Assembly (NCBI GenBank): GCA_963726845.1 | Contig: CAVSGB010000262.1 | Span: 6,696-70,695, forward strand | Origin: an uncultured Bacteroidota bacterium | GTDB taxonomy: Bacteria > Bacteroidota > Bacteroidia > Bacteroidales > DTGW01 | DNA length: 64,000 bases | Direction: 5' to 3' | Shown: piece by piece, positions 1 through 64,000 of the stretch | Position numbering within the stretch: position 1 is the first letter of the stretch | How the letters are laid out: every line of letters begins with the position of its first letter | The notes under the pieces: generated by a model | What the model saw: only the letters and a program-made list of their open reading frames with translations | Databases searched by the model: none | What the model was told of the DNA's origin: nothing | Made by a program: the position numbers and the translations under genes

Positions 1-197
1 AAGATTTGATTTACGAATTGAAAACCCGATATACAATAATCATCGTTACCCATAACATGCAACAGGCAGGAAGGGTGAGCGATTATACTGCATTTTTTTA
101 TCTGGGCGAACTTATCGAATGGAACGAAACAAAGATTATGTTTACAAGCCCAGGTGACACAAGAACGCAGAATTATATAACAGGGAGGTTTGGATAG
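1..197 (+). CDS. pstB: phosphate ABC transporter ATP-binding protein PstB, C-terminal part (5' end outside window)
   Basis: Translation of 6..197 (..[53 protein letters not shown]) is the conserved PstB C-terminus (H-loop THNM, terminal YITGRFG). phoU follows. Confidence 0.85.
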
Positions 198-290
198 AAG
201 AAGAGCCCCCTAATCCCCCGAAGGGGGACTAAAAGACATTTTTTAAAAATTAATGTTGAATATTAACTTTGATAAAACCAAATAAACTTA

Positions 291-359
291 AAGCCCTCCT
301 TTTCTTCCGCCCCTCTCCTTTTGGAGAGGGGACGGGGGTGAGGCTGGGTTGGGGAGGCC
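291..359. repeat. GC-rich hairpin repeat element, copy A (CGCCCCTCTCC-TTTT-GGAGAGGGG then GGGGGTGAGGCTGGGTTGGGGAGGC)
   Basis: About 70 nt, nearly identical to the reverse complement of 55781..55850 and related to 51691..51765. Lies between the pstB stop and the phoU start. Confidence 0.8.
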
Positions 360-365
360 ACTAAA

Positions 366-1049
366 ATGACACACTTAGATACCGAACTTAAACAGCTAAA
401 AACTGATTTGATCGAGATGTGGACACTGGTAATTAACCAGCTTTCCAAGTCACGTGAAGCGTTGGCAGAATTTGACAAAGAGCTGACCAGTGAAGTTTTT
501 GCACTCGAAAAACAAGTAGATGCTTTCGAGTTAAAGCTGAATACAGATTGCGAGAATATTCTTGCACTGTTCAATCCCCTGGCAAACGATCTCCGGTTGG
601 TACTTGCGGTAATGCGCATCAATTACGACCTTGAACGCATAGGCGATTATGCCAGGTTTATTGCCAGAATGGTAAGTGAAGCTGAAAAACATGTAGATGA
701 AGATATTTTGAAAAAAACCCAGGTTTTTGAGATGTTCGATGTTGCAATAAACATGCTGACCATAGGCCTGGAATCGTTCGAAAAGGAAGATAACAGCAAT
801 ATCCGGAAAATATTTAAAAAAGATGAATTATTGGATAAGGTAAATAAAGATGCAAATGAAATTGTTGCCAGGCTGATCAGAAAAAAACCTTCGGAAATAG
901 AAAGTTGCCTGAACGTATACACCACAGTCCGAAGGCTCGAAAGGGTTGGCGACCAGACAAAAAATATTGCCGAAGAAATAATTTTCTATTTAGAAGCAAA
1001 AGTATTGAGGCATAAAAAGAAAAAAGAGAAGATTGAAGAACTGAAATAA
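366..1049 (+). CDS. phoU: phosphate signalling complex protein PhoU
   Basis: 227 aa with two PhoU repeats (..NDLRLVLAVMRINYDLERIGDYARFIA.. and ..VYTTVRRLERVGDQTKNIAEEIIF..). Sits directly after pstB. Confidence 0.9.
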   Translation: MTHLDTELKQLKTDLIEMWTLVINQLSKSREALAEFDKELTSEVFALEKQVDAFELKLNTDCENILALFNPLANDLRLVLAVMRINYDLERIGDYARFIARMVSEAEKHVDEDILKKTQVFEMFDVAINMLTIGLESFEKEDNSNIRKIFKKDELLDKVNKDANEIVARLIRKKPSEIESCLNVYTTVRRLERVGDQTKNIAEEIIFYLEAKVLRHKKKKEKIEELK

Positions 1050-1191
1050 TAAGCCCCTAAATCCCTAAAGGGACTTTAAGAATTAAGATTTAAATATTTT
1101 TAAATATCTTTTTCATATGCTTTTTGAAATAATACTTATTTAATTTTGTCTTTTAATCCCCCTTCGTGGGTTTGGGGGTTTCTTATATATT

Positions 1192-1880
1192 ATGGAACTA
1201 AAAGAAAATAAAATACTGATTGTTGACGATGAAGACGATATCCTCGAATTCGTCGGTTATAACCTTCGGAAAGAAGGCTACAATGTACTGACTGCCAATA
1301 ATGGCCACGATGCAATAAGAATTGCCAGAGAACAATTGCCCCAGCTTATTATCCTCGACATCATGATGCCCGGGATGGATGGCATTGAGACCTGTCGTGA
1401 ATTAAGGCTAATACCATCGCTTAACAAATCGATAATCGCTTTTTTCACGGCCGAAACGAAGAATATTCGCTTTTAGCCGGATACGAAGCCGGAGCTGACG
1501 ATTATATTACCAAACCGGTCAAACCGCGCATTCTTGTTAGTAAGGTAACCGCACTCCTTCGCCGCCACAGCGATACAGTCCCAATTTCATCGTCAGTAGT
1601 TATCGGTAATTTGAAAATCGATACTGAAAAATATCTTGTTTATTTTAATGGAAAAGAATTTTCTCTTCCCAGGAAAGAATTTGAATTGTTATCGTTGCTT
1701 GCTTCTAAACCAAACAAAGTTTTTACACGCACAGAAATCTATTCACGTGTCTGGACAAATGATGTGGTAGTTGGCGACCGGACTATTGATGTTCATATAC
1801 GAAAATTGCGCGAAAAAATAGGTATCGACAACATCAAGACTATTAAAGGCGTAGGTTATAAATATGAATTTAAAGAATAA
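1192..1880 (+). CDS. OmpR/PhoB-family response regulator, reading frame broken once in this assembly (receiver 1192..1476, winged-helix 1611..1880)
   Basis: The receiver domain is MELKENKILIVDDEDDILEF..LDIMMPGMDGIETCREL. After about 1451 the conserved ..ARNEEYSLLAGYEAGADDYITKPVKPRILVSKV.. continues in the next frame and runs into the wHTH ORF (..RTIDVHIRKLREKI..GVGYKYE). ACGGCCGAAAC looks like ACGGCCCGAAAC minus one C. Confidence 0.85.
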
Positions 1881-1890
1881 AAATTAATTT

Positions 1891-1930
1891 GCTGATGTGC
1901 TAATGTGCTAATTTGCTGATGTGCTAATTT
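1891..1930. repeat. tandem octamer array GCTGATGT/GCTAATGT/GCTAATTT (5 units), same family as 57332..57559
   Basis: Five in-phase 8-mers start 10 nt after the response-regulator stop codon. The spurious ORF 1856..2077 reads through them (AHQQISTLAHQQI). Confidence 0.85.
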
Positions 1931-2118
1931 GAAGATTATGGCTTTGGGCAAATCTATTGTTGTTGAAACTAACCTAACCTGGCAGGGTCTGCAAGTCCTG
2001 ACAAAGTTTAAATAAAATTGCATGACTTTTGTTTTATTCACGTTCAAAAAATAACTGTTTCTTAAATTGAAATCCACAAAACCATTTCGGCTTTTAATAA
2101 TTGGCTCAATTGCTTTAG

Positions 2119-3120
2119 TTGTTTGCGTCTCTTTATTTCAGACTGCTTCTCGGATGGCTCATTTTTCATAAAATAGAATGGCTATTGTTCGTTTGCTCTT
2201 CAATTGTTGCTTTCCTGGCAGCTTATTTTATTTTTTCTTTTATCTTACAAAAATTTATTTACGATAAAATAAAAATAATTTATAAGTCTATTCTATCCTT
2301 TAAAGTGCCAAAGGAAGAGAAAAATAAAAATATCGACCTTCACGAGGATATTATTAATAAAGTGCAGGAAGATGTTGCCATTTGGGCCGAGGACAATCAG
2401 AAAGAGATTGAAGAACTCAGAAAGCTTGAATTATATCGCAAGGAATTTCTTGGCAATGTTTCTCACGAACTTAAAACTCCTATATTTAATATCCAGGGCT
2501 ATATTCTTACACTTCTCGACGGCGCCCTGGACGATCCGGAAGTGAACCTTGAATATCTCAGAAAAACTGAAAAAAATATTGAACGGATGATCAATATTGT
2601 GCAGGATCTGGAAATTATTACACAACTCGAAACAGGCGAAATAAAACTGGAATTCTCGAAATTCAATATTGTCGCTTTGATCAGGGAGATATTTGAAATG
2701 CTTGAAATAAAAGCGAAACAACGGAATATCTCATTTTGTTTTCACGATTCTGTTGGCAGCGATTCTGAAGTATATATTTATGCAGACAGAGAGAAGATAC
2801 GTCAGGTGCTTATAAATTTAATTGATAATTCCATTAAATACGGCAGCGATGGAGGCCGCACAAAGGTAAGCTTTTACGATATGGACGAAAACATTCTGGT
2901 AGAAGTCTCAGATAATGGGATCGGGATTGATTCAAAACACCTGCCACGATTGTTCGAACGTTTTTACAGGGTCGATAAAAGCCGTTCGAGAAATATGGGC
3001 GGTTCGGGGCTTGGCCTTGCTATTGTGAAGCATATTATCGAATCACATAAACAAACTGTAAACGTCCGCAGCGCACCGGGCGTTGGATCTACATTTTCCT
3101 TTACTTTAAGAAAAGGGTAA
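2119..3120 (+). CDS. sensor histidine kinase (PhoR-like; HisKA + HATPase_c)
   Basis: The H-box is FLGNVSHELKTPIFNIQGY. N, G1 and G2 boxes are present (INLIDNSIKY, VSDNGIGID, GGSGLGLAIVKHII). It is adjacent to the response regulator. The start is uncertain (TTG at 2119 directly after a stop); a TM-like N-terminus may sit in another frame at 2067..2171. Confidence 0.85.
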   Translation: MFASLYFRLLLGWLIFHKIEWLLFVCSSIVAFLAAYFIFSFILQKFIYDKIKIIYKSILSFKVPKEEKNKNIDLHEDIINKVQEDVAIWAEDNQKEIEELRKLELYRKEFLGNVSHELKTPIFNIQGYILTLLDGALDDPEVNLEYLRKTEKNIERMINIVQDLEIITQLETGEIKLEFSKFNIVALIREIFEMLEIKAKQRNISFCFHDSVGSDSEVYIYADREKIRQVLINLIDNSIKYGSDGGRTKVSFYDMDENILVEVSDNGIGIDSKHLPRLFERFYRVDKSRSRNMGGSGLGLAIVKHIIESHKQTVNVRSAPGVGSTFSFTLRKG

Positions 3121-3142
3121 ACTAAAAAAGGCGTATAACCAG

Positions 3143-4097
3143 TTATTCTTTTAAAAATATGGCCGTTTTAACCTTTCCAAAATCTAAAATTTTTATAACA
3201 TAAAAGCCTTTCTCAAGATTTGAGATATTTATTGTATTTGTAGCATTCTGTTTGAAAAGTATTTGTTCGCCTTGCAAATTAAATATATATACAAAAGGAT
3301 TTGTCGATATTGTATTTTTTATGAACAGCTTTTCATGCACCGGGTTCGGGTAGATTTCAAGTTCATCAGTTATTTTGGCCCCAACATAAGTATCATTGTC
3401 ATTCAGGCAGCGAACAGAAAGTCCCATAGTTTTCTGCCATGTTTCATTGTAAACATGGGTAAACATAGAACTTAAGCCTATTTCTTTGGCATTATTGGTA
3501 TTTACACTAGTAGAACTCCACCAATTGCCATAATTTCCAATACCAATATACATTCCATATCGCATTATTAAATGAGTAGTTCCCTGGAGACCACTGTCGA
3601 GTCGAAACCCACCTGGAAGGGCTGTAAAACCAGATACATTATTTCCAGGACTAAAATCTTTTAATGGACCAGGTTTCCAATGAATTGAGTCCTTTTCCTT
3701 CAACTGGTTCTGAGGATGTATCGCCCCCAAAAGAATTTGTGAGTGAAATCCATTCTGAATCGGAAGGTACATGCCAGCCAATAGGGCAGAGATTGCCCGT
3801 GTTTACTGTATGCCAATTGTATAATAGGCCATATGTGTTAATTGTATCGGCATTAGTAGTGTTGTTATATGCACATCTTCCGGGTGTTGTTAAATTTGAC
3901 CATGAAGTAGTGTCGGTAACATTGGGAATTATGGTACCATCATTTAACTTGGTAGTTTTAAGGTTTTCAAGCAACCACAACTGTGTGCCAATGTTTACAG
4001 TATTATAGACATTGCCATCAATATCGGTTACGGTTTGCGCGTAATTCTGCAATGTTATAATTGCAATTGCAGTAAAAAGTAAAGTTAGTTTTTTCAT
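3143..4097 (-). CDS. FISUMP (Fibrobacter succinogenes major paralogous) domain protein with T9SS C-terminal sorting domain, frame broken once (3651..4097 + 3143..3781)
   Basis: The N-terminal ORF has a signal peptide and the motif DIDGNVYNTVNIGTQLWLLENLKTT..YGLLYNW..LCPIGWHVPSDSEW. The C-terminal ORF continues with ..LKEKDSIHWKPG..GFTALPGGFR.. and ends with a Por-type CTD (EIYPNPVHEKLFIKN..FNLQGEQI..GFYVIKI). The ORFs overlap in different frames, with the shift near 3700..3720. Confidence 0.8.
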
Positions 4098-4324
4098 AAT
4101 TATTAATTTATCTATCTTAAATTAACCTCAGGTCGTGATAATTTACTTAGGGCTAAAGCTTTCTATTTAATTGTCTTTCACTAACCCCAGGCTTAAGCCT
4201 GGGGTTAGTCATCAAGTTGATATATTGGACTTTAGTCCAAAACATATATCTTATCCAGAACTGACTTTAAATTATATGTTCGATACATTGTTTCATGGCA
4301 TATTTTGACTTCAATATTCATTTA

Positions 4325-5881
4325 TCACTTTTCCATATTTGGGTTTAGTATTGTATCTGTTGCTGGTATTGGTGAAAAATAAACACTTTTATCGAAAACG
4401 GAAGGAGGCCCTCCTTCTTTAGGGTTGCGTATTTTAGGCAAATCCTCCACCATTTCGAGCCTTACCAGGTCGAACCAACGGCCTTCGGGTTCGCCGCTTA
4501 ATTCGCATGCACGCTCCTGTACTACCGAATCGGCAAATGCTGATGGCGATAAACCCGGGGACAGGTCGAAAGCTGAAGGCGAGTTTAAATCGAGTTGGTG
4601 TGCCCTGCGCCTTATTTGATTTATACAATCGTATGCTTTGGCATCGGGCTGGCCTGACCGTGCTATGCCTTCGGCATAAGTTAGCATTGTTTGCGCAAAC
4701 CTGAAAATATAAACCCTTGGAATACCTTCGAGCCAGCATACATTTGTGGTCGACGCATTTTTATCCTCGTTGCACTGATAATAAAATTTTCTATATTCAA
4801 TTCTATTGCAAGTACTTACTTTATCAATATGTAAATAACCTGTTTTCGTGCCACCGCCATTATTTGGGACATAAATTGTTTTAAAAAATGTTATTTCCTT
4901 CCGATATCCGGGCGGATAATTATTAAAGAAATTTACTTCTGAAGTGAAATAAAACAGGGCCATATTTGGAGAATTAGCTGATGTTTGCAGTAATCCCAGA
5001 CAATTTAATCCGGAATATGGTATATGACTTACAGAGACATTTATCGAAAGATTTGCAAGTTTGGCAAAGTAAACAGAGAAAACAGATTCGGAATTCATAA
5101 TATGGGAGCTATCCCAAACATTGGCAAAATCGTTTAACAATCCAAACCCAAAATAACTGGCACTATCTATGCTTTCTCCTGCTTCCTTTGCCGCAAGCCC
5201 ATATTTTGAAATATCTTTTATTGGATATCCTCCCCAGTTTAAGTACAATTCGGCTAAAATGGCTTTGGCAGTGCCCCGGTGTACGGTAATATACGGAACC
5301 CGTGCAGAACTATTATTAACTGGTAACAGTCCCATTGCCAGTTTAAGGTCGTTTTCTATAAAGCTGTACATTTCAGTATAAGTTGCTTTTGTTGAAGTAT
5401 AGCTAATATCAATATTTTTTATTATCGGTATCTGCCCATAAACTCTTGTAAGCCTGAAATAGCAGTATGCCCTTATCAAATATATTTCTCCTAATGCTTG
5501 TTTAGTTAGTTTATCTTTTAATTGGGCCAAATTATACTGTTTTAATATGTTATTTGCTGAAACTATTGCGGAATAAAAAGACGCCCAATTATATGAAGCA
5601 GAATAAAATGAATAATTTGTGGCCTGAAAACAATTAGCATTTTGTATGTAATACGAATCATAATCTGGATTACCTGCAGTCAAATCATCCCCTTTTAAAT
5701 TTGGAGTATAAAAATTATTGTCACTTATTGCATTGGCAAGCGCTCCATATAAACCATTGGTTGCCGAAACCAACTGGTTGTAGTTTTGAATTTTCCCTAT
5801 TGAAATATCTTCGGGATGTAGTATTTTCTGGCAATTTGTAAAAAATAAAACCATCAGTGTAAAAAGTAATATCTTTTTCAT
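4325..5881 (-). CDS. susD: SusD/RagB-family outer-membrane nutrient-binding lipoprotein
   Basis: 518 aa with lipoprotein signal MKKILLFTLMVLFFTNC. It sits immediately downstream of the SusC-like gene. Size and composition are typical of SusD homologues. Confidence 0.8.
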   Translation of the reverse strand: MKKILLFTLMVLFFTNCQKILHPEDISIGKIQNYNQLVSATNGLYGALANAISDNNFYTPNLKGDDLTAGNPDYDSYYIQNANCFQATNYSFYSASYNWASFYSAIVSANNILKQYNLAQLKDKLTKQALGEIYLIRAYCYFRLTRVYGQIPIIKNIDISYTSTKATYTEMYSFIENDLKLAMGLLPVNNSSARVPYITVHRGTAKAILAELYLNWGGYPIKDISKYGLAAKEAGESIDSASYFGFGLLNDFANVWDSSHIMNSESVFSVYFAKLANLSINVSVSHIPYSGLNCLGLLQTSANSPNMALFYFTSEVNFFNNYPPGYRKEITFFKTIYVPNNGGGTKTGYLHIDKVSTCNRIEYRKFYYQCNEDKNASTTNVCWLEGIPRVYIFRFAQTMLTYAEGIARSGQPDAKAYDCINQIRRRAHQLDLNSPSAFDLSPGLSPSAFADSVVQERACELSGEPEGRWFDLVRLEMVEDLPKIRNPKEGGPPSVFDKSVYFSPIPATDTILNPNMEK

Positions 5882-6017
5882 GAAAATGTATTTAGGGTAA
5901 ACATTTAATAATCTTAAAGTTGATTCTCATGGAACATCCATGTTATATTTGCTTCGCAGAGCCCTTCGGGGTTCATATCCTTATTGTGAACACTAGTGCA
6001 TGGATGGTTCATTCGAA

Positions 6018-9000
6018 TTAAAATTTAATACTTAAAGTGGCATACATTGATTTTGGGTTCGGCACCGAGCCACGATCAATGGCATTATCAGAAAAATTAT
6101 TATCGGTAAAAGTGGTGGCTTCCGGGTCGTACCCTTTATATTTAGTGAATGTAAATATGTTTTCGAAACTTAATGATAATCTAAATTTCATGTGATTAAA
6201 AAGTTCTTTTGTTGGTACGTAACTAAGGGTAATGGTTTTTAATCGTATAAAACTTGCATCGTCAATAAATACAGACGACTGATAAAAAACTGAAGTGGTC
6301 ATAGCATTTAAACTGTCGCGAAAGTAATTGTTTACTTCCCGGTTAGTACCCGTCATAAAAGTTGCTGCCCGTGTGGCGTTGTATTTTTTAACACCCTGCA
6401 CAGCATACCAAAGAATAATTAAACTGAAATTTTTATATTGAAAAGTATTGGAAAAATCCCAGGTATATTTTGGGATTGAATTCCCAATAACTACCATATC
6501 GTTTGTGGTAAGGCTTTTATTGGTTGTGTCGGCATTCAAATATTTCATTCCACCTGATCGGACATAATGAATATCTTTTGCACGGGTATCGGAAGCAGTC
6601 CATTTGCCCAGGTTCTTATAGCCATAAATATCACCAATCGGCTGTCCTTCTTTGATAATAAACTCAGGCATCAATACGTCCGATGTACTTGCAAAAACCA
6701 TTGGCTGGTCATTCAGTACTTTCTTTACAATTTGGTGCGAAATAGAGATGTTAAATTTAGTATTCCAGGAATAAGTGCCAGTTTTCACGGGGTTTGCTTC
6801 AAGACATAATTCTGAACCATTTACGGCTATTGTACCGACATTGAGGTATTGCATCCCGCCACCATAATAATAGGGTATCTGACGTTGAATAATCAGGTTG
6901 CTTATGCTCTTAACATAATTGGTAGCAGTAATTGAAACCTTCCTATCGAAGAACATACTTTTAATTCCATAATCAAATTCATCTGTTTTTTCATGTTTCA
7001 GGTTATGGTTGGCTAATTGTAAAACGGCAGGGTAGGTTCCGGTTATGCTACCAAGCGTATATTGGACATTTTGGTATAAATCATTGGCCAGGCCATTAAG
7101 CGGAAAGTTCCCACTTTCACCCCAGTTGGCATATAGGTTTAAATTATTTAACCAGATAATTTGTTTGAAAGGCCATTCCCGTGCAATATCCCAATTTACT
7201 GCCAAAGAAGGGAATAAAGCATAATAATTTGTGTACAGCCCTTCCTTGATATGACTTAAATTTGTCACAGCCGATATAAAGTAAGTTTCATTATAATTAT
7301 GACCTGCATTGGCCACATAAGAACCAATGGAACGTAGCACTGAACCATTTGGCCCATAAGCCGCCATAGAATTGCGCAGGTACGAGTAGCTATTCAACTC
7401 ACCCTGCATCGGTATCAACTTTCCACCAAAGGTTATCTTCATAAAACCTATAAGCTGCAACCAGATCTATTTTGTGTTTACCAAATGTATTGAAATAGGA
7501 AACATTATACTGATGGTTGTATAAAAAAACATCTTCATTACTTTTTATCGTGTTCATTACACTTCCAAGACTATTGAAAGATTGATCGGAACTGTAATTA
7601 TAAACGGAATATCTCAGCATTAACGATTCCATGGCATTCAGGCTTAGGTGATCGGTAAGTTGCAGCCTTGCCGAACCGCTAATTATATGCGAATTGATGT
7701 TTAAGCTATTAGTATTATTAGCGATTATCTGTTGTACCGGCTCTTTTTGGTTTAAGGAAGTATAATTATAATATATTCTTTTATAGTAGTTATTATATTG
7801 ATCGTGATAAAGTGAATCAGGGGTTGATTTGATACAGGGCGATTTGGTTATTCCTACAAAAAGAAGCGGGTTGCCCATGTAAATATCCTGATTGTCATTA
7901 TTGTCCTGTGAACTTCCACGGTAACCAATATCTATGGCTAATTTTTTCCAAAATATCCGGCTAAGCCTTGTTGAAAGGGTATATCTCCTATAGCTTGCAT
8001 TTGGCAAAATACCTTGTTGGTTGGTATAATTACCCGATAAATAATATTTTATAGTTTTAACTGTGCCCGATGCCGACAATTGATATTCCTGGGAAGAGCC
8101 ATTACGGAATATTTCTTTTTGCCAGTTGTCATTACTAGGATTGTTAGTAATTTTCGGATAATAGTTGTATAAATATGACTGGATATTATTTTTTGCTAAT
8201 TGAAGCGAAGAAAGAAAATCCTGTGTGTTCATCAGGTCATAAAAATTATTGAACCATTGAATACCTCCTTTAGTGGAGAAGCGAATCTCGTTTTCACCAC
8301 CTTTTTTGGTATCAATCAAAACTACCCCATTTCCACCCTGGAAACCATATAACGCTGTTGATGAGGCATCTTTAAGCACGGTAACATTTTCAATATCGTG
8401 GATATTAAGGTCGGCAATGCCCAAACTGGACATATTTACAATAGGCACTGGCACCCCATCAACCACGTATAAAGGTTCGGCTGATGAAAAGAATGAATTT
8501 TGACCCCGAATCCTTATTTTTTCATGATCACCCGGAAGGCCCGATGTACTTGTTGCCCATACGCCTGTGATACTGGAATGTAAAATATCAGAAGCATTGT
8601 TTACGTTTTGCAGTTCAATGGTTTTGGCATTAATAGTTGGTATGTCCCTGCCATATTCCATACTGCCAAAGAACTTACGCTGACTTGAAACCTTTACTTC
8701 CTGTATTTGGCTGGTATAGGGTCTAAAAATAACATCTATCGACGTATCGCCAACCACATTTATTTTTCTTTCATAATCCTTATAACCAATAAACCTATAC
8801 ACTATTGTATATTCACCTGGCAAAAGGCTTATGGAATAAGTGCCATCAGAATTGCTTACAGTACCTGAAGTTTCTCCTTTAATATAAATGCTTGTGCCTG
8901 CCATGGTTTCATGTGTTGCGGAATCAACTACAATCCCGGTAATTTTGAATTTTGTGGTTGATTTTTTCTTTTTCAGGATTATGTAATCATCTTTTAATTC

Positions 9001-9330
9001 ATAATCGACGGGCGCTGTTTTTTGAATTTCGTTCAAAATTTCCCTGATATTTAAATTGGGTTGGGCAATAGTTACGGTAGCATCGGGTGAAAAGGTTTTG
9101 CTGCTATAAGTAATATATACAACATTCGAAGCATTTATTAATTCAATAAGTTTGTCGAGTTTATAATTGCCTGGCCCTAAAGTTGATTTTTTATCGAGTA
9201 TTGTATTCGTTTGCGCAGCAATATTAGCCGAAAACATGATAAAGCAAAAACATAAATACTTTATCCTATGCCAGCTTAGCTTGTATTGATTTCCTTGGGG
9301 AAGGATCGTGGTTGATCGTGGTTTTGTCAT
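6018..9330 (-). CDS. susC: SusC/RagA-family TonB-dependent receptor with N-terminal signalling (STN-like) extension, frame broken once (7399..9330 + 6018..7460)
   Basis: The N-terminal ORF carries a signal peptide, an STN-like segment and a CarboxypepD_reg-like segment (ITGIVVDSATHETMAGTSIYIKGETSGTVSNSDGTYSI). A plug follows (VTVLKDASSTALYGFQGGNGVVLIDTKKG). The C-terminal ORF ends in a barrel terminus ..YATLSIKF. The two ORFs overlap at 7399..7460 in different frames. Confidence 0.9.
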
Positions 9331-9362
9331 GTAATGAATGTTAGGATAGTTTGTGGCTTACA

Positions 9363-10349
9363 TTATTTGAAATAAATAAGGATGCAATCGCCTTTGCTGA
9401 TAATATTCACGCTTAACGTGCTGCTGATAATATTCAGGGCCTTTTCTAATGGCAAATTGTTAAAAGTGCCTGTAAATAATTCTTCATCAACGGGGTTAGA
9501 CTGTTTTACATAAATTACTTTTGCTTTATAATAGGACGAAAATGTCTTGCATAGCTCAGCAAGCGGAGCATCGTTAAACTGGATAGTACCAGTTTTCCAT
9601 GCCAGCATATTTAAATTCTTAACCTGTTCTTTCCTGAAGACCCCCAGCGATGCATCGTAAATTCCTTGTTGTCTGGGTAAAAGGATGAGTTTTTCGTTCT
9701 TGCCATCATTTTTATACAAAACGACTTTGCCTTTTATAAGTGTTAGTTTGGAAATATTTTCCTGCGTTTTAGCCATTAAATTAAATGAAGTGCCAAGTAC
9801 TTCGGTTGTGGTGTGTTTGGCAATAATCTTAAATGGGTGTTTAGTGTCCCTTGCTACTTCGAAATATGCTTCACCGTTGATGTATACCTTTCGGTCGTGC
9901 TTATTAAATACTTTCGGGGCAAATAATATACTGTATTTGTTCAGGCAAACCCTGGTGCCATCAGAGAGGTGAATCGACAAAGTATCTGTGCCCGAATAAT
10001 AACTAATTAATTGTTCACCAAAAAAAGAACCTTTCTTATTAAGCCATAAAGTGACTAATCCAAGTGAAACCAATAAAACTATGGTAGCCGCAACTTTGAG
10101 TATTGATAAAGTAAATTTCTTATGTTTAGCAACCGTTTGTTTACTAACAAAATCCCATGCTTTATCCGTTTCAGCATTAATATATTCATACGTTTTACCT
10201 GTGGCTTCCCAACATTCTGCCCAATCTTCGTAATATTCCCTATTGTCTGGCGAAGCTTTAAGCCAAGCATTAAATTCATCGAGTTCCGCTTTATTAGCTT
10301 TCTTTGTAAGATAAAGAACCGCCTTGTCAACGTTCATTTCTTTGTCCAT
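9363..10349 (-). CDS. FecR-family anti-sigma factor
   Basis: 328 aa with a cytoplasmic N-terminal part and a single TM helix (ILKVAATIVLLVSLGLVTLWL). The periplasmic FecR-like domain reads ..INGEAYFEVARDTKHPFKIIAKHTTTEVLGTSFNL... Located between the ECF sigma and SusC genes. Confidence 0.85.
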   Translation of the reverse strand: MDKEMNVDKAVLYLTKKANKAELDEFNAWLKASPDNREYYEDWAECWEATGKTYEYINAETDKAWDFVSKQTVAKHKKFTLSILKVAATIVLLVSLGLVTLWLNKKGSFFGEQLISYYSGTDTLSIHLSDGTRVCLNKYSILFAPKVFNKHDRKVYINGEAYFEVARDTKHPFKIIAKHTTTEVLGTSFNLMAKTQENISKLTLIKGKVVLYKNDGKNEKLILLPRQQGIYDASLGVFRKEQVKNLNMLAWKTGTIQFNDAPLAELCKTFSSYYKAKVIYVKQSNPVDEELFTGTFNNLPLEKALNIISSTLSVNIISKGDCILIYFK

Positions 10350-10455
10350 AACATTTAATATTTATTGCTATGACGTGGAAAAATGTAAATTTCCTAGTCG
10401 AAAATGAAATATTTTTTAAAGTTTGAATTGAAAGAAACCGAATAAAAGGGAAATA

Positions 10456-11013
10456 TTAAAAGAGTAGCAATTGGAGCAAGCTGTATTTTAAAAGTACTGA
10501 CCTTATTTTTTTTGTTGCAATGGCCAAATGATTGTCAACAGTTTTTTCTGATATATTTAATTTTTCGGCAATCTCTTTTCTTGAAAGTTCACCGTACCTT
10601 TTTAGCGAAAAAACAGCAAAACACTTGTCGGGTAGCCCTTCAACCGCCTTGGTTATTATTTTACTGTATTCTTCGAACTCAAGTAATTGTGATGGAGTTT
10701 CCTGATCATTAAGTATTGGGGCTTCGTTGTATGAAATAAATGATTTTGAGTATTTTGTCCTCAAATAATCAATAGCCTTATTTTTAACAGAGGTATATAA
10801 AAATGACTTATATGATGAATGGATAATGATTTCATTTCTCATTTCCCATAGTCGGATGAATTTTTCTTGTACAATATCTTCGGCAATTACCTGGTTTCGG
10901 GTAATTCGGGTACAATACCTGAGCAGGCCGGGATAAAATTCCCTGAACAAATACTCAAATGTTTGTGGGTCTAAACTATTATTTTTTTTAGAATTATGGT
11001 TGAATAGAGCCAT
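10456..11013 (-). CDS. ECF-type RNA polymerase sigma-70 factor
   Basis: 185 aa. Region 2 is ..AEDIVQEKFIRLWE.. and the region 4 HTH is LSRKEIAEKLNISEKTVDNHLAIATKKIR. Confidence 0.9.
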   Translation of the reverse strand: MALFNHNSKKNNSLDPQTFEYLFREFYPGLLRYCTRITRNQVIAEDIVQEKFIRLWEMRNEIIIHSSYKSFLYTSVKNKAIDYLRTKYSKSFISYNEAPILNDQETPSQLLEFEEYSKIITKAVEGLPDKCFAVFSLKRYGELSRKEIAEKLNISEKTVDNHLAIATKKIRSVLLKYSLLQLLLF

Positions 11014-11014
11014 A

Positions 11015-11113
11015 GGACATTCAAAATTAGAACATACTCAAAGATACACTCATGTAATTGATACTTTAAAGAAAAAAGCTATAAATTCATTACCTGATAT
11101 GAATATTTTGTAA
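11015..11113 (+). pseudogene. 3'-terminal relic of a tyrosine recombinase/integrase gene (about 32 codons)
   Basis: Reads GHSKLEHTQRYTHVIDTLKKKAINSLPDMNIL*. This is the conserved LGHxxxxTTxxYxHV box carrying the catalytic Tyr. No upstream integrase sequence remains, and the relic abuts the sigma-factor start codon. Confidence 0.6.
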
Positions 11114-11534
11114 TTTGGTATATAAATTATTGATTATCAATATAAGGTCACAAATTGTGACCATTGGCTGATCATAAATAACTACTCACTTTTAAACTTA
11201 TGCAAATACAATTTTTACAAAATAAAATTTAATTAGAAAACAAAAAAAAACGGCTTAATATTTCAATTACTATCTTAGGTTTTAATTATTAGTTTATAAA
11301 GATAATATTTTATATATTTCATAAATACCATACTGTCAAAAAGGGTGTTCAATTTTGTTGATTAAAACACCCTTATTTTATTAGTGTTTTCGTGTTGGAA
11401 TTTATATAGTCAAAAATGATTACCTTTTTGATAGGTAGTTTTAATTTGCATTTATGTAAGAGATTTTCATTAAATTAACAAACTAATTATTTAATTTTGC
11501 GTACCATTACGGTACACAAATTAAAATAAAAAAT

Positions 11535-11786
11535 ATGTTAGTAATTAGTTCACGAGAATTTAGAGATAAACAGAAAATGTATCTTGACCTCATTGATAAA
11601 AAAGAACATGTTATTATACAAAGAGGGAAAAATAAAGCCTATGCTTTAACTCCAATTACTGAAACAGACCGGTATTTTTCTGAACCACAAATAAAAAAGC
11701 GTATAGCTCATTCTATTAAACAAGCAGAACGAGGAGAGCTTACAACATTACCCAAAGAAGAAATTAATAAATTTCTTGGGTTATGA
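11535..11786 (+). CDS. type II antitoxin (Phd/YefM-like partner of the downstream YoeB/Txe toxin)
   Basis: 83 aa with a 4-nt ATGA overlap with the toxin gene. The palindrome GTACCATTACGGTAC lies 20 nt upstream. Confidence 0.65.
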   Translation: MLVISSREFRDKQKMYLDLIDKKEHVIIQRGKNKAYALTPITETDRYFSEPQIKKRIAHSIKQAERGELTTLPKEEINKFLGL

Positions 11787-12061
11787 GCTATGTCTTAAAA
11801 TTAACGCCCGATGCAATTGAAGATATAGAATTTCATAAGAAAACCGGGGATAAAGCTACCTTAAAAAAGTTGGGTACTCTGTTAAATGAGTTGACCGAAC
11901 ACCCAATGACAGGAACGGGACAACCCGAAGAAATGAAGTATGAATTTGTCGGATGTTGGTCAAGACGGATAAATAAAAAACATAGGCTTGTTTATCGAAT
12001 AGATGAAGAACAAATTACGGTAATAGTCTTACATGCAAGAGGACATTATAAAGACAAGTAA
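11783..12061 (+). CDS. Txe/YoeB-family type II toxin (mRNA interferase)
   Basis: 92 aa. The C-terminal WSRRINKKHRLVYRIDEEQITVIVLHARGHY matches the YoeB/Txe signature. Confidence 0.85.
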   Translation: MSYVLKLTPDAIEDIEFHKKTGDKATLKKLGTLLNELTEHPMTGTGQPEEMKYEFVGCWSRRINKKHRLVYRIDEEQITVIVLHARGHYKDK

Positions 12062-12182
12062 ACGGGCAAATAAACCATTATCTTTTTGCTATTATGAATT
12101 TATGATATTTATATAAAGAGGATGGTTTGTCATTAACTTTTAACCAACCTTCTAACAGATCCATAAGCAATATTTATTAGAT

Positions 12183-12440
12183 TTAGCGAGGGCTGTAGTA
12201 ATTTTTCATGAAGTTTTCAGTTTCGTCTAAATCTCTTACTTCTTGTTTCATACCTTGCTGCATTATACTTGCAGGTGTATTCTCCGGAATGCATTTATAA
12301 ATTTTCGATCCTTTTTTCTTTAATTTCTCAAGTTTATTTATGTCCTTAATGAGTTGTTCTTTAGTCACATTGAATTCATGAAGCTTATGCATTATATGAA
12401 TATCAACATCAGTAATACTAGAATCTGTGGGTAACCCCAT
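12183..12440 (-). CDS. hypothetical protein (orphan, 85 aa)
   Basis: An ORF only, with no recognisable motifs. It lies in the AT-rich island next to the tRNAs. Confidence 0.35.
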   Translation of the reverse strand: MGLPTDSSITDVDIHIMHKLHEFNVTKEQLIKDINKLEKLKKKGSKIYKCIPENTPASIMQQGMKQEVRDLDETENFMKNYYSPR

Positions 12441-12721
12441 TCTTTTTGCGATTATTTTATAGCTATTATAATATGAAGTTAGTGAGAGTGTTCATGGATT
12501 TCTTGAATCAATTGACTTGGGAAAAATTTACTTAAAATGTTTTGAGCTTAAAAAAAGTTTTGAATAAATGAGAAAATTGTATAAAAATAAATTATAATAA
12601 AATCTAAATATTGGATAATCAATCAGGATATCTCTTTATTATTAAACTATATTTTGTATCCTATTTGTATCCCGTTAAACTTTAAACCCCTTATAACTAA
12701 TTTGTTACAAGGGGCTCCTTG

Positions 12722-12807
12722 TACCCGGGGCGGGAATCGAACCCGCACGAACATTGCTGCTCACAGGATTTTAAGTCCTGCGTGTCTACCTATTCCACCA
12801 CCTGGGC
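12722..12807 (-). tRNA. tRNA-Leu (anticodon UAA), type II with long variable arm
   Basis: The reverse complement reads GCCCAGGTGGTGGAATAGGTAGACACGCAGGACTTAAAATCCTGTGAGCAGCAATGTTCGTGCGGGTTCGATTCCCGCCCCGGGTA. The anticodon loop is CTTAAAA and the T-arm is GCGGG-TTCGATT-CCCGC. The acceptor stem has one A:C mismatch and a G:U pair. Confidence 0.85.
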
Positions 12808-12880
12808 AACTTAAGCATTTGAAACGTAAAATTAATAAAAACCCGCTTCTAATAAAAATCCCGACTGATCGGGAAATTTG

Positions 12881-12953
<73 letters not shown>

Positions 12954-13060
12954 ATAATGGTGGTGCAAAAGTAAAAATCTTTTTCATTTCAGCAAAACCC
13001 GGAATAGAAATTTCATTTTATATTTGATTGCATAATAATAGTCAACCTTATAGGATTTTT

Positions 13061-13104
13061 TTTAAAATAAAAAGATGATACCAGGAATATCCGATATCAT
13101 CTTT
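13061..13104 (-). terminator. rho-independent terminator downstream of the flavodoxin-like gene
   Basis: A 10-bp stem (AAAGATGATA/TATCATCTTT, 13071-13080 and 13095-13104) encloses a 14-nt loop. On the minus strand it is followed by TTATTTT. Confidence 0.6.
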
Positions 13105-13122
13105 GCTTTTAATACAATATAA

Positions 13123-13539
13123 TTAATTCAAAGAATACTTTAGTATTACATCGGAATAGTAATTCAGTTTCCCGTTACGCGATTTCAGACTTCCAATCAC
13201 TTTGTAACCTTTTGGTTGTATATATTGCTTCATTTTGCGGAACATACTTCCGGTTGCTATTTTGTAAGTTGTAAATAGGACTGTTAGCTTGTCCTTCGAT
13301 TCAGGAATTCTTGAAGCAAAGTCAACCCAGGTATGTTCAGGCTTCTGGCCAAATAAAATATGGCCACTTGTCCAGCAACCAAGGTATAATCTATCGGCTG
13401 CTTCAATATCGCTTTTCGTAATTTCATGAATTGAACCAATTTTTACTTCAGCATTTCTTTTTTTCAATTGATCGATGATTTCCCGGGCCATTTTTTGAGT
13501 TGTCCCATTCTTACTGTCATATACTACCAATGCTTTCAT
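13123..13539 (-). CDS. flavodoxin-family protein
   Basis: 138 aa. The N-terminus MKALVVYDSKNGTTQKMA is the flavodoxin FMN phosphate-binding loop pattern. Confidence 0.7.
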   Translation of the reverse strand: MKALVVYDSKNGTTQKMAREIIDQLKKRNAEVKIGSIHEITKSDIEAADRLYLGCWTSGHILFGQKPEHTWVDFASRIPESKDKLTVLFTTYKIATGSMFRKMKQYIQPKGYKVIGSLKSRNGKLNYYSDVILKYSLN

Positions 13540-13652
13540 TGCTTTTTTATTAATTTTCGAAGCAAAAATAAATTGATAAATAATTTTGCAGCAGTTAAAA
13601 AAGGCGAATGCCCAAATAAGAGAGGTGAACAGGGAAAATGAAAGTTTAAAAA

Positions 13653-16268
13653 CTATAACCCTGAAATCCTTTTTATATCATTCAGCTTATTAAGGGCTTC
13701 GATTGGAGTAAGGTTATTAATATTCAGATTTTTAATTTCATCACGGATTTGCTTCAAAACAGGGTCTTCGAGTTGGAAAAAACTCAATTGGTATCCTTCT
13801 CGTTTCTGGCCAATATCAGCCGATGGCCTGGAAGGTTTATCAGAATGTTGCGATGATTCCATTTCCTTTAAAATATCTTCTGCACGCCGAACAACACTTT
13901 TAGGCATACCTGCCATTTGTGCAACATGAATTCCAAAACTATGTGCACTTCCGCCACGGACTAATTTTCTCAGAAATAATACTTTATTGTTAAGTTCTTT
14001 AATTGATACATTGAAATTTTTTATCCTTGAAAATGTAGTCTCCATCTCGTTTAATTCATGGTAATGCGTCGCAAAAAGTGTCTTTGCCCTGGCTGTTGGA
14101 TGCTCGTGAATATATTCTACCATTGCCCAAGCTATAGAAATTCCATCGTATGTACTGGTTCCACGTCCAATTTCATCTAAAAGTACAAGGCTACGTGGTG
14201 AAAGGTTATTCAATATGCTGGCAGCTTCGAGCATTTCAACCATAAATGTAGATTCACCAAAAGATATGTTGTCTGATGCCCCTACACGGGTAAATATTTT
14301 ATCGACCAAACCAATGGATGCCGCTTCAGCAGGAACATAGCAACCTATCTGTGCTAAAATAACTATTAATGCTGTTTGTCGCAACAAAGCAGATTTACCA
14401 GACATATTTGGACCGGTAATTATTATAATTTGCTGATCGTTGCTATCAAGAAACACATCATTACTAATATAGGGCTTGTCGGGTGGCAATTGCTTCTCGA
14501 TAACAGGATGGCGGCCATTTTTAATTTCAATTACATCGGAATCATTCAGATTTGGCCTTACATAATTGTTTTCAATTGCAATCCTTGCAAATGACAATAA
14601 GCAATCGAGCCTGGCAATCAGGGAAGCATTAAGCTGAAGTGCTGGAATATAATCAACAAGGCTTTGCACCAATTCCTGGAACATGCTTGTTTCAATCGAC
14701 ATTATTCTTTCTTCGGCACCCAGGATTTTTTCTTCGTAGGTTTTTAGTTCCTCGGTAATATAGCGCTCTGCACTAACAAGTGTCTGCTTTCGTATCCATT
14801 CCTGGGGAACCTTGTCTTTATGTGTATTTCGGACTTCAATATAATATCCAAAAACATTATTGAAATGTACTTTAAGTGAAGAAATGCCAGTCCTTTCACT
14901 CTCTCTTTGCTGAAGTTTCAATAAATAATCTTTCCCTGAGAATTGGATTTCTTTAAGTTCGTCAAGCTCGCTGTTGACGCCTTTCGCAAAAACGCTACCC
15001 TTACCTATTTGGTTTGGAGGTTCCGGTAATATTTCCCTCTCAATCCGGGAAGCAATGGTATTGCATGGATTTAGTTGTTCGGCAATTTTTACCAAAGGGG
15101 CAAGTCCGCTCAGAGAACTTACATTTTTAACCGGCCCGATTGCTTCAAGTGCAAGTTTAAGCTGAACTACTTCACGCGGATTTATGCGGCCCACAGCAAT
15201 TTTCGATGCCAGTCTTTCAAGGTCGCCAATTATTTTTATTTGTTCTTCTATTACTTCACGAATTTCTATATTATTTATAAAATGCCCGACTATATCATGA
15301 CGTTCGCAGATGGGCTGAATCTCTTTTAAAGGCATTGCCAGCCAACGCCTGAGCATTCTTCCTCCCATTGAAGAAAAAGTATGGTCAATAACGTCAAGTA
15401 AAGCTTTTCCTCCTTCGTGAATAGGTTGAAATAATTCGAGGTTCCGGATTGAAAACTTATCGAGCCAGACATATCGGTCTTCTTCGATTCGGGAAACAGA
15501 TGTGATATGATCGACCTGTTTGTGTTCGGTTATTTCTAAATATTGCAAAATTGCACCGGCAGCTATAATACCTGATGAAAAATCGCTAATTCCAAAACCT
15601 TTGAGTGAAGAAGTTTGAAAATGTTTAAGCAATTTGTTCTCTGAATTTTCAAAAGTAAAAATCCAGTCGTCTAATTTATAAGTATAAAATTTATTTCCAA
15701 ATAATTCGACAAACTCCTTATGACGGCTCTTCTCGTAAAGCACTTCCTTGGGTTGAAAACTGCTGAGCAGTTTATCAATATAATCGAAATTTCCTTCAGC
15801 TACCAAAAATTCGCCGGTTGAAATATCGAGAAATGCAATACCCGCATGGTTTTTATCGAAATGGATACAAGCCAGGAAATTATTTTCTTTGTGTTCCAGG
15901 ACATTGTCATTAAGTGATACACCCGGTGTTATTAGCTCGGTAACTCCACGTTTGACAATCTTTTTTGTCAGCTTCGGGTCATCGAGCTGGTCGCATACAG
16001 CTACCCGTTGGCCGGCTCGCACAAGCTTGTGTAAGTATGTGTCCAAAGCATGATAAGGAAACCCGGCAAGTTCAACAAATTGTGCAGAGCCATTGGCTCG
16101 CCGGGTAAGTGTGATACCAAGTATTTCTGAAGCCTTGATAGCATCTTCGCCAAAAGTTTCATAAAAATCACCAACCCTGAAAAGCAAAATCGCATCCGGG
16201 TGTGTTCCCTTGATGCTATAATATTGCTTCATCAAAGGCGTTTCAACGTATTTTTCGTTTTCGGCCAA
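13653..16268 (-). CDS. mutS: DNA mismatch repair protein MutS
   Basis: 871 aa. The mismatch-binding N-terminus is [34 protein letters not shown]. Walker A is [13 protein letters not shown], and ..STFMVEM.. and [12 protein letters not shown] are present. Confidence 0.97.
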
Positions 16269-16597
16269 TTTAATTTAAATTGATATAGCAAAAATAAGAG
16301 TTTGAAAATGAAAGCCGAATTTTTAGCTATATTAAATTTTAAACCCATGGAATATTTCTCATCGTTGCTTGAGGAACAATACAATTGAAAACTCAGTTTA
16401 CAATTCTTAAAAAAAACGTAGATAAAAACTGTTAGTTCAGAAATAGGCTTTCTGGTAAATTCTGCAAGAAAAAGTTATAATTTCTACGAATTGATAAATA
16501 ATGGATTATTTATTGCCTATAAACACTTTTATAAATATTGTTTCACGTGTGATTTGATAAAACAAGACAGATTTTAATATTGCTTATTCGAAAAGGT

Positions 16598-17572
16598 TTA
16601 TAAGAAATTAATGAATTTTCTTTTTACTATTATATAGTTTTTAAATTCCCAAATTGATTTTCCAAAGAAGATATATTTTTCTAAAAAAGAAACAAACCTG
16701 TAGCGGAATACTTCATGTTTGTGCGGCATCCTGTTTTTATAAGGTTTCCCTGTCAATTGAAGTTCGGTTTGCCAATTCATCTTTGAAATCCAGTCATGCA
16801 TGGACTTGGGATGAGTACCTTTAAAAACAGGCAACCTATCCATCGGGCCATAATCGAAAGATGCATATTTTGGGTTTTCTTTTGAAAGTTTTTCAAATTT
16901 TTCCTTGCCAATATATAAACTCCGGAACTCACGTATCCGGACTTTTACGCATGAAGGCGGGCGCACCCATCCATAATGAAAAATATAGGCATCAATACTA
17001 ATTACTTTGAGTTTAAAAGTTCCAACCTTTTTATGAAAACTTACACCATCGAAACCAGGAATTTTACGAAATGATTGTGCGTCGCGCCACGAATGAATAT
17101 CAGGCCGGTTTCTGATAATACGTATTTCGTTTTTGTACCACCCGTGAGAAGATTGATAATGGCCATAATCGCCCCAGAAATGAATATATTTAAACAATAA
17201 ACCTTCAACTTCTGTATCATTGATCAACTGTTCGCAGGTGTTTCTGATAGTTTGCAGATTTTTCTCGTGAACCACCTCATCAGCCTGTATATAGAACAGC
17301 CAGTCCCCAGTACAATAAGATTTGGCTAAATCAGTTTGTTGAGCCAGAATTGTACCATTGGTATACTTCTTTGTATCCCAAACGGAATCGTAAATTTTAA
17401 TTTTATCGCTTCCGATACTTTCTATTTCCCGACGTGTAGTATCATCGGGATCGCTGTCGCCCAAAACAACTATAAACTCATCAACTATCGGCAAAATTGA
17501 AAGAATCGATTCTTTTATTGGATAGTATAATTTACTAACATTTTTGCCTATTGTAAAACCACTAATTTTCAT
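16598..17572 (-). CDS. glycosyltransferase (GT2-like)
   Basis: 324 aa. The N-terminal Rossmann-like segment is ..IVDEFIVVLGDSDPDDTT.. with an acidic ..YIQADEV.. motif. The assignment is by eye only. Confidence 0.5.
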   Translation of the reverse strand: MKISGFTIGKNVSKLYYPIKESILSILPIVDEFIVVLGDSDPDDTTRREIESIGSDKIKIYDSVWDTKKYTNGTILAQQTDLAKSYCTGDWLFYIQADEVVHEKNLQTIRNTCEQLINDTEVEGLLFKYIHFWGDYGHYQSSHGWYKNEIRIIRNRPDIHSWRDAQSFRKIPGFDGVSFHKKVGTFKLKVISIDAYIFHYGWVRPPSCVKVRIREFRSLYIGKEKFEKLSKENPKYASFDYGPMDRLPVFKGTHPKSMHDWISKMNWQTELQLTGKPYKNRMPHKHEVFRYRFVSFLEKYIFFGKSIWEFKNYIIVKRKFINFL

Positions 17573-17666
17573 CTGTAAATATTTCTATTTTTTATGGTTA
17601 GATGGAATGTCCGTTCATTATTTATTACAATTCGAATGATTTAAGAATCATGGACATTTCATTTCA

Positions 17667-18230
17667 CTATTTTTTATTGTAAGTAGTCATTGCTCTTTCA
17701 AGGCCAATAGTGACAAAAGATTTAATTATATCGCCTGCGATTTCTATTTTTGCCGGAAGTAATTTTTCTTCCTCATCATCCCACTTGCTAAGTACGTAAT
17801 CGACCTGCCGGCCCTTATTAAATTGATTTCCTATACCAAATCTTAACCTCGCATAATCTTGCCTGCCAAGTACCATGTTGATGTCATATAAACCATTATG
17901 ACCGCCATCGCTGCCTTTAGGCCTTAAACGCAAAGAGCCAAACGGCAATGCAAGGTCGTCGACAATTACCAATAAATTTTCAACAAGTATTTGTTCTTTC
18001 TGAAGCCAATAATTTATTGCCCTGCCGCTCAAATTCATAAATGTAGTTGGTTTTACGAGGATAAGCAAGCGGCTTTTATATTTCATTTCGGCCTTATACG
18101 CGTATCGTTTATCTTCAAAACAAATATTGGATGCTTTTGCTAAAGCATCCAATATATCAAATCCTATATTATGTCGGGTATGGGCATATTCATCGCCAAT
18201 GTTGCCTAACCCTGCAATGAGGTATTTCAA
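17667..18230 (-). CDS. pth: peptidyl-tRNA hydrolase
   Basis: 187 aa: MKYLIAGLGNIGDEYAHTRHNIGF.., ..VDDLALPFGSLRLRPKGSDGGHNGL... Confidence 0.93.
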   Translation of the reverse strand: MKYLIAGLGNIGDEYAHTRHNIGFDILDALAKASNICFEDKRYAYKAEMKYKSRLLILVKPTTFMNLSGRAINYWLQKEQILVENLLVIVDDLALPFGSLRLRPKGSDGGHNGLYDINMVLGRQDYARLRFGIGNQFNKGRQVDYVLSKWDDEEEKLLPAKIEIAGDIIKSFVTIGLERAMTTYNKK

Positions 18231-18247
18231 GGTCTTATAACATTAGT

Positions 18248-18892
18248 TTATGCTTTGGCTTTAGCTTTAGTTTCAGGCGCTGTTGCCGTTGCTGCTGCTG
18301 CTGGAGTAGCTTCAGCACCTTCTGCCCCTGGTTCCTCGGCTTTTGCAGTTATTCTGGAAGACAGAATACTTACAACAGGTTCCCGGCCATTATTAAGTAA
18401 AGAGAGATTTGCAAATTTAAGGTCGCCGACTTTTATACTTTGGCCAACTTCAAGTTGTTCAACATCTATTTCCAAATAGTCAGGCAAGTCATTAGGAAGT
18501 GCCTTAACAGTAATTGTCCTTTTAACAAGGTTCAACCTGCCGCCTTTTTTTACCCCAATGGAATTCCCTATAATATGAATTGGGATATTTATTGTTATTG
18601 GTTTGTCTTCTAAGATTTGCATAAAATCGATATGCAATATTTCATCAGAAACAGGATGGAATTGAATTTCTTTCATAATTGCTTCGTATTCTTTCCCGTC
18701 TATATTTAACTTCACAATATAGACATTCGGCGAATACACCAGATTTTTAAACGCCGGTACATGGGCAGAGAAGTTAACATTTTCACCTATACCATAAATT
18801 ATGCATGGCACACTTCCTTCTTTGCGCAATGCATGTGTGGCTTTCTTGCCTAAATCCTTTCTGATTGTTCCTTTAATTTCGATTGTTTTCAT
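18248..18892 (-). CDS. rplY: 50S ribosomal protein L25 / general stress protein Ctc
   Basis: 214 aa. An L25/Ctc N-domain (..KLRKEGSVPCIIYG..) is followed by an Ala/Lys-rich tail. The pth-ctc-prs neighbourhood is conserved. Confidence 0.9.
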   Translation of the reverse strand: MKTIEIKGTIRKDLGKKATHALRKEGSVPCIIYGIGENVNFSAHVPAFKNLVYSPNVYIVKLNIDGKEYEAIMKEIQFHPVSDEILHIDFMQILEDKPITINIPIHIIGNSIGVKKGGRLNLVKRTITVKALPNDLPDYLEIDVEQLEVGQSIKVGDLKFANLSLLNNGREPVVSILSSRITAKAEEPGAEGAEATPAAAATATAPETKAKAKA

Positions 18893-19009
18893 TTTAATTT
18901 TTTTAATTGTGCTACTCAGAATTAACTTTAAATTATTGACATACTGTTAATTCCCCATTACACGAAAGCATAAAATACTTTTTTAAACAGGGAGTGCAAA
19001 TATAACAAC

Positions 19010-19947
19010 TTAAATAATAAAATTGCCACTTATCGATTGATAGTTATATACCTTGTTAATTGTGTCGGCAAAAATATCGGCAATCGAAATCACTTTTATT
19101 TTCGAACATTGTTGTTTCAGTGGTATTGTATCAGTTACCATCACTTCTGTAATCTTCGAATTTTCAATTCTTTCGTAAGCGGACCTGAAAGAACCGGGTG
19201 TGTAGCAACAACCCTTACACTGCGTGCCCCTTCTTCAATCATCATGTTGGAAGCAACTGTAATTGTACCGGCAGTATCAATCATATCGTCTATAACAACA
19301 ATATTTTTATCGCGAACATCTCCAATTACTTTGAATTCTTCTATAACATTGGCCTTTTTCCTAAGCTTGTAACAAATAACCATTTCTGTTTTAAGAAAAC
19401 GCGAATACGCATTGGCACGTTTGCTGGCACCCATATCGGGCGCTGCAACCACCATGTTGTCGAGACAAAGTGTATTAAGGTAAGGGACAAAAATTGATGA
19501 AGCATATAAATGGTCTACAGGTACGTCAAAAAATCCCTGAAGTTGATCTGCATGAAGGTCCATAGTCATTACCCTGTCGACACCGGCTGCAGTGAGCAGG
19601 TTGGCAACCAACTTGGCCCCTATTGCTGAACGTGGACGGTCTTTCCTGTCCTGCCGCGCCATACCAAAATATGGCATAACGGCAACAACACGCTTGGCCG
19701 ATGCACGCTTTGCAGCATCGATCATCAATAAAAGTTCCAAAAGGTTTTCTGCCGGCGGGAAAGTCGACTGAATTATAAAAACTGTACAACCCCTCACAGA
19801 TTCAAGATATGATGGTTGAAATTCGCCATCGCTAAAACGAAGCAGCAACGTACTTCCCAGCTCAGCTCCTGAGCTTTTTGCAATTTTCTCAGCCAGGTAA
19901 GTCGATGCTGATCCTGAAAAGAACTTAATCGGTGATTTTCTATCCAT
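19010..19947 (-). CDS. prs: ribose-phosphate pyrophosphokinase, frame broken once near 19180
   Basis: ORF 19141..19947 gives ..RQDRKDRPRSAIGAKLVANLL.., VIDDMIDTAGT. After ..THPVLSGP the expected AYERIENSKITEVMVTDTIPLKQQCSKIKVISIADIFADTINKVYNYQSIS continues in another frame down to the stop at 19010. The total length then fits a normal Prs. Confidence 0.9.
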
Positions 19948-20187
19948 TGAATAATTTTTGATGGGTTATTTCAATTTATATACAGTTTTATTAAGTGACT
20001 ATTATGAATATTTTAAACGCAACAAATTTATGAAATATAGAAAAATGTCAATTTAAAAAGCAATAATAATTTGAAGAAATTTTAAAAGTCTATGCTGAAC
20101 GGAGAAGGGAAGCGGAAGACAGGATAATGAATTTTCGATTTTTGATGCCCGATGTTCGGTAATCACTGCTTCCTATTCGAAATACTT

Positions 20188-20860
20188 TTACCAGTTCACT
20201 TTTTTTGTCCCCGATTTGATAGTTGTTTCAATAAAACCCAATAGTTCATCCTTCCCTTTTTTTTCAATTGTTGATGTGAAAAAAACACCTGGCATTTCTT
20301 CCCAGTCATCAAGCATGGCTTTTTTAAAATTACTAAAATTGCTTTCCAATTTATTAGATGAAATCTTATCGGTTTTAGTGAAAATCAAAACAAATGGTAC
20401 CCGGAATTGTCCCAGGAAAGTTAAAAATTCTATATCTAATTTTTGTGGCCCAAGCCTTGAATCAATAAGCACAAAAAGACAAAGCAAATTTGAACGCTTC
20501 GTTATGTATCCTTTTATCAATTCGCTAAAATGCTCTTTGTCAGATTTTGATGCGCGGGCATAACCGTAACCTGGCAAATCGACCAGATACCAGCTATTTG
20601 CATCGGTCACAACCGGTTTTATGTCCTTTTTATGTAACTTTATTTTATCAGACTGGCTCAACGGTAAAACAATAAAATGATTGATAAGCTTTGTTTTTCC
20701 TGGTTTTGATGAAACCTTTGCTAAGTTTTTAACTCCCGTTATCATATTGATGAGAGAAGATTTGCCAACGTTCGGACCGGCCAATAAAAGCAAATTCGGG
20801 AATGTCACCTTTTGGGCATAATTTATAATCGTTGCTACTTTTAATAAACCGGACTTCCAT
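20188..20860 (-). CDS. engB: ribosome-biogenesis GTPase YihA/EngB, frame broken once near 20774
   Basis: ORF 20188..20808 has G1 NVGKSSLIN and G3 DLPGYGYA. The N-terminus MEVRFIKSSNDYKLCPKGDIPEFAFIGRS lies in another frame from the ATG at 20860. Confidence 0.85.
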
Positions 20861-20902
20861 TATATGCAATGAGTTATGAACAATAAATGCCAAACTTCCC
20901 AA

Positions 20903-21000
20903 CTCCTGTCTCCTGATTCCTGTCTCCTGTCTCCCGTCTCCTGCCTCCTGACTCCCGTCTCCGGATTCCTGCCTCCTGCCTCCGGTCTCCGGTCTCCTGT
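20903..21000. repeat. tandem heptamer array CTCCTGT-type, 14 in-phase units
   Basis: CTCCTGT CTCCTGA TTCCTGT CTCCTGT CTCCCGT CTCCTGC CTCCTGA CTCCCGT CTCCGGA TTCCTGC CTCCTGC CTCCGGT CTCCGGT CTCCTGT. The array ends 3 nt from the manA stop codon (21004). Confidence 0.95.
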
Positions 21001-21003
21001 TCC

Positions 21004-21984
21004 TTATTTAATATAGACCTCTAAAATTTGTGCTAACCCTTTGGGTTCCAGAATAAGATTTTTTATCGCGGCCGGAATTAATACACATTCACCCTTATCG
21101 ACCTCTACATTTTCAATCCCTTCAGTTTTTATAATGAAATTGCCATCAACAGCAATATAAATTACAAATGAATCAATAAGGATATAATCTTTTTCGACAG
21201 GTTTATCGAAATACAAAACATTGGTAAAAAAGTACGGGCAATCTACCATATTCGAAGTATGGTTTAGCCTGGTTTCATATTTTGATTTATAACACGGATA
21301 ATAATTAAAATCAATTGCTTTCAAGGCCAAGTCGGTATGAAGTTCACGTGGATTGCCTTTATCATCCTTTCGGTTCCAGTCGAAAATGCGATATGTGATA
21401 TCTGAAGATTGCTGAATTTCGGCAAGTAGGATCCCAGCACCAATTGCATGGATACGACCGGGCGGAAGGTAAAAAACGTCTCCCTTTTTTACCTTTTCGA
21501 AATTTAGGATTTCAGGAAGTGTATTGTTATTGAGATGATCAAGGTAAATTTTATCATCGACTTTTTGATTGAAACCAACTATCAATTCTGCTCCCGGCTC
21601 ATGGTCGACAATGTACCACATTTCAGCTTTCCCCGGACAATTGTGATATTCCCGGGCCATTGTATCATCGGGATGCACCTGGATTGAAAGTTTGTCGTTT
21701 GCATCGATGAACTTAATAAGCAAAGGGAATTTTTCGCCAAAAACCTCATAAACACTATCGCCTACCAAATCGCCCAGGTATATTTCAATAAGCTCATTCA
21801 AATTATTCCCGGCTAAGAAACCATTGCTGATCATTGAAACATCATCATTAACATCGGCTATATCCCAACTTTCACCGCAAACTATGGAAGCTCCTGTTTT
21901 GTGAAGTATATTTCTCAACCTGCTGCCGCCCCAAATTTTATCTTTTAAAATAGGATAGAACTTTAAAGGGTAAAGTTGGTTCAT
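21004..21984 (-). CDS. manA: class I mannose-6-phosphate isomerase
   Basis: 326 aa: MNQLYPLKFYPILKDKIWGG.., ..LSIQVHPDD.., ..GRIHAIGAG... Confidence 0.85.
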   Translation of the reverse strand: MNQLYPLKFYPILKDKIWGGSRLRNILHKTGASIVCGESWDIADVNDDVSMISNGFLAGNNLNELIEIYLGDLVGDSVYEVFGEKFPLLIKFIDANDKLSIQVHPDDTMAREYHNCPGKAEMWYIVDHEPGAELIVGFNQKVDDKIYLDHLNNNTLPEILNFEKVKKGDVFYLPPGRIHAIGAGILLAEIQQSSDITYRIFDWNRKDDKGNPRELHTDLALKAIDFNYYPCYKSKYETRLNHTSNMVDCPYFFTNVLYFDKPVEKDYILIDSFVIYIAVDGNFIIKTEGIENVEVDKGECVLIPAAIKNLILEPKGLAQILEVYIK

Positions 21985-21993
21985 AAAAAGAGG

Positions 21994-22645
21994 CTAATTA
22001 AATAAGATTTTCACAAGGCTGGTTAGCCCTATTGTAAGCGCCGTTAAACCAAATATACCAATTAATGCGCCAGTTATTTTGTTTAACCACCAAAGGCTTT
22101 TTAACCTGAATTTGTCGCGATAAATATTGACAAGTGAAGTTAGGGTGAACCACCACATAGAAGCTCCAATAAAAATACCGGCAAAAACCAAATAATGTGA
22201 AAAACTATGTTTTGAGCCATTTAGCAAATTTAAACCGGTAAAGAGCGCGATAAAAAGAAAAATAGCTATCGGATTGGTCAATGTAAGGGCAAGTACGGAA
22301 AGATAATCGGTATGATGGCTGTTTTTATTAAGTTTTTTTTCGCGGACTTGCTTCACCGGGTCTTTGAGAAACACTCGAACGCCAAGAAAAATAAGGACTA
22401 ACCCTCCAAATATTTTAAGATAAACTATGTGCCCGGTTATAAATTCAATTACAAAAGAAAGGCCAAGACCTGCTACAACAGCTAAAAAGGTATCGGCTGT
22501 TGCAGCTCCCAGGCCTGACATAAATCCAGAACCACCTTCCTTTTCCCAAAGTTCGCTGGATGCAAATCATGCCAATAGGCCCCAACGGAATGGATGTTAA
22601 GAAACCCAGAACAATACCTTTTATTAGAATTTCTATTAAATTCAC
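21994..22645 (-). CDS. LysE/RhtB-family amino-acid exporter, frame broken once near 22545
   Basis: The N-terminal ORF is MNLIEILIKGIVLGFLTSIPLGPIGMICIQRTLGKG... The C-terminal ORF MSGLGAATADTFLAVVAGLGL.. continues the family pattern in another frame. Multi-TM throughout. Confidence 0.75.
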
Positions 22646-23024
22646 TATTTGAAGACTTAACTATAAATTCTGTTCAACTAATTATTTTTCATTCTACATA
22701 ATTTATTCATGGCCTGAAGCATGTTTAAACCTTCCAACATAATTACTGAAAGTAAAAAAATTGAAAGCAACAAAGATAATAATTGTAATATTATAATTAT
22801 GGTTTTGAATTCCTGGTTTTTGTTTTAACCCATTTTTTGAGTATCAGTTTAGGTTAAAGGCATAAGATTATCTGGACAGAATTGGGTTACTTATTATGTT
22901 CTGCCCCAAAAAACTAATAGCTGTTGCTTGTCAACTGTGAATTGGTGCATAACAACTTACCCTCCTGACAATGCAAATATAAAAAATAATAAAACTTACA
23001 TTTGCCAAAATTGAAAGGGATTTC

Positions 23025-24641
23025 ATGAACTTTAAAAATTCTGTTTTTCTAAGTGTTTTAAGTGGAATTTTATTAAGCCTGGCATGGTTCGACTGGTCAA
23101 GTGGATTGTATTTATTTATTGCCCTGTTACCTTTATTACAAGTAGAAAAAAAAATAACCAATTCTGAAATAAAAAATAAAGGAAGGGTAATTTTTCTATT
23201 TGCATCACTTGCATTTTTAATATGGAATGTAGCCGATACATGGTGGATTTCGTACGTTACAATTGTTGGCGCATCGGCTGTAATCCTTGCCAATACATTT
23301 CTGATGGCCACCGTATTCTGGCTATTTCACATTACAAAAAGAAAACTCGGAAACTTTATCGGTTATGCTTCTATAATTATTTACTGGACTGCATTTGAAT
23401 ACCTGTTTCTTAATGGAGAATTGTACTGGCCCTGGTTAAATTTTGGAAACGGGTTTGCGAATAATATCAAGCTTATTCAATGGTACGAATACACAGGAGT
23501 ATTAGGTGGAACGGTTTGGTGCCTGACAATGAATATCATCTTATTTTGCCTGATAAATTCATTTCATTCAGGGAAGAAAAACCTGCTGTCAATTTTTTCA
23601 ATTGTACTGTTTTTAATATTTTCAATAACTATAGCCTGGTCTATAGGCCTTTACAAGAAAAATGTTTCATATAAGGGTAGATCATACAAAATAGTTGTTG
23701 TCCAGCCAAACATCAATCCTTTTACTGAAAAGTTTGGTAGTTTGAGTTGCAGGCAGCAATTGAACAAGATACTAAAATTAGCAAATCAAAATGCCGATAC
23801 AACAATTGATTATTTTCTTTGTCCCGAAACTGCTATTGTCGATTCGATATGGGAAGATTCGATTAATACAAACCAGCACCTGAAGAAAATCAGGGAATTT
23901 ATAAGACCTTATCCTAAAGCAAAGTTTATTATTGGTTTAACGTTATACAAAAAATATATTTTGAGGGACAAAACAAACTATACCGCCCGTAAACTGGAAA
24001 ATACAAATTTATATTACGACACCTACAACGCGGTAGTCCAAATCGATAGCAGCAATTACTTGCCTATTTACCGTAAATCGAAAATGGTAATCGGGCTTGA
24101 AAGAATCCCTTATCAACGGCAATTTTCTTTTTTAACCAATTCAACAATCGACCTGGGAGGCCCTTCGGGGAGCTTGGGATTTCAGGATAACCGGTATGTT
24201 TTTATGAACAAAAGCGATGGTTTGAAAATAGCGCCCATAATTTGTTACGAATCCGATTTTGGAGAATATGTAACCGATTATGTCAAAAAAGGCGCCGGTT
24301 TATTTTTTATTATTACCAATGACGGTTGGTGGGGCAACAGCCAGGGAACCAAACAGCACCTTGCTTTCGCAAGGTTACGTGCGATTGAGAATCGAAGAAG
24401 TATTGCCAGATCTGCAAATACGGGTATTTCATCTTTTATAAGCCAGACAGGAGAGATAACTGACAATACAAAAATTGGTGAAGCTACTGTAATAAAAGGT
24501 AGTTTGATGGTAAATAATGAAACAACATTTTATACACTTCATGGCGATTATATTGGCAGGATTGCCCTGACACTGGCAATTTTATTCTTTTTAATGGTAT
24601 TGGCGAAGTTTATATTAAAAATAGCCGGCATTGTTTATTGA
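23025..24641 (+). CDS. lnt: apolipoprotein N-acyltransferase
   Basis: 538 aa. A polytopic N-domain is followed by a CN-hydrolase domain (..VVVQPNINPF.., ..PIICYESDFGEY.., ..NDGWWGNS..). Confidence 0.9.
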   Translation: MNFKNSVFLSVLSGILLSLAWFDWSSGLYLFIALLPLLQVEKKITNSEIKNKGRVIFLFASLAFLIWNVADTWWISYVTIVGASAVILANTFLMATVFWLFHITKRKLGNFIGYASIIIYWTAFEYLFLNGELYWPWLNFGNGFANNIKLIQWYEYTGVLGGTVWCLTMNIILFCLINSFHSGKKNLLSIFSIVLFLIFSITIAWSIGLYKKNVSYKGRSYKIVVVQPNINPFTEKFGSLSCRQQLNKILKLANQNADTTIDYFLCPETAIVDSIWEDSINTNQHLKKIREFIRPYPKAKFIIGLTLYKKYILRDKTNYTARKLENTNLYYDTYNAVVQIDSSNYLPIYRKSKMVIGLERIPYQRQFSFLTNSTIDLGGPSGSLGFQDNRYVFMNKSDGLKIAPIICYESDFGEYVTDYVKKGAGLFFIITNDGWWGNSQGTKQHLAFARLRAIENRRSIARSANTGISSFISQTGEITDNTKIGEATVIKGSLMVNNETTFYTLHGDYIGRIALTLAILFFLMVLAKFILKIAGIVY

Positions 24642-25100
24642 ATAATTCTGCTTTTTCATCCTTTCTTACTGATACGAAAATGAGTTCAGTGACTTTTTAC
24701 TTTTTGATTAGAAAACACACTCGCTAAAACCATGCAAATATGTAGCATAGGTTATCTATTCGTTTTAGTATCCTATATTTAGTAAAATAGATTTGAACTT
24801 ATTAGATAATAATTTAAGAAATTGAGATTTTTCCTTGGTTTTGGAAGTTGTTTTTTTGGAAGTATTTTTTATTTACATTAGATTTGAAATCAATTTTTTA
24901 GTAATTCAAAAAACCAAAAATGTTCAAAAAAATATTTCCCAGTTATTTAGATGTATTCGAGATGAAAAAACACGACTATATATTAGGAATAACGACAATT
25001 GGAGTAATGAAAATGTTTGGGCGTAATTCTTGATTTCACTTCTGGTTGTCTATGTAGATTCAGAGTTACTTTCACATTATATAGATAGTTAACTTAAAAA

Positions 25101-25166
25101 AGGTAAAATTACCTCAAAAACATTGCCTATTTAAAATAAATTAGTACATTTACGGTAAATTTACCT
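25101..25166 (+). promoter_or_regulatory. two copies of a palindromic operator-like site GGTAAA(A/T)TTACCTCAA upstream of the HTH-ImmA gene
   Basis: AGGTAAAATTACCT is at 25101..25114 and GGTAAATTTACC at 25154..25165. Both are followed by TCAA. The second ends 5 nt before the ATG at 25171. Confidence 0.6.
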
Positions 25167-25170
25167 CAAT

Positions 25171-26349
25171 ATGATAAATTCAATTTTAAATAAGAGTATC
25201 AATTTGCCTGAGACATCATCGTTAAAAAACTTGTTTCTTGAAAAATTGAAATTGTCAGGTTTAAGCAAAACTCAGTTTGAGAATCTAGCAAACATTCAAC
25301 GGCGCAGCCTTGATGGAATAATAGACAAAACATCAAAACAAACTGATATCATAAACCTACTCAAACTTGGTGAATTTCTTGAGTTGTCATTTGAAGATCT
25401 ATTAATATACCATTTCAAAGACAAACCTGTAGAAGAAATTAAAGAACTTCAAACTTCCATGGATATTACTTTTATTAATAAATCGTTTGATCTAAAAACT
25501 CTTACATCTCTATATTTTATTAGCAAGGAATCTACGATAGATGAATTGAAACAAAGAATATGTAACTTTTTTCAAATCGAATCCATTTATCAATATGATA
25601 GTGAATTAAATGAGGTTCTTTACAGCCGGACAAAAAGAAAGTTCAGTGATAAAATGAAAGATTTTTGGATAAAATCTTCTTATAAATACTTTGAACTTAT
25701 TGACAATCCAAATAATTACTCCAGAGAAGACTTAAAAGATTTAATTCCTAAAATTAAACCGTACACTCAAAATGTAGAAGATGGGTTACTTACGGTTTTT
25801 AGAGCCTTATACAATGTGGGGGTTACAGTTGTTTTTCAACCAATGTTACCTAAAACACAAATTAGGGGTGCTACATTTTTGATTAAAAACAAGCCATGTA
25901 TTGTAGTCACTGATCATTATAAAAGCTATCCTACCATTTGGTTCTCTATGTTACATGAACTACATCATGCTCTATTTGACTTAGAACAACTCTCTCATAG
26001 CAAGTATCATCTAACAGGGGAACCCGATCTTTTTTTAATTCAAGAAGATAAAGCAAATCAATTCGCATCAGATTATCTAATCTCTGATGAGAAAATGCGT
26101 TATATTGAACCATTTATCCATAATCATCTGATGGTGACAAAATTCTCAAAAGAACTTCAAATTCATCCATCTATAATATACTCTCAATTCCAATTTAGAC
26201 AAGCTGAAATTGGAAATAATTATTGGGCAGCTTTTAAAGAGCATTTCCCATCTGTTGAATTAGCTAAAAAATACTTGAATATTTCAAATTGGGATATAGA
26301 GTCCTTAGAAGTTGCCGCTTTAAAAGTAAAAGAACTATTAACAGTTTAA
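25171..26349 (+). CDS. fused XRE-type HTH + ImmA/IrrE (COG2856, M78-like) zinc metallopeptidase domain protein
   Basis: The N-terminal HTH-like segment is LSKTQFENLANIQRRSLDGIIDKTSKQTDIINLLKLGEFLELSFEDLL. The C-terminal part has an HExxH motif (SMLHELHHALFD). Confidence 0.75.
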   Translation: MINSILNKSINLPETSSLKNLFLEKLKLSGLSKTQFENLANIQRRSLDGIIDKTSKQTDIINLLKLGEFLELSFEDLLIYHFKDKPVEEIKELQTSMDITFINKSFDLKTLTSLYFISKESTIDELKQRICNFFQIESIYQYDSELNEVLYSRTKRKFSDKMKDFWIKSSYKYFELIDNPNNYSREDLKDLIPKIKPYTQNVEDGLLTVFRALYNVGVTVVFQPMLPKTQIRGATFLIKNKPCIVVTDHYKSYPTIWFSMLHELHHALFDLEQLSHSKYHLTGEPDLFLIQEDKANQFASDYLISDEKMRYIEPFIHNHLMVTKFSKELQIHPSIIYSQFQFRQAEIGNNYWAAFKEHFPSVELAKKYLNISNWDIESLEVAALKVKELLTV

Positions 26350-26350
26350 T

Positions 26351-26833
26351 ATGGAACAAAAGAAAAGCATTAAAACAAGTGATCTCTCCAAAGAGGAATT
26401 AGAGAGGTAGGATATTCTTCAAAAGGCTGAAGATGTAAAAGGTGAACAATTATCACTTAATTGGAAATCTGAATTAGTAGTTGAAAACGAAGCAGAAAAA
26501 CTAATCTCACAAAGAATTGATGATCCTGTTGAAAAGTTTCAACTTTATTATAAAGGATTACATAAATTGCTTAAAGATTTTCTACCGAAAGGAAAACAAA
26601 ATGAAGAAGCTAGACGATTAATTTATGATGAAAAGAATGTCTTAATTAATCGTGGAGCGAAAAAGGATGAAAAAGGAATTAGAGGAAGTGATGGCAGGAT
26701 GGCATATTTGGAGGATTTGGAACTTGCAATTAAAATTGTTGCAAATTGGATAACAAATAGAGAAAGTTACTATGACCTTTATCGTGCATTTTGGGATAAA
26801 AATGAAGGACTCAAATATGGTCATCAAGATTAA
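26351..26833 (+). pseudogene. hypothetical 160-codon ORF interrupted by an in-frame TAG at 26408..26410, partner of the HTH-ImmA gene
   Basis: The ATG at 26351 lies 1 nt after the upstream stop. It is in the same frame as listed ORF 26567..26833 (offset 216 nt). The reading is MEQKKSIKTSDLSKEELER*DILQKAEDVKGEQLSLNWK..., with only one stop in the frame. Confidence 0.55.
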
Positions 26834-26843
26834 AACGAACTAC

Positions 26844-26975
26844 GCCCAACATCGACTCACAAACAATGCGGGTTTCAGAAGGTTTGCAGGTGCAGTGGCA
26901 CGCGTGCAGCGGCATTGCCAGCGGACAAGGACGTTCCCCGCACTCCCGCATTGTTAGTAGCCGCAAGCGTTAGGC
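26844..26975 (+). other. GC-rich imperfect hairpin resembling an integron attC (59-be) site
   Basis: It starts with GCCCAAC (RYYYAAC inverse core) and ends with CAAGCGTTAGGC (GTTRRRY core). The inner stem is ACAAACAATGCGGG/CCCGCATTGTTAGT. The length of 132 nt is within the attC range. It is markedly GC-rich against AT-rich flanks and lies directly after a stop codon. Confidence 0.45.
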
Positions 26976-27045
26976 ACAATGAGGTTCATTTCAAATTTGG
27001 ATATTTTTTATTAAATGACTAATTTAGCCACAGAAATAAATTGAT

Positions 27046-27246
27046 ATGAATAAGACGAGAGTACATATAATTAAAAGAGAAGAGGGCTGGGCTGTAAAAA
27101 AAGAAGGTGGTCAGAAAGCATCCAGAGTATATGAATCGAAGAAGGATGCAGAAGAACATTCTCAATCATATAGAGAAAAGGGACATGATGTAATTGTTCA
27201 TCGACGAGATGGTTCAGTTGAGAAATGGGAAAAGGCTAAAGTTTAA
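27046..27246 (+). CDS. DUF2188-family small protein
   Basis: 66 aa: ..VHIIKREEGWAVKKEGGQKASRVYESKKDAEEHSQSYREKGHDVIVHRRDGSVE.., which fits the DUF2188 pattern. Confidence 0.65.
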   Translation: MNKTRVHIIKREEGWAVKKEGGQKASRVYESKKDAEEHSQSYREKGHDVIVHRRDGSVEKWEKAKV

Positions 27247-27892
27247 AATATTGAAAAATAGTTTTGAAAAAAATATCTTTATTAACTGTCCATTCGATAA
27301 CGATTATCATAAACTATTACGACCATTACTTTTTACGATTATTTATTGTGGATATAATCCAAGAATTGCATTAGAACGATTCGATTCTGCAGAATTAAGA
27401 TTAGATAAAATAAAACAATTAATTGATCAATCTTCATTGAGTATTCATGATTTGTCGAAAATCAAAGCAACAGAAAAGAATGAATATTATAGGTTAAATA
27501 TGCCTTTTGAGATTGGGTTGGATTTAGGTTGTAAGCTTTACAATCCGGATAAAAAATACAGAAATAAAAGAAGCTTAATATTAGAAAATGAACGTTATGG
27601 TTATCAAAAAGCCTTATCTGATATTTCAAGTTCTGATGTTAAATGTCATGGTGGTGACCCAGAGGACTTAGTTATAGAGGTTCGTAATTGGTTCTCTGAA
27701 TTAGGATGTTTGAATTTAATAAGTGGTTCTACAATATGGGACGATTATAACTTTTTCTTTACTGACTTTCATGAGGATAGGACTTTAAAAGGATTCAAAG
27801 AAAAAGATTTAGATAAAATGCCTGTTCCTGAGTTTATTTCCTATATTGAAAAATGGATTTTGAAAAACAATAAGCAAAATCACTGTGCCTAA
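27209..27892 (+). CDS. hypothetical protein with TIR-like / nucleoside-deoxyribosyltransferase-like fold features
   Basis: The ORF is open from 27194 (TTG); an ATG at 27209 or a TTG at 27251 are alternative starts. It has a beta-alpha-beta N-terminus IFINCPFDNDYHKLLRPLLFTIIYCGYNP. The motif RLNMPFEIGLDLG is reminiscent of the R-x-NV-x-FE-LG motif of COG4271-type TIR-like proteins. The stop codon lies inside GCCTAAC. Confidence 0.35.
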   Translation: MVQLRNGKRLKFKILKNSFEKNIFINCPFDNDYHKLLRPLLFTIIYCGYNPRIALERFDSAELRLDKIKQLIDQSSLSIHDLSKIKATEKNEYYRLNMPFEIGLDLGCKLYNPDKKYRNKRSLILENERYGYQKALSDISSSDVKCHGGDPEDLVIEVRNWFSELGCLNLISGSTIWDDYNFFFTDFHEDRTLKGFKEKDLDKMPVPEFISYIEKWILKNNKQNHCA

Positions 27893-27903
27893 CAAACGAT
27901 ACT

Positions 27904-28773
27904 ATGAAAGAAAAAGAAGGATTCGAACAATTAGCAGGTCAATATCCTGTCTCCGATAATTTTCTATTGGTTATGCATAAAGATAATTTAATTTATAAGT
28001 CAGGATACATTGGGCTTTTGTTTATCCCGCTAATGATAATCTTTAGCTCTTGTACATCTCGTGGTTTGGTTGAAAAGTCTGGCCAATGGGATCGTATACG
28101 ATGTGGTGAATACCTCTTAGAAAATGCAACGTGGAATGTTCAGGCTGTCAAAAGCAAGTGGACTGAGACTATTTTCTATGATACTCTAAAGGGCAGCCTG
28201 GGATGGAGATGGAATTTTTCGGGTGAAAAAGATGAGCCAAATAAATATGATGGTAAAACCTTTCCCGAAATTATTTTTGGTAGAAAACCTTTTAATGTAT
28301 ACCAAACTACTACTTCTCGACTGCCAGTAAAACTTAAATCAGCTAAATTCCGGCTCGAATATGAATATTTTGCGAAAGCAAGTGGGGCATATAATATTAC
28401 CACAGACATTTCATTCACCGATAGCATAAATCCCGGTGCAGAAAATATACGGGCAAAGATGATGATTTGGTTCGATCATCAGAATATTCAATTCTATGAA
28501 CCGGAGAAACTGAAATTGGCTACGATCGGAGGACTTCAATATAAAGTTTTCATCGATATCAATCATATTGGACCAGAAGGAAAATGGGCCTTCATTGCCT
28601 TATTGTCCGATAAATTTCCTTCGAAGGGGGAATTAAACCTAAATGAGTATTTTGACTATTTTCTTTCAGAAGGCGCCCTAAAACCTGAATGGTATTTATC
28701 GAGTATCGAATTAGGAAGCGAAATTTCATCGGGTAAAGGTGAAGTTATTTTTAAGCGGTTTATTGTCCATTAA
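27904..28773 (+). CDS. GH12-like beta-jelly-roll lipoprotein (possibly non-catalytic)
   Basis: A lipobox ..LMIIFSSC suggests a probable true start at the ATG near 27973. GH12-like blocks are present: ..GWRWNFSG..FPEIIFG.., AYNITTDISF.., ..AKMMIWF.. (Lys where GH12 has the nucleophile Glu of E-x-MIW), and ..SSIELGSEISSGKGEV... Confidence 0.45.
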   Translation: MKEKEGFEQLAGQYPVSDNFLLVMHKDNLIYKSGYIGLLFIPLMIIFSSCTSRGLVEKSGQWDRIRCGEYLLENATWNVQAVKSKWTETIFYDTLKGSLGWRWNFSGEKDEPNKYDGKTFPEIIFGRKPFNVYQTTTSRLPVKLKSAKFRLEYEYFAKASGAYNITTDISFTDSINPGAENIRAKMMIWFDHQNIQFYEPEKLKLATIGGLQYKVFIDINHIGPEGKWAFIALLSDKFPSKGELNLNEYFDYFLSEGALKPEWYLSSIELGSEISSGKGEVIFKRFIVH

Positions 28774-28964
28774 TAATTAAAAACTGGATTTTACCTTTTT
28801 TATGATTGTGAAATACGGATGTTTATAATGCAAAATTTGTACATTTATGCCTTTGCGACCTTAATATATTAGTTATCAATACAGGTAGCTCATTGATGGT
28901 AAAACAATTTGTCAAGAATAAGTAGTAGTTTCAGACTTCCTGTCTCCAAACTCTGAATTGCATT

Positions 28965-30059
28965 TCAAATTTTCTTATAATAGTCATTCAACAGCATCCT
29001 TGCGCCTTCGAAACTACTCATTTTGCCAGCCAATACTTCATTTTCCACGTGGTCCAGTTTGTGCTGGATACTGTTGCTTTTATAAAAATGGTCCAATAAA
29101 CCTTCTTCAATAGTTTGGTGCATCCAATATTTTGATTGGTTAATCCTGTTTGAAGTAAAATATTTATTTCCTTTTGTAAATTCAACATATTTCTCAATTG
29201 TTTCCCAAACTGCGCCAATACCCTGGTTCTGATGTGCCGAACAGGTCAGCACTTCAGGCAACCATCCAGACTCTCCTTGCTGTAAAAGATGTATTGCATT
29301 TTGATATTCTATTTTCGCGAGATTGGCTTTTTCGATATTGGCGCCATCGGCTTTGGTAATTGCAACAGTATCGGCCATTTCCATGATCCCGCGTTTAATG
29401 CCTTGCAATTCATCGCCGGCGCCGGCAAGCATTAAAAGTAAAAAGAAATCGACCATTGAATGAACAACAATTTCTGACTGTCCAACGCCCACTGTTTCAA
29501 TAAATATAACATCAAAACCAGCAGCTTCACATAAATAAATAACCTCTCTTGTCTTTCGGGCTACGCCACCCAACGAACCTGCTGACGGCGAAGGCCTGAT
29601 AAAAGCATTTGACTGGGCAGAAAGTTGTTCCATGCGTGTTTTGTCGCCCATAATACTGCCACCAGAGCGCTCGCTGCTGGGATCAATCGCGAGCACAGCC
29701 AATTTATGGTCCTTTGAAATTATGCTCATTCCTAATACTTCAATAAACGAGCTTTTACCTACTCCTGGAACACCCGTAATACCTACGCGTACAGATTTCC
29801 CTGTATAAGGCAAACATTTTTCAATAATTTGCTGGGCTATTTCCTGATGCTTATGTAAGGAGCTTTCGATTAAAGTAATTGCCTGGCTAAGTATCGTCCT
29901 GTTTTGCGATAATATTCCTTCAACATATCCTTCTATTGATAATTTTTTTTTCCGTTTCGACTTAAAATTCGCCAATGATTCATTGCTCACAACCGGAGGC
30001 TGTGGTATCCCTTTGCTTACTTTTAGTGCGCTTTGTAATTTACCAGGATCAGTATCCAT
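28965..30059 (-). CDS. meaB: methylmalonyl-CoA mutase-associated G3E GTPase MeaB/ArgK
   Basis: 364 aa with P-loop GITGVPGVGKSSFIE, plus ..FIETVGVGQSE.. and ..ITKADG... Confidence 0.9.
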   Translation of the reverse strand: MDTDPGKLQSALKVSKGIPQPPVVSNESLANFKSKRKKKLSIEGYVEGILSQNRTILSQAITLIESSLHKHQEIAQQIIEKCLPYTGKSVRVGITGVPGVGKSSFIEVLGMSIISKDHKLAVLAIDPSSERSGGSIMGDKTRMEQLSAQSNAFIRPSPSAGSLGGVARKTREVIYLCEAAGFDVIFIETVGVGQSEIVVHSMVDFFLLLMLAGAGDELQGIKRGIMEMADTVAITKADGANIEKANLAKIEYQNAIHLLQQGESGWLPEVLTCSAHQNQGIGAVWETIEKYVEFTKGNKYFTSNRINQSKYWMHQTIEEGLLDHFYKSNSIQHKLDHVENEVLAGKMSSFEGARMLLNDYYKKI

Positions 30060-30244
30060 GACATTAATATTTATACAAAAATAGACATTTAATTGGACTC
30101 ATCGAACCCATACTGCTTAATGGTTACTATTCATGAGTACGTTTGTTTTACTATCTTTTTTTACAACTCAATACTTTAAAAAACATTCATGGGCTTTTAT
30201 ATAATTGATATTTATTCTATCTCACAGTAATGCCTGTTTTTTAT

Positions 30245-31912
30245 TAATTAGAGTCTGTCTTTAATATAGAATTATCAATAAAAACAAGGTTTTCAAGGGG
30301 CAAAATTAAGAATTTATTAGTATCTTGTTGACATAACAACAAGAATTTTGATTATGAAAATATTTAATGAATGGGTGCTGCGGTTTAATAAGGCTGATTG
30401 GGCTTCAAGTCCTGAATTTGGGCTTATCGACACGGTATTGGAATCCCACCCTGATATTATTAAAATAGTAAAAAATGACATTGTTAAGAATGAAAAAGAA
30501 AGCAATTTTGGTCGAAAAGATGTTCCAACAGTAGAGCAAATTGTTCGTTCAGCTATTTTTAAAGAAATGAAAGGATTAGATTATAGAGAACTTGAGTTTG
30601 CACAAAAAGATTCTCGTATCTGTTCTACATTTATTAAGCTCGATGACAGAAGACCGTTTAGCTTTCAGGTATTACAGAAATATATTTCAAAGATAACAGC
30701 AACCTCATTACATGAGCTGCTTGTAGCCATTAATAAGATAGCTATTTCAGAAGGTTTTGAAGATGTTTCCAAATTGCGTCAAGATTCAACTACAGTAAAA
30801 ACAAACATACATTACCCAACAAATAATGCATTGGTATGGGATTGCATTAAACAAACCCATCAATTATTAGAAGCTTTAAAAAAAGAGGAAGAAGATGTAC
30901 ACTATTTCAACTACATACAGGGAGCGAAAAAGCTGTACTTTAAAATAAATGTTACAAAATCGGATGATAAACGGTTGGTGTTATTCCAGAAACAACTTAT
31001 TATCTTTTCAAAAACTATCAACCAATTATCAAATGTTCTTAAAAAAAAAGCAAAGACTTTGATAGGAACCGCAATTCAAGCCCAACTTTATGAATTGATT
31101 GACACTCTGTTACAAGTATATGATATTACTAATCGCAAAGAGATTAAGGGTGAGGCAGTACCGAACTGTGATAAAATATTTTCGATATTTGAACGTCATA
31201 CAGACATAATAGTCAAAGGAAGTCGTGATGTTATCTTTGGGCACAAAGTTAATTTGGCTACAGGAAGAAGCAACCTAATACTTGATATTCAGACGTTATT
31301 GGGCAATCCATCGGATAAACAATTATATCAACCAACAATTAACAGAGTTGAAACCAATTACGAGAAAATCCCAAGAGACATTGCTACCGATGGTGGCTAT
31401 GCTTGTACAGATAATTTAAATTTCAGCAAAAATAAGGGCATTGCGAACATAGTATTCAATAAAATAGTAGGGAGTTTGCAAAATACAACATCCAGCAAAA
31501 AGCTTGAAACACAACTAAAAAAATGGCGAAGCGGCATAGAAGCCAATATATCGAACTGGAAACGAGGCTTTAATATTGCAACATGCAATTGGAAAGGATT
31601 TCCTCATTTCGAGTCGAAAATAATCTGGAGTGCTATTGCATATAATTTTAGGGTGTTAACAGCTTTGTTTTTAGACAAATACAAGTTGCAAACAATAAAA
31701 GTATAGAAATGAAAACATTCAAATATTTATTGGGATACGTATGTGCTGACGCATTCATTTTTAAGCAAAATTGCTAATTTTGAGCTATAAATTACTAAAA
31801 TCAAAATTAAAACCAATTTTGATAATAAATTCCTAAGCGGAAATTAGAAAAAACATCAAAACCCTTGATTAGAAAAATGAAAATGGTTGACTTTATGGAC
31901 AGACACTAATTA
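30245..31912 (+). mobile_element. insertion sequence (IS5/IS4-superfamily type) with imperfect terminal inverted repeats and a 6-bp TAATTA target-site duplication
   Basis: The left end is GAGTCTGTCTTTAA (from 30251). The right-end reverse complement is GTGTCTGTCCATAA (to 31906). Identical TAATTA copies sit at 30245..30250 and 31907..31912. A single transposase ORF lies inside. Confidence 0.8.
30354..31706 (+). CDS. DDE transposase (DUF772 N-domain + DDE_Tnp_1-like, IS5/IS1182-like)
   Basis: The DUF772-like segment is ..FGRKDVPTVEQIVRSAIFKEMKGLDYRELEF... DDE blocks are QDSTTVKTNIHYPTNNALVWD, IATDGGYAC and ..RSGIEANISNWKRGFN... The ATG at 30354 is preferred over the TTG at 30348. Confidence 0.85.
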   Translation: MKIFNEWVLRFNKADWASSPEFGLIDTVLESHPDIIKIVKNDIVKNEKESNFGRKDVPTVEQIVRSAIFKEMKGLDYRELEFAQKDSRICSTFIKLDDRRPFSFQVLQKYISKITATSLHELLVAINKIAISEGFEDVSKLRQDSTTVKTNIHYPTNNALVWDCIKQTHQLLEALKKEEEDVHYFNYIQGAKKLYFKINVTKSDDKRLVLFQKQLIIFSKTINQLSNVLKKKAKTLIGTAIQAQLYELIDTLLQVYDITNRKEIKGEAVPNCDKIFSIFERHTDIIVKGSRDVIFGHKVNLATGRSNLILDIQTLLGNPSDKQLYQPTINRVETNYEKIPRDIATDGGYACTDNLNFSKNKGIANIVFNKIVGSLQNTTSSKKLETQLKKWRSGIEANISNWKRGFNIATCNWKGFPHFESKIIWSAIAYNFRVLTALFLDKYKLQTIKV

Positions 31913-32216
31913 CTGTTTGCAGTTTTGTAAGAAAAATGATTTTTCGCAAAATTATTCCGGAGATGAAAATTTATAAAATTGAAAAATACCCTGAAAACGG
32001 TATTTCAAAATGGAACTATAAGTACCTAAATTTATAAATGAATTTCTTTTGATGTAATGAAGATATTGAAATATAATTTAAATTTTAGATTATCAAAAGA
32101 ATACATAATAAAGGCAATTTGTTTTTTGTAAACAATAGAAAACTATTTTTTAATTTATTAGATGAAAAAATTTGTTTCTAACAATCAACCCAAATAATTA
32201 ACCAAAACATTAAATT

Positions 32217-35200
32217 ATGAAAAGTAGAATTAATTCAATTTTGACGATTTTATCAATTATGCTGATAGCAAATATATCGGCATTTGGACAGGTAAAGATT
32301 TATAAACCTTCAAAAGGTAAAACTGTTACTTATACTATTTGTCAGGGCATTTTCACCGATACTGGCGACTCAACTGCAAATTATTCGGCAGGGGAGCAAG
32401 ATACAATAATCTTCAAGCCTTCTACTGCAGGGGCAATGATGAAGGTAACATTCAGAAAATTTAGTACTGCTGCTTATGACGATGTACTTTCTATATATTA
32501 TGGCACAGGTACATCCAAGAAATTGGATGATTTCTCAGGAGATTATGCTCCTGGTACAATAATTTCTAATTCCTCGGATGGTGCGCTGACTTTTGTATTT
32601 AGCAGCGCTTCAGGAGATTATGCAGGCTGGGTCGCAGATATTTCGTGTAGTAGCGGAAGTGGTTTATCTTGTGCAACCATTTTATCACCTGCCAGTGGGG
32701 CGACAAATGTTAGTATCACTCCTCATATTTCATGGCAGGCAGTTACTGGAGCTACTTCTTACAATTTTATTTATGGCTATTATGCCGGACATACGCCTGT
32801 TGTTGTTGGTACAATTAATACTACTGCCACAAGTGTGGATACATTTCATTTAATGCAAGGAAGCACTTATTTATGGAAAATTGTCCCAAAAAACGGAGCT
32901 GATACGGCATCCGGTTGTTCTGTAAATACTTTTACAACTGCAAGTATTCCAAATTGTTCCGGAAAGCCAACTCCGGTTGACGGTGCAACCGCGGTTAGTT
33001 CTTACACTCTTTCATGGGCTTCTGTTTCCGGGGCAACTGATTATAAATTATATTATGGCACAACTTCTAATTTATCTGGTGTCAAATACATCAGTACAGA
33101 TGGAACAACATCCTTTAAAGCTACATTAAATGCAGGGATCCAATATTTCTGGAAAGTAGTTCCGGTAAATAGTATTGGCGATGCTACCGGATGTACAATC
33201 TGGTCGTTTACAACATCTTCAGGCAATGCACCTTCGTGCGCTTCAACTTCTGTACCAGCTGATGCTTCGACGGGTGTAACTTCTTATGTATTGTCCTGGG
33301 CTGCTGTTACAGGTGCAACTTCATATAATATCTATCTGAGTTCAACAACAACTTTGCCGGCAACAGCTACAGCAAATGTGACTACTAATACATACACTGC
33401 TTCATTAAGTTCGGGTATAACATATTCCTGGAAGGTAGTTCCTGTAAATGGTTCAGGTTCTGCCAGCGGATGTTCGACATACTGCCCTTTACTACTGCAG
33501 TTGCATTACCCAATTGTGCCGGAAAACCAACTCCTTCTGATGGGGCAACCACGGTAAATTCAAACACTCTTTCCTGGGCTTCAGTTACCGGGGCAAATTA
33601 TTATAAAGTTTACTATGCTACAACATCTGATTTATCAGGTATTACTCCGGTTTCCGTAGAAACAACTTCATACACGCCTGCTTTAAACGCCGGCACTAAA
33701 TACTATTGGAAAGTGGTTCCTGCAAATAGTAATGGTGACGCTACCGGATGCTCTGCATGGTCGTTTACTACTGCTGCTTCAACTGGCACACCAGTAGTAA
33801 GTACATTTAAAACTAGTTACACCAATGCGCAGGGCATTATCTTCGACAACGATAACAATATGTACATATCGCGTAAAACGTATATTTCAAAAATTACTGC
33901 AGCGGGGGACGAGTCAACCTATGCTACTGGCTTGGGTAACGGATCGGATATGGCTTTCGATAAATCCGGAAACCTTTACTGTATTGATTATTCAAATAGT
34001 AAAGTTTATAAAATTGCAGCTGGCGGTGGCACTGCATCTAATTTTGCCACTACAGCTTCTCCGGTCGGTATTGTTTATGACAATATTAAGGATGTTTTAT
34101 ACGTTACAAATTATTTTGCATGCACAATTTCAAAAATAAGCATGACCGGCTCAGTATCTGTTTTTGCTACCATAAGTGGCGCATCAAGAGCATGCGGGTT
34201 AACAATGGACAAAGATTCAAACTTATATACTACCGACTTTATGGGCAAAAGGGTGTATGAAATTTCCAAATCCGGCAATCCATCTGCACTTGCATCTGCT
34301 ACAAGCGGCTATGTTTCTATTGAATATATGCCGTCGGGAATTCTTCTGGTAACTGATTACACCAACAATAAAATTATGCAAATTACTACTGACGGCACTA
34401 CAACTAAATATGCCGGAACAGGTGTTGCAGCAACTACAGATGGTAGTCTGTCAGTCGCACAATTTAACCAACCCTATTACGCTGCTGTTGACAAACAGGG
34501 CAATTATTATGTGACTGAATATACAACAAATAATATCCGGAAAATTTCTGCCGGGAAAAGCATCTCCATTTCTGCTCCAAGTGGCGATTATCTTGCATGG
34601 GGGAACCCATTTACTTTTAAATTTAATACGCAGGGTATTGACAGTGTCAATATTGATTATTCAGTTGATGGTGGTACGACCTGGAACCCAATAGCATCGC
34701 ATGTAAAATCAAGTAATGGGTTAAACAGTCTACAATACACATTACCTGTTGGTAATGGATGGCTTTACAATTGCAAATTAAGAATATCTGATGCTGCAGA
34801 TTCGAACAACTCATCCACCAGCAATTTCACCTTAAAGGACAAGTCGATAGTAATAAACTCTCCAAAAGGAGGCGAAACTTATAATTCCGGGGATACTATT
34901 AAAATAAGCTATACTACATCCGAGAATTTAGGTTATGTTTATTTCCAGATATCTTATGATGGAGGCTCAACATGGACTGCAATTGACGGTTCGAATTATA
35001 GTTATACTATTGGTACGTACAATTATAATTATATTACTCCAATAATGTCGGCAGGTTCTGCTAATTGCAAGGTCAAAGCTTACTATTATTATCCAAACAG
35101 TTCGGGATATTATGGCATTTCTGCAGGAACTTTTACTATTAAATCTGCTCCGCCTACGATTATTGTTACTTCACCTTCTTCTACCGACTTGCTAAAACCT

Positions 35201-38200
35201 GGAAATAAAAAGTATATTTATTGGACAAGTTATTTGGTTAAAAATGTGAACATTTACTATTCAACCGACAATGGAAGTCATTATACTTCGATAGCCCAGG
35301 GTATTGCTTCAGGCGATTCCTATTCGAATTACTACTATTGGACTGTACCGACTGTATCAGGTTATTTCAATCAGGCAAAGATTAAGATTGAAAGTGCATC
35401 TGATAATACTGTCAAAAACACCAGCAATACATTCACAATTACAGATCAATCGCCTGTGGTAGTAACTTCACCGGTTAGGGGCAATAAATGGTATGCAGGC
35501 AGTACCGGAACAATAAGCTATAAAAACCGCAGTAATCAAAGCTTAAGTGTTTATGCGTATTTGTCATCCGACAGTTTAAACTGGAATTATATTGGTTATG
35601 GCTCTGTAAACAGTCTTGGCATAGGTTCGATTACTTATAGTATTCCTGTCCTGACTACCGGTGCGACTACCTATAGGGTACGTTTATATGATTATTCCAC
35701 CTATACATATTCTATCCCCTCAGATGCTTTTGAAATTGTTGCAGCTCCAGCACAGCTTTCAATTGCCAGCCCTGTTAAAGGGAATTATTTAAAGTCCGGG
35801 AGTTCAAATTACATTACATGGACCAGTATCTCTGCCGGGGACAATGTTAAAATAGAATATACAACAAATGGCGGCAGTGATTGGTCTCAGGTTGTAGCAA
35901 GCACTGGTACTTCGAATGGTTATGAGAATAGCTATAACTGGGTTGTTCCTTCAACAATAAAAGGGATTTACAATAACTGCTTAATAAGAATTACAAGCAA
36001 TTCTGATTCAAAAATTGTTGGTATTTCCGATATCTTTACTATTTCCGATAAAGACCAGTTACAAGTTACCTATCCTGATTCATTGGTAAATGTCACTGCA
36101 GGAAATGACCTGACAATCCGTTATATTAATAATGGTGCAAGCCAGGCTTCGTATTTCTATATTTATTACTCAATCAATGGAGGTTCATCATGGAATTATT
36201 ACAGTGCAACATATTTCTATGGTTTGCCATCCGGTGAAAATTCTTATATATGGACGGTTCCAACTTCATTAACTGATAACAAGGCTGTTAAAATAGCTAT
36301 TTCGAATAGTTCGTATTACCCGACAAGCGGGACATTATACGGCATTAGCAAGGCATTTAACGTTACCGGGTTACCTGCGGTTATTAAAGTGAAATCACCT
36401 GTTGCCGGTGACTACTTTACTTCAGGGACTAACAGATATATTACCTGGAGCAGCCTTCATTCAAGTTCCGTAAAGATTGAGTACAGAATAGACAATGGTA
36501 CTACATGGAATACTATTTCATCCTCATATTATAGTTCCGATAATGATAATAATTCATACTACTGGAATGTCGGATCAATAGCCGGGGGCTCATCTGACCA
36601 ATGTCAAATTAGGATAACTGATTATAATAAACCTTCATTGGGTGATAGTAGTGAATTGTTTACTATTTCAAACAAATCGCAACTCGCAATAGTTACACCA
36701 AATGGAGGTGAAACCCTGAAGGCAGGCGAAGCTTCATTGATCCAGTTTAACAATAAAGGTACGCAGCTAAATACTAATGTTTATCTTTATTATACCCTAA
36801 ATAACGGCAGCTGGAATTATATTACAAGTTTTTATAGTGTACCGGGCGGTCTGTCGTCCTATACCTGGAATGTACCGGCTACGCTTAGCGATTCGAACAG
36901 ATACAGGCTGATAATTTATGAAAATTATTATGCTACTTCAGATACAAGTAACACGTTCTTTACAATAAATGGGGCTACTCCAAGCATAAAAGTAACCAGC
37001 CCTGCTTATGGAAATGTTTTGTGGTCGAAAGACAATGGCTATGTATATTATAACATTATCAACGTTAAGGCTGTTGACCTTGATTACTCACTTGACGGAG
37101 GAACAACATGGACAAATTATGTAAAAAACCAAACGGTGAGCGGTAAAAACTATATGAGCTGGGTTATCCCGACTGTAAGTGGAATTAAAGACAATTGTAT
37201 TGTAAAAATTCATGGGACTAAGGATTCGACAATTTATGGGTTAAGTGGCGTATTCACTATTAAAGACGGAACAGTAAATTATACCATTTCAAATCCAAAT
37301 GGTGGCGAAGTATTAAAAGCGGGCACTTACAATTCTATTGTATTTAACAATACCGGTAAATCGAGTTATGCGAGCCTTGCCTATTCGACAAATGGAGGTT
37401 CAACTTTCAATACAATAACATCTATTTATACTTATTATGGTTTGAATACCTATTCATGGTATATTCCAGATACAACTTCAAGGTCTAAAACCTGGAAGGT
37501 AAGGATAATAGATGGTTACAATACTACAATTGGCGATACAAGCAATGCCAATTTCGCAGTTGCTGAAGCTACTCCCTATATTACAGTTGCCTCTCCGACA
37601 GGTGGAAGCTGGTGGGTTTCGGGCAATAATTATTTGATATCATGGAGCAGTCTGAATGTTAAGAGGGCAATTGTAGAATTAAGTACTGATGGTGGACTTA
37701 GTTGGTCTGCGCTCGATACATTAATGTCTAATGTTAACGGGTATAATACAGATACTGTCAAAGCCCCACCTGTTGGTACAACTTCATATAGCGCCGTTAT
37801 TAGGGTAAAGAATGCATATAGTTTCAAAACATTTGGATTAAGTTCCATTTTCAGCATTTCGAAAGCGGCACCTGCTCTTACAGTACTGTCGCCAAACGGA
37901 GGTGAAACATATACTGCAGGAAATAATATGCCTATATCGTTCAATAACGAAGGCCCTGCCACTTATGCGGTAATTAAACTTAGCACTGATAATGGTTTTA
38001 CATGGAACTATATAAGTGATTATCTCTATGCCTATTCTGGAAAGAATAGTACTTCATATTATCTTCCTTACTATTCGAATGGTTCAACAAAAGCATTGAT
38101 AGAAGTGGAGCCTTATTCATCATCGATACATTCTCCAGATACGAGTAATGCTGTATTCACAATAAAAGCTGTATCGCCATTTATTTCCATAACTTCTCCT

Positions 38201-41200
38201 GGCGCCTACAATCTTTGGTGGAGTGGCGACAGCCATTATCTGTACTGGAATTCAGCACATGTTTCGTCTGTAAGTTTATACTACAGCATCGATACAATGA
38301 AATCTTGGAACAAAATAGTAGAGCATTATAGTACAATTGATGGAACGAACAGCTATAACTGGACAGTTCCCGTAATTACTGGTAAAGTCGATAAAAGCTA
38401 TGTGAAAATAGTTAGCGATAATGATGCAACTGTCAATGGCACAAGCAATTTATTCACAATCGACAATGAAGCTACAAAGATTATTGTCGTAAGTCCAAAC
38501 GGAGGCGAAACGTTCAACGCTAACAATTATGTGGATATTTCATATCAATATTCAGGAAGGCCAAGAAGCTATGTTACTGTCTATCTTTCTACTGACAGTG
38601 GTAAAACGAAAACATCAATTGGACAAGGCAGCTCAGTATACAGTGGTTTGAACACTTTCAGTTATTTTATTCCTAAGGATACAAAGACTTCTAAACAATG
38701 TTTCGTTTATGTTGAAGAAGGCTATTGGGATAACCCGGCCATTCATAAAAGTGATGCTATTTTCACTATAAAAGCTGTTCCCCCTTCAATCAATTCAGTA
38801 TATGCATCGGACAATTATATAGTCGCAGGGAAAGCATATTCAATTAATTGGTATAGTTATAAGGCAGCAAAAGTTAATATTGATTATAGCACTGATAACG
38901 GGAAAACCTGGTCATCATTGATTGCAGGCATTTCTTCACCGGATGGGAATAACAATTCAAGTTTTGTTACACCTGCTGTGTCAGGTACTTTCGAAAAATC
39001 ATACTTCAGGGTAAGTTCCGCTTATAATAAGACTATTTCTTCGAATAGCGGAATTTTAACTTTAAGCGATGTACCCATCTCGTATACTGTAATCAGCCCG
39101 AATGGCGGTGAAAAGCTGAAAGCAGGCAACACTTATACTGTAAGTTTAAGCAAAACAGGGCCTGTAAATTATAGTAGCATGTATATTTCATTAAGTACCG
39201 ATGGTGGCAACTCATATCAATATATAGGCTATGCTTATTTTGGAAGTAATAACAAAGCTGATTTTAACTGGACTATTGATAACCTTATTTCATCGAAATA
39301 TTGTAAAATAAAAGCCCAGTTAAATTACAATGATTCGGTTAACTACGATGTGTCCGACAATTTATTTGAGATACAGCCGGCACCTGCTCAAATCAGCATT
39401 AGTTTACCGACTGCTTCAAGCTATTGGGTTGACAGTACATTACAAAAAGTTTACTGGAATAGTGTAAGTGTTCAAAATACAAAAGTTCAGTACTCTATGG
39501 ATGCTGGTTCGACCTGGACTAATCTGGCAAATAATGTTAATTCAGCAAACGGTTCGAATATACTTACAATCGAAGTGCCAGGAGTAGATTCTACTGTACA
39601 AAATGCTAAAGTCAGAGTAGTGGACCTGGCTGACACAAATGTCTACGGTGTATCGCAGTCATTCATTATCAGCCCGAGCGCGGCAACTTTAACAGTAATT
39701 AAGCCTAATGGAGGAGAAGTACTAAAATCCGGTAGTTCATACTTTATTGAATATAGCTATGTTGGGAAGCCTTTATACGGAGCCGTTGTTTACTATTCTA
39801 CCAATGGTGGCCGTAATTGGGTAACCCTGGGCAAAATAGGTACAATTAAAGAAGGTAAATATTCTTTCGAATGGGAAATACCTGCTGATATTACAATTTC
39901 TAATTACAACAAGATAATGATATCGTCTGCTGATGGCAGCTTTACTGATATCACTGATGGATTGTTTAGCATTGTCCCTGGCAAATCTGAGCTTAGTATC
40001 ACTTTGCCAAATAGCTATAATTATGCTGTTGCAGGAAATTCGCAAAGTATTATTTGGAATGCCCGGAATGTTGATGCAGTAAATATCGACTATTCTTTAG
40101 ACGCAGGGGCAACATGGAACAGCATTGCAACAAATGTAAGTTCGACATCTTCATCAAATACTTATGACTGGACAGTTCCTTCAATTTCTGGCACTTTTGA
40201 AAATGCAAAAGTAAGGATTACAAACGCTTCTAATTCCGATTTAAGTGTAATTAGCGAAAGTTTTGTTATAAGTGATATGCAGCGGTCGCTGAAAATAATC
40301 GATCCAAACGGTGCTAATACTTTGTATGCCGGTAAGTATTATGATGTCAAATTCCAGAATAATGGCCTAAAAACTACAGTCAACATTTCTATTTTCAATT
40401 CAGATGTTCCGAATGGTAGTTATTTATGCAATTTTGAGAATATCAAAACTGGTAATAATATTATAGAAGTTAAAATACCAGAGACCCTCAAAGGAAATGA
40501 TTCCTCGTTTATCAATATCACTGACTATTATAATTATCAAATTAAAGTTTTCAGCGATACTGCATTTTCCCTTGTTGGTATTGATCCCGTTATTAAGAAT
40601 GTAAAGCCTGATTCAACCGCATACTGGTCAGCAGGTGACTCAAGGACTATTTCATGGAAGAGCTATAACATCGATAGTGTTATCCTAAGCTATAGCATTG
40701 ATGGTGGTACAACCTGGTCACTAATAGATGATGTTGCTGCTATGAATGGAAATAATACTTACAACTGGACTGTGGCCGATGTTAAAAAAGCCAAGGTTAC
40801 TGCACAAATCAAGGTTAGCAGCAGTGTATCAGGAAAAATAAGTGGGCTAAGTGGTAAATTCACACTAACTGGTAATCCGGTAGTGCTTACTATTACGAGT
40901 CCTAATGGTGGTGGGACTATTAAGGCAGGTATCGTAGATACTATTAAATTCAAGTACACAGCCAACGACAAGATTGTAAATGCTTATATCTCGTTCGACA
41001 AAGGTTCCAGTTGGAGCAAACTGGGTTCTAACAGTGCGTTCCTTGGAGACAATAAGATGGCATTCTGGTTACCCTTCGAAACTGTACCTTCGACTCAATG
41101 CTTAGTCAGAATAGAAGATGAGGATGGTATAGCCGACACAAGCAATGCTGTATTTGCTGTTGCAGAAGCTGATCCTGCTATCTCGATAGAATCTCCCGAT

Positions 41201-42824
41201 ACAGGCGATTATTGGATTGCAAAATCCGTTCATTCAGTGGCCTGGTTTAGCTGGAAGGTCAGTAAAGTAAACCTGGAATATTCGAAAGATAATGGGAAAA
41301 CATGGTTCTAAAATTAGATCGAATGTGCCCGTTATTAATGGAGATAATATGTACAACTGGAGTATTCCTTCGGTTTCCGGAACATTCGATTCCAAATTAA
41401 GGGTTGTTAGTACGACAAATAGTACAGTACTTGGAATGAGCAGGACTTTTACTTTGACCAATGTAGCTTCATCATTTACAGTTACCAATCCTAAGAAAGG
41501 CGATTCGAAACAAGCCGGAGTTGCAGACATTGTTAAATTTTCATACCAAGGCCCTAAGACACTTGCTAATGTATACTTCACTGTAGATTCTGGAAATACA
41601 TGGAAATTATTAGCCGATAATATTTCGATAATAAAGGGCGACACAACAATTGCAATTAAAATACCTATCGAAACCCTGGCATCGAATGGTGGTTTGATCA
41701 AAGTATTCGATACTACTGGATTAACAGGAATTAGCGAATTGTTTACAATTAAAGCTGCACCTGCAACAATTAATGTAACTTCTCCGGTTGCCAAAGCATA
41801 TTTGCTTTCAGGAAATACCCAGGCAATTTCATGGGAAGGTTATAGTGTAGACACCGTGAAAATTGAATACAGCCTTGATAATGGCACAACATGGTTACCT
41901 ATTCAGTCAAAGGTTGTTTCAACAAATGGAATTAATTCTTTTAACTGGAATGTAGTTAGTGTAACAGAAGCTAAGAAGGCTAGTTTAATACGAATTTCCA
42001 GTTTAGCTGATAATACTTCAGGTAAGAGTGCAATATTTACCATTAGCAACACGTATCCTTCTACCGATGCACGCCTGACAGAAATTGCAGTCAACGGGAA
42101 AATCATCGCTACTTTTGATGCTGAAACTTTATCTTATGATTTCAAAGTTCCATACTCAATTATATATGCGCCTAAAGTTTCGGTAAAGACATCGGGTTCC
42201 GCGGCTAAATATTCAATCAAAAATGTAGCTAAATTTAATGGTTCGACTGCAATTACTGTAACAGCAGAAGATGGCATTACAATGAGGACGTACTTTGTCA
42301 ATTTCTATAAGGATAAAGCATCATCGAATGCATCACTTGCTGACTTAAAAGTAAATGGGAAAACTATTTCCAGCTTTAAACCAACTACACATATTTACAA
42401 TGTAATATTACCGGCAGGTACGACTGTAGTTCCTGCAATAGTTGGTGCAGTGGCAGATACAACTGCAAAAATTGTAGTAAACAATGCCACATTAAACGGC
42501 AAAACTACAATTGTTGTTACAGCTGAAGATGGAGTAACAAAAGCAACTTATGAAATTGATTTCTCAGTAGCTGTTGATGTAGAGTTAGTTGCTGCCAATC
42601 CGATTAGTATTTATCCTAACCCGGTAATTGATAACCTTATCATTGCAAATGCTGAAAATTCTAAAATATTTATTTATAACCTAAATGGTCAAACGATCAA
42701 GGCAATAAACAATATAGATAAATTTGTTTCGATTAATTTCAGTTCATTCGAGCCCGGAGCCTATATTCTAAGGATAGTTAAGGGTGATGCCGTAACTGAA
42801 AGAAAAGTAATAAAATTGAAGTAG
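32217..42824 (+). CDS. giant (about 3,500 aa) T9SS-sorted multidomain surface protein, frame broken twice (32217..33557 / 33470..41311 / 41292..42824)
   Basis: Domain order: signal peptide; CUB-like domain; four Fn3-like modules each ending G-C-[ST]-x-x-[ST]-F-T-T; NHL-type beta-propeller (about 33790..34550); 25 tandem ~100-aa modules with Asp-box SxDxGxTW; two cadherin-like beta-sandwich modules (..LTEIAVNGKII.., ..LADLKVNGKTI..); Por CTD (SIYPNPVIDNLII..IYNLNGQTI..GAYILRIV). The sequence continues across both junctions in shifted frames (..GCSTY/PFTTAVALPNCAGKP.. and ..EYSKDNGKTW/SKIRSNVPVINGDN..). Confidence 0.9.
34555..42050 (+). repeat. coding tandem repeat: 25 modules of about 300 nt alternating between two subtypes (A/B), inside the giant gene
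   Basis: The motif Y-S-x-D-x-G-x-T-W (for example DYSVDGGTTW, DYSLDGGTTW, DYSTDNGKTW, QYSMDAGSTW, EYSLDNGTTW) recurs about every 100 aa. Even-numbered modules start ..PNGGE... Divergent at the DNA level. Confidence 0.85.
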
Positions 42825-42834
42825 CAACTAATTC

Positions 42835-42867
42835 AAAAAAGGCCTCAGTAAAACGGGGCCTTTTTTT
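42835..42867 (+). terminator. rho-independent terminator after the giant gene
   Basis: AAAAAA-GGCCTC-agtaaaac-GGGGCC-TTTTTTT, 11 nt after the stop codon. Confidence 0.8.
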
Positions 42868-42933
42868 ATTTACTATTTTCAAATAATTGGATTATTGTTT
42901 CAATTTATATATTTTTGTTTAAAAGCAAAAAAA

Positions 42934-43689
42934 ATGCTTCGAAAAAACATCTTTAGATTTACTTTGGCTTTTAGTGTAGTTTTGCTTGCAGTTTGTTCAA
43001 GTTCATGTTTTTATTGCATTGGCGGAAGCAATGTTGTAAGAACTGAAAACAGGACAAGCCAGGTTACAACTTTTAATGAGATAGAGTTGCGTGGCGACTT
43101 TGACATTAATTTTGAGCAAGATACTATTGATAATTATGAAGTATTGGTTGAAGGCGATGATAATATAATTCCTTATATATCTACAATAGTCCAGGGGAAT
43201 AGATTGATAATTGAGTACAATACAAGCAAATGTTTTAATCATTCAAACGATATTGATATTAATATTAAAGCCAGGGATTTATCAAAACTAATTATTAGTG
43301 GTTCCGGAAATGCATATAGCAATAAATTAATTACTAATACACTTGACCTTCAAATATCTGGTTCAGGTAATATTAACTTTAGAAACGATACACTACAAAC
43401 ACTTAGTACCAATATTTCAGGTTCTGGTAATATAACATTGAATGGCACAACGAAAAGCTCAGAATTGAATATTAGCGGTTCTGGCTCTTTTGGAGGTTTT
43501 GAATTATTGCAAGGTACATGCAATGCCACCATTTCTGGTTCAGGAAGTATGGAAATATCATTTACCGATCAGTTAAATGCAAATATTTCGGGCAGTGGCT
43601 GTATATATTACAATGGCGATCCAAATCATTTAAAAACTAATATAAATGGAAGTGGGAGAGTAGTTCATTACCAAAATTCTAAAAAGTAA
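42934..43689 (+). CDS. DUF2807 (GIN-domain, putative autotransporter-adhesin head) lipoprotein
   Basis: The signal/lipobox is MLRKNIFRFTLAFSVVLLAVCSSSC. ISGSGN repeats are present (ISGSGNAYS, ISGSGNINF, ISGSGNITL, ISGSGSFGG, ISGSGSMEI, ISGSGCIYY). Confidence 0.8.
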   Translation: MLRKNIFRFTLAFSVVLLAVCSSSCFYCIGGSNVVRTENRTSQVTTFNEIELRGDFDINFEQDTIDNYEVLVEGDDNIIPYISTIVQGNRLIIEYNTSKCFNHSNDIDINIKARDLSKLIISGSGNAYSNKLITNTLDLQISGSGNINFRNDTLQTLSTNISGSGNITLNGTTKSSELNISGSGSFGGFELLQGTCNATISGSGSMEISFTDQLNANISGSGCIYYNGDPNHLKTNINGSGRVVHYQNSKK

Positions 43690-43789
43690 GGTTTTTCTTA
43701 TGTATAATATAATAAATTTAGCCTATTCATTTTCTATTAAATGAATTTGATTTTTATATAAATTAATTTTCTTTAAGTGTTCTCCTTTT

Positions 43790-44308
43790 ATGTGCAAAAA
43801 AGTAAGTTACCTATTTATTGTAAATATATTTTTAATCAATTTAACTCAACCTTTGGCAGCTCAGGATGCTAATTACAGCTTGGGACTCAGAAGTGGTTCA
43901 ACAAGTGGAGTTACAATCAGGCAATATACAAAAGAAAATACTGGATTGGAAGGCATATTATCATTTAACACCAACAGTTTTAAAGTAACATTTTTAAAAG
44001 AAGCATACAACGAATCAGATATCGCTTTCTCAAATCATTTTTTCTTCGTTAAAGGTTTGGGTGGCCATGCAGGTTACATGAATACTGACCATTATACTTT
44101 TTTGGGGCACACATATTACAGGGAAGGTGGCAGTATGACTGTTCCAATTGTCGGAATGGATGCACTTGCCGGTTTTGAATACAGGATGATTATTTTTCCG
44201 CTGATTTTTGGAATTGACTGGAAACCTTATTTTGAATTTTCAACTTTTCAGATATTCAATATGGACCCTTGGGATATCGGTTTTTATATAAAGCTTTCAT
44301 TAAAATGA
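43790..44308 (+). CDS. hypothetical secreted protein, outer-membrane beta-barrel-like
   Basis: 172 aa with a signal peptide ending ..PLAAQ. It has alternating aromatic/glycine strands and a C-terminal ..GFYIKLSLK. Confidence 0.45.
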   Translation: MCKKVSYLFIVNIFLINLTQPLAAQDANYSLGLRSGSTSGVTIRQYTKENTGLEGILSFNTNSFKVTFLKEAYNESDIAFSNHFFFVKGLGGHAGYMNTDHYTFLGHTYYREGGSMTVPIVGMDALAGFEYRMIIFPLIFGIDWKPYFEFSTFQIFNMDPWDIGFYIKLSLK

Positions 44309-44402
44309 AATGTCGTTTATAAAATTTAAGTACTGAATTCTAATATATAAAAGCAATAATACCTGAGTTACAAATTGCACGTGCTTTAAATAACTACAAA
44401 AA

Positions 44403-44996
44403 ATGAAAAAATTATTGATTTCAGTTTTTATGCTTACTCTATCCTTAAGCATATTTTCACAGAAAGAAGAGCAGGAAGATTTTAAAACTATACTTGGCGA
44501 AAGGGGCACAAATGGCGGATACGGAGGATTCTCATTTGGATATGCTTCGATTGCCGGCAGTGATGCAGCTATTTTTGGCGGTCAGGGGGCATGGATACTA
44601 AATCATTACCTTTCAATCGGGATAGCTGGAAGTGGTTTTGCAACTGATTTTAAAAGTGATACAACAAACCTGGTAGGGGGTTATGGTGGCCTTTTACTTG
44701 AACCTATTATACTGCCATTATTTCCTGTGCATCTCTCATTGCCTATACTATTGGGTGCAGGTGGTATTGCGAAAACAAAAACTTATTATTATAGCAACAA
44801 TTCTTATGTCGTAGATTCTGACCCATTCTTTTTTGTCAGGCCCGGAGCAGAAATAGAACTGAACCTGACCCGTCACATGCGCCTGGCTTTGGGTGCATAT
44901 TACATGTACACAAGCAGGCTTACCGTTTTAGGTATATCAAAAACTGCACTTAACAATTTTTCAGGGGCTGTTACCCTGAAGTTTGGTAAATTCTAA
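44403..44996 (+). CDS. hypothetical secreted glycine-rich protein (beta-barrel-like)
   Basis: 197 aa with a signal peptide MKKLLISVFMLTLSLSIFSQ. It has GGYGG/GxG-rich hydrophobic segments and a terminal ..VTLKFGKF. Confidence 0.45.
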   Translation: MKKLLISVFMLTLSLSIFSQKEEQEDFKTILGERGTNGGYGGFSFGYASIAGSDAAIFGGQGAWILNHYLSIGIAGSGFATDFKSDTTNLVGGYGGLLLEPIILPLFPVHLSLPILLGAGGIAKTKTYYYSNNSYVVDSDPFFFVRPGAEIELNLTRHMRLALGAYYMYTSRLTVLGISKTALNNFSGAVTLKFGKF

Positions 44997-45187
44997 TTCT
45001 TCTTAGTATTTTTATAAATTAAAAACGAACCAAGTATAATTGCCCCAATTGCAGTAAGTAAACCTTTTTTATTTGAAGATGAAACAGGTTGATTGTTGCC
45101 TAATTGTTTTCCAATAAAATAAACAACATAACCCACCCCAAGTATTATCAGGGTAATTCCTGATCCTAATATTATAAACTTAATCAT
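44993..45187 (-). CDS. small membrane protein (two predicted TM helices)
   Basis: 64 aa: MIKFIILGSGITLIILGVGYVVYFIG.. and ..LLTAIGAIILGSFLIY... Confidence 0.4.
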   Translation of the reverse strand: MIKFIILGSGITLIILGVGYVVYFIGKQLGNNQPVSSSNKKGLLTAIGAIILGSFLIYKNTKKN

Positions 45188-45343
45188 AATTAAATTTTAT
45201 CCAAAAATTACAAGTAATCAAATTGTAGTCTTGTTAATGGTATTAATCAGGTGCAAAAGTAATTCAAAAAATTTGATAAAAATTATTAATATTCTGAACA
45301 ATAAGACGACTTTTGCAGCTTATTATTTGTATGTTAAAATATT

Positions 45344-46216
45344 ATGTCCCATAAATCAGGATTTGTAAATATTATCGGGAAACCCAATGTCGGGAAGTCG
45401 ACATTAATGAATGCTTTTGTCGGTGAGAAACTTTCAATTGTTACACCCAAGATACAAACCACACGGCATCGTATCATGGGAATTGTTAATGGAGAGGAAT
45501 ATCAGGTAGTTTTTTCCGATACACCTGGAATACTAAAGCCTAAATACAGGCTACAGGAAAAAATGATGGGGTTCGTGGAATCAGCATTTGAAGATGCGGA
45601 TATTATGGTAATACTGACTGAAAAGGATGACAAATTTGATACTGATGAATTTTTCGAAAAGATAAATAAATTAGATTTGCCATTATTGCTTGCGATAAAT
45701 AAAGCTGATTTGTCCGATCAGGAAGAAATGGTTGTATTGATAGAACTTTGGAAAAAACGTTTGCCAAAGGCTGAGGTATTTGTAATTTCTGCACTTAAAA
45801 ATTATAATGTCCAGGGGCTATTCAACAGGATACTTGAATTGTTGCCTGAAAACCCGCCATTTTACCCAAAAGATGATTTATCCGATAGGAACGTCCGTTT
45901 TTTTGTTACTGAAATTATCCGTGAAAAAATTTTATTTAATTATCAAAAAGAAATTCCTTATTCGGTTGAAATTACCATAGATTCATACCAGGAAGGGGAG
46001 AAGCTCGACAGGATTTCGGTGATCATTTATGTTGAACGGGATTCGCAAAAAGGAATTTTAATTGGTCATAAAGGCGAATCGTTAAAAAGGATTGGCATCC
46101 AGGCCCGAAAAGATATTGAAAAATTTGTCGGGAAACAGGTTTTCCTGGAAATGTTTGTTAAAGTGAAAAAAGATTGGCGTGATAGCGAAAGCCTGCTTAA
46201 AGGGTTTGGATATTAA
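45344..46216 (+). CDS. era: GTPase Era
   Basis: 290 aa with G1 GKPNVGKSTLMN, G3 DTPG and G4 NKAD, plus a C-terminal KH domain (..VERDSQKGILIGHKGESLKRIG..). Confidence 0.95.
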   Translation: MSHKSGFVNIIGKPNVGKSTLMNAFVGEKLSIVTPKIQTTRHRIMGIVNGEEYQVVFSDTPGILKPKYRLQEKMMGFVESAFEDADIMVILTEKDDKFDTDEFFEKINKLDLPLLLAINKADLSDQEEMVVLIELWKKRLPKAEVFVISALKNYNVQGLFNRILELLPENPPFYPKDDLSDRNVRFFVTEIIREKILFNYQKEIPYSVEITIDSYQEGEKLDRISVIIYVERDSQKGILIGHKGESLKRIGIQARKDIEKFVGKQVFLEMFVKVKKDWRDSESLLKGFGY

Positions 46217-46232
46217 AGAAATGGAGCCGAAA

Positions 46233-46330
46233 TCCGGTCTCTGGTCTCTTGTTTCCGGTTTCCTGACTCCTGTCTCCAGTTTCCTGACTTCTGACTCCAG
46301 TTTCCAGTTTCCAGTTTCCGGTCTCCGTTT
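46233..46330. repeat. tandem heptamer array TCCNGNY-type, 14 in-phase units
   Basis: TCCGGTC TCTGGTC TCTTGTT TCCGGTT TCCTGAC TCCTGTC TCCAGTT TCCTGAC TTCTGAC TCCAGTT x3 TCCGGTC TCCGTTT. It fills the convergent era/ftsZ gap and ends at the base before the ftsZ stop codon. Confidence 0.95.
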
Positions 46331-47785
46331 TTAATCTACATTATTATTGAGATATGGATTTTCAGGCCTTAACAATATTTTTCTTTCATCATCATCAATT
46401 AGCGTGAATTTTGAAATATCTGAATTGGCAGGGGTTTTCAAGTCATCAAAATTAACTTTCTTCCTTACATAAGCTGGTTGGTTTTCCATATCATCAATAA
46501 AATTTGTATCTCCCAAACCGGTTGTTAAATCTTTCTGGCGCGATTGATTTTTCTTCAATTCGTTCAACCTTTCATTTGATTTCGTTTTATTGATTTTAAC
46601 ATCGATATTATCGGGGCTGAAATTTTCTTCGGAATATGATGCGTTTGAAGACGATACAAAATCTAATTCAAGTTTCCGTTGGCGGGACTGTTCGGAATTT
46701 TCTTTCGTTTTAACTTCAAACATGCTGCTTGCATTAACCGTTTTGTGAGGCCTGTCTTCTGCAAGAGGAACATTAACAATCTGACGCTTACGATTATATA
46801 ATTCCGGAATTGAATTGGACTCAAACCCTGTGGCAATAATAGTTACACTAATCTTCCCACCTAAAGAAGGTTCATTTCCTGTTCCCCAAATCATAAGCGA
46901 ATCTTTGGCCACAGCACTTGTAACGAAATCAGTAATTATTCCAACTTCATCCATCGATACTTCTTCATCGCCTGATGTTATATTGAGCAAAATATTTTTT
47001 GCGCCGCGAATGTCGTTGTTATTTAAAAGTGGTGAATTTAATGCTTGTTGAATGGCATCGTGGGCACGGTTTTCACCTTCAGCAACTGCCGATCCCATAA
47101 TTGCCACTCCGCTATTGCTCATAACTGTTTGCACATCGGCAAAGTCAACATTGATATAGCCATGAACGGTTATAATTTCTGCAATTCCCTTTGCCGCTGT
47201 AGTTAGCACGTTGTCTGCACGTTTAAAGGCTTCTGAAAGTTTTTGGTCACCATACATTTCGCGTAGTTTCTCATTATGGATGACAAGCAGGGAATCGACA
47301 TAATTGCGTATTTCATTTATCCCTTCTATTGCCTGGTTAATACGCTGATGTCCTTCGAAACGGAATGGTACAGTAACAATAGCAACTGTAAGAATGCCCA
47401 TTTCTTTTGCAGTTTTAGCAATAACCGGCGCAGCGCCAGTTCCTGTACCACCTCCCATTCCAGCAGTTATAAAAACCATCTTGGTATTTGACGACAACAA
47501 ATCAATTACATCCTGTAAGTTTTCAATTGCCGATTGTCTGCCAATATCTGGTTTATTGCCAGCTCCCCGGCCTTCGGTGAGAGAGTTGCCAAGCTGAATT
47601 TTAACTGGTACCGGACTGTTTGCCAATGCCTGGGCATCGGTATTACAAACTACAAAATCGACATCTTTTATGCCCGACCGGTACATGTGGTTTACCGCGT
47701 TGCTTCCACCGCCTCCTACACCAATAACTTTAATTATGGAGGATTTGTGTTTTTGCAAATCAAAAGGAATTAAATCGTCTATCAT
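46331..47785 (-). CDS. ftsZ: cell division protein FtsZ
   Basis: Signature motifs are IKVIGVGGGGSNAVNHM and GMGGGTGTGAAPVIA. The listed ORF is open to 48010, but the canonical N-terminus MIDDLIPFDLQKHKSSIIKVIG starts at the ATG at 47785. Confidence 0.93.
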   Translation of the reverse strand: MIDDLIPFDLQKHKSSIIKVIGVGGGGSNAVNHMYRSGIKDVDFVVCNTDAQALANSPVPVKIQLGNSLTEGRGAGNKPDIGRQSAIENLQDVIDLLSSNTKMVFITAGMGGGTGTGAAPVIAKTAKEMGILTVAIVTVPFRFEGHQRINQAIEGINEIRNYVDSLLVIHNEKLREMYGDQKLSEAFKRADNVLTTAAKGIAEIITVHGYINVDFADVQTVMSNSGVAIMGSAVAEGENRAHDAIQQALNSPLLNNNDIRGAKNILLNITSGDEEVSMDEVGIITDFVTSAVAKDSLMIWGTGNEPSLGGKISVTIIATGFESNSIPELYNRKRQIVNVPLAEDRPHKTVNASSMFEVKTKENSEQSRQRKLELDFVSSSNASYSEENFSPDNIDVKINKTKSNERLNELKKNQSRQKDLTTGLGDTNFIDDMENQPAYVRKKVNFDDLKTPANSDISKFTLIDDDERKILLRPENPYLNNNVD

Positions 47786-48032
47786 GGTTATAAATTTTTG
47801 ATATAATTTTGAATTCTTGGTTGGATAAAAATCTATTTTTAACCTTCGTTCCTTTTTGGCGTTCCAACGGGAACCAAAAAGAACCTGGCTGAAAAAACTC
47901 GCTCCATCTCGTACCTCGACTTCGCTCAAACAGTTTTCAGCCGAAAAGGAATTGATATTTGACGCTTCGCAGTTTCTTAATAAGTTTAAATTAGATTTTT
48001 GAATTTTCATCTCTTATAATAAATAGCCGTTT

Positions 48033-49406
48033 TTACATCTTACTGTCATTTTCTTCGAACAATTCGCTAAAGGACTTTTTAAATGAATCAAAAATGCCTG
48101 GTTTGTTTTTGCCCCCTGCATTCTTTTTATTTTCATTTACTGAATTGTTCACTTCAATTTCAGCTTCTTCCTGCTTATTTGAATTTTCGCCAATCAGAAT
48201 ATCATTTTCGATTTGCTTGAAAAGTTTGTTTTCTGATATTTCTTTTCGTTCATCTATATACTCAAATCCTTTAAGTACAAGACCTACGGCAGTTGAATAC
48301 ATAGGCAGGTTAATTTCAGTTGATGCATTTACTGCCAAATGTTCGTTTGGATACCCAATCCTAACATCCATGCAGCTTCTAAATTTCACTAATTGAGGCA
48401 AATGCCTTAACATTGCGCCACCGCCTGTGATAACTATACCTGCGCTGAGTTTATCCATGTAACCTGAATTTTCAATTTCAAAAATCACCGAATCGAGAAT
48501 TTCTTCCATGCGCGATTGAATGATGTAAGCTAAACTTTTAAACGAGATTTCTTTTGGGTCGCGGCCTGCAATTCCTGCTATTGAAACAACTTTATCATCT
48601 TCGGCCATATCTCCAAGCGCCGAGCCAAACTGCATTTTCAACAGCTCGGCCTGGCGTTGAAGAATAGCGCAACCCTCTTTTATATCCTTTGTAATTACAT
48701 TTCCACCAAATGGGATAACTGCTGTATGGCGGATTATATCGTCATAATAAACTGCAATATCAGTAGTACCGCCACCTATATCGACAAGTGCAACACCAGC
48801 TTCTTTTTCATCGGCAGTGAGCACAGATTCTGACGAAGCAAGTGGTTCGAGTATCAGGTTCTTCACTTTTAAACCCACGCGGTTAACGCACTTTTCAATA
48901 TTTTTTGCAGAAGCAGTTTGTGCAATTACAATATGAAAATTTGCTTCCAGCCTTCGACCAGACATCCCAACCGGGTTCACACCTGTTTCATTGTCGACTA
49001 TATAACTTTGCGGAATAACATGGATTATTTCCTCGCCAATATCGACAGGGACTTTTCGCATATCATTTTCAAGGCTTTTAATATCGTCGCGGGTAATTTC
49101 ATATTCGTAATTATCGCGATTGATATAGCCCCGGTTTTTTATACTCCGGATATGCTGTCCGGCAATACCGACAAATACTTCCTGAAGTTTAACCCCGGCT
49201 TTTTGTTCAGCTTCCTGGACTGTTTTGGAAATGGCGGCAACTGTTTCTTCAATATTTTGCACTACACCTCGTTTCACACCTCTTGATTCTGTTTTCGACA
49301 TTGACAGTATTTCAAGTTTTCCATTGTCATTCTTCTTACCGATGACAGTTACAATTTTTGTTGTGCCAATGTCTATGGCACCAATAATTTGTTCGTTCTT
49401 TATCAT
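48033..49406 (-). CDS. ftsA: cell division protein FtsA
   Basis: Actin-like ATPase motifs are present: IGAIDIGTTKIV, ..VDIGGGTTDIAV.., ..ITGGGAML... The start at 49406 gives an ATGA overlap with the ftsQ stop; an alternative ATG is at 49427. Confidence 0.93.
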   Translation of the reverse strand: MIKNEQIIGAIDIGTTKIVTVIGKKNDNGKLEILSMSKTESRGVKRGVVQNIEETVAAISKTVQEAEQKAGVKLQEVFVGIAGQHIRSIKNRGYINRDNYEYEITRDDIKSLENDMRKVPVDIGEEIIHVIPQSYIVDNETGVNPVGMSGRRLEANFHIVIAQTASAKNIEKCVNRVGLKVKNLILEPLASSESVLTADEKEAGVALVDIGGGTTDIAVYYDDIIRHTAVIPFGGNVITKDIKEGCAILQRQAELLKMQFGSALGDMAEDDKVVSIAGIAGRDPKEISFKSLAYIIQSRMEEILDSVIFEIENSGYMDKLSAGIVITGGGAMLRHLPQLVKFRSCMDVRIGYPNEHLAVNASTEINLPMYSTAVGLVLKGFEYIDERKEISENKLFKQIENDILIGENSNKQEEAEIEVNNSVNENKKNAGGKNKPGIFDSFKKSFSELFEENDSKM

Positions 49407-50200
49407 AGTTTTTCTCGTTTTGTACAAACTACCTGGTCTTTAAATTTAAGGTTAATGGTTTTATATTGATTCCATCCAATTTCATTGAAAGCCCTGTACA
49501 TCGATTTTAATTTCCGGAATTTAATATCTATGTCGTTTGCTTTGCCAAATAAAATTATTTGAGAACCGACCCTGGGAACGAGTTCCATTTCGGAGTGGTT
49601 ATCGACATAGACCTGCTCGATTTGCGAACGCCAGAAATCATCATTATCAATGTATTTAGCGACATGATACAAATCGTAAATAATATTCGGGCGGAGGAAG
49701 CTATCCTTTTTTGAAGGGAATATTTTCCGTGGAATAGTGACATCAAATGGTTCCTCGATATTTCCATTGGCTATTAAAGTAAATGCTGCATAGTCTTTCA
49801 TTAGCGGGATTAATTGACCTGCTTCATCAATATAATAATTTTGCAGCTTTTTGTTTGTTATCCTTAATATTGGCCTTCGTTGTTGGACATAAATATTTAA
49901 CCTGCCATCAATTGTTGTATAAACTGAAGCATTTTCTACTGCCGGATTTTTATTTATTATTTGTTTTGCAATAAAAGTATTGATACTATCAATTGGCCTG
50001 CCTATATACTTCATTTTGTAACGTTCCAGCGCTTTGATGACATCTTCTTTTTGTAAAAATTTATTATAGTCTTCATCGGATATCTGTATATAAATTTTAT
50101 TACAAATAACTTTGGCATGGTTTTCTGAAATAAACCCAATTGCTATTATTAAATAACCAATCAATAATACCCAGAGTAATATGTTTTTTAGTTTATGCAT
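49403..50200 (-). CDS. ftsQ: cell division protein FtsQ (POTRA domain)
   Basis: 265 aa with an N-terminal TM helix (ILLWVLLIGYLIIAIGFI). It occupies the position between murC and ftsA. Confidence 0.8.
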   Translation of the reverse strand: MHKLKNILLWVLLIGYLIIAIGFISENHAKVICNKIYIQISDEDYNKFLQKEDVIKALERYKMKYIGRPIDSINTFIAKQIINKNPAVENASVYTTIDGRLNIYVQQRRPILRITNKKLQNYYIDEAGQLIPLMKDYAAFTLIANGNIEEPFDVTIPRKIFPSKKDSFLRPNIIYDLYHVAKYIDNDDFWRSQIEQVYVDNHSEMELVPRVGSQIILFGKANDIDIKFRKLKSMYRAFNEIGWNQYKTINLKFKDQVVCTKREKL

Positions 50201-50233
50201 TCTAAGATGTTCGATATTCGATTTTCGTCATAA

Positions 50234-50261
50234 ATAATTCATAATTCATAATTCATAATTT
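50234..50261. repeat. tandem heptamer array ATAATTC x3 + ATAATTT (same unit as 59015..59147)
   Basis: It overlaps the last codons and stop codon of murC (..KQNYEL*) and fills the murC/ftsQ spacer. Confidence 0.9.
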
Positions 50262-51622
50262 TGCTTTATCTTTTCAGCAAACCCATCTATATCGCCGGCT
50301 CCCATCGTTATAATCAATTCTGGCTTACGTGTTTTTAGTAATTCTAATAAATTTTCTTTTTTGCAAATTGTTTTATTCCGGATTGTCACTTTATTAAAAA
50401 TCAATTCTGAGCTTACACCTTCGATCGGTTCTTCACGTGCCGGATATATATCGAGCAAAACAAGTTCGTCGAGAAGGCTTAGGTTTTCGGCAAAACCATC
50501 AGCAAAATCTCGTGTACGTGTGTACAAGTGCGGTTGAAATATCCCCATAATTTTCTTTTCCGGGAACAATTCCCTGGCTGAGGTTATGCAGGCTTTTATT
50601 TCTTCGGGATGATGTGCATAATCGTCAATATAAATCAAATCTTTATTATTAATTTGAATTTCGAACCTGCGCTTCACCCCTTTATATGAAGCCAGTGCAC
50701 TTATCATTTCTTCTGGTGTAACTTGCAGGATAATGGCCGCAGAAATAGCTGCAATTGCATTTTCAAGGTTCATTTTGCCTGGTATTCCCAATTTAATGTC
50801 CCTGACAATTCCCATCGGGGTTTGTAGATCGAAGTTGTAAAGCCCATCAACAACCCGGACATTTTCAGGATAGAAATTTGCCTTTTCGGTCAATGAGTAT
50901 GTGAAATCGTTTACATCGTTGAGGCTGCCAACATCAATCGGAAGGCCTTTTTTGTAAACCAAAACCCCATTTTCAGTTATTTGTTGCGCGAACTGGTTAA
51001 ACGATTTTATTACTTCTTCGTGTGTCCCATAAATATCCAGGTGGTCGGCATCAACAGAAGTAATTACCGCAAGATATGGAAAAAGGTGGAGGAACGAACG
51101 GTCATATTCATCTGCTTCAGCTATTACAACTTCACTTGTATTAGAGATCAATAAATTTGAATTGAAATTTTTTGATATTCCGCCAAGAAATGCTGAACAT
51201 CCAACTGATGAGCTTGTAAGTATATGGGCAAGTATTGTTGATGTCGTGGTTTTGCCATGTGTACCTGCGACTGCAATACCTGTGTGGTTCGAAAAAATCA
51301 TTCCCAGTACTTCAGCGCGTTTCAAAACTGTGTATTCACGTTCTTTAAAATAATTGAATTCGTAATGATAATTTGGCACAGCCGGTGTATATATCACGAG
51401 TGTATTTTCCTTATGAGAAATTATTGGATCTGGCACCAATTCAAGTTTGTCTTCGAAATGTACATCAATACCCTCTTTTTTGAGTTCATCGGTAAGTGGG
51501 GTTGAAGTTTTATCATAACCGGCGACAAATTTGCCCTGCGACTTGAAATACCTTGCCAGTGCGCTCATTCCGATACCGCCAATTCCAACCAGGTACACAT
51601 TGTTGATTTTTTCGAATTCCAT
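50246..51622 (-). CDS. murC: UDP-N-acetylmuramate--L-alanine ligase
   Basis: 458 aa: VYLVGIGGIGMSALA, AVAGTHGKTTT. Confidence 0.95.
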   Translation of the reverse strand: MEFEKINNVYLVGIGGIGMSALARYFKSQGKFVAGYDKTSTPLTDELKKEGIDVHFEDKLELVPDPIISHKENTLVIYTPAVPNYHYEFNYFKEREYTVLKRAEVLGMIFSNHTGIAVAGTHGKTTTSTILAHILTSSSVGCSAFLGGISKNFNSNLLISNTSEVVIAEADEYDRSFLHLFPYLAVITSVDADHLDIYGTHEEVIKSFNQFAQQITENGVLVYKKGLPIDVGSLNDVNDFTYSLTEKANFYPENVRVVDGLYNFDLQTPMGIVRDIKLGIPGKMNLENAIAAISAAIILQVTPEEMISALASYKGVKRRFEIQINNKDLIYIDDYAHHPEEIKACITSARELFPEKKIMGIFQPHLYTRTRDFADGFAENLSLLDELVLLDIYPAREEPIEGVSSELIFNKVTIRNKTICKKENLLELLKTRKPELIITMGAGDIDGFAEKIKQNYEL

Positions 51623-51690
51623 TTTTATAGGTCATTTAAGGTTGAAAACTTAAAGTATGTTTCTTAAAATAAATTCTATATTTTCTAAAA

Positions 51691-51765
51691 GCCTCATATC
51701 GACACCCTCCAATCGGAGAGGGAGTTTCCCATTCTCCTTTTGGAGAAGGGGCAGGGAGTGAGGCC
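51691..51765. repeat. GC-rich hairpin repeat element, copy B
   Basis: GCCTCA..CCCTCC-aatc-GGAGAGGG..TTCTCC-TTTT-GGAGAAGGGGCAGGGAGTGAGGC. It is related to 291..359, and its ends GCCTCA/TGAGGC pair. Located in the murG/murC spacer. Confidence 0.75.
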
Positions 51766-51792
51766 TTTGGTATATTTCGAAACGAATTCATT

Positions 51793-52917
51793 TTATCGTT
51801 TTTTATTTTCTGAAACAATTTCTAATATCTTCTTTGCAATTTTTTCAGATGAATTATGTAACGCCAATTTTGAAATATTATCGGCAAGTTCCTTTTGCCG
51901 TGTCCCATCTTTTGCAAGTTGAAGCGCTGTATCTATTAATTTGTCATTCGCTTCTGAATCGGCAACTAAAATGGCTGCATTTTTATCGACCAATGCCTGT
52001 ACATTTTTTGTTTGATGGTCTTCGGCTACATTAGGCGACGGTACGAGGATTGAAGGTTTTCCTGTAATACATAATTCTGAAATACTGCTTGCACCTGCCC
52101 TTGAAATAACTATGTCGGCCACGGCATAAGCCAAATCCATCCTTGAAATAAAATCATGAAGTTTGATGTTTTCAGCGTTTGCTGAATGTAATTGAATATT
52201 TGCCCGGGCCTTATACAAACTGCCGCTTTGCCAGATAAACTGTAAATTACTATTTTTTATCTTGTCTATCGATTTTGCAATACTTTGGTTTATCATGCGG
52301 GCTCCCAGGCTTCCACCAATGCTAAGGATTGTGTTTTTTTCAGGACTTAGGCCAAAGTATTTATATCCTTCATCCTTTAAGTTGCCTAAAGCTTCAAGTC
52401 CCTGCCGAATTGGATTTCCTGTAATTATTATTTTTTCTTTGGGAAAATATTTTTCCATCCCTTCATATGCAACAAAAATCAATTTTGCTTTTTTTGCCAA
52501 TAATTTATTGGTAATCCCTGCATAGGAATTTTGTTCCTGTATAACTGTCGGAATTCTTAAACGTGAAGCTGCCCAAAGCACTGGAGCACTTGCATAACCG
52601 CCTACCCCAACAACAATATCTGGATTGAATTCCTTTAAAACTTTTCGTGCTCTGATTAAACTTTTAATTAATTTTAATATAACAGTGAAATTTTTATAAA
52701 AAATCTTTCTTTGAAATCCTGCGACCGGTAATCCGATAATTTTGTAACCTGCTACTGGGACTTTCTCCATTTCCATTTTGTTTTCAGCGCCTACAAAAAG
52801 TATTTCGATTCCGGGATCAAGTTTTATTAATGCATTGGCAATTGATATGGCAGGGAATATATGGCCTCCGGTTCCGCCGCCACTTATGATTATTTTAATA
52901 TTTTGCTTTTCAACCAT
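51793..52917 (-). CDS. murG: undecaprenyldiphospho-muramoylpentapeptide beta-N-acetylglucosaminyltransferase
   Basis: 374 aa: IIISGGGTGGHIFPAISIA.., ..ISRAGASSISEL... Confidence 0.95.
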   Translation of the reverse strand: MVEKQNIKIIISGGGTGGHIFPAISIANALIKLDPGIEILFVGAENKMEMEKVPVAGYKIIGLPVAGFQRKIFYKNFTVILKLIKSLIRARKVLKEFNPDIVVGVGGYASAPVLWAASRLRIPTVIQEQNSYAGITNKLLAKKAKLIFVAYEGMEKYFPKEKIIITGNPIRQGLEALGNLKDEGYKYFGLSPEKNTILSIGGSLGARMINQSIAKSIDKIKNSNLQFIWQSGSLYKARANIQLHSANAENIKLHDFISRMDLAYAVADIVISRAGASSISELCITGKPSILVPSPNVAEDHQTKNVQALVDKNAAILVADSEANDKLIDTALQLAKDGTRQKELADNISKLALHNSSEKIAKKILEIVSENKKR

Positions 52918-52980
52918 TTTTAGGTATTAGCTTTTAGCTTTTAACTATTAGTTCATTATTTTTTGTTCTTTACTTTTAAC
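52918..52980. repeat. tandem heptamer array TTTTAGC-type, 9 in-phase units
   Basis: TTTTAGG TATTAGC TTTTAGC TTTTAAC TATTAGT TCATTAT TTTTTGT TCTTTAC TTTTAAC. It starts at the base next to the murG ATG and ends 4 nt from the ftsW stop. Confidence 0.85.
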
Positions 52981-52984
52981 TTAT

Positions 52985-54205
52985 TTAATCTGCCTTCTGT
53001 TCTTCTTTTGCTTCATCTTTTTCAGTTTCCTCTTCTTCTTTATTCTCAGAAATTTCTGTTTCTTCCTTATTTATACCCCTGCTTACACTCAGTATTATCC
53101 CCAAGGCAGAACTGGTAAATAAAATTGACGATCCGCCCATGCTCACTAATGGGAGTGTTTGTCCTGTTACCGGGAAAAGGTTTACAGCAACAGCCATATT
53201 TATCATTGCCTGAAACACTAAGCTCAGCGATAACCCGAATGTAAGGAATGCAGGAAATGTACGATCTGTTTTTCGCACGATAACACCTGCCCTGTATAGC
53301 AGGTATAAATAAAGAAACAAAACAAGAATGCCACCGATTAATCCATATTCTTCAACAATAATCGCATAAATAAAGTCAGAAAACGGGAATGGTAGAAAAT
53401 TTCGTTGTGTGCTGTTCCCAGGTCCTTTGCCAAGTATACCGCCGGTTGCAACAGCTATTTTTGCCTGCTCTGCCTGGAAATTATTGTCATCATCTTTTTC
53501 GGTATCCTTACCAATATAAGTTTCCACGCGGTGTTTCCATGTATCGACCCTATGGCCAAGCTTGGTTTTTGTCATTGGCGCTATCAGCACAAATAGTGAT
53601 AAGAAAATTATTCCTGCTAGTCCAAGCAATAAAAGATGTTTGATCGATATCCGCCCGACAAACATTAGAATTATACTCACTGCAAAAATCATGAGCGAGG
53701 TTGAAAGGTTTGAAGGTAATATCAGGATACAAACCAGGCCGACAGGGATTATTATTGGCAGAAATGCTTTCTTAAAATCTTTAATTTCTTCCTGCTTTAA
53801 TGACAGAACGCGGGCAATATACATTATCAGCGCTAATTTTGCAAAATCAGAAGTTTGTATTGTTATCCCGATTCCGGGTAATGTCAACCATCGCGAGGCT
53901 GAATTAATTGCAGTGCCCATCACCATTGTTAAACCAAGCAAGGGTATTGAAATAAACAGAAGCAATTGAGCAAGCCTTGAATAATATTTATAAGGGATAA
54001 GATGCGTTATATAAATTGCAACAAATCCTATCAACATGAACGATAAATGTTTCAGGATATAATAGGTTGTATTGCCGCCCTGGTATTTATAGGCCAGTGT
54101 GCCGGTTGAACTATATACGGCAAGTACTGAAATTAATGTAAGGCAAATTATTACTCCCCAGATTATCCCATCGCCTTTAAAATATTTTCTTAGTGTCTCA
54201 GCCAT
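52985..54205 (-). CDS. ftsW: FtsW/RodA/SpoVE-family peptidoglycan glycosyltransferase (cell division protein FtsW)
   Basis: 406 aa, polytopic, with ..SDFAKLALIMYIA.. and ..TGQTLPLVSMGGSS... Confidence 0.92.
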   Translation of the reverse strand: MAETLRKYFKGDGIIWGVIICLTLISVLAVYSSTGTLAYKYQGGNTTYYILKHLSFMLIGFVAIYITHLIPYKYYSRLAQLLLFISIPLLGLTMVMGTAINSASRWLTLPGIGITIQTSDFAKLALIMYIARVLSLKQEEIKDFKKAFLPIIIPVGLVCILILPSNLSTSLMIFAVSIILMFVGRISIKHLLLLGLAGIIFLSLFVLIAPMTKTKLGHRVDTWKHRVETYIGKDTEKDDDNNFQAEQAKIAVATGGILGKGPGNSTQRNFLPFPFSDFIYAIIVEEYGLIGGILVLFLYLYLLYRAGVIVRKTDRTFPAFLTFGLSLSLVFQAMINMAVAVNLFPVTGQTLPLVSMGGSSILFTSSALGIILSVSRGINKEETEISENKEEEETEKDEAKEEQKAD

Positions 54206-54422
54206 TGTTAGGTGTTAGGTATTTGCTATTAGGTTTTAGTTTTTTATTTATTTTAAATATTTGTCTTTTTTAATTTGTCATTTGTCATTTGTAATTTGTA
54301 ATTAGTCATTTGTAATTTGTCATTTGTAATTTGTAATTTGTAATTTGTAATTTGTAATTTGTAATTTGTAATTTGTAATTTGTAATTTGTAATTTGTAAT
54401 TTGTAATTTGTAATTTGTAATT
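54206..54422. repeat. tandem heptamer array, 31 units in a single phase (TGTTAGG-type grading into TGTCATT/TGTAATT; last 14 units are perfect TGTAATT)
   Basis: The phase was checked unit by unit from the base next to the ftsW ATG (54205) to 6 nt before the murD stop (54429). ORF 54320..54610 (ITNYKLQ repeats) is an artefact of this array. Confidence 0.95.
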
Positions 54423-54428
54423 CTCTTC

Positions 54429-55764
54429 TTAAAGTTCTTTAACAAATTTTTTAAACTGCCTACCCCTGTCCTCGTAATTATCGAATAAATCAAAACTCGC
54501 GCATGCAGGTGATAGCAGAACAGTTTCACCTCCTTTGGCCAAATGATAAGCAGCCTTGACGGCTTCCTGCATTGAACTTGCATCCACGATAGCATCGACC
54601 ATGCCATCAAAAGATTTATGCAATTTTGTATTGTCTTTGCCCAAACAAACCATTGCTTTTACTTTTTTCTGGACCAATTCATAAAGTTCTTTATAATTAT
54701 TTCCTTTATCGGTTCCCCCTGCTATCCAGATAACATTATTTGGGATACATTCTAATGCGTACCAAACTGAGTTGACATTTGTTGCTTTTGAATCGTTTAT
54801 GAATTCAATACCATTGACTTTTACAACATACTCCAACCGATGCTCAACTCCTTTAAAATCCATCAACGATTCACGGATTATTTCCTTTCGAATTTTTAAG
54901 GCGCTTCCTGTAATGCCTGCTGCCATTGAATTGTAGGCGTTATGCCTTCCTTTTAATGAAAGTTCATCTAAGGACATAGAGAAATCGATATTGTCAAATT
55001 CAATATTGATAAAATTGTTGCGGACATAGGCTCCTTTTAGTTGCTGGTTTTTAAGTGTCATTGGTAATTGTTTTGCCCTAGTTACGATCTTTTCCATTTC
55101 GCGAATGGTGAGGTCGTCATCAGAACAATAAATAAAGAAGTCTTCTTCGGTAAGGTTTTGTGTTATTCTGAATTTTGAGTCGATATATTTTTGCAAGTCG
55201 TAATCGTAGCGGTCAAGATGATCTGGGGTAATATTAAGTAAAATCGCGATGTCAGCCTTAAACTCATACATATCGTCCAATTGAAAATTACTGATTTCGA
55301 GGACGTAATAATCGAAATTCTCGGTCGCAACCTGCATAGCAAAGCTTCTTCCAATATTTCCGGCAAGACCGACATTCATACCTGCCTTCTTCATCATGTG
55401 ATATATTAGTGATGAAGTAGTTGTTTTACCATTGCTTCCTGTAATACAAATTTTATAAGCTGATGTGTACCTTCCTGCAAATTCAATTTCTGAAATTATT
55501 GAAATACCAGCTTCACGAATCTTTAAAACAATCTCGGCTTTGTCTGGAATGCCTGGGCTTTTTATAATTTCATGGGCATCTAAGATTAATTCTTTCGTAT
55601 GCTGGCCTTCTTCAAAAGCTATATTATAGTTGTTCAGGATTTCTTTATAATAGTCTTTTATTTTTCCGGAATCGGAAACGAAAATTTCGAAACCTTTTAA
55701 ATGTGCAAGAACAGGCTGCACCTACACCGCTTTCACCGGAACCTAAAATTACTATTCGTTGCAT
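54429..55764 (-). CDS. murD: UDP-N-acetylmuramoylalanine--D-glutamate ligase, frame broken once near 55714
   Basis: ORF 54429..55721 has ..ICITGSNGKTTT... The N-terminus MQRIVILGSGESGVGAA is in another frame from the ATG at 55764. Removing one base from GCAGCCTGTT gives GVGAAVLAHLKGFEIFVSD. Confidence 0.93.
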
Positions 55765-55780
55765 AGTTAAACCTCCAGGA

Positions 55781-56073
55781 GCCTACCAAACCAAGCCTCA
55801 CCCCCAACCCCTCTCCAAAAAGAGAGGGGCGAAAGAAAAGGAGTGGCTTAGGTAAGCAATATTTTAATTTTTACGTTTCATATCAAATTTAATTTTAACT
55901 CTGCCTTTCTTTCTTCTTCTTCCCTTAATGGAGGCCTGGTTAGGCTTAGGCCTCCCAAACACTCCAAAGGAGAGGCTTAGATTAGCAATATTTTAATTTT
56001 TACGTTTCGTATCAATTTTATTTTAACTCTGCCTTTCTTTCTCCTCCCCTTCGGGGAGGTTGGGTGGGGCTTC
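55781..56073. repeat. composite repeat region: GC-hairpin element copy C (55781..55850, inverted relative to copy A), a 129-nt-period direct duplication (55845..55924 / 55974..56049), and two GC hairpins (55930..55955, 56043..56059)
   Basis: The reverse complement of 55781..55850 aligns almost base for base with 291..359. The two AT-rich copies read GGCTTAG.TAGCAATATTTTAATTTTTACGTTTC.TATCAA.TTT.ATTTTAACTCTGCCTTTCTTTC. The hairpins are GGAGGCC..GGCCTCC and CCTCCCC-ttc-GGGGAGG. Confidence 0.85.
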
Positions 56074-57326
56074 TTATCTTATCTTTAATGTAACTATTGT
56101 TATAATTGCCAAAATAATCCCGACAATCCAGAAACGTGTTACTATCTTGGCTTCCGGATATCCCTTCATTTGGTAATGATGGTGCAATGGCGCCATTTTA
56201 AAAATCCGCCGTCCTTCACCGAACTTTTTCCTGGTGTATTTGAAATAACTTACCTGCATCATTACCGAAAGGTTTTCAACAAGAAAGATTCCACAAAGAA
56301 TCGGGATTAGAAGTTCTTTACGGATAATAATTGAAAAAACTGCAATTATTCCACCTAAGGCCAGGCTTCCTGTATCGCCCATGAATACCTGGGCAGGATA
56401 AGAATTGTACCATAGAAAACCAACTGTTGCACCAATGAAAGCGCTTGCGAAAATTACCAGTTCGCCAATATGTGGGATGTACATTATATTAAGATAATCT
56501 GCATAAATCATGTTTCCTGACAAATAAGCCAAAATGCCGAGTGTTGTGCCTATTATTGCAGAAGTGCCGGTTGCAAGGCCATCGAGTCCATCGGTGATAT
56601 TTGCACCATTCGATACAGCAGTGATAATAATGATTATGGCTATTATAAAAATCAACCATTTCCATTTTGCAGCTGATCCGCCCAGAAACCACACCAATTT
56701 ACCGTAATTAAATTCATGGTTTTTTAAAAATGGTATAGTTGTTTTGGTTGATTTTACATCGCGATATTCAACGAATTTAGCATGTGAAATATTTAGCTCA
56801 TCGCTACCAACTGTATTTTCTGAAACAGGTAAAGTTTTAGTTATCTTTTGCCTGACAACAACATCGCTGCTAAGCCATAATGTTAGCCCTACAATTATTC
56901 CAAGTCCAACCTGTCCTACAATTTTAAATTTTCCTTCTAACCCTTTTTTATCTTTTTTATATACTTTTATATAATCGTCCATTCCTCCAATAAAAGCAAG
57001 CCACAATGTAGTTACCAACATAAGTATTACATAAACATTTAGAATATCAGCAAATAACAATGTTGGTATAACAATACCTGCAATAATAATTATTCCTCCC
57101 ATTGTAGGGGTCCCTTTCTTTTGCATTTGTCCTTCAAGGCCAAGGTCGCGAACTATTTCTCCAATTTGTTTCCTTTGAAGGAATAGGATTATTCTTTTGC
57201 CAAAAAGAAGTGCAATAGCCAGTGATGTAATTGCAGCCATGGATGCCCTGAAAGAAATATAATGGAACATCCCGGCCCTGGAAGGTCTATCGATTCGTGA
57301 AGGTATTTGAACAGGTAGTATAACAT
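56074..57326 (-). CDS. mraY: phospho-N-acetylmuramoyl-pentapeptide transferase, frame broken once near 57272
   Basis: ORF 56074..57270 has ..KKGTPTMGG.., ..[13 protein letters not shown].., ..[12 protein letters not shown]... The N-terminus [19 protein letters not shown] is in another frame from the ATG at 57326. CCGGGATG looks like CCGGGGATG minus one G. Confidence 0.93.
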
Positions 57327-57331
57327 AATTT

Positions 57332-57559
57332 ATTAATGTGCTTATTAATTGATATGCTAATGTGCTAATTGTTTATAATCAAAATTTAAAATGATTTTTC
57401 ATACTTTAATTTTTGTTTTTGAATTCAAAATTTTATTGTTTCAGTTTTATATTTGTTGTTTTTTCATTTTCACATCGACAAATCAGCACATCAGCACATC
57501 GGCACATCGGCACATCGGCACATCAGCAAATCAGCAAATTGTCGCATTAGCAAATTGTT
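57332..57559. repeat. two oppositely oriented octamer arrays (GCTAATGT-type 57332..57371; ACATCAGC-type, 11 in-phase units, 57472..57559) separated by about 100 nt
   Basis: The right arm reads ACATCGAC AAATCAGC ACATCAGC ACATCGGC x3 ACATCAGC AAATCAGC AAATTGTC GCATTAGC AAATTGTT. The left arm is its approximate reverse complement. The right arm supplies the last codons and stop of murE. Confidence 0.9.
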
Positions 57560-58999
57560 TAATAACTTCTTCTTTATCATCAAAATGGTACTTTACGCCT
57601 TTAATTTCCTGATAAGTTTCATGGCCTTTCCCGGCAACAAGAATAATATCGCCGGGTTTGGCAAACATTACAGCTGTTTTAATAGCTTCATGCCTGTCTG
57701 GAATTGTTAAGGTTTTTTTTGTGTATTGTGCATCAATACCAGTAACCATATCATTTATTATATCAGCAGGTTCTTCGAAACGAGGGTTGTCTGAAGTGAT
57801 GATTACTTTATCAGAATTCTCTGCACATACCCGGGCCATAATCGGGCGCTTTGTCTTATCGCGGTTTCCGCCTGCGCCGACAACAGTAATTAGTTGTTCA
57901 CCACCTTTTCGTATTTGATGGATTGTTTTCAGAACATTTACCAAAGCGTCGGGAGTGTGGGCATAATCAATTATTGCATTGATACCGTTCTTAGAACCTT
58001 ACAGTTTCGAATCGCCCGCTTACTTCGCGCAATGAACTTAGGATACGAAGAATTTCTTCTTTATTTTGTCCAAGCATTATTGCAGCAGAATAAATAGCGA
58101 GCAGGTTACTTGCATTGAATTCACCAATGAGTGGTGTCCAAAAATCTTCACCGTCTAATATCAATTGCATTCCATCGAAATGACTTTCAATTACCTTCGC
58201 TTTAAAATCGGCCATGTAACGCATTGCAAAAGTTTTAATAACCGCTTTGGTATTCTGGACCATTACCTGTCCATTTCTATCATCGATGTTTATTACTGCA
58301 AAAGCTTCTTTGCCCAAACTATCAAAAAATGATTTTTTTGCTTTGAGATAATTGTCAAAAGTCAAATGATAATCTAAATGGTCGTGGGTAATATTCGTGA
58401 AAATACCGCCTGCAAAGCGCAAACCTGCAGTACGTTTTTGCGCCTGTGCGTGCGAGCTGACTTCCATAAAGCAATATTCACATCCAACATCCACCATTTC
58501 AGCCATTAGTTTATTTAAAATTATCTGATCAGGAGTTGTATGTGTCGATTCGAAAGTTTTATCGTCCACACAATAAACTACCAGTTGAAATTAATCCTGA
58601 TTTATGCCCCAATGCTTTAAATAGCCGAAATAGAAGAGTAGCGATTGTTGTCTTACCATTTGTTCCGGTAACACCAACTAATATTAATTTATTTGATGGA
58701 TTGTTGTAAAAGTTTGAAGCAATGATACCCATTGCTTCTGCTGAATCAGGAACAACAATCCATGTAATATTTGCAGCCCAGTCTTTTGGCAACTTTTCAC
58801 ATACAATTGCTCTTGCCCCTGATTCTAAAGCTTTTTGAATAAAAGAATGTCCATCGGTTTGTGTGCCTGAAATTGCAATGAATACAGAGCCTGGTTTTAC
58901 TTTTCTTGAATCGGATTGAATATCTAAAATCTCGATATTTAATTCGCCAAAAACTTTAACAGGCTGTATATTTTTTAATATGTCGTTTAAAGTTTTCAA
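57531..58999 (-). CDS. murE: UDP-N-acetylmuramoyl-L-alanyl-D-glutamate--2,6-diaminopimelate ligase, frame broken twice (near 58581 and 57995)
   Basis: The three ORFs (58559..58999, 57991..58569, 57531..57944) join as ..[69 protein letters not shown]... The junction peptides were read in the shifted frames. Confidence 0.93.
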
Positions 59000-59014
59000 T
59001 ATTTTATTCTAATA

Positions 59015-59147
59015 ATAATTCATAATTCATAATTCATAATTCATAATTCATAATTCATAATTCATAATTCATAATTCATAATTCATAATTCATAATTCAT
59101 AATTCATAATTCATAATTCATAATTCATAATTCATAATTCATAATTT
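59015..59147. repeat. tandem heptamer array ATAATTC x18 + ATAATTT
   Basis: Perfect periodicity from 59015. The array ends at the base before the ftsI stop codon (59148) and fills the ftsI/murE spacer. Confidence 0.95.
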
Positions 59148-61269
59148 TCATCCTAAACTAATAACTACAGTACTTCCTTTTTCAGCCCGTTCTCCTGGCG
59201 ATATGGACTGTTTCAAAACTTTTCCATAGCCTTTTATTACTACACGTAATCCTGCATTTTCTAAAAGGAAAAGTGCATCTTTTGCACCCAGGCCGGTTAC
59301 ATCAGGCACTAAATTTTTAATAATCTTTTTATTATAAACAGCAATCTCATTTTCACTTTTTGAAGCCGTAACCCAGTTACCCGTTTTATCAGATTTTTCT
59401 TCAGAAGGAATCCCCAGATCGTCAAGTGATTCTTCAAGCTCGTTCCATGAACCTGCTTTAACTGAGGGTGATTCAACCTTCAGATGACTTTTACCGGCTA
59501 TCATTTCATTATGCAGTTCAAAACTTGTAGCATTAACTTTTTGCGCAATTTCTTTGAAAACCGGACCGGCCACTAAATTTCCATAATACACATCTTTCGA
59601 TGGGGCATTTACTACCACGATACAAGAGTATTTTGGGTCTTCTGCAGGAAAATACCCGGCAAACGAGGCCTGATAGCTTATTTTAGCATCCTGACGGTAC
59701 CCTTTATTTTTCTTTGCTATTTGTGCAGTACCTGTCTTTCCGGCTATTTTCAGGCTCGAATCACGCAGGTTCATTGCAGTTCCCCGCAGCACGACTCCTT
59801 CTAACATTTTTCTTGCTTTGCGGATAGTTGACATCGAACAAATATTGGGAATCATTACTTCAGGTTCAAATATTTTTATTGTTTGGCCATGGTTGCGCAA
59901 CTCTTTTACAAATCGTGGTTTGATAAGCTTGCCATTATTTGCAACTGCATTATAAAATGAAAGGATTTGAAGAGGAGTCAGCCTAACCTCATAACCGTGT
60001 GCGATCATCGGCAGCGAAATACCTGACCAGAGCTTGTCCCCCGGATATTTTATTTCCGGAAAACCTTCGCCTTTTATATCGAGGGTCCTGTTTTCTATTC
60101 AACCCGAAACTATATATTCGTTTAATAAATTGTTCTTCCCGGCCCTTATAGTAATGCGTTATAATTTTAGCAACACCCACATTAGACGACAATTCAAAAA
60201 CTTTCTGAATACTTATTTTGCCAAAGCCTTTTTCATGGCTGTCGCTAATTACCTTGTCATAATATTTGACGGTTCCATTGCCTGTATCAATAGTATCTTC
60301 AAGACTTATATATCCATCCTCCAACGCAGCCATCAACGATACCAATTTAAATGTAGAGCCCGGCTCAGTGCTTTCGGCAATCCCATAATTGTACAATTCC
60401 CGGTAATTGCCATCTTTATCACGCTCCAGGTTTGCAATGGCCTTAACTTCACCTGTTTTAACCTCCATAAGTATTGCTGTACCGTGATGTGCCTCATGTT
60501 TCTCAAGTTGTTTTCGCAAAGCCTCTTCAGCCACATCCTGAATGTTGAGATCGATAGTTGTTACTACATCGCAACCTTCTTTTGGTTCTACCTCGTTTTC
60601 ATCGTTTATTGGCATCCAAACATTACCGGTAATTCGCTGCATTAGTTTTACACCTTTTACACCACTTAAATCAATGTCAAACGAACCTTCGATCCCGACC
60701 ATGTTACCATCTTCACTTTTTGTCAAATACCCTATTGTTCGGGCAGCCAAATCGCCATGAGGCAGAAACCGCACATTGTTTTGGACTACTATAAGGCCGC
60801 CTTTATTTTTTCCTAACCTGAAAAGCGGGAAAGTCCTCAACTTTTTTAGTTGTTGAAAATCTATTTTTCTTTTTAGAAGGTAATATCTGTTTTCAGTGGA
60901 GCGTGCTTCGGCAAGTTCGTGCCGGTATGCACTTTTGGGTTTGTCTTGAAAAAGCCTCGAAAGACAAAATGCCAAAGAATCGATATTTTCTAAAAATGTT
61001 TCCCGTGAGATAGTATTTTTACTTAAATCGATCCTGATTTCATAGAAAGGAACGGCAGTCGCAAGCAACCTGCCATCGCAAGCCAGGATATCGCCACGGT
61101 TTGGTTCTATTTCAATATCCTTTACCGAAAGTTGTACTGCCTTTTTTGTAAGTTCAGCGACTTCAACAAATTGCAGGTAAACTATCCTGGCTATAATGCA
61201 CAAACCAAAAAGTACTATGATTATATAAACCATTGCGACACGCCATAATATGTCCTTTTTAATAGTCAT
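59148..61269 (-). CDS. ftsI: penicillin-binding protein 3 / FtsI transpeptidase, frame broken once near 60091..60094
   Basis: The N-terminal ORF has a TM anchor, a dimerisation domain and the SxxK motif (EPGSTFKLV). The C-terminal ORF has KTG (IAGKTGTAQ) and a PASTA-like tail. The junction ..FGLNR/..RTLDIKGEGFPEIKYPGDKLWSGISLPMIAHGYEV was read in the shifted frame at an A-run. Confidence 0.93.
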
Positions 61270-61273
61270 TTTT

Positions 61274-61681
61274 TTAGTCCTTCATTTTAACCCTTTTTGG
61301 CGGGATGGTTGCTTCTTTCAGGCCAAGATTATTTTCCTGAACAAGTTTTATTACCTGTGACTGCCTGCTTGCAAACATAAGTTCGGATGCTACCGTGATT
61401 GATTCTGCCCTGAGTTCATCCAATTCTTCCTGCATTTTAACTGTTTCGCGCAATAAATGCTCGGCATGATAGCGATTTGCTATATAAATGATTCCCAATA
61501 CAGCAATAAAAATGATAAATGGCAATTGATTAACAACCGATTTTTTTGCCAAAATACTTCCCGTAAGAACCTCTTTGAAAGAATAATTCTTCTTTACTTT
61601 TTGTTCTTCTTTTTCGTTTACAAATTCTATGTTTTTGTTTTCTTTCTCTTTAGCCATAATAATTGGCTTAATATTTTGCAA
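61274..61681 (-). CDS. ftsL: FtsL-like cell division protein
   Basis: 135 aa with a single TM helix (LPFIIFIAVLGIIYIA) followed by a coiled coil. It lies between rsmH and ftsI. An alternative start is at 61657. Confidence 0.75.
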   Translation of the reverse strand: MQNIKPIIMAKEKENKNIEFVNEKEEQKVKKNYSFKEVLTGSILAKKSVVNQLPFIIFIAVLGIIYIANRYHAEHLLRETVKMQEELDELRAESITVASELMFASRQSQVIKLVQENNLGLKEATIPPKRVKMKD

Positions 61682-61701
61682 ATTATTATTTTATAATACA
61701 T

Positions 61702-62610
61702 TCATAATTCATTTCTAACTCTTTCCGCAATCCTCATCTTAGCGCTTCTTGCCCTGTTATTTCTTTCGATTTCCTCATTTACAGGAACAATTACATTTTT
61801 ATTTATTGCCCGAAACGGTGTTCTTACTTTTCCATAGAAATCTTTTTCTAACTTTCCTTCGAAATTTCCTGACTTAATAAAATTCTTTGCGAGGCGGTCT
61901 TCCAATGAATGATATGTAATTATCACCAGGCGGCCATTATCTTTTATTAATTGCGTAGATTCCTTTAACAGCACTTTAAGACTTTCGAGTTCATTGTTTA
62001 CTTCAATTCGGATAGCCTGAAAAACCTGGGCTAAAAATTTGTTCTCGGCATGTTTCGGGATACAACTTTCAATTGTTCTGATTAGTTGGTTAATGGTAAT
62101 AATTTCTTCTTCCTTACGTTTTTTGGTTATTAATAAGGCCAATTTATAAGCATTTGGCAGCTCGCCATATTGTTTGAAAATAGCAGTAAGTTTTTTCTCA
62201 TCATAAGAATTTAGAATAGTGCGGGCGCTTTTATCAGAAACCTGGTTCATGCGCATATCAAGTACACCTTCTGATCGAAACGAAAAACCACGATGGGGTT
62301 CATCAAACTGATGCGATGAAACGCCCAAGTCTGCTATTAAACCATCGATCTGTTGAATTCCGTTATACATGAGAAAGTTTTTTATATAACGAAAATTGTG
62401 CCTTACAAACAGGAATTTTTTATCGGCTATTATATTTTTTTCGGCGTCTCCATCCTGATCAAAAGCAACTAACCTGCCATTGACCAAATGTTTTAAAATT
62501 TCTTTTGAATGTCCGCCTCCGCCAAATGTTGCATCCACGTAAATCCCATCAGGCTTTATATCCAACCCTTTTACACTTTCCAGCAACATAACAGGGTCGT
62601 GGTAAATCAT
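61702..62610 (-). CDS. rsmH: 16S rRNA (cytosine1402-N4)-methyltransferase
   Basis: 302 aa: YHDPVMLLESV.., DATFGGGGHS, ..ITYHSLEDR... Confidence 0.95.
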   Translation of the reverse strand: MIYHDPVMLLESVKGLDIKPDGIYVDATFGGGGHSKEILKHLVNGRLVAFDQDGDAEKNIIADKKFLFVRHNFRYIKNFLMYNGIQQIDGLIADLGVSSHQFDEPHRGFSFRSEGVLDMRMNQVSDKSARTILNSYDEKKLTAIFKQYGELPNAYKLALLITKKRKEEEIITINQLIRTIESCIPKHAENKFLAQVFQAIRIEVNNELESLKVLLKESTQLIKDNGRLVIITYHSLEDRLAKNFIKSGNFEGKLEKDFYGKVRTPFRAINKNVIVPVNEEIERNNRARSAKMRIAERVRNEL

Positions 62611-63074
62611 GGCTTGTCAGGTTTTTGAATTGCACCGCCCATAATTTTTTGGGCAAGTTGTGCGAAATTGTCGCCCACATCGATCTTTTCGTATGCTTCT
62701 TTTGCCCACACTTCAATTTTCCCATCCTGGCCAGCCATCACAACGTCTTTGCTAATCCCTGTTTCTTCAAGCAAACGTTTTGGTATGAGCAACCTGTTTG
62801 TTGCATCAAGTTCCAATTCTGCCGAACCTTTGTTAAAGCCGCGCAAAAAAGTATTGTGTTCTTTGTTATATGGGTTAAGGTTTGCCCTTATTAATTCTAC
62901 CTGGCGTCCCCATTCGTCGATTGGAAATAATACAAGGCATTTTTCATAAATGTCTTTTTTAATGACAAAAGTATCCCTGGCCTTTGCAGAAAGTGCCTTT
63001 TTAAAAGCGCTTGGAAGCATTACCCGACCTTTATCATCGATCTTACAATTGTAATCGCCTATGAACGTTGGCAT
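62607..63074 (-). CDS. mraZ: division/cell wall cluster transcriptional regulator MraZ
   Basis: 155 aa: MPTFIGDYNCKIDDKGRVMLPSAFKK and a second DxxxR repeat (..ELDATNRLLIPKRL..). It overlaps rsmH by 4 nt. Confidence 0.95.
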   Translation of the reverse strand: MPTFIGDYNCKIDDKGRVMLPSAFKKALSAKARDTFVIKKDIYEKCLVLFPIDEWGRQVELIRANLNPYNKEHNTFLRGFNKGSAELELDATNRLLIPKRLLEETGISKDVVMAGQDGKIEVWAKEAYEKIDVGDNFAQLAQKIMGGAIQKPDKP

Positions 63075-63110
63075 TAAAATTTATTTTTAACCGTTGTAAA
63101 AATATAAAAT

Positions 63111-63150
63111 TATTTACCATTATTTACCACTTTATGACACATTTTACCAT
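63111..63150 (-). promoter_or_regulatory. four tandem decamers TATTTACCAT / TATTTACCAC / TTTATGACAC / ATTTTACCAT upstream of mraZ (candidate MraZ operator)
   Basis: Direct repeats with an exact 10-nt period lie 37..76 nt upstream of the mraZ start. On the coding strand the core is TGGTAAA. Confidence 0.5.
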
Positions 63151-63791
63151 TTTGTTGATAACTTTTATTATTAAATTCTAAAATACCTGTCAGTAAAGGA
63201 GTGTAGAACTTATAAAACAAAAACTAACGATTTGTTTTTTGTAAACCATAAGTTAAAAAGTGACATTTTCTAAGTTAAAAGGTGACTTTTTTTGACCATG
63301 AGCTGAAAAGAGGAAATAGATTTGTGTAAATTCAAAATTTAAAACCAAAAAAAAGAGTGTTAATAACTTACCTTTTTTATTGTAAGGAATAAATATATAA
63401 GAAGAATAATTTGCTTAAAGTAAACTAAGTAATTAGTTTTATATTTGAATATAATAACCAGAAATATCAAATTTTAATATTTATCAATTATTTCTAAACA
63501 AGCTAATCCAACCCATTTTCAGGCACATTGCCAAAGCCGCATAAATCAACACACTGTCCAAAACTTTGTCAAAGAGCTTGCAAAGCTAACCAGCGTTGCC
63601 AAAGGCATTTTAGCCAACGCAAAAACAAAATAAGGTTGTGCTTCGTTGATAGGTTAATTCAATTTGAGCCGATAGTTAATGGGATAAAATATTGAATGAT
63701 TAACAAATGATAATAAACACCAGCAGCCAATAAATAGGGCTTCAAGTTAGGTCTTGCAGAACCACTTGAAGCCCTATTTGTGGTTGCTTTG

Positions 63792-64000
63792 ATGATGTTT
63801 CTTTTTTCTCCATGTATTTTTCCGCAGGACACAACATCGAAAGACCAATCGGTATTGTTCGACCAGATAACCTTATCGGATAAAGATAAATCTGTTTTTA
63901 AAGAATACACAAGGCAAAAAGTCGAAGAGTTCCAGCAATACATTGTCACCATTGGCAACAAAAGCGAGCCGATAGAACTGCGCAATATGGCCGAAAGGGA
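63792..64000 (+). CDS. hypothetical protein, N-terminal part (3' end outside window)
   Basis: The frame is open from ATGATG at 63792 to the window end: MMFLFSPCIFPQDTTSKDQSVLFDQITLSDKDKSVFKEYTRQKVEEFQQYIVTIGNKSEPIELRNMAER. I prefer it over the antisense ORF 63659..63985 on composition only. Confidence 0.35.
   Translation, partial: MMFLFSPCIFPQDTTSKDQSVLFDQITLSDKDKSVFKEYTRQKVEEFQQYIVTIGNKSEPIELRNMAER

What the first reader, a model, noticed from the sequence alone, without database searches (positions are those of the whole stretch)
20903..21003. A 14-unit CTCCTGT-type heptamer array sits directly behind the manA stop codon
There are fourteen in-phase units with variation confined to positions 5-7 (CTCCTGT/CTCCTGA/CTCCCGT/CTCCGGT...). 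On the manA/engB coding strand this is (ACAGGAG)n-like, a run of GGAG/AGGAG motifs without stops in any frame.

The array is GC-richer than the surroundings. A second array of the same family, also with 14 units, sits behind the ftsZ stop (46233-46330).
Basis: seen in the sequence. Interest (0 to 1): 0.5.

Follow-up and report, generated by a model that had tools for sequence, protein, structure and literature searches.

The report
Purine heptamer repeats behind stop codons
The two 14-unit arrays are real, strain-variable 7-base repeats that start right after the manA and ftsZ stop codons with their purine-rich strand on the mRNA. They are a Bacteroidales example of a repeat class already described in Xanthomonas and Nostoc, whose function is still unknown.

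Summary
Both arrays exist as described. Array 1 is at 20903-21003 and array 2 at 46233-46330, on the minus strand. Each starts 0-4 nt after a conserved native stop codon (manA, ftsZ).

On the mRNA strand the unit is CNGGARN. The host is an uncultured Bacteroidales MAG. It carries about 46-48 strong arrays of this family, within a much larger population of 7- and 8-nt arrays.

- In this genome, 16 arrays lie within 12 nt behind a same-strand stop with the purine strand as sense. Only 3 are in the opposite sense.
- Two unrelated Bacteroidales genomes repeat the pattern (7:1 and 5:0).

Other results:
- Inverted pairs always have the purine arm first and form long post-stop hairpins.
- Array 1 differs by a net three units between 99.5%-identical strains. 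Array 2 is stable.
- Relatives lack arrays at the same sites.
- CsrA is absent. Rfam finds nothing. Canonical G-quadruplexes are not possible.

The position, strand rule, inverted pairs and near-identical unit match the GGGAATC-type heptamer repeats of Rehm et al. 2015. I therefore class this as a new member of a known, functionally unexplained kind.

The scan has noted similar arrays in other genomes before.

The parts
20903..21003 (-). Array 1: 14 heptamer units plus a partial one. On the mRNA strand the unit is CNGGARN (mostly CAGGAGA/CCGGAGA). It fills 101 of the 137 nt between manA and engB.
   Evidence: There is no significant RNA structure (z = -0.19). Unit number is polymorphic against JGI contig L124.
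21004..21984 (-). manA (class I mannose-6-phosphate isomerase). Its TAA stop at 21004-21006 directly precedes array 1. The C-terminus (..LEVYIK*) is like that of homologues.
20188..20866 (-). engB/ysxC, the gene downstream of array 1. Its ATG is at 20866, 36 nt after the array. In this assembly it is split by a +1 frameshift inside the P-loop codons (about 20778-20781).
46233..46330 (-). Array 2: 14 more degenerate units (CCGGAAA/CTGGAAA/CAGGAGT...). It starts 2 nt after the ftsZ stop and fills the convergent era/ftsZ gap.
   Evidence: It is identical in two other assemblies whose flanks are 99.4% and 99.9% identical.
46217..46236 (+). Short inverted arm of about 3 units, purine-rich on the era strand. 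It pairs with units of array 2. On the ftsZ transcript this gives a stem followed by AUUUCUUU, so the gap is an asymmetric purine-arm-first inverted pair for both convergent genes.
   Evidence: Fold (MFE -34.6 kcal/mol, z = -1.28, so not significant on its own). Sequence.
46331..47785 (-). ftsZ (484 aa from the ATG at 47785). The 559-aa ORF listed is a 5' over-extension. The C-terminal ...ENPYLNNNVD* and the stop position are conserved in relatives.
   Evidence: (called product 484 aa).
45344..46216 (+). era, convergent with ftsZ. Its read-through RNA would carry the pyrimidine strand of array 2.

Best explanation
The two arrays are non-coding simple-sequence DNA. They are members of a dispersed family of GGA-core heptamer repeats (unit CNGGARN on the purine strand) that grows and shrinks by whole units, through replication slippage or unequal exchange.

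In this lineage the family sits in the least constrained part of a compact genome: the first bases after a stop codon, away from the next gene's promoter and leader.

Its basic form is a GC-rich inverted pair, purine arm then pyrimidine arm, that can fold into a long post-stop stem-loop of terminator or intercistronic-hairpin type. The two window arrays are strongly expanded purine arms. The ftsZ array still has a short opposing arm and a U-rich tail. The manA array has none and is most likely read through into engB as an unstructured purine-rich spacer.

Shown: family membership, position, strand bias, inverted-pair polarity, unit-number polymorphism, and absence at the same sites in relatives.

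Inferred:
- slippage as the mechanism;
- origin from hairpin arms;
- the cause of the strand bias. Candidates are inheritance from the purine-first polarity of terminator stems, R-loop-favoured instability when the G-rich strand is the non-template strand behind the last ribosome, or selection against C-rich Rho-loading RNA inside operons;
- that exact unit number has no function.
For: - Period 7 is strongly over-represented in the genome: 171 arrays against 38 for period 6 and 13 for period 9. The family has about 46-48 strong arrays.
- Array 1 differs by a net +3 units, through several separate unit gains and losses, between strains 99.5% identical over 7.5 kb. Outside the array that alignment has only two indels: one 15-nt tandem copy and one single base.
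- The more degenerate array 2 is unchanged at 0.65% flank divergence.
- Orthologous 3' flanks carry no such array. This holds for ftsZ in 16 relatives (G001 has a short, degenerate 7-nt-periodic stretch there) and for manA in 24 Bacteroidales. Several of the ftsZ flanks read as purine-first GC-rich hairpins such as GGAGGG..CCCTCC (my reading of the sequences; no structure tool was run on them).
- Stop adjacency and sense orientation: 16:3 in this genome, 7:1 in G321, 5:0 in G272.
- Stop-codon type is not biased.
- All 7/8-nt arrays of the genome, whatever their unit, lie nearer the stop than the start (72 vs 39) and put the purine-richer strand on the mRNA (49 vs 19).
- Inverted pairs are purine-arm-first 11-12 times against 1, and fold at -25 to -42 kcal/mol.
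- MutL is present. From established knowledge, bacterial mismatch repair does not correct loops as large as 7 nt.
- The same positional rules, inverted pairs and length variation are published for (GGGANTN)n repeats (PMC4692102).
Against: - In-situ slippage alone does not explain why one unit consensus recurs at about 46-48 loci here, in 38 of 400 other Bacteroidales genomes, and almost letter for letter in Xanthomonas.
- Variation inside array 1 avoids the four core positions in all 14 units, which hints at constraint or a sequence-specific process.
- Array 1 has no opposing arm or terminator-like fold, so 'expanded hairpin arm' is an inference for it.
Confidence: 0.55

Rival explanations
1. 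The arrays are a selected cis-element of the 3' UTR or intercistronic RNA (or of the DNA). They would be a periodic platform of C..GGA sites read every 7 nt by an unknown RNA- or ssDNA-binding protein or by the post-termination ribosome. Possible effects are on mRNA stability, translational coupling to the next gene, or insulation from antisense transcription.
For: - Core positions C, G, G, A are invariant in all 14 units of array 1 while three positions vary freely.
- The same core recurs in unrelated Bacteroidales, about 7-8 times more often than the reversed control pattern, and in Xanthomonas.
- The strand and position rule was reproduced in three genomes.
- A degenerate array of the same type lies behind ftsZ in the sister genus G001.
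Against: - No partner is known. CsrA, the classic reader of repeated CAGGA-type sites, is absent from all five genomes tested.
- GGAA is as frequent as GGAG, so anti-Shine-Dalgarno pairing is not the conserved property.
- Unit number is free to vary between near-identical strains.
- Close relatives do without arrays at the same genes.
- Upstream genes are unrelated housekeeping genes.
- Rehm et al. found no regulatory role for the Xanthomonas repeats.
Confidence: 0.2
2. The arrays are solo or decayed arms of a small mobile hairpin element. Its full form would be a four-helix-bundle (23S rRNA intervening-sequence protein / Avd-like, PF05635) gene bracketed by inverted heptamer arrays. The element would insert behind stop codons, and slippage would then remodel the arms.
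For: - The genome has 13 PF05635 genes.
- Seven have inverted 7/8-nt-periodic flanking arms scoring above the 95th percentile of control genes, each with a different unit family that is also abundant genome-wide.
- One of these, G000:C49:7435-7722, is bracketed by CNGGARN arms.
- Gene-less purine-first inverted pairs occur at 11 or more loci.
- Earlier notes of this scan report the same arrangement in other Bacteroidales.
Against: - No conserved element termini or target-site duplications are visible in the flanks.
- No filled/empty site pair was found.
- The most array-rich genome, G321, has only one weak PF05635 match. G007 has 16 PF05635 matches but no array of this unit.
- Y1 transposase (RAYT-like) genes are in all ten genomes of the family, so they do not track the arrays.
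- The causal direction could be the reverse, with the gene landing in pre-existing hairpins.
Confidence: 0.12
3. The arrays act through G-quadruplex formation in DNA or RNA, as proposed for the GGGAATC and GGGGAYT repeats.
For: - The unit consensus and genomic behaviour are close to the published G4-forming repeats.
- With quadruplex states allowed, ViennaRNA predicts two two-layer quadruplexes in array 1, built from GGAGG pairs.
Against: - Array 1 has only 3 GGG runs and array 2 has none. Four G3 tracts are never available, and no quadruplex is predicted in array 2.
- G272 arrays are mostly CAGGAAG/CCGGAAG.
- The positional rules therefore hold without canonical G4 potential.
Confidence: 0.05
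4. The arrays are translated: stop-free sequence behind the stop would give C-terminal extensions by read-through or frameshifting.
For: - All three sense frames are open across array 1.
- Arrays of the family inside ORFs are read as Gly/Glu/Arg/Asp/Thr-rich inserts.
Against: - The manA and ftsZ stops are at the conserved positions.
- The stop-codon types next to arrays match the genome background.
- Unit number changes by 7 nt, which would scramble any frame.
- Nothing suggests recoding.
Confidence: 0.03

Closest known systems
G-rich heptameric simple sequence repeats (GGGAATC / (GGGANTN)n of Xanthomonas; GGGGA(C/T)T of Nostoc), Rehm et al. 2015, PLoS One, PMC4692102
   Same: - In the same register the units are almost the same: NGGARNC here, GGGAATC there. 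G321 carries literal (GGGAATC/GGGAGTC)n.
- Many dispersed loci, about 90% intergenic.
- Much closer to the 5' neighbouring ORF than to the next one.
- Within 0-50 bp of, or overlapping, the stop codon with the G-rich strand on the coding strand.
- Frequent inverted pairs.
- Under-represented between divergent genes.
- Length varies between close relatives.
- No function found.
   Different: - Different phylum and a 35% GC genome.
- The first G of the GGG is not conserved, so canonical quadruplexes cannot form.
- No clear preference for four units in the long arrays.
- Arrays here reach 14-17 units, and 47-53 units in G321 and G272.
Long simple sequence repeats with 5-11-nt units (Mrazek, Guo and Shah 2007, as summarised in PMC4679880)
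   Same: Tandem arrays far longer than chance; heptamers are the dominant unit length; scattered phylogenetic distribution; slippage is the proposed origin.
   Different: That work is a statistical survey. It does not describe this unit, the post-stop rule or Bacteroidales.
TAACTGA heptamer direct repeats of Beggiatoaceae, cyanobacteria and five Bacteroidetes (MacGregor 2015, PMC4679880)
   Same: One heptamer repeated at many intergenic loci with a fixed orientation relative to genes. Long arrays occur in some Bacteroidetes. Horizontal spread or a binding protein has been suspected.
   Different: Different unit. Those repeats sit mainly just upstream of start codons, and there are 2-6 copies in most species.
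STRR heptamers of heterocystous cyanobacteria (Mazel et al. 1990; recalled from memory, not read here)
   Same: Dispersed heptanucleotide tandem repeats, about a hundred loci per genome, intergenic, some able to form stem-loops.
   Different: Cyanobacterial, with other units (CCCCAGT etc.). Membership is defined by taxon and sequence.
REP/BIME and REPIN-RAYT palindromic elements
   Same: Works like: GC-rich imperfect hairpins placed directly behind stop codons and between operon genes, in many copies.
   Different: REPs are conserved in sequence between copies and tied to a RAYT gene. Here the arms differ between loci, are 7-nt periodic and change by units, and Y1 transposase genes do not track the arrays.

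Membership tests
G-rich heptameric SSRs of the GGGANTN type (Rehm et al. 2015) | Tandem heptamer with conserved GGGA.T. core | tested here: inconclusive
   The GGA and the C are conserved. The first G is present in only 2 of 14 units of array 1 and in none of array 2. The T position is free.
G-rich heptameric SSRs of the GGGANTN type (Rehm et al. 2015) | Many dispersed, mainly intergenic loci | tested here: met
   There are 48 merged strong arrays, of which 40 are intergenic. Two of the 48 are duplicates from the palindromic contig C336.
G-rich heptameric SSRs of the GGGANTN type (Rehm et al. 2015) | Close to or overlapping the stop codon, with the G-rich strand on the coding strand, and nearer the 5' ORF than the 3' ORF | tested here: met
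   16:3 within 12 nt in G000. The stop side is nearer in 16 of 17 (hand tally of the table). G321 gives 7:1 and G272 gives 5:0.
G-rich heptameric SSRs of the GGGANTN type (Rehm et al. 2015) | Frequent inverted (convergent) pairs | tested here: met
   11-12 purine-first pairs against 1.
G-rich heptameric SSRs of the GGGANTN type (Rehm et al. 2015) | Four or more G3 tracts able to form a G-quadruplex | tested here: not met
   Array 1 has 3 GGG runs and array 2 has 0. Only two-layer quadruplexes are predicted, and only in array 1.
G-rich heptameric SSRs of the GGGANTN type (Rehm et al. 2015) | Unit number varies between close relatives | tested here: met
   Array 1 has 14 units here and about 17 in L124, with 99.5% flank identity. 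Array 2 is invariant.
Long simple sequence repeats (unit 5-11 nt) | Tandem array longer than expected by chance in that genome | tested here: met
   TRF scores 106-124.
Intrinsic (Rho-independent) terminator | GC-rich hairpin followed by a U tract at the 3' end of the transcript | tested here: inconclusive
   Array 1 has no hairpin (z = -0.19) and no terminator-like site in the gap. Array 2 has a distal stem with its short inverted arm, followed by AUUUCUUU. Transcript ends were not testable.
CsrA/RsmA-titrating GGA-repeat RNAs (CsrB/RsmZ type) | A CsrA-family protein encoded in the genome | tested here: not met
   PF02599 gives no match in G000, G001, G006, G321 or G272. The control genomes are positive.
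REP/REPIN-RAYT elements | Sequence-conserved palindrome copies associated with a RAYT gene | tested here: not met
   The arms differ between loci. PF01797 is present in all ten genomes of the family, whether or not they carry arrays.
Phase-variable contingency loci | Repeat in the promoter or 5' coding region of a surface or restriction gene, so that unit changes switch expression | tested here: not met
   The arrays lie 3' of housekeeping genes (manA, ftsZ). A 7-nt change behind a stop alters no reading frame.
Known RNA families (Rfam 15) | Match to a covariance model | tested here: not met
   Only two tRNAs are found in the window, and nothing at E<=1 in 20700-21200.

The most novel reading that the evidence does not exclude
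GGA-core heptamer arrays (NGGARNC) are not accidents of slippage. They would be a cross-phylum element (Bacteroidales, Xanthomonas and, per other notes of this scan, further phyla) that is laid down or maintained specifically at the first bases after stop codons, on the sense strand, by one shared sequence-specific process. Candidates are a mobile hairpin cassette linked to Avd-like four-helix-bundle genes, or instability coupled to where translation ends and naked G-rich RNA can invade the template. Because most units here lack GGG, the published G-quadruplex rationale would then be wrong for the whole class.
Probability: 0.15. Interest if true: 0.65.

Novelty: new member of a known kind. Interest (0 to 1): 0.3.

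Why it matters
Taken alone the finding is ordinary: it is fast-evolving repeat DNA of a described class.

Its value is comparative. It shows that the unusual rules reported for Xanthomonas and Nostoc heptamer repeats also hold in Bacteroidales, for a near-identical unit that cannot form canonical G-quadruplexes. Those rules are: start at the stop codon, G-rich strand on the mRNA, and purine-first inverted pairs. This weakens the only mechanistic idea so far offered for the class. It points instead to something tied to the end of translation or to terminator hairpins.

Practically, such arrays break short-read assemblies. Contigs end in or near them. They can also inflate ORF calls, because they are stop-free.

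Tried and rejected
- **CsrA sponge idea.** The units resemble CsrB's CAGGA repeats, but CsrA is absent from all five genomes tested.
- **RAYT/IS200-type transposase association.** PF01797 is in all ten genomes of the family, so there is no link to the arrays.
- **Loss of mismatch repair.** MutL is present in array-rich and array-free genomes alike, and a MutS gene lies near the window.
- **Stop-codon preference.** TAA 10, TGA 5, TAG 1, which equals the genome background.
- **Known RNA families.** None.
- **Structured RNA at array 1.** None.
- **PF05635 gene count against arrays across genomes.** No simple correlation.
- **RNA-level wobble bias in the inverted pairs.** By my hand comparison of the two energies per locus, the sense strand folds better at 6 of the 9 hairpins with a defined sense strand. 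This is not significant.
- **Contigs spanning array 1.** Exact-protein look-ups for manA and three neighbouring genes found no such contigs. Only one metagenome contig reached it, and that contig ends in the array.
- **C336 arrays.** They are counted twice in some raw lists because that contig is a palindromic assembly chimera. They do not enter the stop-adjacency counts.

Full report
**Observation**

Array 1 is at 20903-21003 (TRF: 14.7 copies, consensus CTCCTGT). Array 2 is at 46233-46330 (13.6 copies).

Both lie on the minus-strand transcripts. The manA ORF (21004..21984) ends with TAA at 21004-21006. The ftsZ ORF ends with TAA at 46331-46333. In each case the array is the next thing on the mRNA.

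NCBIfam confirms manA, YsxC/EngB, FtsZ and Era. Read on the mRNA strand, the unit is C-N-G-G-A-R-N. In array 1 the C, G, G and A never vary in 14 units. All three frames are open across array 1. GC is 0.63 and 0.53 for the two arrays, against 0.353 for the genome.

The arrays are not artefacts. Array 2 is letter-identical in an ENA contig and a JGI contig. Array 1 is present in a JGI contig.

**Genome context**

The window is part of a 4.76-Mb, 376-contig draft of an uncultured Bacteroidales bacterium.

The genome is full of 7-nt arrays and, less so, 8-nt arrays. There are 171 period-7 runs of at least 35 nt, against 38 for period 6, 83 for period 8, 13 for period 9 and 4 for period 10. Dozens of different units occur.

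A unit-aware scan for CNGGARN finds 115 arrays of at least 4 units, against 16 in a shuffled genome. After merging there are 48 strong ones, two of which are duplicates from a palindromic contig. A 5-unit pattern gives 71 windows here and 0 for the reversed control.

- Of the 40 intergenic strong arrays, 16 have a same-strand stop codon within 12 nt 5' of the array read on its purine strand.
- Only 3 have the pyrimidine strand on the adjacent mRNA. All three are in convergent or self-complementary settings (p = 0.004).
- Where a sense stop lies within 20 nt, the gap on the stop side is the smaller one in 16 of 17 cases. This is my hand tally of the table.
- Stop-codon type is unbiased.
- Eight arrays lie inside ORFs and are read as Gly/Glu/Arg/Asp/Thr-rich inserts. 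Examples are a 1443-aa protein and a Val-tRNA-synthetase-like protein.

The rule is not peculiar to this unit. Among all 7/8-nt arrays in co-directional gene pairs, 72 are nearer the upstream stop and 39 nearer the downstream start. Forty-two lie within 6 nt of the stop. The purine-richer strand is on the mRNA 49 times against 19. For comparison, ordinary post-stop sequence is purine-rich in 53% and pyrimidine-rich in 37% of cases.

**Inverted pairs**

Arrays of the family often come as a purine array followed within 120 nt by its approximate reverse complement. There are 11-12 such pairs against one of the opposite polarity.

They fold into long imperfect stems of -25 to -42 kcal/mol. These stems begin 1-10 nt after a stop and often end in a T-rich stretch.

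Array 2 is an asymmetric case. About three units of opposite sense at 46217-46236 pair with array units. On the ftsZ transcript this leaves a stem followed by AUUUCUUU, though the fold is not significant on its own (z = -1.28). Array 1 has no partner and no significant structure (z = -0.19; no terminator-like site).

**Dynamics**

The JGI contig L124 is 99.5% identical to the window over 7.5 kb. Its manA array has about 17 units instead of 14. The difference arises from several separate gains and losses of whole units.

Array 2 is more degenerate. It is unchanged in contigs 99.4% and 99.9% identical in the flanks.

**Relatives**

The FtsZ C-terminus and stop are conserved in the relatives examined. 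None of the 16 relative ftsZ 3' flanks carries a comparable array. Several of them read as purine-first GC-rich hairpins, but that is my reading of the sequences; no structure tool was run on them. Only the sister genus G001 has a short, degenerate 7-nt-periodic stretch there.

None of 24 Bacteroidales manA loci has an array. In some, engB follows manA after about 30 nt.

Within the taxonomic family, only G000 and G001 carry arrays of at least 5 units. Across 400 other Bacteroidales genomes, 38 carry them. They are scattered over many families and are about 7-8 times more frequent than the reversed control.

Two array-rich, unrelated genomes were examined locus by locus. G321 has arrays up to 47 units, partly literal GGGAATC/GGGAGTC, and gives 7 sense-stop-adjacent arrays against 1. 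G272 has CNGGAAG units up to 53 copies and gives 5 against 0.

**Comparison with the literature**

Rehm et al. 2015 (PMC4692102) describe (GGGANTN)n repeats in Xanthomonas and GGGGAYT repeats in Nostoc with these properties:
- about 185 loci per genome, around 90% intergenic;
- average 28 nt from the 5' ORF against 160 nt from the next ORF;
- within 50 bp of, or overlapping, the stop codon with the G-rich strand on the coding strand;
- 70-75 inverted pairs;
- length variation between sister species;
- mostly transcribed;
- no function found, with G-quadruplex formation proposed.

In the same register the units are NGGARNC here and GGGAATC there. The present arrays therefore belong to that kind. 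The main difference is that array 1 has three GGG runs and array 2 has none, so canonical quadruplexes are impossible.

The wider frame is the long simple sequence repeats of Mrazek et al. and MacGregor's TAACTGA repeats (PMC4679880).

**Ideas tested and dropped**

- CsrA is absent.
- Y1 transposase genes are in all ten family genomes, so they give no association.
- MutL is present in all genomes tested.
- Rfam finds nothing.

**A lead from earlier notes of this scan**

This genome has 13 PF05635 genes (23S rRNA intervening-sequence / Avd-like four-helix-bundle). Seven are bracketed by inverted 7/8-nt-periodic arms scoring above the 95th percentile of control genes. Each has a different unit family that is also common genome-wide. 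One has CNGGARN arms.

However, PF05635 copy number does not follow array load across genomes. G321 has one weak match. G007 has 16 matches and no array of this unit. So the gene is not needed for the arrays.

**Verdict**

The most likely reading (about 55%) is hypermutable, largely non-functional repeat DNA. It would derive from or be related to purine-first post-stop hairpin arms, be tolerated only just behind stop codons, and be transcribed as a purine-rich spacer. Array 2 would still form part of a bidirectional stem between era and ftsZ.

A selected periodic binding platform (about 20%) and a mobile hairpin cassette (about 12%) remain open. The recurrence of one core across lineages is not explained by slippage alone.

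The finding is a new member of a known but unexplained kind, and similar arrays have already been recorded by this scan in other genomes.

Noticed in passing
window 20729-20866 (about 20778-20781): engB/ysxC is split by a +1 frameshift exactly between the GRS and NVGKS codons of the P-loop. The ortholog in L026 is continuous. This is either an assembly or sequencing error in the MAG or a real inactivation of a normally essential GTPase.
   Followed up: partly
window 47786-48010: The ftsA-ftsZ spacer, which the ORF list wrongly adds to ftsZ as 75 extra codons, holds a dispersed non-heptamer repeat. It has translated matches at 9 or more other places in the genome (C124, C275, C81, C152, C131, C299, C354, C308, C171).
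   Followed up: no
window 54259-54422, 59015-59146, 57471-57536, 50234-50260, 1885-1928: Other long 7- and 8-nt arrays of different units lie between dcw-cluster genes and elsewhere: ATTTGTA x23, a perfect ATAATTC x19, CACATCAG x8 and TAATGTGC x5.5. They were already reported by another follow-up on this window.
   Followed up: partly
window 24839-24870: A 15-nt tandem duplication (TRF period 15, 2.1 copies) has one copy fewer in the 99.5%-identical JGI contig L124. This is a second strain-level repeat polymorphism.
   Followed up: no
G000:C162:24072-24690, C258:4405-4846, C323:1645-2114, C47:7850-8393, C265:25135-25606, C285:3970-4433, C49:7268-7945: Small PF05635 genes (23S rRNA intervening-sequence / Avd-like four-helix-bundle proteins; 13 in the genome) sit between inverted 7/8-nt arrays. 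Each copy has a different unit family, and one has CNGGARN arms.
   Followed up: partly
G000:C152:29291-29409; C71:25628-25655; C157:1777-1811; C326:7746-7836: Arrays of the same family lie in frame inside ORFs and are read as charged low-complexity inserts or tails. The ORFs are a 1443-aa protein, a Val-tRNA-synthetase-like protein, an ABC ATPase-like protein and the C-terminus of a 396-aa protein.
   Followed up: partly
G000:C336:7740-23256: The contig is a 15.5-kb palindrome of itself at 98.5% identity, most likely an assembly chimera. Repeats on it are counted twice in raw scans.
   Followed up: partly
G000:C262:6019-6114 (about 600 nt before the window start): A purine-first inverted pair of the same family fills the spacer between two co-directional genes. 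It starts 9 nt after the stop and ends 19 nt before the next start.
   Followed up: partly
L107:1490-1600 (G001:C21): In the sister genus, a CCGGARA array starts right at a stop codon. It is followed directly by a second array of another unit (CTCTTTG).
   Followed up: no

Follow-up and report, generated by a model that had tools for sequence, protein, structure and literature searches.

The GC-rich hairpin that lies between two gene modules in this 64-kb stretch of Bacteroidales DNA (the window, i.e., the whole of the DNA analysed) is a member of a conserved hairpin family of ~130-146 nt with RYYYAAC/GTTRRRY-like ends. We put at about even the chance that it is a divergent attC-like cassette-boundary site, that is, a DNA hairpin serving as the target of a cassette-moving tyrosine recombinase. 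A first-pass annotation of the same DNA had read it as an attC-like site. This reading is right in kind and wrong in detail, and the element is not a canonical attC site of the gene pair upstream of it. Under the explanation that we favour, the element would act as a folded single-stranded hairpin, most likely formed by the strand complementary to the genes. A tyrosine recombinase would target this hairpin to excise or insert gene cassettes, and the element would mark the junction of two anti-phage-type modules, one with an ImmA-like and a 160-aa gene, the other with a DUF2188 and a 227-aa gene (Table 1). Both the formation of the hairpin in single-stranded DNA and recombination at these sites are steps that we infer. 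What remains here is probably the stranded relic of an array and not an active platform, because there is no recombinase gene in the 64 kb and the window holds only one full site.

Table 1. Features of the island around the hairpin element, in window coordinates.
Feature	Position	Strand	Remarks
GTTTGGGC, candidate R'-like left boundary of upstream module	25015-25022	+	TTGGGC is the exact complement of GCCCAA 26844-49
Upstream two-gene module	25171-26833	+	homology spans 25079-26833
ImmA/M78-like gene, 392 aa	25171-26349	+	similar to PD-Lambda-2_B
160-aa gene	26351-26833	+	in-frame TAG at 26408-10
Hairpin element	26844-26975	- strand pairs better	terminal box, asymmetric spacer, 19-pair stem with one bulged base, 72-nt centre
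R''-like (inverse-core-like) heptamer GCCCAAC	26844-26850	+	left limit of L018 homology
Stem left arm	26853-26872	+	CGACT, bulged C26858, AC, mismatched A, 11-nt AACAATGCGGG
Centre	26873-26944		72 nt, 65% GC; edges conserved: TTTCAGAAGG 26873-82, CCGCACT 26938-44
Stem right arm	26945-26963	+	CCCGCATTGTT, A, GT, AGCCG
R'-like (core-like) heptamer GTTAGGC	26969-26975	+	last 6 nt TTAGGC are the exact complement of GCCTAA 27887-27892
ACAATGA	26976-26982	+	with R'-like heptamer, 13-14-nt inverted repeat to 27880-27893
Promoter-like motif TAATTTAGCCACA	27011-27023	+	Bacteroidetes -7-like, ahead of DUF2188 gene
DUF2188 gene, 66 aa	27046-27246	+	Pfam PF09954 E 4e-10; PADLOC PDC-S16
227-aa gene, second in module	27209-27892	+	last codons CAC TGT GCC TAA in element-type sequence; overlaps DUF2188 gene
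R''-like heptamer GCCTAAC with stop codon	27887-27893	+	right limit of homology with L018 and L127

The island that contains the element is flanked by lnt (23025-24641) on one side and, on the other, by a lipoprotein gene and then meaB, whose product is 66-68% identical to named Bacteroidales proteins. The first-pass annotation had described a GC-rich patch in AT-rich DNA that begins 11 nt past a stop codon, starts with GCCCAAC (26844-26850), ends with GTTAGGC (26969-26975) and has inner arms (26859-26872 and 26945-26958) with 11 contiguous base pairs. All of this is borne out by the sequence. The element is 132 nt long and follows the TAA codon at 26831-26833 at that distance. Its GC content peaks at 0.62 (per 100 nt), where the window averages 0.358 (sd 0.070), which makes it the second GC-richest spot in the 64 kb; the arms of 14 nt each are 93% complementary, with the contiguous pairs joining 26862-72 to 26945-55. 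Conserved pairing continues outward of the 11-bp stem, where AC (26859-60) pairs with GT (26957-58), C26858 (a G on the - strand) is bulged and CGACT (26853-57) pairs with AGCCG (26959-63). Next comes an asymmetric spacer, AT on one side and CAAGC on the other, and a 7-bp terminal box then closes the hairpin. Read upward from its base, the - strand thus has the 7-bp terminal box, then a spacer (5' side 5 nt, 3' side 2 nt), a 5-bp stem, the bulged G, ~14 bp more and the 72-nt centre. Within the centre lie the palindrome GCACGCGTGC and the ends of two metagenome contigs. The partial pairing toward the centre that had also been proposed (GAAGG/CGTTC and TGGCA/TGCCA) is not kept in the homologues and is absent from the consensus structure.

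Taken alone, this hairpin is statistically not unusual. Its fold z-scores are -1.4 (+ strand) and -1.6 (- strand), and perfect stems with 11 or more bp and loops of at most 100 nt number 7 in the window, against 2.8 +/- 1.6 in shuffled sequences. We judge the element to be real, and not a chance hairpin, because it is conserved in homologues with compensatory changes. A reading as coding sequence or as a gene fragment was rejected: the ORFs across the element are not conserved, since the centre is not.

Homologues were found in two other AT-rich metagenome loci, L018/L019 and L127, and the known family amounts to three full copies and two half copies only. L018 has two copies 2.05 kb apart with an AbiU gene between them, in the order HNH-like gene, element, AbiU, element, DUF2188 pair, all of the genes being of defence type. 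The DUF2188 pair of L018/L019 is 77% identical to that of the window, and the homologous element that precedes it has near-identical arms and a different centre. The order in L127 is half element, DUF2188 pair, half element, with the right arm alone upstream of the pair and the left arm after it, starting from its stop codon. A covariance model built from the window, L018/L019 and L127 sequences (R1) scores the copies at 153, 156, 54.6 and 35.9 bits. One of these, at 153 bits, is the single copy of the window; a search of 0.97 Mb of other loci recovered the L018 copy and the L127 arm and added just one sequence, a second L018 copy at 1370-1515 (54.6 bits, E 1.6e-11). No further members were found with a refined family model (R3) in the window or in 0.97 Mb of related loci, and nhmmer searches of 80 genome loci with the window and L018 copies returned nothing. 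Weak R1 matches at the island edges (24578-24626 and 27876-28021), considered as possible relics, were dropped (E 0.66 and 2.4 with the better model R3). The sequence at 27880-28022 does not fold (z 0.02); a real 13-nt repeat, CACTGTGCCTAAC, was retained from this region.

The family is held together by its structure. The first two full copies to be aligned have 26 pairs in common, and 96% of cells are paired; sliding the partners lowers this to 32-46%. Four of the pairs are compensatory. An independent RNAalifold analysis that included the third copy gave 16 pairs, 7 of them with compensatory changes. The centres of the two L018 copies are 61% identical to each other, and the window centre is only 43-46% identical to them. 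The window element is most similar to the L018 copy in the same place upstream of DUF2188, though the upstream genes differ. The left ends read GCCCAAC in the window, GCCCAAT in L018 copy 1, GCCTAAC in L127 and TACCAAC in L018 copy 2, and the right ends across copies are GTTAGGC, GTTTAGGC and GTTTGGGC. The attC-like ends noticed earlier hence hold for the window, whose heptamers fit RYYYAAC and GTTRRRY, and in part for its relatives: two right ends read GTTT..., breaking GTTRRRY, and the terminal box of L018 copy 2 is poor.

All pairs of the main stem that are not Watson-Crick, found in 4 columns, are G.T on the - strand. Every copy also has a single bulged G on the 3' arm of this strand, ~15 nt from the end. 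In attC sites, the extrahelical bases are usually a G and a T on the '' half of the bottom strand, and the corresponding G of the aadA1 attC site is at position 16 (counted on its sequence). The first-pass annotation had looked to the fold of the bottom strand and its extrahelical bases as a check; the element shows a conserved bulged G and wobbles that favour the - strand as the folded one, with no second bulge.

Strand-biased wobbles could also be the mark of a transcript. The element may be a structured non-coding RNA gene on the - strand, divergent from the DUF2188 operon, whose product would act, for example, as an antisense or antitoxin-like regulator of the neighbouring defence modules. 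All wobbles would then be G.U, the compensatory changes would support the structure of the RNA, and two unpaired motifs beside the stem, AUUGCG and CUGAAAC on the - strand, are conserved. In addition, TTTG-containing motifs (read by eye) lie just upstream on this strand in three copies. Still, we regard this explanation as unlikely. Searches of Rfam 15 gave no match touching the element in 26300-27500 even at E up to 10 (at the gathering score, the whole window has two tRNAs only), and there are no terminator-like sites in 26600-27300. AbiU and the DUF2188 pair are unrelated modules, and a single RNA would need to act on both. Moreover, the element is split in L127 with the module intact, and an RNA gene leaves unexplained the complementarity between module starts and following heptamers that is described below.

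The position of the element would also suit a transcription barrier or insulator hairpin that separates two operons, since it lies between co-directional operons, 11 nt past a stop codon, with the next promoter-like motif downstream. This is highly improbable. Besides the lack of terminator-like sites, no T-run follows the stem (the nearest begins ~25 nt after the element), and the better-pairing strand is antisense to both operons. A barrier would account neither for the end heptamers nor for the conserved unpaired motifs, and elsewhere the upstream module does without the element.

The comparison of gene contexts suggests to which of its neighbours the element belongs. The 160-aa protein family is 70-90% conserved across Bacteroidota. 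The ImmA/160-aa module was found in five other contexts, where 72-89% DNA identity runs from ~90 nt before the first start to the exact stop codon; the sequence after the stop codon is unrelated and without a comparable hairpin. On this evidence the element does not appear to travel with the upstream pair. Its earlier assignment to this cassette-sized gene pair is not supported, given the end of the pair's homology at the stop codon and the five contexts that lack the element. It seems instead to travel with the downstream pair of DUF2188 and 227-aa genes. The block common to the window and L018 runs from CGCCCAA to GCCTAA, which is the hairpin plus the downstream module, and three contexts show a tight linkage between the element and the DUF2188 module.

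The two genes of the downstream module form a recurrent pair: DUF2188 is accompanied by the 227-aa gene in 66 of the 80 genome loci. No common motif was found in the regions upstream of DUF2188 in these 66 loci, and a profile search of the PDB with the 227-aa family gave no significant match. In a Bacteroidota species, DUF2188 was pointed out as a putative effector within a Thoeris island (bioRxiv 10.64898/2025.12.03.692087). The downstream genes had been described as promoterless in appearance, but the -7-like motif TAATTTAGCCACA that precedes them is conserved in the window, L018, L127, L128 and L129, and it could act as the promoter of the DUF2188 gene. An invertible promoter was considered and rejected, because this conserved motif lies outside the inverted repeats.

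The DUF2188 pair provides a connection to integrons. We built an attC covariance model (R2) from 13 aligned class-1 attC sites of annotated plasmids, with the R and L boxes paired. Training sites score 36-70 bits in a strand-specific manner and attC sites of other phyla outside the training set score 17-35 bits; the model is sensitive beyond its training set. Among the loci retrieved by way of the 227-aa protein, it finds canonical attC sites of 17-33 bits at four DUF2188 pairs. They lie on both sides of the pair in a Gammaproteobacteria MAG (L094, 33 and 29 bits) and directly after it in a Cyanobium genome (L065, 25 bits), where GCCTAAC is near the end of the protein match and a second site follows ~2 kb on. 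Two further loci, L040 and L090, also have a site directly after the pair (22 and 17 bits). Flanked by these sites, the widespread pair is a true integron cassette in Cyanobacteria and Gammaproteobacteria.

The element itself is seen poorly by this model. R2 picks exactly 26844-26975 on the + strand, with only 2.3 bits, and neither the L018 copies nor any part of the window yields a match at E<=10; a covariance-model check of the kind proposed for the attC reading thus came out negative with a model trained on class-1 sites. The cause lies in the geometry. In a canonical attC site, the R box is separated from a 3-bp L box by ~5 unpaired nt on either side, and an extrahelical base follows the L box. 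In the element, the first inner stem begins 2 nt (not 5) past the left heptamer and has 5 bp (not 3), and the spacers between boxes are 2 nt and 5 nt, against 5 nt and 5-6 nt in the aligned class-1 sites. The first-pass annotation was hence correct that the box spacing departs from the canonical one, the 2-nt side being AT and the 5-nt side CAAGC. Its suggestion of a CALIN array, in which at least two attC sites lie within ~4 kb without an integrase, does not suit the window, which has one full site only; L018 has two family sites 2.05 kb apart, yet these are not attC sites by R2. A survey with IntegronFinder 2.0 found integrons to be very rare in Bacteroidota, with one complete integron, in Salinibacter, and indicated that single attC sites can be true positives (PMC9024848).

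Which recombinase could act on such sites? The absence of intI had been remarked upon, and tblastn searches with IntI1 and with the integrase of L127 indeed found neither IntI nor another tyrosine recombinase in the 64-kb window. The L127 integrase is the only one seen near a family member. It is of Bacteroidetes type and scores 68 bits against the TIGR02249 cut-off of 265. It opens another possibility, namely that the element is the double-strand att site of such an integrase, with the arms as inverted core-type binding sites, and that serial integration of modules leaves arm halves at the ends of arrays. In L127, this integrase has an arm-binding domain and is encoded 258 nt from the right arm, with two GGTACAAC direct repeats between them and the left arm on the far side of the module. 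In the window, the array ends in an R'-like 8-mer on one side and an R''-like heptamer on the other, neither with a hairpin body, and its homology to L018 runs from heptamer to heptamer. We nonetheless think an att site quite unlikely. The proposal is based on one contig of 2.4 kb, where the integrase could equally come from an element inserted into the hairpin, and no such integrase occurs in the window or in L018. A centre of 72 nt is far too long for an overlap region, and both the strand-biased wobbles and the conserved bulge indicate a folded single strand, as in the attC-like site that we prefer.

The attC-like reading makes sense of the sequences at the module ends. In integrons, the last 6 nt of an attC site belong to the next cassette, and therefore the first 6 nt of a cassette complement its own inverse core. 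This relation is found here. TTAGGC (26970) is complementary to the GCCTAA at 27887, which includes the stop codon of the 227-aa gene, and the same holds in L018 and L127. The window also has TTGGGC (25017) complementary to GCCCAA (26844), as does the AbiU module of L018 (TTGGGC/GCCCAA). The first module of L018 breaks the rule, since no TTGGTA is found upstream of it. The complementarity extends over 6-7 nt more, between ACAATGA and TCACTGT, a feature shared with the class-1 cassette of L145. The stop codon lies inside the heptamer at 27887 of the window and in L127, as it does in the Cyanobium cassette of L065.

The window has two modules and one hairpin body, and the left and right limits of the array are an R'-like 8-mer and an R''-like heptamer, respectively. 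The 8-mer, GTTTGGGC, has a single occurrence in the window and matches the R' end of L018 copy 2 exactly; as a left boundary of the upstream module it is only suggestive, because no arm precedes it. On the right, no hairpin follows GCCTAAC (27887) in the window and none follows GCCTAA in L018, and L127 has the left arm there. The present terminal box has a C.A mismatch on the + strand, which is what a hybrid terminal box would give. A direct repeat with 10 of 12 matches that flanks 26844-27893 (AAACGAACTAC and AAACGATACTA) was treated as chance, because it has no counterpart in L018.

The position of the crossover can be read in two ways. The strand asymmetry suggests the canonical geometry, with a cut at G/TTAGGC (26969/26970). 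The co-inheritance of the hairpin with the downstream module, in the block common to the window and L018, suggests instead a crossover on the inverse-core side, at GCCCAA/C (26849/26850). A unit made of a hairpin and the module downstream of it does not fit the canonical "gene plus downstream attC."

Hairpins in intergenic DNA can also be selfish. A palindromic repeat of the REP/REPIN or MITE type, with no role in moving genes, could resemble the element in its fold, its conserved arms and freer centre, and its intergenic location after stop codons. There is more than one copy in the L018 contig, and metagenome contigs break inside the element. This explanation has a very small probability in our view. 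The first-pass annotation had named a REP-like repeat as the alternative should many copies exist; the window has a single copy in 64 kb, the 0.97 Mb of related loci contain none besides those of L018 and L127, and exact-arm scans of genome, metagenome and viral contigs gave only the source contig and chance palindromes. More precisely, the exact pattern of the two 11-nt arms has 0 matches in genome contigs and 0 in viral contigs. In metagenome contigs, it matches only the source contig, three assembly fold-back palindromes and one unrelated AT-rich sequence. Phage and plasmid collections searched by BLASTN with the element contained no match. The conserved 16-mers had 19 and 7 matches in viral contigs, which we judged to be chance, because none extend past the 16-20 nt seed. 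The L018 copies, moreover, are only ~60% alike, unlike the products of a repeat burst, and a selfish repeat would not be expected to show the tight linkage to the DUF2188 module in three contexts.

Of the systems that gather gene cassettes, integrons are the best understood. If the sites of this family are functional, the capture of defence genes in cassettes would reach beyond what standard attC models show, and their odd spacing and link to the downstream module would reveal something new on how such sites are recognized and cut. The R3 model, together with the heptamer rule, would then be a handle to find cassette boundaries in the defence islands of Bacteroidota. Integron cassettes are known to carry defence systems (bioRxiv 10.1101/2024.07.02.601686). 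One could go further and speculate, with a low probability of being right, that Bacteroidales have an integron-like system of their own. Its hairpin sites of ~140 nt would be missed by attC models and recombined, possibly with a crossover on the inverse-core side, by a tyrosine recombinase other than IntI, such as the arm-binding integrase of L127. Anti-phage modules that bring their own promoters would in this way be exchanged among defence islands. Even if the element is a relic, it shows that the DUF2188 pair, an integron cassette, has been transferred into a Bacteroidales chromosome.

How does the element compare with known systems? Xer-dependent pdif sites are 28-bp double-strand sites. 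Like the family described here, dif/pdif modules are discrete, often carry toxin-antitoxin or resistance genes, are bounded by inverted short recombination sites and occur in many contexts; the element differs in being a 130-nt hairpin with no evident dif-like 11-6-11 arrangement. REP/REPIN elements, which are mobilised by RAYT transposases, number tens to hundreds per genome, are nearly identical to one another and have no ties to particular gene modules. They share with the element the hairpin of ~100 nt, the two inverted conserved arms, the freer loop and the extragenic location, but the high copy number and the lack of ties to modules are not seen here. Sedentary chromosomal integrons, e.g., those with the Vibrio cholerae repeats, have tens to hundreds of near-identical sites beside intI. 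They resemble the family in having sites of ~120-130 nt whose sequence is common to unrelated cassettes of one lineage, and a cargo that includes toxin-antitoxin and defence cassettes with their own promoters. In contrast, our family has one or two sites per contig, copies that are 60-75% alike and no intI in sight.

The closest parallel, finally, is with the attC sites of integrons and CALINs, from which the element differs in its score with the class-1-trained model (2.3 bits, against 17-35 for environmental attC sites), in its more asymmetric spacers and longer L-box stem, and in having one extrahelical base where attC sites have two or three. The element also has a centre that is partly conserved between copies, is apparently inherited with the downstream module, has no known IntI and resides in a Bacteroidales host. 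The element has in common with them a length within the known range, ends that fit RYYYAAC and GTTRRRY, a place directly after the stop codon of an ORF, and short arrays without an integrase. Both are imperfect hairpins kept by structure rather than by sequence, in which one strand pairs better and bears a bulged G ~15 nt from its 3' end. In both, the first 6 nt of a cassette complement its own inverse core, and the cargo is made of defence genes with their own promoter.

The DUF2188 gene and its partner of about 210 aa form a widespread integron cassette. They stay paired in 66 of the 80 genome loci, across many phyla. Canonical attC sites, scoring 17-33 bits with our home-made covariance model, flank the two genes in genomes of Gammaproteobacteria and Cyanobacteria. 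The ends of a cassette can be complementary to each other in class-1 integrons too: one cassette carrying a small ORF in reverse orientation (L145, ~4200-4510) shows a 13-nt complementarity between its start (GTTAGCACTCATC) and GATGAGTGCTAAC, which ends in the inverse core of the same cassette.

Positions of the genes and attC sites discussed in the text
Feature	Sequence	Position	Remark
160-aa gene	window	26351-26833	in-frame TAG at 26408-26410
ImmA/M78-like (PD-Lambda-2_B-like) gene + 160-aa gene	window	25079-26833	1.75-kb module, sharp bounds
IS-type DDE transposase gene	window	30348-31706	PF01609
Bacteroidetes-type tyrosine integrase gene	L127	95-1306	
attC sites by DUF2188 pair	L094 (Gammaproteobacteria MAG)	5685-5771; 6646-6711	canonical; home-made model
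attC sites by DUF2188 pair	L065 (Cyanobium)	6673-6761; 8796-8880	canonical; home-made model
attC site by DUF2188 pair	L040	4660-4729	canonical; home-made model
attC site by DUF2188 pair	L090	6622-6721	canonical; home-made model

The module upstream of the element recurs with 72-89% DNA identity in unrelated Bacteroidota contexts (L010, L012, L014, L015, L017), and its homology ends exactly at the stop codon. The in-frame TAG of its 160-aa gene corresponds to a glutamine codon (CAG) in P0001, a database protein otherwise identical to the product, and may be either a nonsense allele carried by the window or an error in its sequencing. Within the element itself, two independent metagenome contigs (L003 and L004) both terminate in the centre, by the palindrome GCACGCGTGC (26889-26898), probably reflecting an assembly break at an inverted repeat. 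Elsewhere in the window, the heptamer CTCCTGT is repeated 14.7 times in tandem (20903-21004; a 28-nt period can also be read) with a minus-strand ORF on either side, and this array is the GC-richest spot. The transposase gene, roughly 3.4 kb away from the element, lies just past meaB.

L127, which has half copies of the element around the DUF2188 pair, carries two direct repeats of GGTACAAC separated by 4 nt (~1340-1365), between its tyrosine integrase gene, which is on the - strand, and the half element; these resemble arm-type integrase binding sites. The place held in L127 by the family left arm is occupied in L018, a metagenome locus with two element copies, by a perfect 20-bp hairpin (GAGAGGTTCTCCGATAGGTT / AACCTATCGGAGAACCTCTC; 4475-4520), following the GCCTAAT in which the DUF2188 pair ends. 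The block formed by the element and this pair in the window (26844-27893) is bracketed by AAACGAACTAC (26833-26843) and AAACGATACTA (27894-27904), identical in 10 of 12 columns with one gap. Since L018 has no counterpart of this flanking repeat, it may be due to chance; in its arrangement around the block, it resembles a target duplication.

Follow-up and report, generated by a model that had tools for sequence, protein, structure and literature searches.

The tandem arrays of 7- and 8-nt units between genes of the dcw cluster in this Bacteroidales genome represent an already known class of bacterial repeats rather than a new system. We consider it fairly probable that they are simple-sequence repeats generated by slippage, whose placement has been filtered by selection, and that they have no function specific to dcw. 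The window, by which we mean the whole 64,000-nt stretch of DNA analysed, carries the dcw genes (names confirmed by NCBIfam) on its minus strand, the mRNA strand. Arrays were called using Tandem Repeats Finder (TRF) on the window, direct sequence reading and phase parsing (Table 1). The five dcw arrays and three outside arrays described in an earlier sequence-only reading were all recovered by TRF and reading, and its claim of STRR-like heptamer and octamer arrays in a Bacteroidota genome stands.

Table 1. Tandem arrays in the window, in window coordinates.
Array	Location	Coordinates	Strand	Copies and evidence
GAATTAT (mRNA strand)	ftsI/murE spacer	59015..59146	-	x18.9, 100% matches; TRF and reading
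Octamers, CTGATGTG/CCGATGTG type	murE/mraY spacer	57471..57536	-	x8.2; TRF and reading
Degenerate octamer partner, inverted relative to 57471-57536	murE/mraY spacer	~57333..57372	-	reading; below TRF threshold
TACAAAT (mRNA strand)	murD/ftsW spacer	54259..54422	-	TRF x23.4, 91% matches
Degenerate heptamers, CCTAACA-type (mRNA strand)	murD/ftsW spacer	54206..54258	-	phase table; TRF rows 54208-54244
GCTAAAA-type heptamers	ftsW/murG spacer	52918..52980	-	parse: 5 clear and 4 degenerate in-phase units
GAATTAT (mRNA strand)	murC/ftsQ	50234..50260	-	TRF x3.9, 100% matches
GGAAACT/GGAGACN-type heptamers	ftsZ 3' flank	46233..46330	-	x13.6; TRF and reading
ACAGGAG-type heptamers	outside dcw	20903..21004	-	x14.7; TRF, sequence and ORFs
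Octamers, CTGATGTG/CTAATGTG family	outside dcw	1885..1928	+	x5.5; TRF, reading and ORFs

Both TRF and the period spectrum single out periods 7 and 8 within the window. Period 7 covers 496 nt and period 8 covers 122 nt, whereas the remaining periods from 4 to 12 cover 0-25 nt each. There are ten perfect tracts (at least two units plus 3 nt) with period 7 and two with period 8; each remaining period has 0-5.

The arrays extend up to, and in places into, the flanking genes. The ftsI/murE spacer (59000-59147) is filled by its GAATTAT array, which reads ATAATTC x18.9 on the plus strand, has its 5' end at the ftsI stop (TGA, 59148-59150) and its 3' end 15 nt before the murE TTG. The upstream octamer array of the murE/mraY spacer overlaps the murE stop (57531-57533), and its partner, CTAATGTG on the plus strand, comprises around five in-phase units and lies 60 nt ahead of the mraY ATG; both of the octamer arrays claimed for this spacer exist, but the second is degenerate and their inverted orientation had gone unremarked. 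The CCTAACA-type heptamers adjoin the ftsW ATG (54203-54205) in phase with the TACAAAT array, and our parse of 54206-54422 agrees with the reported 31 single-phase heptamers (TGTTAGG to TGTAATT on the plus strand), which run from the ftsW ATG and end 6 nt short of the murD stop. A single heptamer phase extends through the murD/ftsW spacer as a whole; hence this spacer is the array. The GCTAAAA-type array fills the ftsW/murG spacer and adjoins the murG ATG (52915-52917), where TRF reports 52918-52951 (TTTTAGC-type on the plus strand, x4.9, 77% matches); the nine heptamers claimed here are in phase and next to the ATG, although the last four (to 52980) are degenerate. At murC/ftsQ the murC stop (50246-50248) lies inside the array (ATAATTC x3.9 on the plus strand), and the ftsZ 3' array has its first base directly after the ftsZ stop (46331-46333) and comes within 16 nt of the convergent era stop.

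The proposal that almost every dcw spacer holds an array was overstated. Of the ten dcw spacers that measure 20 nt or more, the ftsZ 3' flank included, six hold arrays, compared with about 2 of 33 in the rest of the window (p=0.0014). The mraY/murD (~310-352 nt), murG/murC (170 nt) and rsmH/ftsL (20 nt) spacers are array-free, as is ftsA/ftsZ (~247 nt, taking 47785 as the ftsZ start). These frequencies suggest a local clustering of arrays in dcw, for which slippage does not account.

Each of the three outside arrays, the ftsZ 3' array among them, begins 0-4 nt from a stop codon. The ACAGGAG-type array starts at the stop of a gene of 326 aa (21004-21984) and ends ~42 nt upstream of a probable engB ATG, and the octamer array at 1885-1928 lies 4 nt past the stop (1878-1880) of a plus-strand gene and has both its unit family and its sense orientation in common with the murE array. 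Unit families recur within the window: two sites carry GAATTAT, three the CTGATGTG family and two YTCCNGT. Both GAATTAT dcw junctions share the flank AAAATTATGAATTATGA. Independent random seeding does not predict such recurrence at separate sites of one window, which counts against slippage as the explanation.

Relative to uniform placement within each spacer, the arrays of the window lie nearer the upstream stop codon (Fisher-combined p=7e-5), which bears out the suspected bias of array ends toward stop codons. In a pool of 561 arrays this bias is strand-dependent: array starts lay within 8 nt of a stop codon in 57% with the G-rich strand as the sense strand and in 11% in the opposite orientation. 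The stop-abutting arrays of the pool had more G than C on the sense strand in 226 cases, compared with 40 otherwise, and the rule persists for units that contain no stop trinucleotide (44% versus 5%). Nine of the ten window arrays obey it, the exception being the TACAAAT array, with C exceeding G on the sense strand 6 nt past the murD stop. Such a strand rule is not expected from a neutral process at the DNA level alone, which also counts against slippage as the explanation.

We then compared the window with three independent public assemblies that are 99.3-100% identical to it (set L032-L036), all short-read and from other samples (JGI 3300014839, ENA ERZ27248448 and Logan ERR11523660). Several frameshifts in essential genes of the window (ftsI, murE twice, and engB) suggest uncorrected indel errors, and these would fit an origin of the arrays in assembly or long-read sequencing. 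However, all three assemblies carry the same arrays at the same sites, so the arrays are not an artefact; isolate genomes carry similar arrays as well, and we regard this origin as refuted and its probability as negligible. Array lengths differ between the near-identical assemblies by 7 or 28 nt, that is, in steps of 7 nt, and variant units inside arrays are rearranged. The total murD/ftsW spacer measures 223, 216 or 195 nt, and the murC/ftsQ array has four units in the window and in L036, eight in L035 and at least eight in L032. The ftsW/murG spacer is constant (67 nt in four of four assemblies) and the ftsZ 3' array is identical in L035. Copy number therefore differs between strains in unit steps, as expected from the proposal of length-variable spacers.

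Conservation of the orthologous spacers was not found. The dcw clusters of the nearest relatives (L001, L003-L008; FtsW 55-76% identical) lack period-7/8 arrays, and their spacers are short, 11-70 nt for ftsI/murE and 40-71 nt for murD/ftsW; hence there is no conservation of the kind expected of a required element. Distant Prevotella dcw clusters (L016, L023, L031) carry unrelated heptamer units at the same kinds of junctions. Searches with (GAGTTAG)x4, (GAATTAT)x4 and the arbitrary permutation (GATATTA)x4 each found at least 120 loci in many phyla, and many of the matches listed for (GAATTAT)x4 and for the control heptamer come from Bacteroidota. That an arbitrary unit is as widespread as the real ones argues against a sequence-specific factor. 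Specificity to dcw is also contradicted, since array-seeded loci of other genomes, whatever genes they carry, show ~2.3 extra period-7/8 arrays per 10 kb.

Canonical STRR units are CCCCAGT, TTGGTCA and CAACAGT, and none of these forms arrays in the window. Like the cyanobacterial STRRs, which are abundant genome-wide, the arrays described here are intergenic tandem heptanucleotides that also occur within operons, but the STRR host is a heterocystous cyanobacterium whereas ours belongs to the Bacteroidales. For the STRR heptamers of Calothrix and Anabaena, PMC4692102 cites its ref. 39. Mrazek, Guo and Shah (2007), as reported in PMC4679880 and PMC4692102, surveyed long simple sequence repeats whose units measure 5-11 nt, heptanucleotides being the most abundant; as summarised there, the class shares with our arrays the head-to-tail short units, the dominance of period 7, the mostly non-coding location, the sporadic occurrence among lineages and the attribution to slippage. 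The survey is older than most Bacteroidota genomes and, as represented in those papers, does not include operon-internal, codon-abutting placement.

The closest parallels were published in 2015. Rehm et al. (PMC4692102) described G-rich heptamers, GGGAATC in Xanthomonas and GGGGA(T/C)T in Nostoc PCC 7120, which are strongly biased to lie 0-50 nt from or overlap a stop codon, the G-rich strand then being the coding one, whereas those located ahead of a start codon sit on the non-coding strand; they form part of transcripts and include operon-internal cases (pecE/pecF) and tandemly inverted pairs. Their units contain GGG runs capable of forming G-quadruplexes, usually in four copies, whereas ours are A/T-rich or contain isolated G, reach 23 units and come from a different phylum. 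MacGregor (PMC4679880) reported intergenic TAACTGA direct repeats in Beggiatoaceae and also in five Bacteroidetes, with other heptamer repeats in the same spacers. As here, TAACTGA repeats adjoin a start codon or overlap the stop of the preceding gene, lie beside essential genes, show 7-nt indels between strains and are missing from the shorter spacers of close relatives. The TAACTGA unit is absent from the window, and the Beggiatoaceae sets are mostly of 2-6 copies and start-codon-proximal, whereas the window arrays are longer, of several different units and mainly stop-anchored. Phase-variable contingency loci (e.g. Haemophilus, Neisseria, Moraxella; PMC12721329, PMC2651432) share the slippage-driven unit-number polymorphism among close strains, but those repeats are located within the ORFs or promoter spacers of genes for surface proteins or antigens, which they turn on and off, whereas unit changes in our arrays alter no reading frame and the neighbours are essential housekeeping genes. 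The statement that such arrays had not been described in Bacteroidota was thus inaccurate, and the stop-codon and coding-strand bias was already on record for Xanthomonas and Nostoc; the claim of novelty is largely refuted because the arrays fall within a known repeat class.

Based on these data we propose a model in which replication slippage or unequal exchange would create and resize the arrays, which would survive only at sites that tolerate units whose length is not divisible by three. Within a compact operon, such a site would be the short stretch between a gene's final few codons and the initiation region of the next gene, those codons included. An array seeded there would expand a spacer originally 10-70 nt long, and this inflation would explain why the spacer is mostly array and why the array ends against the flanking codons. 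A second filter may act on the transcribed strand, such that arrays immediately past a stop are common only if their mRNA strand is rich in G and poor in C, perhaps through avoidance of Rho loading or of other harm from C-rich untranslated RNA. Unit homogeneity shows no polarity along the arrays and the middle is cleanest, as expected for slippage. The sole proposal for the preference for 7 nt is a polymerase contact (Mrazek et al. 2007, as relayed in PMC4679880).

A functional role at the RNA level would make the arrays cis-acting elements in which unit number tunes expression of the next gene. On this view, repeat RNA rich in G and poor in C right behind a stop codon would block Rho loading on the untranslated spacer, retain S1 or post-termination ribosomes so that translation can re-initiate, or provide an RNA-binding protein with a platform. 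The strand-polar rule tied to sense strand and stop codon is consistent with this, as are the two arrays that adjoin start codons (murG, ftsW). Such arrays are common in Bacteroidota and Cyanobacteria, both of which rely little on Shine-Dalgarno pairing. Low Shine-Dalgarno use in Bacteroidetes is documented (PMC7797042), and translational regulation by TAACTGA has been suggested (PMC4679880). The murD/ftsW RNA is indeed predicted to be essentially without structure (MFE -1 kcal/mol, z +2.6), in line with the earlier idea of unstructured spacers, but that idea fails for (GAAUUAU)18, with a predicted long hairpin (-31.4 kcal/mol, z -4.5), and for the inverted octamer arrays of murE/mraY, predicted to pair at -56.1 kcal/mol (z -2.1). 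Predicted structure is heterogeneous across the arrays, and therefore no single RNA-level property is common to all. Given also that relatives do not conserve the junctions, that copy number at the essential murC/ftsQ junction doubles between near-identical strains, that arbitrary units behave alike and that Xanthomonas, a Shine-Dalgarno user, shows the same rule (PMC4692102), we regard a cis-acting role as unlikely.

The same two predicted foldings would favour hairpin-forming elements after genes, acting as terminators, attenuators, RNase processing sites or mRNA stabilisers. Of 199 pairs of neighbouring arrays in the pooled loci, 45 are mutual reverse complements, many with pair-specific units (e.g. 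L225, L193), and tandemly inverted repeats are mentioned by Rehm et al. (PMC4692102). However, inverted pairs are found irrespective of whether the context is co-directional, convergent or divergent, most arrays of the window stand alone and lack self-complementarity, no T-run terminator features were noted, and the TACAAAT RNA is predicted to be maximally unstructured, which makes this quite improbable. Spread of the arrays, whether through a mechanism dedicated to copying or mobility or through horizontal transfer as favoured for TAACTGA (PMC4679880), would account for the shared GAATTAT flank, the recurring octamer and YTCCNGT families and the identical units across phyla. Yet the arbitrary control is equally widespread, so cross-phylum recurrence needs no transfer; the arrays change in place by whole units, and sequence reading revealed no transposase, terminal inverted repeats or target duplications flanking the dcw arrays. 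We therefore give spread of this kind little chance of being correct.

Collectively, the array phenomenon is specific neither to dcw nor to this lineage. Slippage would be the generator and selection would underlie the positional and strand bias without a dedicated function, and differences in array length are probably neutral, or modulatory to a weak degree at most.

The window (G+C content 35.8%) holds a complete dcw cluster on its minus strand, comprising mraZ, rsmH, an ftsL-like ORF, ftsI, murE, mraY, murD, ftsW, murG, murC, ftsQ, ftsA and ftsZ, with era convergent to it directly after ftsZ. Its nearest neighbours in the species-representative collection are MAGs of uncultured Bacteroidales (FtsW identity of at most 76%), hence the assignment to Bacteroidota made in the sequence-only reading is right. 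Tandem Repeats Finder (TRF) recovered every period-7 or -8 array listed in that reading and the raw sequence matches its description; direct parsing of the murD/ftsW spacer gave the 31 heptamers claimed, in a single phase and filling the entire spacer. By sliding self-similarity, period 7 covers 496 nt of the window and period 8 covers 122 nt, with 0-25 nt for each of the other periods between 4 and 12. Counting perfect tracts that span two units plus 3 nt or more gives ten for period 7, two for period 8 and 0-5 for the other periods. Every period-7 and period-8 tract falls inside the listed arrays, and this count revealed no further short heptamer seeds elsewhere in the window. The arrays exceed chance. 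A known RNA family as their identity was rejected, as Rfam at gathering thresholds returned only two minus-strand tRNAs for the whole window.

Arrays and other features, with window positions unless another locus is named; units are read on the strand given
Feature	Position	Strand	Unit or description	Method
ftsI/murE array		minus (mRNA)	GAATTAT x18.9	TRF
murC/ftsQ array		minus (mRNA)	GAATTAT x3.9	TRF
murE/mraY array		minus (mRNA)	CTGATGTG x8.2	TRF
murD/ftsW array		minus (mRNA)	TACAAAT x23.4, then degenerate CCTAACA-type units to the ftsW ATG	
ftsW/murG array		minus (mRNA)	GCTAAAA-type units	
Array 3' of ftsZ		minus (mRNA)	GGAAACT/GGAGACN	
Array 3' of gene 21004-21984	20903-21004	minus (mRNA)	ACAGGAG	
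Array 3' of gene ending at 1880	1885-1928	plus	CTGATGTG again	
mraY/murD spacer	55722-56073		no array	
Direct duplication in mraY/murD spacer	55837-55914 / 55966-56042		two copies	
Hairpin element in mraY/murD spacer	55789-55843		inverted copy at 296-350	
Post-mraY hairpin in L001	8455-8508			
murG/murC spacer	51623-51792		no array	
ftsA/ftsZ spacer	47786-48032		no array	
rsmH/ftsL spacer			no array	
tRNAs	12722-12807, 12881-12953	minus		Rfam
Frameshift site, ftsI	59989-60008			
Frameshift sites, murE	58559-58569, 57944-57991			
Frameshift site, engB	~20780-20800			
murE/mraY spacer of L001	6681-7254			
Composite tract, L113	~1889-2580			
Inverted array pairs, scan locus L225	1547-1635, 3282-3384, 4958-5054		many others in further loci	
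Inverted array pairs, scan locus L193	3122-3321, 6242-6338		many others in further loci	

All ten arrays are located in spacers, and overlap with genes is limited at most to the final 1-5 codons in murC, murE and ftsI. The stop codons of these three genes lie inside an array or at its edge, and the ATGs of ftsW and murG are 0-2 nt from an array. Read in the direction of transcription, array starts range from overlapping the upstream stop to 7 nt past it, even with 33-190 nt of spacer left on the other side. The proposed bias of array ends to stop codons is upheld against uniform placement in the present-day spacers (Fisher-combined p=7e-5). The statement that almost every dcw spacer is an array is overstated: six of the ten spacers of at least 20 nt have arrays, and the remaining four have none. 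Within the window there is nonetheless a local enrichment, with arrays in 6 of 11 dcw spacers versus approximately 2 of 33 other spacers (p=0.0014), and array density is around 4.7 per 10 kb in the dcw cluster and 1.6 in the window as a whole.

The array-free spacers have features of their own. That between ftsA and ftsZ is approximately 247 nt long if ftsZ starts at the ATG at 47785, and has a stem-loop-like segment. We placed the start at this internal ATG, which is probably correct, because the FtsZ family alignment of the 559-aa ORF begins at residue 86 and the gene call in L035, a contig of a near-identical organism, is 484 aa. The mraY/murD spacer contains G+C-rich hairpins and a 78-nt direct duplication (92% identical copies), and one of its hairpin elements has a 91% identical inverted copy elsewhere in the window. 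L001, the closest relative, shares a hairpin (CCUCCCC-GAAG-GGGAGG) placed directly behind the mraY stop. This spacer may comprise a small dispersed element and a conserved stem-loop. The 170-nt murG/murC spacer has a G+C-rich stem-loop (predicted -42 kcal/mol) and no homologue among the loci L001-L031; a 51-aa ORF called over it in three other assemblies has no Pfam match and is probably spurious.

Exact-protein look-ups with FtsW and MurC led to contigs from three other samples (JGI 3300014839, ENA ERZ27248448 and Logan ERR11523660), which are 99.3-100% identical to the window and carry the same arrays at the same sites. An assembly artefact is thereby refuted and the arrays are real. The murD/ftsW spacer measures 223 nt in the window, 216 nt in L033 and 195 nt in L032, with a different internal order of variant units, and the murC/ftsQ array has 4 units in the window and L036, 8 in L035 and at least 8 in L032. 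These 7- and 28-nt differences agree with the unit-number variation among close strains that had been anticipated, and such unit-step changes in very close strains are what slippage or unequal exchange characteristically produces. Among the available copies, neither the ftsZ array nor the ftsW/murG spacer varies. Metagenome scans revealed no copy-number variants of the ftsI/murE, ftsZ, mraY and PMI arrays, protein look-ups giving short contigs at most. L032 ends at window position 50234 inside a GAATTAT array and L034 starts at around 54351 inside the TACAAAT array; heptamer arrays fragment short-read metagenome assemblies at operon-internal sites.

In the window, frameshifts split ftsI into two ORFs, murE into three and engB into two, the L001 orthologues being intact in a single frame; engB has apparently one additional G within its conserved FIGRSNVGKSS motif. 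Most likely these frameshifts reflect indel errors left uncorrected in a long-read assembly rather than pseudogenes, hence single-base details within the arrays deserve some caution.

The nearest relatives (L001 and L003-L008; FtsW 55-76% identity) have no period-7 or -8 arrays in the 21 kb around dcw, and their orthologous spacers are short (ftsI/murE 11-70 nt, murD/ftsW 40-71 nt). It follows that the arrays arose recently, by inflation of short spacers, and are not conserved elements. The murE/mraY spacer of L001 is 575 nt long and seems to hold a small inserted ORF, whose translation includes SGASIGANIREAQ, a stretch presumably reminiscent of the four-helix-bundle '23S rRNA-intervening-sequence' proteins. 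Three distant Prevotella MAGs (L016, L023 and L031; FtsW around 38% identical) have heptamer arrays of their own, of the GAGTTAG family, at the rsmH/ftsL, ftsI/murE, mraY/murD, murD/ftsW, murG/murC and ftsA/ftsZ junctions, and many of these begin -7 to +8 nt from the upstream stop. The codon-abutting architecture recurs, arising independently with unrelated units.

We scanned one genome per species for exact matches to (GAGTTAG)x4, (GAATTAT)x4 and, as a control, (GATATTA)x4, a permutation of the same composition; each matched at least 120 loci. GAATTAT as a special transferred unit is not supported, since an arbitrary permutation reached the same bound. Among the matches listed, GAGTTAG arrays were mainly from heterocystous cyanobacteria and also from Bacteroidota and other phyla. 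GAATTAT and GATATTA arrays, again among the matches listed, were found in many Bacteroidota, including isolates of Hymenobacter, Soonwooa, Chryseobacterium, Flavobacterium, Parabacteroides, Taibaiella and Psychroflexus, and also in Cyanobacteria, Lentisphaeria, Anaerolineae, Gammaproteobacteria and others. The seeded loci among these listed matches contain approximately 2.3 period-7/8 arrays per 10 kb besides the seeded one, with period 7 commoner than all other periods, which indicates that in array-rich genomes, found in several phyla, heptamer arrays occur genome-wide. A composite heptamer tract of around 690 nt, or roughly 99 units, in a Chitinophagales MAG (L113, JBBRUR010000092.1) matched both the GAGTTAG and the GAATTAT scan.

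Pooling all loci (for the scans, the matches listed) gave 561 arrays with two flanking ORFs. Of the ends that face a stop, 35% overlap it or come within 8 nt of it (12% expected by uniform placement), as do 14% of those that face a start codon (10% expected). Among pooled arrays whose G-rich strand runs in the sense of the upstream gene, 57% start no more than 8 nt from the stop (median 5 nt), compared with 11% in the opposite orientation. The sense strand of stop-abutting arrays has G>C in 226 cases and C>G in 40 (p=1e-32), and the counts are 101 versus 15 for units besides the three seeded ones. The published stop-codon/coding-strand rule is extended here from two G-rich unit families to arbitrary units. 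Nine of the ten window arrays obey it, the exception being TACAAAT. GC skew in the window tracks gene orientation alone and carries no information on replication direction. Stop capture, where stop trinucleotides in the unit end any incoming ORF, was rejected as the main cause: pooled stop-free units abut a stop in 44% of cases if G>C and in 5% if C>G, so stop-bearing units do not explain the strand effect. Polar growth with a decaying tail, suggested by the murD/ftsW spacer, is not supported; both ends of the pooled arrays are equally degenerate and, unit homogeneity having no polarity, there is no sign of directional growth.

Predicted folds of the spacer RNAs range from structure-free to long hairpins. 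The murD/ftsW spacer is predicted to be almost without structure (-1 kcal/mol over 245 nt, z +2.6, every shuffle folding better), the (GAAUUAU)18 spacer forms a predicted long imperfect hairpin (-31.4 kcal/mol, z -4.5), and in the predicted murE/mraY RNA the octamer array pairs with a degenerate inverted copy (-56.1 kcal/mol, z -2.1). An unstructured standby spacer, one of the roles suggested from the sequence, was therefore rejected as a property shared by the arrays. Inverted array pairs make up 45 of the 199 neighbouring pairs in other loci, many with pair-specific units, and occur in co-directional, convergent and divergent contexts; examples of such units in an isolate Parabacteroides are CAATTGA/ATTGTCA and AGTAGTT/ACTACTA. 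Reverse-complement arrays in one spacer would form long hairpins built of heptamer repeats.

The canonical units of STRRs, the cyanobacterial heptanucleotide repeats, are CCCCAGT, TTGGTCA and CAACAGT. The window arrays resemble STRRs as tandem heptanucleotides in intergenic DNA; however, TRF found no arrays of the canonical units in the window, where CCCCAGT x2 had one chance-level match only, and the host, with Bacteroidales MAGs as its nearest genomes, is unlike the heterocystous cyanobacteria that carry STRRs. The window arrays also have the attributes of long simple sequence repeats (LSSRs): head-to-tail units of up to 11 nt run longer than chance, units whose length is not divisible by three stay within non-coding DNA, and whole-unit copy-number changes separate close relatives at murD/ftsW and murC/ftsQ. 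Heptanucleotides are reported to be the most abundant class of prokaryotic LSSRs with 5-11-nt units, and polymerase contact has been proposed to explain the 7-nt preference (Mrazek et al. 2007, as summarised in PMC4679880).

MacGregor (2015; PMC4679880) described intergenic TAACTGA repeats that adjoin start codons or overlap upstream stops and vary by 7-nt indels between strains. Their hosts are Beggiatoaceae, Cyanobacteria and five Bacteroidetes (Flexibacter litoralis, Paludibacter propionicigenes, Gramella forsetii, Aequorivita sublithincola and Elizabethkingia anophelis); other heptamer repeats share the TAACTGA spacers, and the spacers of close relatives are shorter and repeat-free. The window arrays likewise lie a few nt before a start codon or over an upstream stop, and TAACTGA x2 with up to 2 mismatches had no match in the window. 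Given these five Bacteroidetes, the sequence-only reading was incorrect in stating that no description existed for Bacteroidota. A full-text search for heptamer repeats in Bacteroidota found no papers beyond MacGregor (2015), and the literature is thin. Rehm et al. (2015; PMC4692102) examined the Xanthomonas unit GGGAATC and the Nostoc unit GGGGA(T/C)T; where these repeats precede a start codon they are on the non-coding strand, and operon-internal cases and tandemly inverted repeats were reported too. These G4 heptamers have G-tracts of at least 3 in each unit, whereas the window units (GAATTAT, TACAAAT, GCTAAAA, CCTAACA, CTGATGTG, ACAGGAG and GGAAACT) have no GGG and G-quadruplexes are impossible; shared with them is a G-rich coding strand at the stop, in all window arrays except one. 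Phase-variation contingency SSRs act as on/off switches of a (surface) gene, a gain or loss of units altering its reading frame or the spacing of its promoter. In contrast, the 7- and 28-nt changes seen here, judged on frames, leave all ORFs intact, and the neighbours are murC, ftsQ, murD and ftsW.

Collectively our data confirm and quantify the original observation and support its interpretation in part. The arrays belong to a known, poorly understood repeat class, here in a lineage and an operon without an earlier description, and are not a new kind of system. The best-supported explanation is that they are slippage-generated simple-sequence repeats of the known heptamer class. They would be seeded in short operon spacers and tolerated only from the last codons of one gene to the initiation region of the next; because of this restricted tolerance, expansion would leave a spacer that is mostly array and an array that touches the flanking codons. 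On our own estimate, which is not a fitted model, around 60% of arrays within 8 nt of a stop would be roughly expected if up to about 20 nt of dispensable C-terminus can be overlapped and the downstream regulatory region is spared. A dcw-specific device is not supported by the array background in other genomes, although the local enrichment in the window remains. This explanation does not account for the recurrence of unit families at several sites in the window, the dcw enrichment, the 7-nt preference and the strand rule.

The strand rule requires an additional filter or bias tied to transcription or translation. We favour selection against C-rich untranslated RNA directly after stops, for example through Rho loading, and an equally hypothetical candidate is mutational, such as a tendency of G-rich non-template DNA to form R-loops at the point of ribosome release from the transcript. 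A further, rather improbable reading starts from the rule that arrays which are G-rich and C-poor on the mRNA strand begin a few nt from the upstream stop, whatever their unit and in Bacteroidota, Cyanobacteria and further phyla alike, and attributes it to one conserved process coupled to translation termination and transcription. Its mutational form could be expansion where the ribosome leaves the transcript, for example by R-loops on G-rich non-template DNA, and its functional form could be an anti-Rho or re-initiation pad permitting long untranslated spacers in essential operons. If this conserved process were real, dcw expression stoichiometry would be tunable through unit number in this bacterium.

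The arrays are most likely neutral, in which case they would be mainly relevant to annotation, strain typing (as VNTR-like markers) and assembly quality. Spacers of 45-260 nt that consist almost wholly of hyper-variable repeats are here compatible with an operon that is essential and tightly ordered. Bacteroidales and, by our scans, many other Bacteroidota including isolates join the lineages rich in heptamer arrays. The cultivable array-rich members Parabacteroides sp. PF5-6, Hymenobacter actinosclerus DSM 15310, Soonwooa buanensis DSM 22323 and Chryseobacterium soldanellicola DSM 17072 could make the causes of the 7-nt preference and the strand rule testable, and experiments would be worthwhile on the strand-polar anchoring at stop codons seen across phyla.
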